Origin: Nitrososphaera viennensis EN76
Lineage (GTDB): Archaea; Thermoproteota; Nitrososphaeria; Nitrososphaerales; Nitrososphaeraceae
Reading direction: 5' to 3'
Assembly: GCF_000698785.1 (NCBI RefSeq)
Contig: NZ_CP007536.1
Location: 1,800,001 to 1,832,000, forward strand
DNA length: 32,000 bases
The notes under the pieces were generated by a model. That model was given only the letters and a program-made list of their open reading frames with translations. It ran no database searches and had not been told where the DNA came from. Positions 1 through 32,000 of the stretch are shown here, one piece after another. Positions within the stretch are counted from its first letter, which is position 1. Each line of letters opens with the position of its first letter. The translations under genes were made by a program, and so were the position numbers.

Positions 1-23
1 TAACTGCTAGCGCTTAAAATTGT

Positions 24-707
24 TTATTTGGGTGACTCGATATTTTCCCGCAATTTTGACAGGTTTTTCCTGCAGTCTGATATGAGAGGCTCCATGTTGC
101 GCTTCAACCCAAACGCGGCGCGGAGAGACTGGATGAATTGCTCCTCCTCCATCCTTCCAATCATGTCTGTGACCTGCTTTACCAGAATACTCTTTGCCCC
201 GCGCGTTGCATGCTTCAAGACTGCATTCCAGTCCACTTCATCGCTCAGCATCACAATGTCGCGCATGTCCACGTCTCTTCCAGAGTGCATCTTCATGGCA
301 ATGAGCAATTCCTTCGTGGACACCGTAACGCTGGCAGAATTCCTTGTGCCCGCTACTATTGTTTCTGTCGAATTATCTTTGACGTATTCATAACTCCACG
401 ATGCCTTGGTCTTGCGCGAGGTAACGCCGTTTATGAACAGATCCACGGATACCCGCATTCCTCCAGTAATGCTTTTCACGTAGATGTCGACCTCGCTCTG
501 GTAGGCCTCGTCAAAACCTTTGGCAGACTTGCCCTTCCTGTAGCCTTCCTTCTTGAGAAGATCTGAAAATTTCTCCGCGTTTTTTCTCGAAATGACCAGA
601 TCGCAGTCCACCGAAAATCTGTGGACAGACAGCGCGCTGACGGCGTACTCGCCGATTACGACAAAGAAGCCTTTCGGCAGCGACGACAGGATTCTGATTA
701 TCTCCAT
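24..707 (-). CDS. Pol-beta-superfamily nucleotidyltransferase, AbiEii-like toxin candidate
   Basis: 227-aa ORF. N-terminal G-x(n)-D-x-D nucleotidyltransferase signature (IGEYAVSALSVHRFSVDCDLVI). Starts 38 nt downstream of a wHTH gene on the same strand, a two-gene cassette layout. Confidence 0.6.
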   Translation of the reverse strand: MEIIRILSSLPKGFFVVIGEYAVSALSVHRFSVDCDLVISRKNAEKFSDLLKKEGYRKGKSAKGFDEAYQSEVDIYVKSITGGMRVSVDLFINGVTSRKTKASWSYEYVKDNSTETIVAGTRNSASVTVSTKELLIAMKMHSGRDVDMRDIVMLSDEVDWNAVLKHATRGAKSILVKQVTDMIGRMEEEQFIQSLRAAFGLKRNMEPLISDCRKNLSKLRENIESPK

Positions 708-745
708 CTCTCTGCTTTCTGGTCATCACGAAGCATTTTTTTGCA

Positions 746-1381
746 TCACGCTAATACGTTGGTCTTGGTTTCTCTGTACTTTGCTCCAAGCTTCAGGTGA
801 TACTCCTCGTCGAGCATTTCAAGCGCCGGCTCGAAAGCATAGATATTGTCCTTGCAAAACTTTACAGTATCGCCAAGAGGGTCTACCCGCAACGATCCGA
901 CCTTTTCAGCCCTTATCCTTTCTTCCTCGGGATAGAGTATGAAGAACAGCCCGAACAGTGTCTCTCTCGGGTTCTCCCCGGACAGCACCGACTTCCAGCC
1001 CCTTTCTGCAAACATCTTTCTCCATTCTGACAGGTCGTCCTTTGCTACTCTAACGTGCACAGGATAGAACCCGAAGAACCTGTCGATGTTGTAACCGCCG
1101 CGGGTCCAGGCGTAGACGGCATCCACGTTTGTAAGCGCATATGGCAGTTTGGCCTTGCGGAGAAAATCGTATGCCTTGCCTGCATCGTATTTGGAAAATA
1201 CGTATTCGCTTGCGCTCCTGACCCTGTACCTTCCCGTGCTGACGCGCTCTATCATGCCCTTCTTGGCCATGTCGTGCAGCACTTTATTTGGATCGGGGCT
1301 GTAGAAGGTCCTGGCAAAGTCTCCACTGGAGAACTCTTTCCTCCAGTTGCCCAGCACGGTCCACAGCTCGCCATAAGACAT
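746..1381 (-). CDS. wHTH protein, AbiEi-like antitoxin/regulator candidate
   Basis: 211-aa ORF. N-terminal winged-helix-like segment (PNKVLHDMAKKGMIERVSTGRYRV). Directly upstream of the NTase gene. TATA-like TTTAAA about 25 nt upstream of the ATG on the minus strand. Confidence 0.5.
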   Translation of the reverse strand: MSYGELWTVLGNWRKEFSSGDFARTFYSPDPNKVLHDMAKKGMIERVSTGRYRVRSASEYVFSKYDAGKAYDFLRKAKLPYALTNVDAVYAWTRGGYNIDRFFGFYPVHVRVAKDDLSEWRKMFAERGWKSVLSGENPRETLFGLFFILYPEEERIRAEKVGSLRVDPLGDTVKFCKDNIYAFEPALEMLDEEYHLKLGAKYRETKTNVLA

Positions 1382-1419
1382 ATGGCTATTACTATGATGG
1401 TAAGTCTTTAAATAGATTG

Positions 1420-1427
1420 TGGATTAC
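1420..1427. repeat. Left copy of 8-bp target-site duplication TGGATTAC
   Basis: The identical octamer abuts the outer edge of both 60-bp terminal inverted repeats (1420-1427 and 4951-4958). Confidence 0.8.
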
Positions 1428-1487
1428 GGTGCTGTTACGTCTCCGATTGATCAGTCTGCCTGAATAGGCTGTTACAATTCGGTTGAT
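1428..1487. repeat. Left terminal inverted repeat (60 bp)
   Basis: GGTGCTGTTACGTCTCCGATTGATCAGTCTGCCTGAATAGGCTGTTACAATTCGGTTGAT is the exact reverse complement of 4891-4950, checked base by base. It contains GCTGTTAC twice. Confidence 0.9.
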
Positions 1488-1489
1488 GA

Positions 1490-2986
1490 TTGCTGCAATT
1501 TTATAATGTGATACTCAGAGACCTGCTGCTTTCTGATCCCACCACTTCAAACAAAACAATTCTTCTTAGACCCAAGAAAGTTACGCCAAAAGATAGATTC
1601 AACCTATATAGAATAAAGTATAATAACACATCATCTGAGAATCTTACAGTTATGCTTTCAATAACTCTACCCATGGAAGAGGAATTATGCAACAAATTCA
1701 TTAATTATGCGAGAACTAACAAACCTTTCAAGTACCAAAGTTTACGCGCCGAAGAGAAAAATCTGATAGTTGATCTTGATGAGACGCATGTAAGCACTAT
1801 AAACGAGTTTTTTGCATCATTAATTCATTTTGGTCGTCAAGAAGGAGTCAGTGCCAAAGAAGTTGACGAAATGATAGGCAAAGGCGACTATCAAGACATA
1901 GCCTTGGCTGCTGGCGGAAATCACTTCATCAATCAGTTTATACCAATAATGCTAAGCAAGCAAGAAGATTACAAGTGGATGACAGAACGGGCTCTTTGCA
2001 CTCAAATAATGCCTTTTATGAGAGTGCCCCTGTGTAGAGTGTTCCAGAGCTTTTCCTTCGGTGAGGATTTGCCGAGAGTTTATGGTTATGAACTAAAGAA
2101 AGCTCCAGAGACGGAATATATTAAAAAGACGCCCAAAATGTTCTCGACAGGTAAACCTGATGACGAGAACAAGATAGAGCAGCATTGTGCTAACATCAAA
2201 GGTCTAGGATATTTCGTGAGACAAGACCTTTTGCCTAAAGAGCTGGATGTGCAATTGGTTAGGCTGTCTGACAGAGCAAATCAACTTGCATCACAATTAG
2301 GAGTAAAACTGAATTCAGTGATCTTGACTATGCTTGATTATCCTTACGCTGCAAAACAATTGCAGTCCGTGTTAATTGTTAACCTGCGGCGTATCGAGCA
2401 ATGGCAAACAATTTTGAATAATGATCGCCTTCTTGATGCAGTTCTAACCTATCATCTTTCACATGCCATGAAAAGTACACCGGTTATGATACATCAAGAA
2501 TGGTTAGTCAACTTTGTATCGCTTGCAAGTGCCTACGAACATAGACCGGCCTTCAATATGCAATTGCTGCAGACGGCACTTGATTACTATAAAGGACATT
2601 ACATGTATGCCCTGTCTGATCTAGCCACCTTTAGACTTATGAATAGCGAAGATTTGAGAGTCTTTCTTGATTATTATGCAAAACAAGAGCTTCTTTCAAG
2701 AATGGAAAAAGAGCTCGAAATTGCAGGCAAACCCCGTTTTGACTCGCTGCTACTTGCAGCCGCCCTCGATGTTGCGGCTAGGAGAAAGGAGTTAGACATG
2801 CAGAGTGTAAAACAAGTTCGAGAGATGGCAGACGAAATTCCATTTTACAACGCGATAGTTAACCTCATGAATGAGGTCTGGGAAAAATCAAGTGGTCAGG
2901 ATTCGGTTTATCCTGCGGCCACTTTTGAAAACCTAGTGCGCGAAATGTTTCGCTATGCAATGCCAGATAAGCCTGTACCTTTCTAA
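1490..2986 (+). CDS. Hypothetical protein, transposon cargo (no recognisable domain)
   Basis: 498-aa ORF opening with TTG 2 nt after IRL. A more likely leaderless ATG is at 1652, preceded by the TATA-like CTATATAGAATAAAGTATAATAAC. Predicted mostly helical. I see no Walker A, nuclease or HTH motif. Visibly AT-richer than the transposase gene. Confidence 0.6.
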   Translation: MLQFYNVILRDLLLSDPTTSNKTILLRPKKVTPKDRFNLYRIKYNNTSSENLTVMLSITLPMEEELCNKFINYARTNKPFKYQSLRAEEKNLIVDLDETHVSTINEFFASLIHFGRQEGVSAKEVDEMIGKGDYQDIALAAGGNHFINQFIPIMLSKQEDYKWMTERALCTQIMPFMRVPLCRVFQSFSFGEDLPRVYGYELKKAPETEYIKKTPKMFSTGKPDDENKIEQHCANIKGLGYFVRQDLLPKELDVQLVRLSDRANQLASQLGVKLNSVILTMLDYPYAAKQLQSVLIVNLRRIEQWQTILNNDRLLDAVLTYHLSHAMKSTPVMIHQEWLVNFVSLASAYEHRPAFNMQLLQTALDYYKGHYMYALSDLATFRLMNSEDLRVFLDYYAKQELLSRMEKELEIAGKPRFDSLLLAAALDVAARRKELDMQSVKQVREMADEIPFYNAIVNLMNEVWEKSSGQDSVYPAATFENLVREMFRYAMPDKPVPF

Positions 2987-3198
2987 CTCTCATTGTGTGC
3001 TAATGCGCTGACAACGACAACTAGATTATTGTCCTTGGCCTGAATTTCCCATCTCAGCTTTCCACCTTCTTTTAGCCTCAATTGCCTAGTAATAGACATT
3101 GGAATAGTGGTGCGCAAAGACTGGCTGCGCGTGTTTGCCTTTGTCAATACTGTAATGTCGCCTTGCGACTCTTCGCTCATCAGTAAATTATTCTCCAA
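2983..3198 (-). CDS. AbrB/SpoVT-type (MazE-like looped-hinge) DNA-binding protein
   Basis: 71-aa ORF with the motif RTTIPMSITRQLRLKEGGKLRWEI..DNNLVVV, typical of SpoVT/AbrB domains. The likely true start is the ATG at 3180 (MSEESQ), about 25 nt from the TATA-like CTTTATATGC. Its stop codon overlaps the stop of the convergent 498-aa ORF. Confidence 0.65.
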   Translation of the reverse strand: MENNLLMSEESQGDITVLTKANTRSQSLRTTIPMSITRQLRLKEGGKLRWEIQAKDNNLVVVVSALAHNES

Positions 3199-3210
3199 AA
3201 GTGCATATAA

Positions 3211-3265
3211 AGTTACCTACATAGTTACCTATAGATTTATATATGTAGGTAACTAATTAGGTAAC
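3211..3265. promoter_or_regulatory. Symmetric four-site operator overlapping divergent promoters of the abrB-like and transposase genes
   Basis: AGTTACCTA at 3211-3219 and 3223-3231. Its reverse complement TAGGTAACT is at 3246-3254, and TAGGTAAC at 3258-3265. The sites are placed exactly symmetrically around the TATA-like GATTTATATATG (3232-3245). The transposase GTG start at 3266 abuts the last site. Confidence 0.6.
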
Positions 3266-4402
3266 GTGCAAGAGGTCAACTACCGCGAGCAACGGGGCAA
3301 GGCGATAGCCGAGACGGAAAACGCCGTGAGAAAACTGGACGAGAATACTTTTGCTGTCAAGTCTCAATCTGGAAAAGGCGAGTACACTGTCATCAATTCG
3401 GAGCTTGGTTATCTCTGCTCTTGTCCCGATAGCCTCTACCGAGGTGTTGTCTGCAAACATGCCTTTGCTGTCGCTATTCGCCAGCAGCTACACGCCTCAA
3501 TTTTAGCTTCGAAATTGGTAGTTGAGCCTCTATCTGTACAAAATTGCATTTTCTGCCAGTCTGCCAACCTAAAGAAGTACGGGATACGGAAGAACAAGAG
3601 TGGCAACATACAGCGTTTCCTGTGCGCAAACTGCACCAAGACTTTCAGTATCAACATTGGCTTTGAGAAGATGAAACATGACCCAAAGGCAGTAACTACG
3701 GCCATGCAATTGTACTTTAGCGGAGAGAGCCTTCGCAATACGCAACGCTCTCTCAGGCTGATAGGCATTGATGTGTCATACGTCACTGTCTATCGCTGGA
3801 TAGGCAAGTACGTGACGCTAATGCAAGACTATGTAGAGAAGTTACAGCCGCCAGTGTCGGATACATGGAGGGCAGATGAGATTTACGTCAAGATAAAAGG
3901 CGACATGAAGTACGTTTTCGCTCTCATGGATGACGAGACACGCTATTGGATAGCCCAAGAGGTGGCAGATACCAAATACAAGCATGACGCTCGCTCAATT
4001 TTCAGAAAGGGCAAAGAGCTTACTGGCAAAAAGCCAATGAAGCTGATAACTGACGGCCTTCCTGCTTACCGGGACGCATATCTCAAGGAGTTTTGGACGC
4101 TGAAAAAGGAAACGAGGACAGAGCACGTAAACACGATAAAGCTGGCTGGTAACATGCAGAATAACAAGATGGAGCGTATGAACGGGGAGATAAGAGATAG
4201 AGAGAAGGTCATGCGCGGTTTGAAAAAGAGGGATTCGCCCATACTAAAGGGCATTCAGCTATACCACAACGCGATACGAGAGCATCAGGGGTTGAACGGC
4301 AAGACTCCACTAGAGGTATGTGGCATTAAAGTTGAAGGCGAGAACAAATGGATAACGCTAATACAGAACGCGACTGAAACAATAAATCGTAGGGCGAATT
4401 AG
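3266..4402 (+). CDS. IS6/IS240-type DDE transposase with N-terminal SWIM zinc finger and zinc ribbon
   Basis: 378 aa. CSCPDSLYRGVVCKHAFAV is a SWIM-type CxC..CxH motif. CIFCQS...CANC is a zinc ribbon. DDE core: WRADEIYVKIKGDMKYVFALMDDETRYWI, LITDGLPAY, NNKMERMNGEIRDREK. Confidence 0.85.
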   Translation: MQEVNYREQRGKAIAETENAVRKLDENTFAVKSQSGKGEYTVINSELGYLCSCPDSLYRGVVCKHAFAVAIRQQLHASILASKLVVEPLSVQNCIFCQSANLKKYGIRKNKSGNIQRFLCANCTKTFSINIGFEKMKHDPKAVTTAMQLYFSGESLRNTQRSLRLIGIDVSYVTVYRWIGKYVTLMQDYVEKLQPPVSDTWRADEIYVKIKGDMKYVFALMDDETRYWIAQEVADTKYKHDARSIFRKGKELTGKKPMKLITDGLPAYRDAYLKEFWTLKKETRTEHVNTIKLAGNMQNNKMERMNGEIRDREKVMRGLKKRDSPILKGIQLYHNAIREHQGLNGKTPLEVCGIKVEGENKWITLIQNATETINRRAN

Positions 4403-4409
4403 CCAAGTT

Positions 4410-4889
4410 ATGACGCGAAAGTCGCTTGATGAATCAGACCGCATATATCGTCATGTCAAAAGTGAAATTGAAAGGATAATCGGCGCGCGTGTTAAGGAAA
4501 AAGGGACAAATGTTTGGGAATTGCCCAAGCCCTATGGCCACATTCTCAACGTTCACATAAGCACCGCCAAATCATACTTTTGGAACTTTTATCGAAATAA
4601 AATACAGGAAATTGAACGAGAAACAGAAAGTTGGTCTATTCTCCTTGTTGGAGGTAGGATACTCAAAACTTACGATGATGAAAAGGGCGACGGAGAGAAG
4701 GTGTACCTGAAATCCATCTACAACATATCTTCTGAGGAATACCAAAAGCGTGTTAATGGCTATTGGACTGAACGTGAGGATGGAGGATTCAAAATAAATG
4801 ATGAAGGTCAAGATTTGAGAGGCATTTCCTCTTTTGCATCGGTTAAGGATGCACTAAACGACATAATCATTCACCATAAAAAATCATAA
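4410..4889 (+). CDS. Hypothetical protein, transposon cargo
   Basis: 159-aa ORF. It starts 8 nt after the transposase stop and ends 1 nt before IRR. No recognisable motif. Confidence 0.55.
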   Translation: MTRKSLDESDRIYRHVKSEIERIIGARVKEKGTNVWELPKPYGHILNVHISTAKSYFWNFYRNKIQEIERETESWSILLVGGRILKTYDDEKGDGEKVYLKSIYNISSEEYQKRVNGYWTEREDGGFKINDEGQDLRGISSFASVKDALNDIIIHHKKS

Positions 4890-4890
4890 T

Positions 4891-4950
4891 ATCAACCGAA
4901 TTGTAACAGCCTATTCAGGCAGACTGATCAATCGGAGACGTAACAGCACC
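4891..4950. repeat. Right terminal inverted repeat (60 bp)
   Basis: Exact reverse complement of 1428-1487. Confidence 0.9.
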
Positions 4951-4958
4951 TGGATTAC
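4951..4958. repeat. Right copy of 8-bp target-site duplication TGGATTAC
   Basis: Identical to 1420-1427 and immediately outside IRR. Confidence 0.8.
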
Positions 4959-4984
4959 TATAATGGTAGTATCACAACAGCAAT

Positions 4985-5063
4985 AGTTCTGGTGGGAAGT
5001 CGGCTGATTTTGATGCCTGTTTTTCTATTGCAATAGACAATCAGTCATTTTTCCACCAGCACT
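4985..5063 (-). mobile_element. 79-bp MITE-like element, copy 1 (inverted relative to copies 2 and 3)
   Basis: Exact reverse complement of 9647-9725 and 14099-14177. Termini are AGTGCTGGTGG / AGTTCTGGTGG (imperfect TIR), with an internal palindrome TCTATTGCAATAGA. Confidence 0.75.
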
Positions 5064-5073
5064 CTCGTCATCA

Positions 5074-6441
5074 TTATGCATCAAGTCCAACAAAGTCCTT
5101 CCAGCTTTCATCTTCTAATGTGTCTAGAAGCCTGCCAAGGCCTCCAAAATGGGACTTGCCGGCCGGCATGAAGATATTATTTTTCTCGTCTTCCTTTCTC
5201 TCGTGCTCTTTCTTTTTCTGCACAACATTTTTCCACCAGTCAGGAAAACATGCGCTTCCAACTATCTCCGGCGATATGTTGAGTTTGTACTGCGTCCCAT
5301 ATCCGTGTCTTCCCCGTGAGCTGGTCTGCGAAACAACGAGCCCGGTGTTGTCCAGTTCTGTCAGCAATTCTGAAACTCTCCTGTACGTCAGCGGCCTTGT
5401 ATCTTTCCGAATAATCTTGCAGTACTGTGCATAGATGACAGATGTCGAGTGCCACGCCTCACCGGTCAGGTACGTTATCCGCGCAAGCGCTGCGCATGCA
5501 AGTTTTAGATGATAGGATGCGCTCGAAAGCGCCAGGTTTACCCTGTCTTTCTGCAGCTGATCTGTGGCCGCATCAACATGCACATTAGCCAATTTCTCCT
5601 CTTTAAAGCTAGCAATCTCTGCAGCTACCCTGAGGAGGTCGATGGCACGTCTTGCGTCGCCGTGCTCCTCAGAGCTCTTTTCTGCGCAGTACTCCAGGAC
5701 AGCAGGATCGACTGGCGCCGAGAATGCCTTGGCAGCCCTTTCCCTCAGTATCTCAAGCACATCCTTCTTTGTGTATGCAGGAAAGAACACCTCTGTTGAT
5801 CCCATCCTCGACCTTACCCTGTCGTCCACTTCGTAGTCTGCCATCACGTTGTTAGAGATGACTATTATGCAGGAAAGGACTCCTTTCTCGCGCAGCTTTT
5901 CCTCCATCACCAAAAGCTTGTAGATAAAGTCAGATGGCTTGCCACGCTTGTCGTAAAAGAGCACGTCAAATTCATCCAGGACCAAGACAAAGAGTCTCTT
6001 GCCCTTTGACAAGGATTCAATGGCGCCCTGAATCTTTTCCACCGCGACATTGATTCCCTGCGCACTCTTTAGGCTCGGTTCCCCCATTTCGCCCAGGATC
6101 AAATTCGCGCAGCCAAAAACTGTCTTGGCCCTGCGCAGGTTGACAAAGCAGCACAACGCATCATCCAGGTTCTCGCAGACAAACCTGACGACTGTGGACT
6201 TGCCCGCGCCACTTCTTCCGTAGACTGAAATAAACGGAACTACATGACCCTTCTTGTAGCCTGCAATCAGCCGCACAAGCTCCATTGCCTTCTCTTTGCG
6301 GCCAACTATTGAGGAGGGAAACGTCAGAGTGTCGAGAAGGTCTTTTCTTGCAAAGAGCAGGTTTTCCTTCTCAACTTCCGATAACATCCTATCGATATCC
6401 GTCTTGCTCAGCTCCAACCTTTCCATTTCCACTGGAAACAC
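5074..6441 (-). CDS. cdc6: Orc1/Cdc6-family AAA+ replication initiator homologue
   Basis: 455 aa. Walker A GRSGAGKST, Walker B LVLDEFD, and a C-terminal winged-helix region (RRVSELLTELDNTGLV). The tail after the wH domain is about 55 aa, unusually long. The track start is GTG 6441; an ATG at 6426 (MERLEL) is an alternative. Confidence 0.9.
   Translation of the reverse strand: MFPVEMERLELSKTDIDRMLSEVEKENLLFARKDLLDTLTFPSSIVGRKEKAMELVRLIAGYKKGHVVPFISVYGRSGAGKSTVVRFVCENLDDALCCFVNLRRAKTVFGCANLILGEMGEPSLKSAQGINVAVEKIQGAIESLSKGKRLFVLVLDEFDVLFYDKRGKPSDFIYKLLVMEEKLREKGVLSCIIVISNNVMADYEVDDRVRSRMGSTEVFFPAYTKKDVLEILRERAAKAFSAPVDPAVLEYCAEKSSEEHGDARRAIDLLRVAAEIASFKEEKLANVHVDAATDQLQKDRVNLALSSASYHLKLACAALARITYLTGEAWHSTSVIYAQYCKIIRKDTRPLTYRRVSELLTELDNTGLVVSQTSSRGRHGYGTQYKLNISPEIVGSACFPDWWKNVVQKKKEHERKEDEKNNIFMPAGKSHFGGLGRLLDTLEDESWKDFVGLDA
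6427..6439. promoter_or_regulatory. Single ORB-core-like dyad between the TATA box and the orc1/cdc6 start
   Basis: The plus strand reads TTCCACTGGAAAC and the minus strand TTTCCAGTGGAAAT. This matches the archaeal origin-recognition-box core as I remember it (TTCCAGTGGAAA). TTTATATATG lies just upstream on the minus strand. Only one copy was seen. Confidence 0.35.
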
Positions 6442-6531
6442 ATATATAAATTTGAGACATGGACGCGTTGCTACACAGATAATCCATCGCCCGATGAATA
6501 TGGGTATAACAAGGGATCAAACAGCTAGGCA

Positions 6532-6698
6532 GGTGAAGAAAAAAAGCTGTTGCAGACAGGCGACACCATTACTATACCACAGCGCACAGTTCACAGGCTG
6601 GAGGGAGCAGGAACAGACGCCATAATTTTGAAATTTCAAAAGGAGAGTTTGACGAGGCTGACATTATAAGGATAGAAGACGACTACAAGAGAGCCTGA
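6532..6698 (+). pseudogene. C-terminal remnant of a cupin (type II phosphomannose-isomerase-like) gene, frameshifted
   Basis: Translates to GEEKKLLQTGDTITIPQRTVHRLEGAGTDAIIL. After a 1-nt frame change it continues EISKGEFDEADIIRIEDDYKRA*. This parallels the C-terminus of the intact cupin at 25924-26262 (GKEKRLLQTGESITIPKGTIHRLEGAGTDAVILEISKGDFDEADIIRIEDDYARK*). The N-terminal half is absent. Confidence 0.7.
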
Positions 6699-6767
6699 CT
6701 TTAAGTTGCAGATAATCCCTTAAAACTAGTTGAACTTATATAAGAAAGTAAAGTAGTCCCATACAAA

Positions 6768-7232
6768 TTGAAGATAGGCAAAGCGATTTCTATCGAACTG
6801 GACGATGGTCAGAGATTAAGTCTTTCTTTGAAAGAGGCAGGTGAGCTTTACCTGAAACTTGGAAATATGCTGACAGACGGCAGAGAAGCCGGAAAAAAGA
6901 AAAGCGGCAGAAAATCCAGAACCACCTTTGCCGGGTCTTCTCGTACAACAGTCACCATGAGCGACGCCAGGAGACAAGAGATACTGGAGCACCTCAACAA
7001 GCAGGTATCAGATACTCCTAGGACCCTTACGAACCTCCTGAAAGGCGTAAAATATTCTCCCAGTCAGCTACCTCTTATACGAAACATGGTTGAGAGTCAG
7101 CAGAGCATCAGAGCAAAGGCCAAAGGAAAGAGAACTCTGTACCTTAGAAAGAGAACCAAGGTGGCAGCAACAAAGGCAGCAAAGGCATTAAAGGGAACAG
7201 AAAGCGGGACGACATCGGTAGGCGCGGCCTAA
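6768..7232 (+). CDS. Hypothetical basic protein, possible wHTH
   Basis: 154-aa ORF with a TTG start about 25 nt after the TATA-like CTTATATAAG. Lys/Arg-rich. The segment RRQEILEHLNKQVSDTPRTLTNLLKGV is HTH-like. Confidence 0.4.
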   Translation: MKIGKAISIELDDGQRLSLSLKEAGELYLKLGNMLTDGREAGKKKSGRKSRTTFAGSSRTTVTMSDARRQEILEHLNKQVSDTPRTLTNLLKGVKYSPSQLPLIRNMVESQQSIRAKAKGKRTLYLRKRTKVAATKAAKALKGTESGTTSVGAA

Positions 7233-7295
7233 AGCTGCTTGCGAATACTTCTTTTTCTTCTTCATTTCGTTTATCATAGCCAATAAACACATGCC

Positions 7296-7480
7296 TCAAA
7301 ATCCCCCAACCTCTGGCAAGAATTCAAAGATCTCCTTCTTGAAATAGTAGATGCCGGCGTTTATCCATATATCATTCAACATTCCCTTTGAAGGAATCCA
7401 GTTACATGACTGCTGCGGTAGCCAGGATCCGGATAGGGATCGTTCTCGTTATCGTTGGTGGCGATGAACCCATAGGGACT
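7296..7480 (-). pseudogene. Remnant of a sugar-phosphate nucleotidyltransferase (NTP_transferase family)
   Basis: Minus-strand translation gives IWINAGIYYFKKEIFEFLPEVGGF* (INAGIY is the family signature). Upstream, in a different frame, it gives SPYGFIATNDNEND. There is no start codon, and the remnant is both frameshifted and truncated. Confidence 0.55.
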
Positions 7481-7587
7481 TATTGGCACTGCAGACACGG
7501 TATGACAAGCGCGCGGCCATAAGCAATTGGAAAATGCATGCCTTTGAATGATGATGCTGCTGTTTTTCTTATCAAAAAAAATACGTG

Positions 7588-7971
7588 CTACCAGCCTTCC
7601 ACCTTCAGTCCAGGTATGCGCTCAAAATGCTTTTTGTTCTTTGTGATAAGAACCTGCTTGTTGGCAAGGGCAATGCTGCCTATCAGCAGGTCCGATTCGC
7701 CGACAGGGTTTGACCTGTTGTGAAAGGCCCCGGCGGCCCTTGCAGAATCCCTGTCAAGCGCAAGTATGAAAAAGGCGTCAAGAAGTGCGTCAACCCGTGC
7801 AAGCTCTGCTCTGGTGTCCTTTGCATTGAAAGCACCCTTGTACAGCTCGAACGCGTTTATCACCGTGGTGTGCAGCGGCTCCTGCGCGGATTCGAGCTCT
7901 TGCAGCTTGTCCCTGGCCGCGGCATCTTTCCGGAGGTAAGCTACCATAAAGTCGGTGTCTAGGCAAACCAT
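7588..7971 (-). CDS. vapC: PIN-domain ribonuclease toxin VapC
   Basis: 127 aa. It starts MVCLDTDFMVAYL (first acidic PIN residue), followed by the conserved acidic/Thr pattern (ITKN). It lies 7 nt downstream of the small antitoxin gene. Confidence 0.85.
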   Translation of the reverse strand: MVCLDTDFMVAYLRKDAAARDKLQELESAQEPLHTTVINAFELYKGAFNAKDTRAELARVDALLDAFFILALDRDSARAAGAFHNRSNPVGESDLLIGSIALANKQVLITKNKKHFERIPGLKVEGW

Positions 7972-7978
7972 CTTTTGA

Positions 7979-8215
7979 TCAGGGGAGTTCCACGTCTCGG
8001 GTCTTGAAGCTCCTGCGCGATTCCTTGCTTGCCTGTTCGACTCTGTCTGCCAGCTCTGGCGAATACATTTCGTCCATCATTTCAAGCAGCCGGCGCGCGC
8101 TGCCCTTGCTTCCAGTCAGCCGGAGAATAACGTCCGTAAACGATTCTCCCTCCTTCTTTGAGGCTTTGAGGGCGCGGTATGCCTCTTCTGTGATTGATAG
8201 CGTTCTTGTCGGCAT
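7979..8215 (-). CDS. vapB: VapB-type antitoxin
   Basis: The small ORF is best started at MPTRTLSITEEAYRALKASK (ATG 8215), although the track extends it to 8239. It sits immediately upstream of the PIN gene. Confidence 0.7.
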   Translation of the reverse strand: MPTRTLSITEEAYRALKASKKEGESFTDVILRLTGSKGSARRLLEMMDEMYSPELADRVEQASKESRRSFKTRDVELP

Positions 8216-8232
8216 GGCGTTCTGTACAATAT

Positions 8233-8250
8233 AATACACATGTGTGTATT
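8233..8250. promoter_or_regulatory. 18-bp perfect palindrome upstream of vapBC (candidate operator)
   Basis: AATACACATGTGTGTATT is self-complementary. It lies 18-35 nt upstream of the vapB start, next to the TATA-like GTTTAAATA on the minus strand. Confidence 0.4.
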
Positions 8251-8980
8251 TAAACCTTAAAAACCTGCCAAAACCCCAAGAATCCAGCTGCCCGCCGCAT
8301 AAGATTGAAACCGAGCTAAGTGGAGAACCGCCGTCTCCGGAACCGAGGAAATTAGCTATTCATGTCAGACAAAAGTCATACTCTGCATTTGCCGAACGCA
8401 CACAGCCTGCTCGCAACCATTGATAATCTAGCCTGCATGACGCGCTCCCCCGCCCTTTTCTGCTCCCTGCCCATGTGCTTCTCATGATAAAGCGTGCTGC
8501 TCATCATCTGGATAAGGAAAACGCAACCGTGCTTGCTCTTACCGCGCTTGCCCCCAACCCCTGACGGGGCGCTCAGGAAGTAGAGAGAGTATGAGCATGA
8601 AAAAACATCAAGAAGCTTGGAGCAGTGATGGTTATGAGCAGAGGATGATGAGGAAGGGGCTTGCATGTATCTTTGATGAACTCTTTTTCTCAAGTTTCCC
8701 CACGAGCGCGCGCTGTTGTTACTGTGCCCATGGGCCTTTATACGATTTTGCCGTGGCATAGCAGATAGCACAAGGTGTGTTCACACATCAGCTACGGAAC
8801 AATCGTTACAAGGGTTGTATTCTGTAGAATACCACCCATAAAGCACACCAAGGAGCATAGAGGTAAGGATGCCCGAGTTTGGAGCAGTGTTGGCAGAGTT
8901 TGACAAGGATTGGGAGCGCTGCGTATCTTAGCATACTATATAATTATATGTCAAGATTGACCAAACTATATATAGCTTGC

Positions 8981-9685
8981 ATGCACATAATACAAAATGT
9001 GCAAGAGCTACTGAAAGGCGATGCATTCCTGTTTGCCCAGAGGCTGGACAATAGCAGCAGCGACAAGCCAGTCTATACTATGCAAGACGCAATTTCGGTG
9101 GCCGGCTCGGCCAAGACTGCTTACAGGCGTCTGAATGCTTTACAATCGCTTGGCCTTGCCAAGTACAGACGCGGAAGCTTTATCCTCAAAACAAACGTAG
9201 TGTCGCAGCCGGCAAACGTAATTGAAAAGCTTCTTCCATCCTTGGTTGCACTGAGCAAGGCCAGAAGGTTTGGACGAAACTATAATGATTCAGATATCAG
9301 GTTTGCAATGCAAAACATTTCTGACAAGGTTGTTACTTTAGACTACAAAGCGTACGAGCTTACGAAGTTCCAGACCCCGCTTGACCTGTACATCTACGTG
9401 CAGGATGTAGACCAAGTTGCCAGCTTTCTAAAAGAGAAGGGATTCAGGGAAGGTAAGAACGGCAGGGTTGTCATCCTGCCAAAAATGGGCGACTTTGAAA
9501 ACGAGATTGAAAGAGTGTATCTCGACTGCATGGCAAACGGCGAAAGAAGCACCATGGATGCAATAGCTATCGAGCTGCTCTACGAAGGCAGATTGAAGAC
9601 AAAAGGCCTGTTTCCAATCCAGCTAGTTAAAAAGGTGCAAGAAGACAGTGCTGGTGGAAAAATGACTGATTGTCTATTGCAATAG
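8981..9685 (+). CDS. wHTH protein, AbiEi-like antitoxin/regulator candidate; 3' end replaced by MITE sequence
   Basis: The ORF is open from 8879. ATG 8981 follows two TATA-like boxes (8934-8949, 8964-8976). wHTH-like segment: SAKTAYRRLNALQSLGLAKYRRGSFIL. The last 12 codons (SAGGKMTDCLLQ*) are encoded by the MITE at 9647-9725. Confidence 0.5.
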   Translation: MHIIQNVQELLKGDAFLFAQRLDNSSSDKPVYTMQDAISVAGSAKTAYRRLNALQSLGLAKYRRGSFILKTNVVSQPANVIEKLLPSLVALSKARRFGRNYNDSDIRFAMQNISDKVVTLDYKAYELTKFQTPLDLYIYVQDVDQVASFLKEKGFREGKNGRVVILPKMGDFENEIERVYLDCMANGERSTMDAIAIELLYEGRLKTKGLFPIQLVKKVQEDSAGGKMTDCLLQ

Positions 9686-9725
9686 AAAAACAGGCATCAA
9701 AATCAGCCGACTTCCCACCAGAACT
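9647..9725 (+). mobile_element. 79-bp MITE-like element, copy 2, with 8-bp TSD AAGAAGAC
   Basis: Identical to copy 3 and to the reverse complement of copy 1. It is flanked by AAGAAGAC at 9639-9646 and 9726-9733. Confidence 0.8.
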
Positions 9726-9761
9726 AAGAAGACCTACCATTATCCAACAGCAAGTGAAAGT

Positions 9762-10292
9762 ATGCACCCGCTGATCCAAGAAGCAATAAGGATAACGGAA
9801 GACATTGGAGACGTGATCTTTGTGGGAGCAGTCGGGATATTCTTGCAGACAAAAGCAACCAAGGAGTCGCAAGACCTGGATTTTGCAGTGGCCAAAGAAC
9901 TACGTGCGGAACTGCTGGATGAAAGAGGGTACTTTGTACGCAAGACCAAAGGGAAGGAAGCAAGGTACACCCCAAGAGGATACAAGATCGACATCTATAC
10001 TCGAGACGTTAGCGGCATACCAATAGACAAGATAATAGATACTGCAAAGGACATCGAGGTCAGAAAAGGAGTAACACTAAAGGCAGCAAGCATCGAGGTG
10101 CTTGCAGTATCGAAGTTCAGGGCTGCCGCAAAGAGGAGGGGTACTGACGACGTAGACATTCGTACCATTGTTCAGAGAAAGTACAAGCACATAGACTGGA
10201 ATGTTTTAAAGTCACTGACTGAAGGCGAGATAGAGTTTAAACGAATAAAGGACCAGATGGACGTGCTGCACCGGATGCAGCTAAGATTCTAG
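9762..10292 (+). CDS. Pol-beta-superfamily nucleotidyltransferase, AbiEii-like toxin candidate
   Basis: 176 aa. NTase signature VIFVGAVGIFLQTKATKESQDLDFAV. It is the partner of the upstream wHTH gene and shares its architecture with 24-707. Confidence 0.6.
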   Translation: MHPLIQEAIRITEDIGDVIFVGAVGIFLQTKATKESQDLDFAVAKELRAELLDERGYFVRKTKGKEARYTPRGYKIDIYTRDVSGIPIDKIIDTAKDIEVRKGVTLKAASIEVLAVSKFRAAAKRRGTDDVDIRTIVQRKYKHIDWNVLKSLTEGEIEFKRIKDQMDVLHRMQLRF

Positions 10293-10656
10293 CCGACTTG
10301 CCTACCCCATCATCGACAGTAGTATCGTGTACAACGAACACAAGCTGGCTGCAGGGCGGCTTTGTTTAAAAAGTGACTTAGCCACGCTCAATCAGTATCA
10401 TAAGTTCAAGATTCCCACGCTCAACTTCTGACTTTTTGCACAAAGCCCTGCAGGGCTACTTGCATTAAAGTAAGAGGCCTTTAACCACCTGCCGGAAGGA
10501 TGGACTGGAATTGACGTCTTTATCACGCATCCAGACGCGCCAAGGAGCGTCGTGGTAAAGATGCCGGACTTTGAAGCTGTGCTTGCAGAGTTTGCCAAGT
10601 ATGATAAGGATAAAAATAGAGAATGAGTCGCTCGAGTAGGAGAAATAGCAGTTTGT

Positions 10657-10688
10657 GTAGCTACGCCTTCTGGCGTAGCTACTTTTTT
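10657..10688 (+). terminator. Hairpin plus T6 tract (terminator-like)
   Basis: GTAGCTACGCC-TTCT-GGCGTAGCTAC forms a perfect 11-bp stem and is followed directly by TTTTTT. Confidence 0.45.
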
Positions 10689-10848
10689 GACGCTGTTAGG
10701 TTGGCTGCGGATTTCGGGCTTTCCGTTCTGGTGTTAAGTTACGGATGGTTTTCTGGCATGGAGAACACTTGCACATCGCAATATCAGCCGCAAGTTAACT
10801 GCCCGCTGGAAAGAGCAAAATCCGCAGCCAACCTAACAGCGTCAAAAA
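10684..10848. repeat. Long inverted repeat: 31-bp perfect arms separated by 103 nt (MITE-like or structured RNA)
   Basis: TTTTTGACGCTGTTAGGTTGGCTGCGGATTT (10684-10714) is the exact reverse complement of 10818-10848. The interior has further imperfect complementarity. Confidence 0.8.
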
Positions 10849-10989
10849 TAAAGAGGCAAAAGAAAAGGCGCTAGACCTGCTTTCAGAGCTAATAGACCAG
10901 GGTCTCAACCTCTTTTCCGTTGATTATACTATGCAGCTTGAAGCAAGACTGAGCAAAAAGAACATGAGCATAGGCATGGTGGGCGACTT

Positions 10990-12243
10990 TTGGAAAAAGT
11001 TGTGGCGACCAAGACAGATATCGCGACCATAGGAAGTCTCGACGCGAATCTGAAAGAATTAAAAATCTCGCTGGCGCAGGCACCAGCCACCATCCAGTAC
11101 ATTGAGCATGTGAGGGCAATGGACTTTCAAGCAAGCGAGCTGAAGGCGATTCACGAAGCTGTGGCCAAATTTGGGTCTGCCCAACAGATCCTTGAGGCCG
11201 TTAACAGCTATGGCTCAAAAATGGCCATCGATAAGGCGACTGCAGCATCGAAGGCGCAAAAGGAGAGAATGGATGCCAGCTTGGCAGATGCAGTGAATAA
11301 CTTCAAGGGCATACAGGAGAAGGTGCAGGCAGCGTCTCAGTCTCTTCATGTCCTGCACAGGCTGGAAAAGGAAGGTCTTACCGAATCTAAAATGCTTCAC
11401 ATTGAAAAGGTGTGTGAAAAGCTTGGCGGGCTAGAACAGGCGGAACGAAAGGTGTCTGGATATGTCACCCTTGAGCAGCTGGAAAACGAGATCAATTTGC
11501 GCAAGGACGAGTTACGGCAAATTGAGGAGAATATGGCCCATAGGCAAAGAGTCAATGAATTCGCTGAAAAGCTATTAACAAAATTCAGGTACAACCTGTC
11601 AGCCATTGACGAGGTCTATGCCGCTGCCGAGGCAAGCGGAGAACCCATTGAAACGATAAGAAGGATTAATCGCCTCGGCGATCTGCAAAAAATCGAGGCA
11701 GAGATAGAAAAGAAGGACAGGGAGCTTGTCGCAAACGAGATTTATTTTGAGGCAGCGACTGAGGCGACGCAGATTCTTTCCGACGGCACAGAAGCTCTCA
11801 AGAAACAACAAAAAGAGCTCATCGAAAGTATCGTGGGTGAACTTTCGGAGGCCTTCAAGAATGCCACCAACAGCATAGCAGTCGAGCACCAAAAAGGCAT
11901 AAACAGACTGAGCGAATTTCAGGAAAAGTACGCAGGCATTATGGCAAATGCCGAAGTCCTTGAAAATGAACTGAAAATGGCGAGGGTATTGATGACGACC
12001 AGAAACTTTCCTGCAGAAGTTCTCCAATGGCCACTAGAGTTCGCAGTACTTTTTCTCGAAGTGGCGGCCAGATTCTGCAGAGCCAAATCGGCCAATCCAA
12101 AGATTGAACTCAAAAAGCAATTCGAAGAAAAATACGGTTTGACATATATTGCATCGGCAAATATTGCATTTCTGGATCTGGTTGAATGGGCCATTGAAGC
12201 ACTAGAGTTGTACATCGGGCGAAGCAAGAGGGTGCTGCCATGA
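10990..12243 (+). CDS. Hypothetical long coiled-coil protein
   Basis: 417-aa ORF with an uncertain start (TTG 10990, or ATG 11119). The sequence is dominated by heptad-like E/K/L/A/Q runs. The C-terminal 80 aa or so are more hydrophobic and globular. Its stop overlaps the next start (ATGA at 12240-12243). Confidence 0.6.
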   Translation: MEKVVATKTDIATIGSLDANLKELKISLAQAPATIQYIEHVRAMDFQASELKAIHEAVAKFGSAQQILEAVNSYGSKMAIDKATAASKAQKERMDASLADAVNNFKGIQEKVQAASQSLHVLHRLEKEGLTESKMLHIEKVCEKLGGLEQAERKVSGYVTLEQLENEINLRKDELRQIEENMAHRQRVNEFAEKLLTKFRYNLSAIDEVYAAAEASGEPIETIRRINRLGDLQKIEAEIEKKDRELVANEIYFEAATEATQILSDGTEALKKQQKELIESIVGELSEAFKNATNSIAVEHQKGINRLSEFQEKYAGIMANAEVLENELKMARVLMTTRNFPAEVLQWPLEFAVLFLEVAARFCRAKSANPKIELKKQFEEKYGLTYIASANIAFLDLVEWAIEALELYIGRSKRVLP

Positions 12244-12605
12244 ATTTTGATACCATTGACCGCCATATCCAAGAGCTGACTGCCATAAAGAACTATGACA
12301 TGGTAGTTGCTGCTGGAGAGAAAGTTCTCGAAGAAAACGATAAACTGAAGAAAAAGATCGAAGAACTCGAGAAGAAAACATACGCAGACATGCTCAACGA
12401 AATAGATCAGATAATCAGAGAGATGCTAAAGGAAGAGCCCAGCCTCTCAAAAGAAGTAATAGAATCGGGCATCCTAGAAAGGATAGAGGAATTAGTTGCG
12501 ATTCATCACTTTAGGCGATCTAATATTCCCCTTATCGTAGAAGGTGTGATAGATATGGTTTCTGAAAGGTTGGCTCCCGTAGAAAAAAACGAAGATGCAA
12601 AATAA
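12240..12605 (+). CDS. Hypothetical small coiled-coil protein, translationally coupled to the upstream gene
   Basis: 121 aa. ATGA start/stop overlap with the upstream gene. Coiled-coil segment: ENDKLKKKIEELEKKTYADMLNEIDQIIREMLKEE. Confidence 0.55.
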   Translation: MNFDTIDRHIQELTAIKNYDMVVAAGEKVLEENDKLKKKIEELEKKTYADMLNEIDQIIREMLKEEPSLSKEVIESGILERIEELVAIHHFRRSNIPLIVEGVIDMVSERLAPVEKNEDAK

Positions 12606-12694
12606 TGCACTGTCAAGTTTTCGTCAGATCCAATTTTATCTCAAAACTAATCCATCCTACAAATTCTTGACAATACTCAAATGTTAGCTATTTA

Positions 12695-12727
12695 TTAACA
12701 AGTGTTAACAAATTAACAACATAACAA
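12695..12727 (+). promoter_or_regulatory. Four tandem TTAACAA/TAACAA repeats upstream of the wHTH-MNT gene
   Basis: ATTAACAAGTGTTAACAAATTAACAACATAACAAG. The repeat starts are at about 12695, 12705, 12713 and 12722, and the run ends 14 nt before ATG 12741. Confidence 0.35.
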
Positions 12728-12740
12728 GTTGGCAAGTAGC

Positions 12741-13346
12741 ATGTTAGAACAACTCTTTACTTCAAAAGCTAGAGTGAAGGTCCTAGAAACGTTCCTAGTA
12801 ACTTCGAGCGATGCAGAAATGCACATCAGAGAGCTGGCCAGAGAATTAAACACTTCTCCACCGCACATCATGAAGGTTCTTGAAAGCCTGACAAACCTAG
12901 GCATACTGACAAAAGTAAGAAGAGGAAATATGGTATTTTACAAACTCAATAAATCTTCAACCATAGCTGAAGATATCAAGAGAATTCTACTAAAGACCGA
13001 AAGCCTAGGTTACGAATTTCAGAAGCTTCTGAAAGCATCAGACAAACAAAGTATCAGATACGCACTGATATATGGGTCATTTGCAAAAGGAACTGAAGTC
13101 ACCAGTAGTGACATAGATCTATTGGTGATAGGTGATATAGACGAGGATGAAGTCGTGAAAACCGTATTGAAGGCCCAGAAGAGGATAGGACGCGAGATAA
13201 ACTATATTGTCTGGAACGAAAAAGAATTCGCAGAAAAGATTCGTTCAGAAGCCGTGCTTTTACGCGAAATTGCAAAGACCCCAGTTATAATGCTAATTGG
13301 TGACGAACATGAGTTTAAGCGATCTATCAAAGAAGCGCATAATTGA
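12741..13346 (+). CDS. wHTH-fused minimal nucleotidyltransferase (MNT, antitoxin-like partner of HEPN)
   Basis: N-terminal wHTH (MHIRELARELNTSPPHIMKVLESLTNLGIL). Classic MNT motif YGSFAKGTEVTSSDIDLLVIGD. The start is taken at MLEQLF. Confidence 0.8.
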   Translation: MLEQLFTSKARVKVLETFLVTSSDAEMHIRELARELNTSPPHIMKVLESLTNLGILTKVRRGNMVFYKLNKSSTIAEDIKRILLKTESLGYEFQKLLKASDKQSIRYALIYGSFAKGTEVTSSDIDLLVIGDIDEDEVVKTVLKAQKRIGREINYIVWNEKEFAEKIRSEAVLLREIAKTPVIMLIGDEHEFKRSIKEAHN

Positions 13347-13740
13347 ACAATTCAGGTCTGAACCTCAACAGGTAAGGGACCAGATGGATCTAGCGAGAGC
13401 GAAGCTCAAATCTGCAAAGAATATTCTCGGTATAAATGAATGGGAGGAGGCCCACAATGCAGCTTATCACGCCATGCAGGCAGCAGGAAGGGCACTAATG
13501 TATGATAAAGGGTACAGACCGATGAGTGCCGATCACCATGTTGCAGTCATACTCTTCGTTCAAGCAGTTCATGGCAACAAGTTCGGACCTGAAGTCCTCA
13601 AAGCGTTCGACAATGCAAGGAAGAAGAGGAGCGAGTCGCTTTATGACGCAGCAGACACCATTTCTCCTACACAGGCCAAGAACCTTGTCACCAAGGCTGA
13701 ATTTTTCGTGTCAAAAGCGGCCGCAATATTGAAACTCTAG
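13309..13740 (+). CDS. HEPN-domain protein (toxin-like partner of MNT)
   Basis: About 143 aa, all-helical. EEAHNAAYHAMQAAGRALMYDKGYRPMSADHHVAV and ARKKRSESLYD resemble the HEPN fold. It overlaps the MNT gene's 3' end. Confidence 0.7.
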   Translation: MSLSDLSKKRIIEQFRSEPQQVRDQMDLARAKLKSAKNILGINEWEEAHNAAYHAMQAAGRALMYDKGYRPMSADHHVAVILFVQAVHGNKFGPEVLKAFDNARKKRSESLYDAADTISPTQAKNLVTKAEFFVSKAAAILKL

Positions 13741-14098
13741 ACTTCGCCTTTCCTCCTTTTCAGGTATGCTTCTCTCAATTTCCTAAACCAGAGTGGCATC
13801 ATCGCCAGAATTTCAGGTTCCATGTCTTCCTGCAAGATACTCTTTTTCATCAATATCAGGATGGAAATCTATAGAGAATTAAGTGGTGGTCATGCGTTGC
13901 CGTTTCTCTCTATCGGAAATCCACCCCCGTCAATAATGCCAGCAGCACCGGCACCGCGAGCGCGTGCCGGATTGCCGGCCGCATCATTGCTCGGCTCCTA
14001 CGATGATAGAAGTACAATGTAGGTCATGTTGTCAAAATACATCTTCTTCACCTTGTGAAGGTCGTCAGTGAACGCGAGATATAATCCATCATTGCTGT

Positions 14099-14177
14099 AG
14101 TGCTGGTGGAAAAATGACTGATTGTCTATTGCAATAGAAAAACAGGCATCAAAATCAGCCGACTTCCCACCAGAACT
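14099..14177 (+). mobile_element. 79-bp MITE-like element, copy 3
   Basis: Identical to copy 2. Its left flank ATTGCTGT is the reverse complement of the left flank of copy 1 (ACAGCAAT). Confidence 0.75.
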
Positions 14178-14217
14178 TTGGTCAGAGTTTAGGCAACTCT
14201 GCGTCTACTCTTTGGAT

Positions 14218-15189
14218 CTACACGACTCTTAGATCGAAAGGCACAAGAACTGTAAGTATGACGCCAATGATCACCGGCATCAACTTTCGCATCCTTGCAT
14301 TCACTTTCGCCGCCTGCTCTTCCTTCTTATGATCCACCAGACGCATCTGCAGGACCATGGAAACGAGATTGTTTAGAAAGAGTGCATAAGCAACTATCAT
14401 CACCTTGTCCATAAGAGTGAGGTAGCCTATCGGAGGGAGTTGGCTTGCTGCCGCCAGATGTGCTGCCACTGCAGCGAGCAATGTCGAGGCGGCAAGCCCG
14501 ATTCGAGGAGGAAAGTTCGTGGGACTCATCCAGAATGCAAGCATCGCTATGGTCGTGATGATTACGACGGGAAATATCGTCTTTAGAAATGCTGACAGCG
14601 CAGCTCTCTGGATGTCAAATGAGAAGATGTATCTCGAATAGCTTTGGTCCGGATACTGATGGACAATCACACTCTGTTCAGTCTCTCCAAGGTTCCATCC
14701 TGGCACGTTTATCAGGCTGTCGTATCCGCTCGCTGCAGTGTCGGGAACAAACACCAGCTTGTCGACGGTTTCAAACCCTTCGACTTCGACAGTCACCTGC
14801 TGTGTGTCAAACGGATAGTTTCTAAAATCCATGTTCTTTAGGAAGGTCCCTTTTACTCTCACTTCGTAATAGTTTGGCTCTACCCGGCTTGGCTCGATTT
14901 TGGCATTCATGGAATTCATGAAATCGAACGTAGGCTTTTGCTTTGTAAAATCTAAAGTAGAGTTCGAAGTGGTGAGCCAGAAATAGAAGTCTAGATCATA
15001 CGAACCGGTCTGGAGGTCAATTTTTCCAACATTTAGAAGATAAACGCCTACCGTAAATTCTTGCGGCTCTACAATGTTCGAGCTACCATCCCCATCCATG
15101 CTTGATTGCGCGTACGAACTAGGATAGGCAAAAGCGCCGCCTAGCGTTATCAGAGAGGAGAGCAAGAGCATCAGCCCTATCCGCCGCAT
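14218..15189 (-). CDS. Prokaryotic pentameric ligand-gated ion channel (Cys-loop/Pro-loop receptor family) homologue
   Basis: 323 aa. Signal peptide MRRIGLMLLLSSLITLGGAFA. Beta-rich ectodomain with the hallmark loop NYPFDTQQVTVEVEG (FPFD.Q motif). Four C-terminal TM helices with an M2-like RIGLAASTLLAAVAAHLAAASQLP. Confidence 0.8.
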   Translation of the reverse strand: MRRIGLMLLLSSLITLGGAFAYPSSYAQSSMDGDGSSNIVEPQEFTVGVYLLNVGKIDLQTGSYDLDFYFWLTTSNSTLDFTKQKPTFDFMNSMNAKIEPSRVEPNYYEVRVKGTFLKNMDFRNYPFDTQQVTVEVEGFETVDKLVFVPDTAASGYDSLINVPGWNLGETEQSVIVHQYPDQSYSRYIFSFDIQRAALSAFLKTIFPVVIITTIAMLAFWMSPTNFPPRIGLAASTLLAAVAAHLAAASQLPPIGYLTLMDKVMIVAYALFLNNLVSMVLQMRLVDHKKEEQAAKVNARMRKLMPVIIGVILTVLVPFDLRVV

Positions 15190-15549
15190 AGATATCTCTC
15201 CGTGAAGATATTATAGTATTATTTTAAGGTATTTTCTATATGGTAAGTTCGCCTCACTGATGGCGAGAGGGCGGATAATAGTTCTGCTGCAAACTCGGCG
15301 GTTCCCTTGACCTGCTGTATCTCGGTTGCTGGTGCTGCAAGTCGGTTGCTCCAAAGACAGAGCGGCAACAAAACAACCTTTAAATTCGGTACATCTGTGC
15401 TTTTCAGATAGTGGCTACCTTCGCGTACACTACGTAACTGTTGTGTATTTTGGCGAATGTAGCGTTTGCTCTGGTTAATTTCAACATTGAAAATCGCTTG
15501 TGCTTCCGTTGCATTTGCCTTGCGAACCACGCCACAAGGAGATAAAAAA

Positions 15550-15789
15550 ATGGCAAAGATCAAAATCGTGAAAGAAAAGAAAGCGACAGACTATACCTTC
15601 ACAGGTGATACCCTTGATCTTGAAAACATAGCCAAAGACGCGGAATCAATCGATGTCACGAACAAGAAAGACAAAGCAAATGAACCAGAGTATAAGCTGA
15701 GAGCAGATGCAAAGCTAGACAAGATAAAGCACAAGTCCAAGATAACCGGTGGCCACAGCATGCAAGGTCACTCCCCTGTCTACGAATAG
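15550..15789 (+). CDS. Hypothetical small Lys-rich protein
   Basis: ATG at 15550, preceded by GGAGATAAAAAA. 79 aa (MAKIKIVKEKK...). No recognisable domain. Confidence 0.35.
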   Translation: MAKIKIVKEKKATDYTFTGDTLDLENIAKDAESIDVTNKKDKANEPEYKLRADAKLDKIKHKSKITGGHSMQGHSPVYE

Positions 15790-15817
15790 AACCTGCAGCA
15801 TCAATATCCATCAAGGG

Positions 15818-16357
15818 TTATTGAAGGGTTAAGAAGAGCATCAAGGCAGTATTGAACCATGCCAGAAAGTTCCGCCAGTATTCTATCACAATCTCTTTTC
15901 GCTTCGTAGCTTCAATGGGTACACCAAAGCTAACAATGGTCTCCGGCATCAATTTCAGCTGGTCGGATATTCCGTGAACCACATTAACCAGATAGCTAAT
16001 CCTGCGAGCCGGAATCCCGCCTGACTTCAAGTACGTTATCCATTTCTGTATGGAGGGTAGCTGGTTGAACGGTTCGCTTTCTAGCTGCCTGTATTCTTGC
16101 GCTAGCTGTTTTTGTAATGAGATTACAATGTTCCTATTAGAATCGCGCTTTATTCCCCATTTGCCCTCTCTATCCATCTCTGCCAGATAACGCGAGACAG
16201 TGCTGTGGTCCTTGCCTATGTCAACGCCTAATTCTCTAGTAGTATAGTTGCCGTTCTGTATGCTGATTGCTATGGCTTCCTTGATCTTTTCCCTGTCCTT
16301 GACCTTTAGACCCTTGACCCATAAGCAGCTCTTTCTCCGTACAAGCGCCTGAGCCAC
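15818..16357 (-). CDS. HTH protein whose C-terminal part resembles an integrase N-terminal (core-binding) domain; possibly truncated
   Basis: 179 aa. HTH segment: YTTRELGVDIGKDHSTVSRYLAEM. It is followed by WITYLKSGGIPARRISYLVNVVHGISDQLKL, which is reminiscent of the SAM-like N-domain of tyrosine recombinases. No catalytic domain is present. Confidence 0.45.
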   Translation of the reverse strand: MAQALVRRKSCLWVKGLKVKDREKIKEAIAISIQNGNYTTRELGVDIGKDHSTVSRYLAEMDREGKWGIKRDSNRNIVISLQKQLAQEYRQLESEPFNQLPSIQKWITYLKSGGIPARRISYLVNVVHGISDQLKLMPETIVSFGVPIEATKRKEIVIEYWRNFLAWFNTALMLFLTLQ

Positions 16358-16716
16358 TAACCATCTACCTCTTCTTTAGTAGCAGCAATACCTAGAGCTG
16401 ATGGAAGCAGTGACGTGGTAGGGGGATAGATATACCGAATAATAGATAATAAAGTCGGAAAATTTGTTAGTGACACTTGATAAAAGCTAAAGCAATAGTT
16501 TAGTGCCTGTACATTTTCAGGGCTTTCCCGACATTTTGCGCCTGTGCAACGGATTATGCAACGCTCTTGTTGCATTGGACGCTCAAAGGAAGCGACTTTC
16601 TCACATAATTAATTCTCAAGATTCGGGCAACGACAAGTTTCAATCCTTGTTATGGTGAATTCGTCTTTCAGACAGCGCCGCGGACATCCCATTTCGTGCT
16701 CAAAATTGCAATCACC

Positions 16717-17738
16717 GGACACACAAAATCTGTTCGCTCATTTCCGAATCTTTCAGCCAAGCTTAAAGCTCGCTTCTCGTAACATGCTCCGATGTTCACC
16801 CTGACCACATCCCTCCCTGACGAAAAGTGGTGCGTCGATGTACTGAGAAAGGTCCGGTGGAGCGACCACGTAACATGCCCCTACTGCAGTTCAGGTAATG
16901 TGAAGAAGGACGGCAGGTACAGGTCGTACCAAAAGTACCACTGTAAATGCTGCAAGAAATGGTTCAACGACAAGACGGGCATCATATTCTACTATTCACA
17001 CTCGCCATCGAAAACATGGTTCCTGGTCCTGTACCTATTCTTCGTATTGTGGCCAGGCTGCTCCATAAGGGAAGTATCGCTTGAAACGAATACACCGTAC
17101 AATAGATGCTACAGGTTCGTCAGGACAGTCATGGAGAAACTATCGTCATTTCCTTCACCCAACTCGACGGTACTGCAGAAAGCGACGAGTTCTACATCAA
17201 GGCCGGACTGAAGGGCAGACCATACCATAAGGAAATCATCCGGCTGGGTAATAAGCCTAGAAGGCGCGGACTAAAGCCATGGAGGGGAAGGGGCACATTT
17301 GAGAAGGAACAACCAATGATAACCTGCATCCATGAGAGAGGCAGTGGAATGACCCTGTTTGACGTGCCTATACAGCAGCCATTACTTGACGTCGTATGCA
17401 GTAGCGTCAGCTATGGCTCTACTGTGTACACAGACGAGTACAGGGCGTACGGCCAGCTGCAAGAACACGGGTTTGTACACGAACGCGTGGGCCACTCCGG
17501 GAAGGAATACGCAAGGGGCGATGTTCACGTGAACAACTGCGAGTGCAGGAGCAACCTGTGCCAGCTGTGGCTGAAAAAGTTCATGGGCGTCAACAGGTAC
17601 AATCTGCAGGCGTACGTGAAATCATTCCAGTTTGTCCATAATCTGAGAGACAAGACTAGGGAAGAAAGGTTCAGACGAATTCTCTGTTACAATTAGCTGA
17701 AACATTTGTGAATAAGAGCGAAATCTATTTTTAAATCC
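16717..17738 (+). mobile_element. IS1595-family-like insertion sequence (boundaries approximate)
   Basis: Imperfect inverted termini. The left end is GGACACACAAAATCTGTTCGCTC...TTTCAGCC. The reverse complement of the right end is GGATTTAAAAATAGATTTCGCTC...TTTCAGCT. I could find no clear TSD. Confidence 0.6.
16792..17696 (+). pseudogene. IS1595-type transposase split by a -1 frameshift
   Basis: ORF 16792-17211 carries the zinc ribbon (CPYCSSGNV..CKCCKKWF). ORF 17106-17696 carries the DDE core (ESDEFYIKAG, TDEYRAYGQL, HVNNCE). The frames overlap around 17150 with no slippery heptamer. Confidence 0.75.
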
Positions 17739-17816
17739 ATTTCTATCGATAACGAGAAATTTGAAGCTGGTAATATAAGAAGAACAAAGAAAAATGTAGG
17801 GCAATAGCTGCTACTA

Positions 17817-18152
17817 TTAAGCGAGCAGCGCACCGCCCCTAATCTTCGGTGCCAAGAGTCTAGCCGCATATATTGCCGTTACAGCTGCCGCACCAGCAAT
17901 CCCAATCCACGGAAGCAACGTCATAAGATCGACACCGTACAACACAGGAACGCCATTTCCAAATGCTCCTGGTTGAGTGGCGGCGTGTACCTTTTGCTGA
18001 GCCAGCCTCAACATTTCCATGTACTCTGGAGGCAAGCTCGTGTTGGTGCTAGCTGCAAATGCCATACGGGCAGTGGATACGATGGTCGCTATTGTTGCCG
18101 TAGCAGCAGCGGCTATCTTGGCCAGCATGTTTCTTACTGGTCCGCCGATCAT
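17817..18152 (-). CDS. Hypothetical small membrane/secreted protein
   Basis: 111 aa. It has an Ala-rich hydrophobic N-terminus and a C-terminal TM-like segment (LLPWIGIAGAAAVTAIYAARLL). Confidence 0.4.
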   Translation of the reverse strand: MIGGPVRNMLAKIAAAATATIATIVSTARMAFAASTNTSLPPEYMEMLRLAQQKVHAATQPGAFGNGVPVLYGVDLMTLLPWIGIAGAAAVTAIYAARLLAPKIRGGALLA

Positions 18153-18311
18153 ATGACATCACTTAAATTTACTAATCGGCAGCGAAAATAAATTTTTTAC
18201 TTCATCACAAAGTCTAGCTGTCAAAAGAAACACTGATTACTAATAATTTCTGAAATTAAAAATTAAATATTAGTTACTCACGTACGTTGACTATCAACGA
18301 GGTACTGCAAA

Positions 18312-18470
18312 ATGGAATCGCTTTGCAGAGCTTGTGGATCCGAACTTGAGGTTGTAATGTTGTGCGAAGGCTGCAGCGAGCCTGTGCATTGGAGATGCGA
18401 TAACTGTCTCCGCGAGAAAGATTCCTCTCATCTGCACAGGGCAATAGTGCAATTTGAGCTTGCACGATAA
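18312..18470 (+). CDS. Small zinc-ribbon protein (52 aa, below the ORF-track cutoff)
   Basis: My own translation is MESLCRACGSELEVVMLCEGCSEPVHWRCDNCLREKDSSHLHRAIVQFELAR*, with three CxxC pairs. It is followed by the T-rich tract CTTTTTTATC. It competes with two implausible minus-strand track ORFs. Confidence 0.45.
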   Translation: MESLCRACGSELEVVMLCEGCSEPVHWRCDNCLREKDSSHLHRAIVQFELAR

Positions 18471-18670
18471 AGGCTGCAGCATCTCTGCTTTTTTATCATA
18501 CAAGAATAGAGTTCTTCTTGTTTTTGATTTCTATTGTTTAACTGACATTTGGTTGCGCAGAATGAATGGAAAAGGTCTCGCAGCCAATCATCAGCTGATA
18601 ATCTGGCATCAGGAAAAAGCATCTATGGAGAATGCAAAAATAAGGATTAAATATCCCGTTACACACTACG

Positions 18671-18681
18671 TGTTACTAACA
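18671..18681. promoter_or_regulatory. TGTTACTAACA 11-mer upstream of the thermosome gene
   Basis: Identical to the 11-mer at 21117-21127 upstream of hsp20. It lies between the TATA-like ATTAAATAT (about 18645) and ATG 18698. Confidence 0.4.
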
Positions 18682-18697
18682 TAGGTGAACAAAATCT

Positions 18698-20344
18698 ATG
18701 TCAGCACAACAAGTTCCTATAGTCGTTTTGAAAGAAGGTACGTCAGAAACAAAAGGCAACCAGGCGCAAAGAAACAACATCACTGCCGCAAAGGCAATCG
18801 CTGAAATTGTCCGCACATCGCTGGGACCTCGTGGAATGGACAAGATGCTCGTCGACAGCCTCGGCGACGTCACCATAACAAACGACGGTGCCACCATCTT
18901 GAAGGAGATAGACGTGCAGCATCCGGCTGCAAAGATGATGGTCGAGATTAGCAAGGCGACGGACAACGAGGTCGGCGACGGAACGACATCTACGGTTGTC
19001 CTCGCCGGATCCCTCTTGGAAAAGGCGGAGGAACTGATCACAAAGAATGTCCATCCTACCGTGGTTGTCGAAGGCTTCAAGAAAGCATCATACAAGGCAA
19101 TTGAGACGCTGCGCGAAATTGCCACCAAGGTGGATCCTGCAGATAAGGCATTTTTGAACAAGATCGCTCACACATCGATGGCTTCAAAGATAGTATCAGC
19201 AGATTCCAAAGAACTCTCTGAAATGGTAGTTGATGCAGTCCTTGCCGTTGCTGAGCGATCTGGCGACGACCAATACAAGGTAGACACTGACAACATAAAA
19301 GTGGAAAAGAAGGCCGGCGGAAGCATCCAGGACACCAAGCTCATCCATGGCGTCGTGCTCGACAAGGAAGTCGTGCACGGCGGGATGCCAAAGCGCATCG
19401 AAAATGCAAAGATAGCCGTTATCAACTCGGCTCTTGAAATTGAAAAGACCGAGTTTGACGCCAAGATAAACATCAATTCGCCGGACCAGATGCAGCAGTT
19501 CATAGAGGAAGAAAACAGAATGCTCAAGGCGATGGTGGACAAGGTATCTGCTGCAGGAGCCAACGTCCTCCTTTGCCAGAAGGGAATCGACGATATCGCC
19601 CAGCACTATCTTGCAAAGGCCGGCATCATGGCAATTCGCAGAATAAAGGAAAGCGACATGTACAAGCTCTCCAAGGCAACGGGCGCTAGGATTATCAACA
19701 ACCTTAACGAGCTTGCGGCAAGTGACCTGGGCTTTGCAAAGGTGGTCGAAGAGCGCAAGGTCGAGACCGACAAGTGGGTATTTGTCGAAGGCTGCAAGAA
19801 CCCCAAATCGGTATCGATCCTAGTCCGGGGCGGCTCACAGAGAGTAGTTGATGAAGCAGAAAGATCGGTCCATGACGCGATAATGGCTGTCAAAGATGTA
19901 GTTGAATACCCATACGTACTGGTTGGAGGCGGAGCCCCGGAAGCACTGGTCTCGCTGAAACTGCGAGAATGGGCCGCAACGCTGTCTGGAAGGGCGCAGT
20001 TGGCTGCCGAAAAGTTTGCAGACGGCATCGAAACTATACCGATCGTTCTGGCAGAAAATGCCGGCATGGACCCACTCGATACGCAGGTACAACTTCGGTC
20101 AAAGAGCAGCACGGGAAAAGCGCGCTATGGAATCGATGTCATAAACGGCAAAGTGGCGGACCTAGCTGCAAAGGAGATCTATGAGCCATTGGCAGTCAAG
20201 GAGCAGATCATAAATGCCGCCACAGAGGCAGCGTGCATGATCTTGCGCATAGACGACGTGATAGCTTCGTCAAAGACAAAAAATGACATGCCAAAGCCTG
20301 GTGGCGGGCCTGGTGGCGGCGGAATGGGCGACATGGACATGTAG
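18698..20344 (+). CDS. ths: Thermosome subunit (group II chaperonin)
   Basis: 548 aa. Motifs GPRGMDKML, ITNDGATIL, HPAAKMMVE and GDGTTS, plus a C-terminal GGM-rich tail (GGGPGGGGMGDMDM). Confidence 0.95.
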   Translation: MSAQQVPIVVLKEGTSETKGNQAQRNNITAAKAIAEIVRTSLGPRGMDKMLVDSLGDVTITNDGATILKEIDVQHPAAKMMVEISKATDNEVGDGTTSTVVLAGSLLEKAEELITKNVHPTVVVEGFKKASYKAIETLREIATKVDPADKAFLNKIAHTSMASKIVSADSKELSEMVVDAVLAVAERSGDDQYKVDTDNIKVEKKAGGSIQDTKLIHGVVLDKEVVHGGMPKRIENAKIAVINSALEIEKTEFDAKININSPDQMQQFIEEENRMLKAMVDKVSAAGANVLLCQKGIDDIAQHYLAKAGIMAIRRIKESDMYKLSKATGARIINNLNELAASDLGFAKVVEERKVETDKWVFVEGCKNPKSVSILVRGGSQRVVDEAERSVHDAIMAVKDVVEYPYVLVGGGAPEALVSLKLREWAATLSGRAQLAAEKFADGIETIPIVLAENAGMDPLDTQVQLRSKSSTGKARYGIDVINGKVADLAAKEIYEPLAVKEQIINAATEAACMILRIDDVIASSKTKNDMPKPGGGPGGGGMGDMDM

Positions 20345-20416
20345 GATGCTGCTCCATGTCCGACTCTTCCTTTTTATTTTGGCAAGGTGATTTGATAGTT
20401 GGCCGGGCAAGCGCAA

Positions 20417-21085
20417 ATGGAATCTGACATAATACTAGACATTTTGGGAAATGATACTAGGCGGAAGATACTCGCTATGCTGTCTCAAGAGCCGATGTAT
20501 TTCAACCAGCTGGCAAGGGAGATAGATGTTGGCCAACAGGCAGTGTTACGGCACCTACAGGCTCTCGAAGAAAGTGGCCTGATTGAAACATATGCTGAAA
20601 AAAGCAGCCTCGGAGCACCGGACAGAAAATACTACCGCCTCAATAATTCGTTCATTTTGACCGTCTCGCTATCTGAAGATGACTTTACGGTAACAAAGCA
20701 AGAGATTGTAGAGTCACGGCATAAGGAGTCAAAGAAATACTACAAGGTGCTTGATCTAATGCCTGAAGATGCTGGAGAAGCACTAGCTTCGCTAAAGGCA
20801 AGTCTGTCTAACATAGAAACAGAAATGTCCAATTTGGAATCGCGCCTGAACGACCTGCGTGCGCTAAAGCAGCTCATCCTAAATAAACTCCACAAGATTG
20901 GAATGGAGGGCTTTGAAGAAGACGAGCGGAAGATCCTCTATATGATAGTGAAAGAATCGCCAAGCTCTATAGCCGAGCTGTCAGACATGATGGATGAAAA
21001 GGAGTCTGACCTGAAAACGATTCTAAGTGGAATGAGAAAAAAGATGAACAATGACAGTGCAAAGGTCTTGCTCGACCTACAATAG
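20417..21085 (+). CDS. ArsR/Phr-like wHTH transcriptional regulator with C-terminal coiled coil (candidate heat-shock regulator)
   Basis: ILGNDTRRKILAMLSQEPMYFNQLAREIDVGQQAVLRHLQALEESGLIE is an ArsR-type wHTH, followed by a long helical C-terminus. The gene sits between the thermosome and hsp20 genes. The start is taken at MESDIIL. Confidence 0.7.
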   Translation: MESDIILDILGNDTRRKILAMLSQEPMYFNQLAREIDVGQQAVLRHLQALEESGLIETYAEKSSLGAPDRKYYRLNNSFILTVSLSEDDFTVTKQEIVESRHKESKKYYKVLDLMPEDAGEALASLKASLSNIETEMSNLESRLNDLRALKQLILNKLHKIGMEGFEEDERKILYMIVKESPSSIAELSDMMDEKESDLKTILSGMRKKMNNDSAKVLLDLQ

Positions 21086-21116
21086 TTATGTGAATCTACA
21101 CTCATCTTCCCCCGTC

Positions 21117-21141
21117 TGTTACTAACAGAATGTGAGTAACA
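21117..21141. promoter_or_regulatory. TGTTACTAACA 11-mer forming the dyad TGTTACT-N11-AGTAACA upstream of hsp20
   Basis: TGTTACT at 21117-21123 and its reverse complement AGTAACA at 21135-21141. The first 11 nt are identical to 18671-18681. Confidence 0.4.
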
Positions 21142-21186
21142 AATAAATCTCTCCGGGTGTATCTATTGTGCAGGTGAACTTCACAA

Positions 21187-21723
21187 ATGTGGAGAGATAG
21201 AGAATTCGGTTTCGGAAGGCAACTGTTTGAAGACATTGACAGGGAATTCGCCGAAGCGGAAGAGATGCTGAATAGGATGTTCAGGACAGTCAGAGGCATG
21301 AGACCTGAGGAAATAGCCACGAACTTTCCGTATTACTATGGGTATCAGGTCACTATAGGTCCTGATGGCAAGCCACACGTGAGAGAATTTGGCAACATCA
21401 GACCCAGCACAAAAGGCTTGGTGGCACCGAGCGAAACCCGAGAGCCACTGGTAGACACCATCTTGGATGAAAAAGAAAACACGATGACCATCACAGCAGA
21501 GATGCCCGGTGTGACAAAGCAGGACATCAAAGTCAGTGTATCTGAAGACCGTGTCACCCTACACGCAGAAAAAGGCGACAAAAAGTACCATACCGAGATA
21601 CCTATCGATGTAGCGCTGGATGACAAGTCTGCAAAGGCTACATACGCAAATGGCATACTGGAACTGAAGATAAAGCTGAAAGAGGCTCCGAAGCCAAAGG
21701 CGACAGACGTGAAGGTGGAGTAA
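21187..21723 (+). CDS. hsp20: Small heat-shock protein, Hsp20/alpha-crystallin family
   Basis: 178 aa. Alpha-crystallin domain: TMTITAEMPGVTKQDIKVSVSEDRVTLHAEK...ATYANGILELKI. Confidence 0.9.
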   Translation: MWRDREFGFGRQLFEDIDREFAEAEEMLNRMFRTVRGMRPEEIATNFPYYYGYQVTIGPDGKPHVREFGNIRPSTKGLVAPSETREPLVDTILDEKENTMTITAEMPGVTKQDIKVSVSEDRVTLHAEKGDKKYHTEIPIDVALDDKSAKATYANGILELKIKLKEAPKPKATDVKVE

Positions 21724-21789
21724 AAACGGGTCAAAAAGCTCCTACCCCTTAATTTGTTGTTGTATAAAGAAAAAGAGGCGAAAAACTAG

Positions 21790-23964
21790 ATGGCAAAAAA
21801 TGGTGGCAAGAACGCTAACAGAATTACGTTAAAAGTGGCCGAAACAAACCCCAAGTTTGTCGGCAGAGGGATGGCTCTAGTTGATCCAAGAATCATGGAG
21901 GAGCTAAACCTGTCTGCTGGAGACGTCTTGGAAATTAATTTCAAGGGCAAGAAAAGTTACGCGCTTCTCTGGTCGAGTCAGCGAGAAGATTATGATAAGA
22001 AGCTTATCAGGATAGACGGGTATACCCGCAATAACATCGGAGTTGGAATCGACGATAGTGTTATCGTCCAAAAAGTTAATGTGAAAAAAGCAGAGCAAGT
22101 TATCCTGGCCCCGACAGAAGAGCTCAACATCGTAGGTCTCGAAGAACACTTGCCGGAGCTGCTGGAAGGTCGCGTGGTCGGAAAAGGCGATGTAATCCCG
22201 CTCAACATAATGGGCAGAAGAATCGGCTTTGCCGTTACAGGCACTTCGCCATCGGATGTGGCATCGCTAATCGACAGCAATACCGAATTTGTAATTGGCT
22301 CTGTACCAAAATCCGCAGGCAAGGGAGTCTCAAGGGTAGCTTATGAGGACATTGGCGGCTTGAAAAACGAAGTGCAAAAAGTCAGGGAGATGATAGAGCT
22401 GCCCCTTCGGCATCCTGAAATATTTGAGCGCATTGGAATTGAGGCTCCTAAAGGCATACTTCTTCACGGCCCTCCTGGGACTGGCAAGACGCTCCTTGCC
22501 AAGGCAGTCGCAAATGAAACAAATGCCAACTTTTACTCGATAGGCGGCCCGGAGATAATGAGCAAATTCTACGGGGAGAGCGAAGAAAGGCTAAGAGAAA
22601 TCTTTAGGGAAGCTGAAGAAAATGCGCCGTCAATAATATTCATTGACGAAATCGACTCGATAGCTCCGAAAAGAGAAGAGGTCAGTGGTGACGTTGAAAA
22701 AAGAGTGGTATCGCAGCTTTTGACCTTGATGGATGGAATAAAGTCCAGGGGCAAGCTCGTAGTGATTGGCGCGACCAACCGGCCTAATGCCATCGATCCT
22801 GCCCTTAGACGCCCGGGCAGGTTCGACAGGGAAATAGAGATAGGGATACCGGATGAACAAGGCCGGCTTGACATACTCATGATCCATACAAGGGGGATGC
22901 CCTTGACACAAGACGTTGACCTTGCGTCAATAGCCAAGGTTACTCATGGGTTTGTCGGCGCCGACTTGGAGGCATTGAGCAAGGAAGCCGCCATGCGCTC
23001 GCTTAGAAGGATACTGCCAGAGATTAACCTGGAACAGCCAAACATACCTGCCGAAATATTGAACAAGATCAAAGTCACAAAGCAGGACTTTGACGAGGCG
23101 CTGAGGGATATCCAGCCTTCTGCAATGCGCGAGGTGCTGGTGCAAAAGTCAAATGTAAAGTGGGAAGACATTGGGGGCCTGCAACAAGTAAAGGAGGAAT
23201 TGGCAGAAGCAATAGAATGGCCACTCAAGCATGGCGACCTATTTGCACAAGCAGACGTCCGACCGCCCAAAGGCATACTACTCCATGGTCCACCTGGCAC
23301 TGGCAAGACAATGATAGCCAAGGCGGTGGCAGCAACATCAGAAGCAAACTTCATCAGCATAAAAGGGCCGGAGTTGATAAGCAAGTGGGTCGGCGAGTCA
23401 GAAAAAGGTGTAAGGGAAGTTTTCAGAAAGGCCCGGCAGGCAGCACCGTGCGTCGTGTTCTTTGACGAGTTGGATGCAATAGCGCCGCGCAGAGGCTCTG
23501 AAGGCGATGCGCATGTGACAGAGCGGGTAATAAGCCAGATGCTGACAGAGATGGACGGCTTGGAAGACCTGAAGGGCGTGGTAGTGATAGGCGCGACCAA
23601 CCGGCCGGATATCATTGACGAGGCGCTCCTTCGCCCCGGAAGATTTGACAGGATACTTGAAGTGCCAGTACCGGACAAGGAAGCAAGGAAGCAGATACTG
23701 CAGATCCATACAAGGAAAAAACCCCTTGCTTCAGATGTTGACCTGGACAAGATGGTCGAAATGACAGAGGGCATGACTGGTGCAGATATTGCAGCTTTGG
23801 TGAACGCAGCGGCGATGACTGCTATCAAGGAGCATGTCAACCTAAGTGGTGGCGGCAAACTGGAAGTGTCGATGAGACACTTTGAAGCAGCCCTGGACAA
23901 GATCAAGCCAAGAGAGAGGGGCTCGGGCAAAAAGACAAGAGAAGATCCCGAAGAGATCTCTTGA
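21790..23964 (+). CDS. cdc48: CDC48/VCP-type double-AAA+ ATPase
   Basis: 724 aa. N-terminal CDC48-N-like domain. Two Walker A motifs (GPPGTGKT), two Walker B motifs ([16 protein letters not shown]) and SRH regions (GATNRP). Confidence 0.95.
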
Positions 23965-24120
23965 GAGAAAGAGAGGCTGGTAGAGAGATACAAATGATAG
24001 TGACAACGACGCCTCTCCCCCTGTTCTTGCCGGTACATGTATCGCTGGAGAAAAATGTGAAAAACATGGAGACTCTGTTGAAGAGTGGGGTTGAAGAGAG
24101 GGGGTCATGAGACGTACAAT

Positions 24121-24369
24121 ATGAGCTGTAAAGGAATTTGCGTTCGATACAAGGCCCCAAAGCCTCCGTCACACGTTGGCGGGCGTTATGGTGTTGGACA
24201 GAAGAGGTGTCAGGTATGCGGCTTGTTCATAGAATGGGACGATTTTCGGTGCCCTTGTTGCCACTACCGACTAAGAATCAAGCCGCATAATCCTAAATCA
24301 AAACAAAGAATAATGAGGCTTCTGTCGAAAAAAAGCAAGGCGAACAAAACGAACAAAATGTTGCATTGA
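24121..24369 (+). CDS. Small zinc-ribbon protein with a basic tail
   Basis: MSCKGICVRYKA...RCQVCGLFIEWDDFRCPCCHYRLR contains CxxC and CxCC pairs. The C-terminus is Lys-rich. Confidence 0.55.
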   Translation: MSCKGICVRYKAPKPPSHVGGRYGVGQKRCQVCGLFIEWDDFRCPCCHYRLRIKPHNPKSKQRIMRLLSKKSKANKTNKMLH

Positions 24370-24400
24370 ACACGATGTCGGGCTCTCTGCATGTTGGTGA

Positions 24401-24947
24401 AAAGAGAGAAAGCAAAAGGGTTCAAGGAACAGAGAAAAGGCAAGAATTGCTCTGGCCAAAGCATGGCGACAGGTGAGAAGGTGCAGAGACGACTTTGTGC
24501 ACAAGACATCAAAGATGCTTGCAGATGAAGGCTATACTATTGTAGCATTCGAGAAACTCAATATCGCTAACATCATGGTCAAGAACCATTTCTTGGCACA
24601 AGCAATAATGGATGTCACTTGGGGAAAGCTGCTTCAGTATACATACTGCCTACAAGGTAGAGAGGCGTGGCGGACAGGTTATTACTGTCAACCCAAAGGG
24701 TACATCGCAGAAAAGCTCAAGGTGTGGGGTGGTTGCGGAAGAAAAGCTTGACCTGTCAGTACGCACGTTTGAATGTCACAGCTGCGGTCTGGTCATCCAC
24801 AGAGACCTGAACGCGGCGCGCAACATCGAAAAACTGGGTCTGGAACAGGCCCGTACAGAGACAGAGCCTCTACTTGTCCGACATCGACAACGGATAAGGA
24901 AGTTTCAGTCGAGGAAGCAAGAAGTCCACGTCTTAAGACGTGGGTAG
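24401..24947 (+). pseudogene. tnpB: 3' remnant of an IS200/IS605-family tnpB (OrfB/IS1341-type), frameshifted
   Basis: The frame open from 24401 reads KGSRNREKARIALAKAWRQVRRCRDDFVHKTSKMLADEGYTIVAFEKLN (RuvC-II region). After a frameshift near 24640 it reads YKVERRGGQVITVNPKGTSQKSSRCG...CHSCGLVIHRDLNAARNI (zinc finger and RuvC-III). About the N-terminal 60% is missing. Confidence 0.8.
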
Positions 24948-25134
24948 TTCACTTCTAGACTAAAGTTAACCTATCCTTTGGCATCAATCTTTGACTACCA
25001 CCAGATTCAGACGGCATCAGCGTTCCAGACCAAGAATGGAACGACTACGCTCGACCATTGTCGATATCATATCGTTCCAAGATTCATGCCAAAGGATAGA
25101 TTGACTTTAAGATACCCTTCAGAGCTCTGTACGC

Positions 25135-25338
25135 GTGGTACCCAAAGTTTCCGATCAAGAGCCGCAGCAGCAACCAGATGTGTTTGACATAAGCCCCGAG
25201 TTCATAGAAGAAGAGAGGAACAAAAAGTTAGGTCTGAGCAAACCCGGGAAGAAAAACTCGAAATATACAAAGTCTGAAAGGTCGAGGAGGAGAAACCATG
25301 TCTACCGCCTGTACTTTGAGCAGGGATGCCCGCAATAA
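25135..25338 (+). CDS. N-terminal part of an HTH protein (apparently split from the next ORF)
   Basis: 67 aa with a GTG start. It ends HVYRLYFEQG, which looks like helix 1 of an HTH that continues in the next ORF in the -1 frame. Confidence 0.4.
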   Translation: MVPKVSDQEPQQQPDVFDISPEFIEEERNKKLGLSKPGKKNSKYTKSERSRRRNHVYRLYFEQGCPQ

Positions 25339-25754
25339 CCATTGCAGAGATGCTGAGTGTTGAAAAGAATATCATAGACAACGACATACAGCTGCTGTAC
25401 CGCGAACTTGGCAAAGAATGGAAGCGTATCGACTTTGACGAATATATCTTCAGGCAGATAATCAAGCTAGACACACAACGCGGCAGGCTGGCATCATATC
25501 TGGACAAGGCAGATGACGTGGATAAGAAGCTGGCCATAGAGCGGATGATAGCCAACATAGACTTCAAGATTGTGACTATGGTGACGAAGGCAGAGCAGCT
25601 GCCTGCCGCTTTCTGGAATGCGGTCTACAGCGAGATGAACAAGGTAGCCAAGGAAAAGAAGCTCGACTGGCGGTTTACAACACTTTGGGAAGGGGTAAAG
25701 GTATCAAGAAAGGCCAGGAATAAGATGGATGAAGTGCTCAGGGCTGAATCTTGA
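25326..25754 (+). CDS. Hypothetical protein starting with the rest of an HTH motif
   Basis: 142 aa. The N-terminus MPAITIAEMLSVEKNIIDNDIQLL looks like helices 2-3 of an HTH. It overlaps the previous ORF by 13 nt. Confidence 0.5.
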   Translation: MPAITIAEMLSVEKNIIDNDIQLLYRELGKEWKRIDFDEYIFRQIIKLDTQRGRLASYLDKADDVDKKLAIERMIANIDFKIVTMVTKAEQLPAAFWNAVYSEMNKVAKEKKLDWRFTTLWEGVKVSRKARNKMDEVLRAES

Positions 25755-25770
25755 ACCCGGATGCACCGTT

Positions 25771-25995
25771 TTGAAAGGCTACGGTAAAGATGGGAGGTGC
25801 GCAAATAAACAACACCGAATTGCAATTCCAGAAGGGTTAGCTACCAGATTTTGCAACGGCGATATATATACACACATGGTATTATCTGATGAAAAGTTGA
25901 CGTTAGGTACAAGCAACCAAGAGTCATTTTCTGGCATAATCGTCTTCAATTCTTATGATGTCAGCCTCGTCAAAGTCTCCCTTGGAAATCTCTAG
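25771..25995 (+). CDS. Possible AbrB/SpoVT-like small protein (weak)
   Basis: Part of track ORF 25729-25995. HRIAIPEGLATRFCNGDIYTHMVLSDEKLTL fits the SpoVT/AbrB pattern. The start is uncertain (ATG 25729 or TTG 25771). The tail overlaps the cupin gene on the opposite strand by 72 nt. Confidence 0.25.
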   Translation: MKGYGKDGRCANKQHRIAIPEGLATRFCNGDIYTHMVLSDEKLTLGTSNQESFSGIIVFNSYDVSLVKVSLGNL

Positions 25996-26262
25996 TATTA
26001 CAGCGTCGGTGCCTGCGCCCTCAAGCCTGTGTATTGTACCTTTTGGTATCGTGATGGACTCTCCTGTCTGCAGCAGTCTTTTCTCTTTGCCTATCTGCAC
26101 TCTTACCGGGCCCTTGACTACCTTCCAGAATTCCGAGCGGTTATTGTGGTATTGGAGGCTGAGGCGCTTGTCGCCGTCAACATAGACAAGCTTGACCGTG
26201 CAAGGCTCGTTAAGTGTAAAGCGTTCAAAGTGGCCCCAGGGGCGCTTCTCTGTATTTTCCAT
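25924..26262 (-). CDS. Cupin-domain protein, type II phosphomannose-isomerase-like
   Basis: 112 aa. Motifs RPWGHFERF, LSLQYHNNRSEFWKVVKG, IPKGTIHRLEGAG and DIIRIEDDY. Confidence 0.85.
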   Translation of the reverse strand: MENTEKRPWGHFERFTLNEPCTVKLVYVDGDKRLSLQYHNNRSEFWKVVKGPVRVQIGKEKRLLQTGESITIPKGTIHRLEGAGTDAVILEISKGDFDEADIIRIEDDYARK

Positions 26263-26439
26263 CTGCTTATTGTGGAATATTAGATACTATATAAAAGCAA
26301 GATGCCAAAGTCCGTGATCACTATGGAAATCCCTAATTTCTGATTTGGACTAAAGTGAATATTGGCTAGGGTCTGCTATTATATATAATACAATTGAGCC
26401 TGAATGACTTATTCTATAAATATATTCTCAAATTTTGAG

Positions 26440-27438
26440 ATGGAGAATTATGATGGTAAATGTTTTAGTATAGCTATACTCTGCGTAGAGACATTGAATA
26501 ACATTCTAGTAACAGGTGCTGCAGGATTTGTAGGTAAGCATCTTGTCACAAGACTTGCTTTGCGCAAGTATAAGGTAGTTATCGTAGATGTTGCAGATGC
26601 CAAGATTTTTGGCGAGAATATTGTGGCCTACAAGCAAGATATCCGGAATACCGAAGCTATTCAAGAAATCGTTAAACAAGAAGAGGTTGACACATGCGTG
26701 CATCTTGCTGCAAAAGTGAGCGTAGCAGACTCAGTGATAAACCCTAACGAAACTATCGATGTCAATATAAGAGGGACTGTTTCTGTGCTTGAAGCTTGCG
26801 CTCGCAATGGAGTAGGTAATTTTGTTTTCGCGTCCTCTGCTGCGGTCTATGGAAATCCTCTGTCACTTCCTGTCAATGAAAATGATACCCTGAAACCTCT
26901 TTCGCCTTATGGCATAAGCAAGGCTGATGGAGAGAGAATCGTGATGGATTACAAGATTCGTGGCATGATCAAGAAGGCTGTTTCTCTACGTTTCTTTAAC
27001 ATTTATGGAGAAGGTCAGAATCCAGAGTACGCTGGAGTAATTACAAAGTTCGCAGAAAGGTTGTCGGCAGGATTGGCCCCAACAATTTATGGAAATGGAA
27101 GTCAAACCAGAGACTTTATTTCCGTTCAGGATGTGGCAAGAGCAATAATCCTTGCGGCAGAATCTGAAATCTCTGGCACTTTTAATGTTGGAACGGGAAA
27201 GGCAATTTCTATTAATGAATTAGCCGAGAGAATGACAAGAATATTTGGATTGGATCTAAAGCCCATATACCTTGAAGCCAAGAAGGGCGATATTCTGCAT
27301 AGCTGCGCTGACATGACAAATATCAGAGGATGTTTGGGTTTTGAAACAGTTGACGGCCTTGACGCTGGACTAATGCATATGTTCAACGAAATGCTTCCTA
27401 AAAAAAGCCCAGCTAACATTGGCGGAATTTCAAGATAG
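26440..27438 (+). CDS. NAD-dependent sugar epimerase/dehydratase (GalE-like SDR)
   Basis: Rossmann motif ILVTGAAGFVG and catalytic YGISK (YxxxK). The ORF is open from 26404. The start may be ATG 26440 or TTG 26494, the latter giving the typical short N-terminus. Confidence 0.9.
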   Translation: MENYDGKCFSIAILCVETLNNILVTGAAGFVGKHLVTRLALRKYKVVIVDVADAKIFGENIVAYKQDIRNTEAIQEIVKQEEVDTCVHLAAKVSVADSVINPNETIDVNIRGTVSVLEACARNGVGNFVFASSAAVYGNPLSLPVNENDTLKPLSPYGISKADGERIVMDYKIRGMIKKAVSLRFFNIYGEGQNPEYAGVITKFAERLSAGLAPTIYGNGSQTRDFISVQDVARAIILAAESEISGTFNVGTGKAISINELAERMTRIFGLDLKPIYLEAKKGDILHSCADMTNIRGCLGFETVDGLDAGLMHMFNEMLPKKSPANIGGISR

Positions 27439-27545
27439 TTTCGGAATGATGACTATATTGCATAATCGTATGGATCTAAATGTTTTCTCCTATCCTAAGT
27501 AACATCCTTAAAAGAGACGTATTTTTCTTATAAACCAGAACTGGA

Positions 27546-29432
27546 TTGGATAGTGGAGCTGTTGTCCGTCCTTACCTTGAAAGAATTCTTGGTATTGGCT
27601 CATCACGATCATCTGTTATAGCTTCTTTGAGCTTATCCATTCTAGGCATATTCTACATCTATACTGTGGGGACATTTTTTCAGATAGGAATATATCCTTT
27701 AGTTGACAGAGTAACTTACTATAGTAATTTCAATTTCTATATTATAAATGAATTCGTGGATCATGTTATAATAGGCGCACTTCTAATTGTGTGGCTACTA
27801 ATTTCAATAAATTCGAAGATTGGTCGATTGCTAACAGGAATTCTGGCTATTCTCCTCATAATCGTATCTGTCTTCAATTTTAGATCTGTATTAGAAGGAT
27901 TGTCGCTGATATCCTTCCCCACAATCGTTTTCTTCTTAATGTTTGTCAAATTTTTTTCTGGCAAATGGCCAGCAAGCTTCAGACCTTCCCTTATAGTCAA
28001 CTACATTTCAATTGTGGGCCTGATCGTGGGACTATTGGGGCTCACATCTGCCATCTTACATGTTGCTCCGTCTAATATATTAGAATCGAATAATTATTCT
28101 TATGTTATCTTTCTTCTTTTTTCAAGCTTCTCTCCAATTCTAATGCTCTTACTGATAATGTCATTTCCAATTAAGCTATTGATGAACTTCGTTTCGAGTT
28201 CTCTAAGATATAATAAAACTTTTACACCAAAGAATTATGATACTTTAAGCACAACCAAGAAGTTTGTCTGTATTGCGATCTGCATGATATTATCTGTGAT
28301 CATTGTTGCTATTCCCCATTTTCCCTCTTTGAACAAGGATAATCAGCTAATTGGTGTAGATACACTAAACTATTCTATTGTCACAGGCGAATTGGCGAGG
28401 ACACAGTCCATCGAAGATTTCCTAAATCAAGCCTTTGTCAAAGTTAACGATGGAGATCGACCTCTGTCGCTTATTTTGATTTTTAGTTTTCAACATGTTT
28501 TCCATGAGAATGAAGATGATCTTATATTTACGATCGAATATCTTCCATTGCTACTTGGACCTATATTAGTACTAGTGATTTTCTTTCTGACGAGAGAACT
28601 TACAAAAGATGATGTTATTTCTATATTTGCGTCATTTGTTACGGCGATATCTTATCATGTATTAATTGGAACATATGCCGGCTTTTATGCAAATTGGTTT
28701 GCCCTGATTTTTGGTTACACGTCATTTATTTTTCTTTTGAGATATTTAAGTAGTGGAAAAAAAGTGAACTTGTTCCTATTCAGCATTCTTGTTTTACTAA
28801 CATTACTCGGTCACGTCTATACTTGGAGTATTTTCGTTATTGTCATGGGGATTTTCTTAAGCGTGTCTCTAGTTCAGTATTATATCCGTCGCAATAATAG
28901 ATATCACCTAAAAGGCGAAAAGAAAGGTGCAATTGTACTTCTTGCCGTGCTCATGTGTACCGTTGCTATTGATATAGGAAGAACAAGCCTGACTGGCTCT
29001 TCGAGTGGTATTGAAAAAGATCTAGAGCTTGGTAATAGCAGAGCTAGCATTGATCAATTTAGTTTACGATGGAACAATCTACAATATACTACAACAACAT
29101 ACGTAGGAGGCATTTTCGCTAACTGTATTATTCTTGGGTTGGGACTATATTGGATGCTCACATCAAGAATGGAATCTAATCAGGAAGTTCTTATGATTAT
29201 CTTCTTATCAATGGGAATCCTGCCTTTCTTGTTCGGTCAATGGGTCATACAATCGCGGGTTTTATTTGATATTCCTTTTCAGATTCCAGCTGCCGTTGCC
29301 CTTGCCAAAATTTATAGGAATCCATCACAAGGGAAAATGAAATTTGTTACCATTTCAATATGGCTTGTGGTGATAGCAATAGTTACAGTCTCAAATTTCT
29401 ATTTAACCCTTCCTTCAACGTCCCCCTCTTGA
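27546..29432 (+). CDS. Large polytopic membrane protein, possibly a GT-C-type glycosyltransferase or glycan polymerase
   Basis: 628 aa with a TTG start and more than 12 hydrophobic segments with loops. It lies inside the glycan gene cluster. The family was not determined. Confidence 0.6.
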   Translation: MDSGAVVRPYLERILGIGSSRSSVIASLSLSILGIFYIYTVGTFFQIGIYPLVDRVTYYSNFNFYIINEFVDHVIIGALLIVWLLISINSKIGRLLTGILAILLIIVSVFNFRSVLEGLSLISFPTIVFFLMFVKFFSGKWPASFRPSLIVNYISIVGLIVGLLGLTSAILHVAPSNILESNNYSYVIFLLFSSFSPILMLLLIMSFPIKLLMNFVSSSLRYNKTFTPKNYDTLSTTKKFVCIAICMILSVIIVAIPHFPSLNKDNQLIGVDTLNYSIVTGELARTQSIEDFLNQAFVKVNDGDRPLSLILIFSFQHVFHENEDDLIFTIEYLPLLLGPILVLVIFFLTRELTKDDVISIFASFVTAISYHVLIGTYAGFYANWFALIFGYTSFIFLLRYLSSGKKVNLFLFSILVLLTLLGHVYTWSIFVIVMGIFLSVSLVQYYIRRNNRYHLKGEKKGAIVLLAVLMCTVAIDIGRTSLTGSSSGIEKDLELGNSRASIDQFSLRWNNLQYTTTTYVGGIFANCIILGLGLYWMLTSRMESNQEVLMIIFLSMGILPFLFGQWVIQSRVLFDIPFQIPAAVALAKIYRNPSQGKMKFVTISIWLVVIAIVTVSNFYLTLPSTSPS

Positions 29433-29602
29433 ATAAGAACAGTTGCATTCCAACAAATCATTATAGCAAAAACAATACTTCATAATCATCATTAAGATTG
29501 TGAAATATGTTAATCATGCAATGAATATAACATCTCCTATGGCCACCATAGCTCTCAAAGGAGAATTTATTAATACTCTGATCCCACAATCAGGGGACTC
29601 AT

Positions 29603-30154
29603 ATGGTTAGTGAGCGCAGCACGAATTCGCAATTTGTAGTTTGGCTTACAGGGCTACCTGGTTCAGGAAAGACAACCTTAGGAAATAATCTACTCTCAAA
29701 GCTAAAGGAATTAGATGTAAGAACCGAACTATTGGATGGAGATATTGTACGAAAGGAACTTAGTCCTGAGCTAGGTTTTACAAAAGAAGATCGAGAATTA
29801 CATGCAAGACGTGTCATATATCTTAGCAAATTATTATCTCGGAACGGAATTGGTAGTATTGTATCACTAATCTCGCCCTATCGAGAATTGAGGACTTTTG
29901 CAAAAAAGGAAATTGGAATTGGTTTTGTTGAAGTCTATGTAAATTGCTCCTTAGAAATCTGTATCGAAAGGGATCCTAAAGGATTGTATAAGAAAGCGTT
30001 AGAAGGGAAAATTCAGAATCTTACAGGTCTTCAAGATCCATATGAAGAACCTCTAAGTCCCGATCTCATAGTATATACAGCAAAGGAAACGATTGAGGAA
30101 AGCACCAATAAAATACTTGTTAAGTTAAGAGAATCGGGATTCTTAGATAGATGA
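29603..30154 (+). CDS. cysC: Adenylylsulfate (APS) kinase
   Basis: 183 aa. P-loop WLTGLPGSGKTT, plus LDGDIVR, SLISPYRELR and RDPKGLYKKALEGKIQNLTGLQDPYEEP. Confidence 0.9.
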   Translation: MVSERSTNSQFVVWLTGLPGSGKTTLGNNLLSKLKELDVRTELLDGDIVRKELSPELGFTKEDRELHARRVIYLSKLLSRNGIGSIVSLISPYRELRTFAKKEIGIGFVEVYVNCSLEICIERDPKGLYKKALEGKIQNLTGLQDPYEEPLSPDLIVYTAKETIEESTNKILVKLRESGFLDR

Positions 30155-30285
30155 AAATTCATCCAACGCCGCTTCTCTCAAGATGAATCTTACTACTTTA
30201 ATCTGAATCCGGGGATTTTGTATGTTAATACAAATGTATCCATCGTAAATCTTGCCTTTTTAGAATCTCTGACTTTGACGCAAAA

Positions 30286-31491
30286 TCAAATATCTCTTGT
30301 CAATCTCTTGTATAGTGGAATAAGTTCATTCTTTGCCACGTTTTCCCATTTGTATTTTGTACCTATGAGATGAAGAGTGTTTTCATGCATTTCCTTCCAT
30401 AGTGATTCGTTAGATAACAAGTCATCAATACACCGTGCAAAATGCTTGGGATCATCTTTCGAAAGTAGACCGATTTTTTCATCTTCGATCATCTTTGACC
30501 ATCCTCCTATATCATTTGCAATCACAGGTAAGCCGCAAGCCATGTAATCATATAGTTTTAGAGGCGGTCCTAACTGTCTGGTGATATCATCATGTGATGT
30601 TAAGATGCCCAGTTTGGAACGCAATAAGAACCCCAGAACTTCCTGCCGCTTCTTAAACCAAACATAATTGACTTCCTGATCGATTTTCTTCGTAATATTT
30701 TTGACATTCTTGATGGAATCTCCATAGTCTGAAATATAGAATGTCGCGTCTTCTTTTACAAATGGAATACTTCTTGCAAACAAGTCGACATGTTCTCTAT
30801 AATTGACCATTCCTGCGTATACCACATTCCTCTCTCTGATTGTATTATCGACATTAGATACGATAGGTCCACCTGGAGGCACTACAACAATAGGTTTGCT
30901 TGTTATTCGATATTTTTCAACAAAATATTTCTTGAGCTCTTCACTTACAACTGTAACTGCATCAGATAAATCTATTATTTTTTGCTTGACATCGTGCAGA
31001 AATCTGTAAATGTTATCATCTCTCTTGCAGAGGCCTTGGGCAGCTATCTCTTCTGGCCAATCGTTGTGAATGTCGGACACAAGTGGTATGTCATATTTGT
31101 TTGCTAGTGCAGAACAAGCAAGCGCTGCTATGGGCTGGACAGCATGCAGAATATCAAATTCTTGTTTCTGCAGTATCTTTTGCATGCCTCCCTCTATGAT
31201 ACTTGCCATTCTAGTAAAGGAGCCTTCGGAAAGAAAAAGGCCAGAGGTGAGCCGTGAATAGGCCGTCTTGCGTATTAGCTTGTAGGCAGTCGACATCAAT
31301 CCGATCTTGGACATTGAAGAGGGAATGAATTCTACTTTCACATCGGAAACATTTACTAAATCTTCTTCGAAGGGTGTAAGAATAGTGGTTGCAACGCCAA
31401 GTTTGTCTAGATGTCTTGCTATTTCTTGTACTCGTACGAAGGATCCTGGACTACCATAACTCAAATGAGTTACGACAAATGCAATTTTCAT
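30286..31491 (-). CDS. GT-B fold glycosyltransferase (GT4/group 1 family)
   Basis: 401 aa. N-terminal MKIAFVVTH...GS.G. The C-terminal donor-binding region is LKLYDYMACGLPVIANDIGG. Confidence 0.85.
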   Translation of the reverse strand: MKIAFVVTHLSYGSPGSFVRVQEIARHLDKLGVATTILTPFEEDLVNVSDVKVEFIPSSMSKIGLMSTAYKLIRKTAYSRLTSGLFLSEGSFTRMASIIEGGMQKILQKQEFDILHAVQPIAALACSALANKYDIPLVSDIHNDWPEEIAAQGLCKRDDNIYRFLHDVKQKIIDLSDAVTVVSEELKKYFVEKYRITSKPIVVVPPGGPIVSNVDNTIRERNVVYAGMVNYREHVDLFARSIPFVKEDATFYISDYGDSIKNVKNITKKIDQEVNYVWFKKRQEVLGFLLRSKLGILTSHDDITRQLGPPLKLYDYMACGLPVIANDIGGWSKMIEDEKIGLLSKDDPKHFARCIDDLLSNESLWKEMHENTLHLIGTKYKWENVAKNELIPLYKRLTRDI

Positions 31492-31620
31492 CCCATTGAA
31501 TCACATCTCGTATGAGATCTAGTTATAGTTATTAACAATGTAGAGTCTTAATTATAGAGTCTTCTTATAAGTGGTTCTATCATCATAAGTTTGTATGATA
31601 TATGCTGAGTCAATTGAAAG

Positions 31621-32000
31621 ATGAGATTTTTGCTCAAGCTAATATTTATTAGGTATGTTCTAAGAGATATCGTGATAAAGTCTATCTGGCCTAACTTCTT
31701 TATCGTTGGTGCTCATAAAGGTGGGACCACCTCACTTTATGAATATTTAACTCAAGTTCCAGATATCTATATGTCCAAGATGAAAGAGCCACATTTTTTT
31801 GCTCCAAACGTTCAACCTACTTCCAAATTTCCTTATAAGGTAATAAGATCTGAGCAAAAGTATTTGGATCTATTTAAGGATGGAGAAACAAAACTTGCGG
31901 TTGGTGAAGCCAGTACATCCTACCTATGGGATCCAAAATCTCCTCATCTCATATCTGAAAAGATACCAAATGCAAAAATAATAATGATTCTGCGAGATCC
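31621..32000 (+). CDS. PAPS-dependent sulfotransferase (5' partial, runs off the window)
   Basis: My own translation from ATG 31621 is MRFLLKLIF...FFIVGAHKGGTTSLYEYL...KEPHFF...IIMILRD. This gives the 5'-PSB motif (GxxKGGTT) and the start of the 3'-PB motif. It is not in the ORF track because no stop lies inside the window. Confidence 0.8.
   Translation, partial: MRFLLKLIFIRYVLRDIVIKSIWPNFFIVGAHKGGTTSLYEYLTQVPDIYMSKMKEPHFFAPNVQPTSKFPYKVIRSEQKYLDLFKDGETKLAVGEASTSYLWDPKSPHLISEKIPNAKIIMILRD

Follow-up and report, generated by a model that had tools for sequence, protein, structure and literature searches.

The window analysed here is a 32,000-bp stretch of the genome of the soil archaeon Nitrososphaera viennensis EN76 (CP007536:1800001-1832000), and direct reading of its sequence places at an intergenic chromosomal site a transposon of 3,523 bp (positions 1428-4950, counted from the first base of the window) with four ORFs between perfect 60-nt inverted repeats (IRs; Table 1). 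The two arms are 100% complementary and meet a mismatch at the next base on either side, which bears out the boundaries given in a first-pass annotation of this DNA; the window holds the 60-mer at these two places and nowhere else, and none of 100 shuffles contains it. The 8-bp target-site duplication (TSD) that had been reported is likewise present, with TGGATTAC directly abutting both tips, as are all four of the ORFs described: a 498-aa ORF, an AbrB-like ORF, a 378-aa transposase and a 159-aa ORF. The G+C content of the element is 39-46%, compared with about 49-50% in the flanks.

Table 1. Features of the transposon and its insertion site, in window coordinates.
Feature	Position	Strand	Remarks
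Left TSD copy, TGGATTAC (8 bp)	1420..1427	.	Identical to 4951-4958; abuts left tip
IRL, 60 nt, bipartite	1428..1487	+	Perfect repeat; two-site layout conserved in relatives
IRL terminal site	1428-1451		GGTG-CTGTTAC-GTC-TCCGATTGAT
IRL spacer	1452-1468		
IRL subterminal site	1469-1487		CTGTTAC-AAT-TCGGTTGAT
ORF1, 444 aa	1652..2986	+	ORFan; ATG 1652; alternative in-frame starts TTG 1490, GTG 1508
Predicted AbrB/MazE-fold (swapped-hairpin) protein, 65 aa	2983..3180	-	71 aa from TTG 3198; sub-threshold PF04014 match and positional counterparts
Putative divergent promoter/operator region	3212..3265	.	GTTACCTA array round TATA box
TATA box, TTTATATA	3237-3244		Between AbrB-like gene and transposase
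Transposase, 378 aa	3266..4402	+	GTG start; SWIM zinc finger, zinc ribbon, HTH, IS240/IS6-type DDE
ORF4 (predicted), 159 aa	4410..4889	+	ORFan between transposase and IRR
IRR, 60 nt	4891..4950	-	Subterminal site 4891-4909; terminal site 4927-4950
Right TSD copy, TGGATTAC (8 bp)	4951..4958	.	Abuts right tip

Each IR is built from two sites. The first-pass annotation had noted GCTGTTAC twice in each arm and had suggested two transposase-binding sites per end; the doubling stands, but the repeated unit is longer than was claimed, comprising CTGTTAC-GTC-TCCGATTGAT at offsets 5-24 and CTGTTAC-AAT-TCGGTTGAT at offsets 42-60. A survey of the family yielded 5,617 homologues and 52 bounded archaeal elements, the latter from 80 genome loci and 2 metagenome loci and each with a perfect 8-bp TSD. 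Flanks matched at 8/8 positions in 61 of 380 tip pairs, compared with 0.006 expected, and the absence of any match at shifted positions argues against these elements being search artefacts. The two-site layout is conserved in all 104 ends of the 52 relatives, and the IRs of the family fall into length classes of about 50-52 nt and 60 nt. Each site spans approximately 20 nt and consists of a conserved half (CTGTnAn) and an element-specific half (TCG-N5-(A)T), and the consensus of the 104 terminal-site tips is GGTTCTGT. In 62% of ends the subterminal site repeats the 8-mer of the tip site, as opposed to 11% in cross-element controls, and the specificity bases of the terminal and subterminal sites co-vary within each element. 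This conservation and co-variation supports the suggestion that each end may hold two transposase-binding sites.

The transposase carries a DDE domain of the IS240 type (Pfam DDE_Tnp_IS240, PF13610; 64.4 bits, cut-off 27, E 1.6e-17), with D204, D263 and E303 as predicted catalytic residues and R310 at +7. This domain is preceded by a 130-aa N-terminal extension, longer than the short one of strict IS6/IS26 transposases, which contains a SWIM zinc finger (residues 51-72; PF04434, 21.4 bits, cut-off 19.6) with the signature C51-x-C53…C63-x-H65, followed by a zinc ribbon (residues 94-128) that is also matched by the NCBIfam IS1/IS1595 zinc domain. The four residues C51, C53, C63 and H65 are invariant across 28 homologues, and the full-length window transposase carries every family-invariant residue derived from this set.

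Several lines of evidence agree with the earlier assignment of the transposase to the IS6 type. For example, a tblastn search of 72,556 plasmids returned IS6-annotated genes only, the best being a Clostridium ISCpe7-like gene (E 3e-18), and Krupovic et al. (2019, supplement file 4) list CP007536:1803266-1804402 as IS6, ISDsp3-like, 50.38% identical to ISDsp3_aa1, its best match in ISfinder. The tip of the element, GGTGCTGTTAC, starts with GG and contains the cTGTt motif by which IS6 tips are defined (Varani 2021); together with the 8-bp duplication, this upholds the IS26 resemblance that had been noted from the sequence. Labels in public databases are less uniform: NCBI names the protein a 'DDE-type integrase/transposase/recombinase', some 65%-identical homologues are labelled 'IS6 family transposase', and the NCBIfam transpos_IS6 equivalog (NF033587) is a near miss, matching residues 133-337 only with 116 bits, under its 125-bit cut-off. 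Canonical IS6 elements measure 0.7-0.9 kb (up to 1.76 kb) and have one gene and 15-20-bp IRs with a single binding site (Varani 2021; Harmer & Hall 2019), whereas the IRs here are long and two-sited and the element is large and multi-gene. The strict definition of IS6/IS26 further includes an E-x-D-H-x3-K/R signature after the catalytic E, an H-HTH and a short N-terminal extension (Harmer & Hall 2019). In the window transposase this signature reads E303-R-M-N-G-E-I-R310, with D-H replaced by M-N and the basic residue at +7 kept, and the extension is long. Harmer & Hall (2019) argue that grouping the long and archaeal 'IS6' elements with IS26 may be wrong altogether.

By the published assignment, the known system closest to the element is ISDsp3 of Dehalococcoides sp. 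BAV1, which ISfinder holds in the 'solo' branch of IS6. ISDsp3 has a TSD of 8 bp and a terminal IR (28/36) that is long for IS6, and it is the sole IS6 entry with a passenger gene (Varani 2021; Harmer & Hall 2019); a long terminal IR, an 8-bp TSD and one or more additional genes between the IRs are likewise found here. According to published values, ISDsp3 measures 1,456 bp and encodes a 319-aa transposase without an intact zinc finger together with one extra gene. The window element, by contrast, is 3,523 bp long, its IRs are bipartite and span 60 nt, and its 378-aa transposase with SWIM finger and zinc ribbon is accompanied by three further genes. The long clostridial IS6 elements (the ISCpe7 group; clade VII of Harmer & Hall 2019, clade h of Varani 2021) share a CxxC zinc-finger extension before the HTH-DDE, an 8-bp TSD and a GG…CTGTTAAGT tip. 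The window transposase is 27% identical over 290 aa (BLASTP, E 2e-26) to an ISCpe7-like transposase of C. perfringens, whose IR tip ATCTGTTAAGTT agrees with the family consensus GGTTCTGTtaagT. However, the clostridial elements are single-gene ISs of 1.2-1.35 kb with 12-32-bp IRs, and they are without the SWIM domain, regulator gene, cargo and subterminal site of the window element. IS26 and IS257 share the DDE_Tnp_IS240 domain, the GG tip with CTGTT (compare GGCACTGTTAC in the relative L008 with GGCACTGTTGC in IS26) and the 8-bp TSD, but their transposases are only 22-30% identical to that of the window and the E-x-DH-x3-K signature of IS26 is not conserved. IS26 is also about 0.8 kb long and has a single gene and IRs of 14-20 bp; its cargo is found only between paired IS copies, in pseudo-compound transposons or translocatable units.

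The first-pass annotation regarded the size, long IRs and cargo as unusual. Within the ISDsp3-like archaeal clade they are not: the 52 bounded elements range from 1,983 to 6,554 bp (median 3,523 bp), in 50 of them the left side of the transposase holds an ORF of 90 aa or more and in 41 the right side does, and bipartite 50-60-nt ends with cargo are the norm. This survey contradicts the very improbable scenario in which, as an isolated exception, a canonical small IS6 grew long IRs and captured three unrelated passengers, the AbrB-like gene among them. Such an origin would fit the compact, single-gene form of canonical IS6, the record of a passenger in no IS6 entry but ISDsp3, and the fact that ORF1 and ORF4 are unique to the window element. 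Yet all 52 relatives are at least 1,983 bp long and have bipartite ends and extra genes, and about 46 of them have a small DNA-binding gene and an operator array at the equivalent position. Hence, we consider it very probable that positions 1428-4950 constitute an intact unit transposon (a 'transporter IS' in ISfinder terms) of the ISDsp3-like branch of the IS6 family sensu lato, with the division into core and cargo and the proposed mechanism set out below. This is a large and apparently uncharacterised archaeal branch of IS6, in which cargo, four transposase-binding sites and a small regulator gene of the element's own would, as judged from sequence comparison, be routine.

The small gene had been counted among the passengers, a view that the relatives do not sustain: in about 46 of the 52 elements a small gene occupies the same position and orientation, divergent from the transposase, and this conserved core slot is filled by MazE/AbrB proteins (17), by members of several RHH families or by Zn_ribbon_8 proteins (3). 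The window protein scores 20.0 bits against PF04014 (E 6.5e-4), below the gathering score of 24.7, and is 38-43% identical to AbrB-type positional counterparts in other elements; with the window protein included, 17 of the 47 small proteins scanned match PF04014 (E up to 0.05, best 8.7e-10). Between this gene and the transposase, the plus strand carries GTTACCTA at 3212 and 3224 and the minus strand at 3246 and 3258; each pair is spaced by 12 nt, and the array is symmetrical about the TATA box. These copies, which make up inverted repeat I2, are the only four in the 32-kb window, against 0.44 expected, and element-specific repeat arrays occupy the equivalent intergenic region in most relatives. 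The arrangement suggests that 3212..3265 acts as promoter and operator and that the AbrB-like protein is a repressor of the divergent promoter pair. By its conserved position the gene belongs to the core rather than the cargo. The GTG start of the transposase directly follows the array, and a leaderless mRNA is therefore predicted.

Addiction modules that stabilise mobile elements have been proposed for Tn3-family transposons, and the AbrB, RHH or zinc-ribbon gene might analogously be the antitoxin of a toxin-antitoxin module rather than a regulator of the transposase. AbrB/MazE and RHH are classic antitoxin folds, the Pfam matches include MazE_antitoxin, PrlF, CopG_antitoxin, Antitox_RHH and HicB, and in 22 of the 52 elements a gene of 125-180 aa comes next on the strand of the small gene, often with a 4-nt overlap, in antitoxin-then-toxin order. 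We nevertheless regard this as unlikely. These downstream genes have no family in common and no match among known toxins, the one toxin that can be recognised (PemK/MazF, in L081) is encoded in the opposite arm and has upstream ORFs of its own, and there is overlap between the operator arrays and the promoter region of the transposase. In the window element no gene follows the small gene on its own strand, and ORF1 is convergent with it. The antitoxin and regulator readings are not exclusive, since type II antitoxins autorepress.

For the preferred reading of a regulated unit transposon we propose the following mechanism. Transposase protomers would occupy all four end sites and pair both ends, and the DDE centre (D204, D263, E303) would join the GG tips to a target cut with an 8-bp stagger, which would give rise to the TGGATTAC duplication. 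The AbrB-like protein would bind the four GTTACCTA boxes, which separate the shared TATA box from the two predicted transcription starts, and so repress its own gene and the transposase, while ORF1 in the left arm and ORF4 in the right arm would travel as passengers between core and ends. By functional analogy, the window element may be likened to Tn3-family transposons with toxin-antitoxin or regulator modules, which have internal cargo and a small DNA-binding gene beside the transposase gene, and to Mu, Tn7 and Tn402, which have several transposase-binding sites per end; these systems differ in their unrelated transposases, 5-bp TSD and resolvases or accessory ATPases, and no homology is implied.

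IS6 elements are generally taken to move by the replicative cointegrate route of IS26, a mechanism whose demonstration concerns the core IS6 group alone. It is possible, if somewhat doubtful, that this clade instead moves by non-replicative cut-and-paste or by copy-out/paste-in. In chromosomes, simple insertions flanked by a TSD occur at low copy number, Pfam and NCBIfam scans revealed no resolvase or recombinase gene inside the element, and multi-site ends are usual in transposons that build elaborate transpososomes, including Mu, Tn7 and Tn402. Harmer & Hall (2019) also point out that neither long nor archaeal IS6 elements have been studied experimentally. On the other hand, resolved cointegrates likewise leave simple TSD-flanked insertions and the catalytic domain is of the IS6 type; the sequence itself holds nothing that discriminates between the two routes.

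From the perfect IRs and TSD, recent mobility had been claimed. In the collections scanned no second copy of the window IR was found, the IR 24-mer had no match in JGI metagenomes and IMG/VR, and the exact transposase protein occurs at one place per genome. Both N. viennensis assemblies have the insertion, as does every metagenome contig with the flank; no empty site was found, and all assemblies with the flanking gene also carry the insertion. With neither a second copy nor an empty site, recent mobility is not established. This pattern could be taken to indicate a fixed, immobile relic or domesticated gene set whose IRs are perfect through young age or gene conversion, and N. viennensis does contain a number of distinct ISDsp3-like genes, apparently in one copy each, as well as fragments. 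We judge a relic improbable, given that all parts are intact (a transposase with the invariant residues, IRs matching at 60/60 positions, TSD at 8/8, and the operator) and that, with data from what is essentially a single cultured strain, the absence of polymorphism is uninformative.

With the AbrB-like gene assigned to the core, the true cargo of the intact transposon is two ORFans, ORF1 and ORF4. The longest reading of ORF1 is 498 aa (1490-2986), and gene callers choose the 444-aa form. Neither protein has a family match in Pfam, NCBIfam, PADLOC or PHROG, and a search of 5.8 billion clusters (word-indexed for ORF1) returned only the query itself in both cases. When 1.84 billion representatives were searched exhaustively with HMMER, one homologue of ORF1 was recovered (P0123; 25% identity, E 4e-31), and the AlphaFold2 model of ORF1 (pLDDT 54) gave no fold match. 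The model of ORF4 (pLDDT 36) is unusable, and ORF length and the gene callers predict ORF4 to be a gene. Among the relatives, cargo is often of the restriction-modification type, with matches to N6_Mtase (6), Eco57I (5), MmeI (4), N6_N4_Mtase (3) and HsdS (2) as well as restriction endonucleases. Versions with alternative cargo, a possibility raised by the first-pass annotation, do exist: the closest relative has a transposase 81% identical to that of the window and entirely different cargo, which suggests that cargo turns over fast.

Elements of the IS6 family are textbook minimal insertion sequences whose transport of cargo is thought to need two flanking copies, as in the IS26 pseudo-compound transposons, and the mobilome of ammonia-oxidising and sediment archaea is poorly known. 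We put forward, tentatively and with a little less than even confidence, the joint reading that a very large IS6 branch, not characterised as a class (Nitrososphaeria, Bathyarchaeia, Asgard archaea and methanogens; >5,600 transposase clusters), evolved from a simple insertion sequence into a modular unit transposon. Such a transposon would have four-site ends with element-specific codes, an exchangeable repressor cassette (AbrB, ribbon-helix-helix or zinc ribbon, with matching operators) and two cargo bays; in mesophilic archaea it would rank among the main carriers of accessory genes, those for restriction-modification included, and it would insert preferentially and exactly against the ends of resident relatives.

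The window element is bounded by inverted repeats that are exact reverse complements over 60 nt, as the first-pass annotation had claimed, and complementarity ends at the base after these 60 nt, i.e., the repeats are not longer. The 60-mer has two copies in the window and none in shuffled sequences. An intact 8-bp target site duplication, TGGATTAC, adjoins both tips, and the interior is filled edge to edge by four ORFs, both as previously described. The G+C content is 39-46% in the interior versus about 49-50% in the flanks. In NCBI records the 378-aa protein is called only 'DDE-type integrase/transposase/recombinase', and ORF1 and ORF4 are both 'hypothetical protein'; these entries can be corrected to transposase and cargo, respectively, of one bounded element of 3,523 bp.

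Coordinates of the transposon, its surroundings and related elements (window positions unless a locus or accession is given)
Feature	Position	Strand	Remarks
Target site duplication	1420-1427; 4951-4958
Inverted repeats, 60 nt	1428-1487; 4891-4950
ORF1	1490/1652-2986	+	ORF scan
AbrB-like ORF, 65-71 aa	2983-3180/3198	-	ORF scan
Transposase ORF, 378 aa	3266-4402	+	ORF scan
ORF4, 159 aa	4410-4889	+	ORF scan
GTTACCTA copies	3212, 3224; 3246, 3258	+; -	12 nt apart, symmetric around TTTATATA at 3237-3244
TATA-like box CTTTAAAT	1407-1414		adjacent 211-aa gene
ATTACTATRATGGTA copies	1388-1402; 4954-4968		second copy overlaps target site duplication
Orc1/Cdc6-like AAA+ gene	5074-6441	-	right neighbourhood
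VapB/VapC(PIN) pair	about 7588-8239	-	right neighbourhood
Nucleotidyltransferase/HEPN pair	12729-13740	+	right neighbourhood
IS1595/ISH4-like element	16637-17700		frameshifted
Its zinc-ribbon ORF	16792-17211
Its DDE_Tnp_IS1595 ORF	17106-17696
Its imperfect 20-nt inverted repeats	16647-16666; 17673-17692
CRISPR-DR7 match	16637-16673		Rfam
Other ISDsp3-like genes or fragments	CP007536: 864217-865353, 532351-533823, 220124-220897, 866664-867125, 1600988-1601389		outside the window
Back-to-back pairs	L023:7227-16173; L062:9001-14878; L067:8550-15050; L042:4533-12226; L058:7190-11790		L042 inverted orientation

The transposase matches DDE_Tnp_IS240 (64 bits) and a SWIM finger at residues 51-72 (21.4 bits, cut-off 19.6) in Pfam, and in NCBIfam an IS1/IS1595-type zinc ribbon at residues 94-128 and transpos_IS6 (116 bits, slightly below the 125-bit cut-off). 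It has 5,617 homologues, the best 120 of which are 61-81% identical; the few source names among the homologues listed are Nitrososphaera and Bathyarchaeia/Bathyarchaeota. Residues C51, C53, C63 and H65 of the SWIM finger, the CxxC pairs, D204, D263, E303 and R310 are invariant in 28 homologues. A PDB sequence search gave no matches. When 72,556 plasmids were searched, the matches listed were annotated as IS6 family or unannotated (2 of 25), with 22-30% identity; the best was a 340-aa ISCpe7-type protein of Clostridium perfringens (BLASTP: 27% identity over 290 aa, E 2e-26), and the tip of this clostridial element, …ATCTGTTAAGTT, is near the archaeal end consensus GGTTCTGTtaagT.

IS6 elements have been described as single-gene elements of 0.7-0.9 kb (up to 1.76 kb in long clostridial clades) with inverted repeats of 15-20 bp, a GG start, cTGTt and an 8-bp target site duplication, ISDsp3 being the only member with a passenger and having an unusually long terminal inverted repeat, 28/36 (Varani et al. 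2021; Harmer & Hall 2019). The window element fits this family in catalytic domain, tip motif and target site duplication, but departs from it in repeat length, size and gene content, and its transposase is missing the E-x-DH-x3-K signature of the IS26 group. It is best filed in the ISDsp3-like archaeal branch, as IS6 sensu lato. Harmer & Hall (2019) doubted whether the long and archaeal groups belong with IS26 and noted that no experimental work on them exists, so a cointegrate mechanism should not be assumed for this branch. The gene itself is already catalogued as an ISDsp3-like IS6 transposase, since the entry 'IS6, 50.38% ISDsp3_aa1, CP007536 1803266-1804402 +' of Krupovic et al. 2019 (PMC6563490, supplement file 4) coincides with it at an offset of exactly 1,800,000. 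That study handled thaumarchaeal insertion sequences as 1-2-gene elements, and boundaries and cargo were not described. In the open-access literature, 'ISDsp3' appeared in the main text only of Varani et al. 2021 and Harmer & Hall 2019, and no published architecture of this clade was found; the architecture of the branch is apparently uncharacterised so far. The Aloposons, cargo transposons of Asgard archaea, were considered and are unrelated, being tRNA-integrating and having giant genes.

In a family survey, 80 loci from species-representative genomes were examined along with several metagenome loci, from hosts including Bathyarchaeia, Nitrososphaeria, Atabeyarchaeia, Methanotrichaceae and Methanocellaceae. 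Tips of the form GGNNCTGT were sought on each side of the transposase gene, and the 8 nt outside each candidate pair were compared. Identical flanking 8-mers were found for 61 of 380 tip pairs, versus 0.006 expected by chance; moving the flanks by 5, 10 or 15 nt left no identical pair. This bounded 52 distinct elements of 1,983-6,554 bp, with a median of 3,523 bp that happens to equal the length of the window element. For example, the elements at loci L008 and L009, inspected by eye, have target site duplications AACAATAG and CGAAAATC, and the L008 tip GGCACTGTTAC is IS26-like. The core of the earlier description, an IS6-type transposon with cargo and two predicted sites per end, is right; with 52 bounded relatives, however, the element is no isolated oddity but typical of a large modular archaeal branch. 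Typical family elements also occur at L017, L022 and L078 in MAGs labelled bacterial (Pirellulales, Saccharibacteria, Limnocylindrales), which could be mis-binned short archaeal contigs or true cross-domain transfer.

The 104 ends, when aligned, share a 24-nt terminal site (GGTTCTGT-N3-N-T-N3-CG-N5-T), a spacer of usually about 17-28 nt and a subterminal site (cTGT-N3-N3-TCG-N5-AT). The N5 'code' varies between elements but not among the four sites of any one element, e.g., GTCAC in L021, GCACA/G in L026, GCATC in L066 and GGACA in L062. In 62% of ends, the 8-mer of the tip site was refound at ≥7/8 within that end's own subterminal region, compared with 11% for control 8-mers from other elements. 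Functional end length falls into two classes, of about 50-52 nt and 60 nt, with the window element in the latter. This layout and the within-element code match agree with the two putative transposase sites per end suggested earlier; the motif GCTGTTAC is indeed present twice per arm, as had been noted, but would be only the visible part of two sites of ~20 nt. A four-site code is as expected if a sequence-specific DNA-binding domain co-evolves with its sites.

In eight transposases of alignment A1 (P0005, P0021, P0023, P0043, P0053, P0092, P0114 and P0117), the C-terminus reads '…QPK…(Q)PK', because the reading frame enters the inverted repeat and both CAACCGAAA site cores of the right end are translated; in P0114 (402 aa) the frame continues past the repeat into flanking DNA. 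The transposase gene ends within the right repeat in only 7 of the 52 bounded elements, and the QPK ending is found in those and in many metagenomic homologues.

About 46 of the 52 elements carry a gene of 43-90 aa that is divergent from the transposase gene and lies some 70-175 nt upstream. This gene was defined by position and Pfam scan, with 47 small proteins scanned. Seventeen of these, including the window protein, are of AbrB/MazE type (PF04014, best E 9e-10); the window protein scores E 6.5e-4 and is 38-43% identical to its AbrB-type counterparts. In other elements the same slot is filled by ribbon-helix-helix families (RHH_1, RHH_6, RHH_4, 56B_RHH, Antitox_RHH, CopG) or, in 3 elements, by a CxxC…CxxC zinc ribbon (Zn_ribbon_8). 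The intergenic region of relatives nearly always contains 3-5 copies, inverted or direct, of an element-specific 8-18-nt motif, such as TGTTACAATATGGTAACA twice in L023, TGTGTATAATACACA twice in L063 and ATCTACGTA four times in L077, with TAGGTA(A/C) repeats in AbrB-type elements. GTTACCTA has 4 copies in the 32-kb window, versus 0.44 expected, all of them between the transposase and AbrB-like genes. From a TATA box whose centre lies about 26 nt before GTG 3266, a leaderless transposase mRNA is predicted; being palindromic, this box can potentially also serve the AbrB-like gene in the opposite direction. Each predicted start, near 3214 (-) and 3266 (+), is separated from the TATA box by two GTTACCTA boxes, and the AbrB-like protein would be a repressor that shuts off both divergent promoters. 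That both the fold and its operators are exchanged while the gene keeps its position points to a conserved regulatory role. The AbrB-like gene, at first counted as a passenger, is part of the core. Pairing of the small gene, as MazE, with the sole PemK toxin found was considered and rejected, because the toxin lies in the other arm.

In two elements (L009:2890-7179 and L016:6425-12125), a zinc-ribbon protein in this slot heads restriction-modification genes on the same strand: in L009 the genes that follow are one of 220 aa, one for an N6 DNA methylase and one for an HsdS specificity subunit, and in L016 they are an ORF of 658 aa and one that is HsdS-like. Neither element has a recognised restriction subunit, and these genes would be a mobile methylase/specificity module.

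Cargo occupies both arms in most of the bounded elements: an ORF of ≥90 aa is present left of the core in 50/52, right of it in 41/52 and on both sides in 39/52. Most of the 141 cargo ORFs examined belong to no family, and the recognisable families are mostly restriction-modification (N6_Mtase 6, Eco57I 5, MmeI_Mtase 4, N6_N4_Mtase 3, Methylase_S 2, HSDR_N 2, RE_BsaWI and Mrr_cat), together with a PemK toxin, proteasome-like and aspartyl proteases, NYN and GNAT. ORF1 and ORF4 have no family in Pfam, NCBIfam, PADLOC or PHROGs. A single distant homologue of ORF1 (25% identity, without genomic context) was found among 1.84 billion representatives, otherwise only itself, and shows that ORF1 is a real gene; ORF4 had no homologue besides itself among 5.8 billion clusters. 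AlphaFold2 models have pLDDT values of 54 (ORF1) and 36 (ORF4), and a Foldseek comparison with the PDB had no match under E 0.04 (TM-scores ≤0.16). The L007 transposase, at 81% identity the closest to that of the window among the matches listed, is accompanied by entirely different cargo and an HTH protein in the regulator slot, so turnover of cargo is quick.

All parts of the window element are intact, but no direct evidence was seen for the recent mobility proposed in the first-pass annotation. The empty site would read …AATAGATTG-TGGATTAC-TATAATGG…, and exact searches for its junction AAATAGATTGTGGATTACTATAATGGTAG found no match in genome or metagenome contigs; likewise, a 24-mer of the inverted repeat had no match in metagenome or viral contigs. 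The exact transposase occurs in one place per genome and always in the same context; it was found in N. viennensis (CP103305.1 and an assembly of 2,527,938 bp) and in metagenome assemblies that are derived or related. Contigs with the flanking 211-aa gene all carry the insertion or break 30 nt into the inverted repeat, a k=31 assembly effect. Two candidates were rejected: L100, at first seemingly a different neighbour, is ORF1 called from GTG 1508, and L003, a 3,463-nt Logan contig, as a circular or excised form, is a k=31 graph break at the repeat (3,403 + 2×30 nt). The genome of N. viennensis contains further ISDsp3-like transposase genes, at least two of them full-length and three fragmentary (Krupovic 2019, PMC6563490, supplement file 4), which are not identical to the window protein, since that exact protein has a single genomic location. 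Such a set points to several independent acquisitions rather than to one element proliferating.

The insertion point lies 39 nt upstream of the ATG of the 211-aa gene and downstream of the Orc1/Cdc6-like gene. Because a TATA-like box is only 6 nt away, the insertion may alter the upstream control region of the 211-aa gene. The target region also contains ATTACTATRATGGTA twice; in an uninterrupted site the starts of the two copies would be separated by 33 nt.

Different family members also occur in back-to-back pairs, with exactly 8 bp between them that are identical to both outer target duplications (T-E1-T-E2-T, with 8-mers TGCCGCGA, CCCAAACA, TGTTTTCC and CGAAATTA). This layout implies that one member inserted right up to the end of a relative already in place. 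At 18 of the 80 genome loci, another transposase gene of the family, or a fragment of one, lies ≤10 kb away.

If the joint reading is true, the IS6 family does more than has been thought, with an archaeal unit-transposon branch that has internal cargo, two sites per end and a self-contained regulatory cassette, and there would be a common horizontal route for restriction-modification and accessory genes in ammonia-oxidising and sediment archaea. The site code, which co-varies and has four copies in each element, would be a natural experiment in protein-DNA recognition, as would the interchangeable pairs of repressor and operator. These predictions are testable, as N. viennensis is cultivable.

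Elsewhere in the window, the sole Rfam match (CRISPR-DR7, 38.5 bits versus a gathering score of 37) sits on an inverted repeat of the IS1595/ISH4-like element, has no CRISPR array around it and is probably a false CRISPR call. The stretch to the right of the transposon (5074-13740), which is outside the integrated elements NitVie-E1 to E5 and the provirus Nvie-Pro1 as listed by Krupovic 2019, has an accessory or defence-type look and also contains several family-less ORFs.

What the first reader, a model, noticed from the sequence alone, without database searches (positions are those of the whole stretch)
1490..4889. Transposon cargo of unknown function (498-aa and 159-aa orphans plus an AbrB-like gene): candidate undescribed accessory module
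Neither orphan shows any motif I can recognise. I see no P-loop, HTH, nuclease or metal-binding signature. The 498-aa gene is visibly AT-richer than the neighbouring transposase, which suggests separate acquisition. Cargo maintained on an evidently active transposon inside a TA/defence-type island is a classic place to find defence, anti-defence or addiction functions. The AbrB-like gene is convergent with the 498-aa gene (their stop codons overlap at 2983-2986). It is therefore not a canonical antitoxin-toxin operon.
Basis: inference. Interest (0 to 1): 0.7.

Follow-up and report, generated by a model that had tools for sequence, protein, structure and literature searches.

The report
Orphan genes on archaeal cargo transposon
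Two expressed genes with almost no relatives anywhere sit inside an intact 3.5-kb transposon of the soil archaeon Nitrososphaera viennensis; sister transposons in other archaea carry restriction and other anti-virus genes in the same slots, so the two orphans are candidate new defence genes, but their function is still unknown.

Summary
Window 1428-4950 is an intact 3,523-bp unit transposon with perfect 60-nt terminal inverted repeats and an 8-bp target duplication (TGGATTAC). It carries four genes. Two corrections apply. The "498-aa" gene most likely starts at ATG 1652 (444 aa). The AbrB-like gene is not cargo: a small DNA-binding gene transcribed divergently from the transposase recurs across the family, with TTACCT/AGGTAA repeats around the shared TATA box, so it is probably the transposase repressor. 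The transposase is IS6-like (closest ISfinder entry ISDsp3, about 50%). I delimited 39 relatives in Bathyarchaeia, Nitrososphaeria, methanogens and Asgard archaea, 2.6-7.2 kb long. Of 37 testable, 32 have perfect 8-bp duplications. Their cargo is hypervariable and dominated by restriction-modification, GmrSD, AIPR and TIR genes, whereas their flanks are housekeeping genes. The 444-aa protein has one distant homologue among 1.84 billion representatives. The 159-aa protein has none by word-indexed search. Neither matches any domain, defence or structure library. Both are detected in published N. viennensis proteomes. Defence function is inferred from position only (about 0.35). I found no prior description of the family's cargo-carrying habit.

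The parts
1420..1427 (.). Left copy of the 8-bp target-site duplication TGGATTAC
   Evidence: the identical octamer directly abuts both inverted repeats.
1428..1487 (+). Left terminal inverted repeat (60 nt), made of two related boxes: GGTGCTGTTACGTCTCCGATTGAT and GCTGTTACAATTCGGTTGAT
   Evidence: 100% complementary to 4891-4950; the same two-box layout occurs in 23 relatives, and the box sequences co-vary within each element.
1488..1651 (+). AT-rich leader and probable promoter of the left cargo gene. It lies inside the maximal 498-codon ORF but is probably not translated
   Evidence: CTATATAG and GTATAATAA boxes lie 25-48 nt upstream of ATG 1652. The annotated start is at 1652. The promoter assignment is inference.
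1652..2986 (+). Left cargo gene, 444 aa (NVIE_021390, AIC16400.1). It is an orphan, and the maximal ORF starts at TTG 1490 (498 codons)
   Evidence: one distant homologue, P0003 (25% identity, E 5e-31), among 1.84 billion representatives; no family hit; detected by LFQ proteomics.
2983..3198 (-). AbrB/MazE-fold small DNA-binding gene (NVIE_021400; annotated 65 aa from 3180, maximal 71 aa). It is the probable transposase repressor and a core part of the element
   Evidence: PF04014, E 6.5e-4. (12 related loci have a homologue in the same divergent position)..
3199..3265 (.). Divergent promoter and operator region: GTTACCTA x2, then TTTATATA, then TAGGTAAC x2
   Evidence: (I2, 25-nt arms at 3212-3236 and 3241-3265). 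TTACCT/AGGTAA half-sites around a TTTATA box recur in L025, L031, L056 and L082. The function is inferred.
3266..4402 (+). Transposase, 378 aa: SWIM zinc finger, 4-Cys zinc ribbon, then an IS6-type DDE domain (D204, D263, E303)
   Evidence: PF13610, 64 bits; SWIM. (NCBIfam transpos_IS6, 116 bits; Zn-binding domains). (conserved residues in 35 family transposases). (listed as IS6, 50.38% to ISDsp3).
4410..4889 (+). Right cargo gene, 159 aa (NVIE_021420, AIC16404.1), an orphan
   Evidence: only a self-hit among 5.8 billion clusters; no family hit. LFQ about 4-9e7 in nearly all proteome samples.
4891..4950 (-). Right terminal inverted repeat (60 nt)
4951..4958 (.). Right copy of the target-site duplication TGGATTAC

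Best explanation
SHOWN: window 1428-4950 is one intact unit transposon. It belongs to a widespread archaeal branch of IS6-like elements whose closest ISfinder entry is ISDsp3. The conserved core has three parts. First, two-box terminal inverted repeats of about 50-60 nt that start GGnnCTG. Second, a 370-400-aa transposase with SWIM, zinc-ribbon and DDE domains. Third, a small DNA-binding gene transcribed divergently from the transposase. Here that gene has the AbrB/MazE fold. The whole unit, cargo included, inserts with an 8-bp target duplication. Between the left repeat and the regulator, and between the transposase and the right repeat, lie two cargo slots. Their content differs in almost every relative. 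INFERRED: the AbrB-like protein binds the four GTTACCTA repeats around the shared TATA box, and so represses the transposase gene and its own gene. The 444-aa and 159-aa orphans are passenger genes of foreign origin, each with its own promoter. They most likely serve a conflict function, meaning protection of the host or the element against viruses or other invading DNA. The reason is positional. The 444-aa gene sits in the slot and orientation that in sister elements holds GmrSD (L015), AIPR (L016) or single-chain type IIG restriction-modification enzymes (L019, L025, L082). Nothing in the sequences says how they would act. Approximate confidence by step: transposon anatomy 0.95; AbrB-like protein as regulator rather than cargo 0.75; orphans as defence or conflict genes 0.35.
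For: Anatomy: the 60/60 inverted repeats, the 8-bp duplication and the DDE triad conserved across 35 family transposases. Family: 79 loci with 40-70% identical transposases. I delimited 39 elements of 2.6-7.2 kb by their repeats. Thirty-three of 38 testable elements (32 of 37 relatives plus the window's own) have a perfect 8/8 duplication at the predicted ends. Regulator: AbrB-type homologues lie divergently upstream of the transposase whatever the cargo. A second type also matches PF04014. TTACCT/AGGTAA repeats flank a TTTATA box in several of the AbrB-type elements. Cargo: the 104 cargo ORFs matched only 41 Pfam families. These are led by N6_Mtase/Eco57I (5), N6_N4_Mtase (4), GmrSD_N (3), HNH, Mrr_cat, NOV_C, DUF3800, AIPR, Pycsar-type TIR and ParB_N+DUF488. 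At least 14 of 39 relatives carry a recognisable restriction or abortive-infection gene. A matched sample of 104 flanking ORFs gave 184 families, and the 25 shown are housekeeping-type (aconitase, RNA polymerase, tRNA synthetase, ABC transporters) with no restriction family among them. Cargo is almost never shared between elements. Orphans are real: the homologue P0003 at E 5e-31, and both proteins appear in LFQ proteomics (PMC12542715, Data set S1, Table S6). Foreign origin: GC3 is 39-40%, against 57% for the transposase.
Against: There is no direct evidence of function for either orphan. There are no PADLOC, Pfam, PHROG or NCBIfam hits. The structure models are poor (pLDDT 54 and 36), and Foldseek gave nothing meaningful. 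Guilt by position is weak: many cargo ORFs in relatives also lack any annotation, and some cargo is not obviously defensive (a proteasome-like protein, aspartyl proteases, a nested IS3-type element). Profile comparison found no link between the orphans and any relative's cargo. The repressor role of the AbrB-like protein rests on position and repeats only. Only one copy of this element was seen, so recent activity is inferred from its perfect ends, not observed.
Confidence: 0.45

Rival explanations
1. The orphans are passengers with a function unrelated to defence, or with no function useful to the host. They could be fast-evolving genes picked up from a virus or plasmid, a host-adaptive trait, or genes that merely hitch-hike.
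For: A large share of the family's cargo has no annotation, and some annotated cargo is not defensive. The orphans have no defence-library hit. ORF159 is fairly abundant in unchallenged cultures, at roughly half the LFQ value of HisRS, which fits a constitutive non-immune role as well as it fits an immune one.
Against: Where cargo in the same slots can be recognised, it is overwhelmingly restriction or abortive-infection genes, in contrast with the flanks. Both genes are intact and translated.
Confidence: 0.3
2. The AbrB-like gene and the 444-aa gene form a toxin-antitoxin-like addiction pair that stabilises the transposon, with the AbrB/MazE-fold protein neutralising or repressing the large protein.
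For: The best profile hits of the small protein are MazE and PrlF antitoxin models. The two genes abut, with overlapping stops. The neighbourhood holds other TA modules.
Against: The genes are convergent, not co-transcribed. AbrB-type genes keep their position next to the transposase in relatives whose left slot holds GmrSD, AIPR or restriction-modification enzymes, or nothing comparable. The repeats that look like its operator lie in the transposase promoter, not upstream of the 444-aa gene. The 444-aa protein matches no toxin family.
Confidence: 0.1
3. One or both orphans are transposition accessory proteins, for example ORF159 as a co-translated helper, inhibitor or target-choice factor of the transposase it follows by 7 nt.
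For: ORF159 starts 7 nt after the transposase stop, on the same strand. Many relatives also have a same-strand ORF just downstream of the transposase.
Against: Neither orphan has a homologue in any of 79 related loci. The downstream ORFs of relatives are unrelated to each other and include a methyltransferase (L077). Several complete elements with target duplications, such as L015, L016 and L066, lack any downstream ORF. ORF159 is detected in the proteome, while the transposase is absent from the stored part of the table.
Confidence: 0.07
4. The ORFs are spurious, that is, non-coding AT-rich filler inside the transposon.
For: ORF159 has no homologue at all, and a 159-codon ORF in 40% GC DNA is not vanishingly rare.
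Against: Both proteins are quantified by mass spectrometry in many samples. The large protein has a homologue at E 5e-31.
Confidence: 0.01

Closest known systems
ISDsp3 (Dehalococcoides sp. BAV1) and the 'long' zinc-finger branch of the IS6 family in ISfinder
   Same: It is the closest reference transposase (50.38% by Krupovic et al. 2019, Table S3). Both have the IS6-type DDE domain preceded by a Cys-rich zinc-binding extension, an 8-bp target duplication and longer-than-usual inverted repeats (28/36 nt). ISDsp3 is the only IS6 member recorded as carrying a passenger gene (PMC7986276; PMC6807381).
   Different: ISDsp3 is 1,456 bp with a 319-aa transposase. The element here is 3,523 bp with a 378-aa transposase that has an additional N-terminal SWIM finger, 60-nt two-box repeats, a divergent AbrB-like gene and two cargo genes. 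I could not retrieve ISDsp3 itself, so whether its 'passenger' is the small regulator is only a guess.
Classical IS6/IS26 insertion sequences (IS26, IS257, IS6100)
   Same: DDE_Tnp_IS240 catalytic domain, an 8-bp duplication, and repeats that begin GG with G at position 7 (PMC6807381).
   Different: Those are 0.8-0.9 kb with a single gene and 14-20-nt repeats. They move cargo only as pseudo-compound transposons flanked by two IS copies. Here a single unit bounded by one pair of repeats encloses the cargo. Harmer and Hall argue that the long and archaeal groups should not be in the IS6/IS26 family at all. The NCBIfam IS6 model scores 116 bits, below its 125-bit cut-off.
Cargo-carrying unit transposons that shuttle defence genes in bacteria (Tn7-like and Tn3-family elements; 'transporter IS', tIS)
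   Same: A transposition core plus variable passenger genes inside one pair of inverted repeats, with cargo rich in restriction-modification and abortive-infection genes. The comparison rests on my own knowledge of that literature and on the tIS definition in PMC7986276.
   Different: The transposase superfamily branch differs. There is a single transposase with no TnsABC/TniQ or resolvase. The elements are much smaller (2.6-7.2 kb) with one to a few cargo genes, and the hosts are archaeal.
MazE/AbrB (SpoVT-AbrB, PF04014) antitoxins and transition-state regulators
   Same: The 65-71-aa protein gives its best matches to MazE and PrlF models, which suggests the swapped-hairpin AbrB-type domain. 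These proteins typically bind repeated operator half-sites.
   Different: There is no cognate toxin gene in an operon. The gene is paired with a transposase gene across a divergent promoter, and that pairing recurs among relatives.
IS-like transposons of Thaumarchaeota as catalogued by Krupovic et al. 2019 (PMC6563490)
   Same: This very transposase gene is in their Table S3 as an IS6 hit.
   Different: That survey describes IS-like transposons as consisting of 1 or 2 genes and lists only the transposase coordinates. The 60-nt repeats, the target duplication, the regulator and the cargo are not described there.

Membership tests
IS6 / IS26 family (ISfinder sense) | DDE transposase matching the IS6/IS240 catalytic-domain profile | tested here: met
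   PF13610 DDE_Tnp_IS240 scores 64.4 bits against a cut-off of 27. D204, D263 and E303 are conserved across 35 family members.
IS6 / IS26 family (ISfinder sense) | Full-length match to the curated IS6 transposase equivalog model | tested here: not met
   NCBIfam NF033587 transpos_IS6 scores 116 bits, below its curated cut-off of 125, and covers only residues 133-337 of 378.
IS6 / IS26 family (ISfinder sense) | 8-bp target-site duplication | tested here: met
   TGGATTAC lies on both sides. Thirty-three of 38 testable family elements have a perfect 8/8 duplication.
IS6 / IS26 family (ISfinder sense) | Short (about 14-20 nt) terminal inverted repeats starting GG with G at position 7 | tested here: inconclusive
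   The repeat starts GGTGCTG, so GG and G7 are present. It is 60 nt long and built of two boxes, unlike the family norm in PMC6807381.
IS6 / IS26 family (ISfinder sense) | Compact element (0.7-0.9 kb; up to 1.7 kb in the long clades) encoding only the transposase | tested here: not met
   The element is 3,523 bp with four genes. Relatives are 2.6-7.2 kb.
IS6 / IS26 family (ISfinder sense) | Copy-in transposition that forms cointegrates | not testable with these tools
   This needs a mating-out or cointegrate assay.
ISDsp3-like 'long' IS6 branch | N-terminal Cys-rich zinc-finger extension before the HTH and DDE domains | tested here: met
   C94/C97/C120/C123 are conserved. NCBIfam Zn-binding domain models match residues 93-128. 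There is an extra SWIM finger, C51/C53/C63/H65.
ISDsp3-like 'long' IS6 branch | Closest ISfinder transposase is ISDsp3 | not tested
   Taken from Krupovic et al. 2019, Table S3 (50.38% identity). ISfinder is not available here.
Type II toxin-antitoxin module (MazE/AbrB-type antitoxin plus toxin) | Antitoxin and toxin genes adjacent on the same strand in one operon | tested here: not met
   The AbrB-like gene is convergent with the 444-aa gene and divergent from the transposase.
Type II toxin-antitoxin module (MazE/AbrB-type antitoxin plus toxin) | Partner protein belongs to a toxin family (MazF, VapC/PIN, YhaV, and others) | tested here: not met
   The 444-aa and 159-aa proteins have no Pfam, NCBIfam or PADLOC hit.
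SpoVT/AbrB domain (PF04014) | Profile match above the curated threshold | tested here: inconclusive
   The window protein scores 20 bits against a cut-off of 24.7. A type-B counterpart in L062 scores 29.2 bits, and sequence clustering links the two types. NCBI names the protein an AbrB family regulator.
Known or candidate anti-phage defence systems (PADLOC-DB 2.0) | Match of a component protein to a defence-system model | tested here: not met
   There are no hits for either orphan or for P0003 at E up to 1.

The most novel reading that the evidence does not exclude
NVIE_021390 (444 aa) and/or NVIE_021420 (159 aa) are a new kind of anti-virus or anti-plasmid immunity gene of ammonia-oxidising archaea. 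More broadly, this ISDsp3-like transposon family would be a dedicated 'defence shuttle' of soil and sediment archaea. Its many unannotated passengers, bounded by recognisable two-box repeats and 8-bp duplications, would be a ready-made catalogue of undiscovered archaeal immune genes.
Probability: 0.3. Interest if true: 0.8.

Novelty: new variant of a known kind. Interest (0 to 1): 0.6.

Why it matters
Almost all known anti-virus systems were found in bacteria by looking next to known defence genes. Archaeal immunity beyond CRISPR and restriction is poorly charted, and ammonia-oxidising archaea are hard to study genetically. This transposon family offers a sharper bait than 'defence islands'. 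Its ends are recognisable (GGTTCTGTnAAG... two-box repeats with an 8-bp duplication), so cargo can be delimited to the base. Recognisable cargo is mostly restriction, GmrSD, AIPR and TIR genes. The rest is unannotated. The two N. viennensis orphans are the best-placed test cases, because the host is a cultured model organism and both proteins are already seen in its proteome. The family also bears on IS classification. It shows an IS6-like transposase moving multi-gene units bounded by a single pair of long repeats, with a dedicated small regulator. Current descriptions of the IS6 family record a passenger gene only once.

Tried and rejected
1. Homology for the 444-aa protein.
- The word-indexed search of 5.8 billion clusters returned only the self-hit.
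- An exhaustive phmmer of 1.84 billion representatives found one homologue, P0003. It lies on a 1,430-bp metagenome contig with no usable context.
- A profile of the two sequences found nothing more.
- Metagenome and viral contig scans were empty, and tblastn against plasmids was empty.

2. Homology for ORF159.
- The protein search returned only the self-hit.
- Viral contigs and plasmids were empty.
- A PDB 'hit' to the designer propeller SAKe6 (E 4e-7) is the sum of six identical repeats at about 4 bits each, so I rejected it.

3. Structure.
- AlphaFold2 with 2 sequences gave pLDDT 54; only residues 1-80 reached 66-87.
- ORF159 as a single sequence gave pLDDT 36.
- Foldseek against PDB and BFVD gave nothing below E 0.01, with TM about 0.1.

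4. Other copies. An exact search for the outer repeat in metagenome contigs found none. All contigs that encode the orphans show the same N. viennensis site, or are assemblies broken at the repeats.

5. Remote links to relatives' cargo. hhalign of the orphans against every cargo ORF of the relatives gave a best probability of 6%.

6. A mix-up of my own. I first mapped a Table S3 entry (864217-865353, plus a fragment at 866664-867125) onto this window, which suggested a transposase remnant inside the 498-codon ORF. A transposase profile search of window 1400-3265 found nothing. The correct entry is 1803266-1804402, so the idea was dropped.

7. Aloposons of Asgard archaea are an unrelated kind of element, with giant genes and tRNA-site integration.

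8. The bacterial sigma-70 and terminator scan is uninformative for an archaeon.

9. A copper-limitation transcriptome supplement held no entry for these locus tags.

Full report
WHAT IS THERE. The window is Nitrososphaera viennensis EN76, CP007536 positions 1,800,001-1,832,000. The transposase at window 3266-4402 is listed at 1,803,266-1,804,402 in Table S3 of Krupovic et al. 2019. The orphan proteins are AIC16400.1 and AIC16404.1.

The finding's coordinates lie inside a sharply bounded mobile element. Perfect 60-nt inverted repeats occupy 1428-1487 and 4891-4950. Each is abutted on the outside by the octamer TGGATTAC. The element is therefore 3,523 bp long with an 8-bp target-site duplication.

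It holds four genes:
- a large ORF at 1490/1652-2986 (+);
- a small AbrB/MazE-like ORF at 2983-3198 (-);
- a 378-aa transposase at 3266-4402 (+);
- a 159-aa ORF at 4410-4889 (+), which ends one base before the right repeat.

The cargo genes are AT-richer than the transposase: GC3 is 40% and 39% against 57%, and the flanks have 48-50% GC.

The large gene is more likely 444 aa than 498 aa. GenBank and RefSeq start it at ATG 1652. AT-rich TATA-like boxes lie 25-48 nt upstream of that ATG. The structure model begins with a confident strand at that methionine.

THE TRANSPOSASE AND ITS FAMILY. The transposase has four domains:
- an N-terminal SWIM finger (C51, C53, C63, H65);
- a 4-Cys zinc ribbon (C94, C97, C120, C123);
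- a helix-turn-helix region;
- a DDE domain (D204, D263, E303) of the IS240/IS6 type.

The curated NCBIfam IS6 model scores 116 bits, just under its 125-bit cut-off, and covers only residues 133-337. The published survey of thaumarchaeal mobile elements lists this gene as IS6 with 50.38% identity to ISDsp3. ISDsp3 is 1,456 bp with a 319-aa transposase, 28/36-nt repeats and an 8-bp duplication. It is a solitary 'long' member of the IS6 family, and the only one recorded with a passenger gene.

A scan of one genome per prokaryotic species found 122 relatives. The 79 loci fetched are 40-70% identical. Most are in Bathyarchaeia, with others in Nitrososphaeria, Methanoperedens, Methanoregula and the Asgard Atabeyarchaeia.

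Around these I delimited 39 elements. Their ends have the same unusual design as the window's. An outer box (consensus GGTTCTGTnAAGTCTTCGGTTGAT) is followed by a spacer and a related inner box (CTGTnAAAAnTCGGTTGAT). The two boxes change together from element to element, as expected of two binding sites for the element's own transposase.

The elements are 2.6-7.2 kb long. Of 38 elements whose flanks could be read, the window's included, 33 have a perfect 8/8 duplication at the predicted ends, and 30 of these needed no boundary adjustment. These are therefore unit transposons that move with everything between the repeats.

THE AbrB-LIKE GENE IS CORE, NOT CARGO. tblastn with the small protein found homologues in 12 related loci. 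Each lies on the opposite strand, 100-300 nt upstream of the transposase start. An iterative search among ORFs in that position recovered 8 relatives sharing the motif GEITxLxKAxSKxxSLRTTVPxSIxKQFxL.

A second sequence type in the same slot (KLQKQ...YxKYxIxIP...LGWKEGxEL) is linked to the first by pairwise similarity. It also matches the MazE/AbrB Pfam model, and the L062 member scores above threshold. Other elements have, in the same position, small ORFs that look by eye like ribbon-helix-helix proteins (TIDIDEDLWKKF...), a helical type, or a zinc ribbon. Pfam did not confirm the ribbon-helix-helix call.

These regulators occur next to entirely different cargo. In the window the 67-nt gap between the AbrB-like gene and the transposase reads GTTACCTA-N4-GTTACCTA ... 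TTTATATA ... TAGGTAAC-N4-TAGGTAAC. The same TTACCT/AGGTAA half-sites around a TTTATA box recur in L025, L031, L056 and L082, with variants in L015, L055 and L059.

I infer, but have not shown, that the protein represses the divergent promoter pair and so controls the transposase. That also disposes of the toxin-antitoxin reading. The gene is convergent with the 444-aa gene, and its putative operator is not upstream of that gene. No toxin domain is present.

THE CARGO OF THE FAMILY. Two slots hold the rest: between the left repeat and the regulator, and between the transposase and the right repeat. The 104 cargo ORFs of at least 90 aa from the 39 relatives share almost nothing with each other. 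Pfam recognised only 41 families among them. The leading families are:
- N6_Mtase/Eco57I single-chain type IIG enzymes (L019, L025, L048, L052, L082);
- N6_N4 methylases, two of them fused to Mrr nuclease domains (L030, L084; also L044, L055);
- GmrSD type IV restriction enzymes (L015, L060, L068);
- AIPR (L016);
- a Pycsar-type TIR protein with DUF3800 (L041);
- ParB_N+DUF488 (L026);
- NOV_C, NYN, HNH and DUF4145.

PADLOC gave the matching picture. At least 14 of 39 relatives thus carry a recognisable restriction or abortive-infection gene. A random, equal-sized sample of ORFs from the 5 kb flanking the same elements matched 184 families. The 25 shown are housekeeping-type, with no restriction family among them.

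Several relatives repeat the window's exact layout: repeat, then a large (+) gene convergent on the small (-) regulator, then the transposase. In those relatives the large gene is GmrSD (L015), AIPR (L016) or a type IIG enzyme (L082).

THE TWO ORPHANS. Neither matches anything in Pfam, PADLOC, PHROGs or NCBIfam.

The 444-aa protein:
- It has one relative among 1.84 billion cluster representatives, a 405-aa metagenome protein. Identity is 25%, the E-value is 5e-31, and the match covers residues 93-469 of the 498-codon ORF. That protein sits on a 1.4-kb contig without context.
- Conserved patches such as VDxMIGKGxY, DxPRxY...APxTExIK and PFY...LMxExW match no motif I can name.
- The two-sequence AlphaFold model is poor (pLDDT 54). 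It suggests an alpha/beta N-terminal two-thirds and a helical C-terminal third. Foldseek against PDB and BFVD returned nothing credible.

ORF159:
- It has no relative at all by the word-indexed search.
- Its model is useless, at pLDDT 36.

Neither orphan resembles any cargo of the relatives, even by profile comparison.

Both are nevertheless real proteins. In the LFQ table of a 2025 N. viennensis proteome study (PMC12542715, Data set S1, Table S6), A0A060HIN5 (NVIE_021420, ORF159) is quantified at about 4-9 x 10^7 in nearly all samples. A0A060HMQ2 (NVIE_021390, 444 aa) is at up to 1.3 x 10^7 in about two-thirds of samples. HisRS is at about 1 x 10^8 for scale. The transposase and the regulator are not in the stored, truncated part of that table. 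An AACAATAAAT box 24-33 nt upstream of the ORF159 start could be its own promoter, which would explain expression without the transposase. That is inference.

HOW IT MOST LIKELY WORKS. The transposase binds the two boxes in each repeat and moves the whole 3.5-kb unit, creating an 8-bp duplication. The AbrB-like protein keeps transposase expression low by occupying the four half-sites around the shared TATA box. The two passengers are expressed from their own promoters. Because the equivalent slots in sister elements are filled mainly with restriction and abortive-infection genes, the most likely role of the orphans is a conflict function that pays for the element's keep. I put this at about 0.35.

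The main rival, at about 0.3, is that they are passengers of unrelated or no benefit. An addiction pair (0.1), a transposition accessory (0.07) and a spurious ORF (0.01) are less likely, for the reasons given under the rivals.

COMPARISON WITH WHAT IS KNOWN, AND NOVELTY. The element works like a small cargo-carrying unit transposon (a 'transporter IS'). By catalytic domain, duplication length and repeat tips it belongs with IS6-like elements, and ISDsp3 is the nearest named relative. [quoted passage not shown] Harmer and Hall already argued that the long and archaeal groups do not belong in that family.

The thaumarchaeal survey that lists this transposase describes such IS as one- or two-gene elements, and does not mention repeats, regulator or cargo. 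The Atabeyarchaeia genome paper, whose genomes hold two of my relatives, speaks only of 'insertion sequence-like transposons'.

Searches of the held literature found no description of a defence-laden archaeal IS6-like transposon family. The library is incomplete, so I cannot exclude one. I therefore rate the finding as a new variant of a known kind. The orphans themselves remain of unknown mechanism.

LIMITS. The defence inference is positional. Per-protein defence calls were available for only 40 cargo proteins; the rest are family-level counts. Only one copy of the window's element was seen, and no empty site was found. ISDsp3 and the other ISDsp3-like copies in N. viennensis could not be retrieved.

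Noticed in passing
Outside the window: CP007536 864217-865353, 866664-867125, 220124-220897, 532351-533823, 1600988-1601389: Krupovic et al. 2019, Table S3 lists five more ISDsp3-like IS6 hits in the same genome. One has the same 1,137-nt length as the window's transposase gene. They may be sister elements with other cargo. The genome scan did not return them, so they could not be examined.
   Followed up: partly
window 5074-6441 (-): An orphan Cdc6/Orc1 homologue (AAA+, lid and winged-helix domains) lies directly right of the transposon. It sits outside the iMGE coordinates I retrieved (NitVie-E1 to E5; the ICE NitVie-E3 ends at 820,479). Such orphan initiators often mark integrated elements.
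   Followed up: partly
window 24-707 (-) and 746-1381 (-); 7588-8239 (-); 12729-13740 (+): Several small two-gene modules surround the transposon. One is an NTP_transf_5 nucleotidyltransferase with a 211-aa partner that has no domain hit. Another is a VapB-VapC (PIN) pair. A third is a Pol-beta-type nucleotidyltransferase with an N-terminal winged-helix region, followed by an overlapping 147-aa ORF. Together they form a variable region of about 14 kb next to housekeeping genes.
   Followed up: partly
window 14218-15189 (-): A 323-aa ORF matches the transmembrane region of pentameric ligand-gated ion channels (Neur_chan_memb, E 4.8e-7, above threshold).
   Followed up: no
window 27500-32000: GC drops sharply to 35-37%, against 45-50% elsewhere. 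The region contains a 628-aa ORF with no Pfam hit and glycosyltransferase genes next to a sugar epimerase. It looks like a horizontally acquired surface-glycan cluster.
   Followed up: no
L050:4545-5423 (-), inside the related transposon L050:3070-7888: One relative carries a nested IS3-type integrase gene (rve, HTH_21) among its cargo. The family's cargo slots can therefore also be hit by, or capture, other insertion sequences.
   Followed up: no
L078 (CAVRZY010000261.1, binned as Acidobacteriota): A 61%-identical transposase with a perfect 8-bp duplication sits on a contig assigned to a bacterial bin. All other hosts are archaea. This is either a binning error or a cross-domain transfer.
   Followed up: no
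L040, L046, L074, L078: A subgroup of relatives has differently built ends (TTACGTAAGGTAACG... instead of GGTTCTGT...). Target duplications are less clear for L040 and L046. It is possibly a separate sub-family, or my boundaries there are off by a few bases.
   Followed up: partly
window 3266-3500 (transposase residues 9-76): The SWIM-finger region of the transposase matches the PADLOC candidate-defence model PDC-S62 (E 7.9e-5). Most likely that model simply contains a SWIM domain.
   Followed up: no
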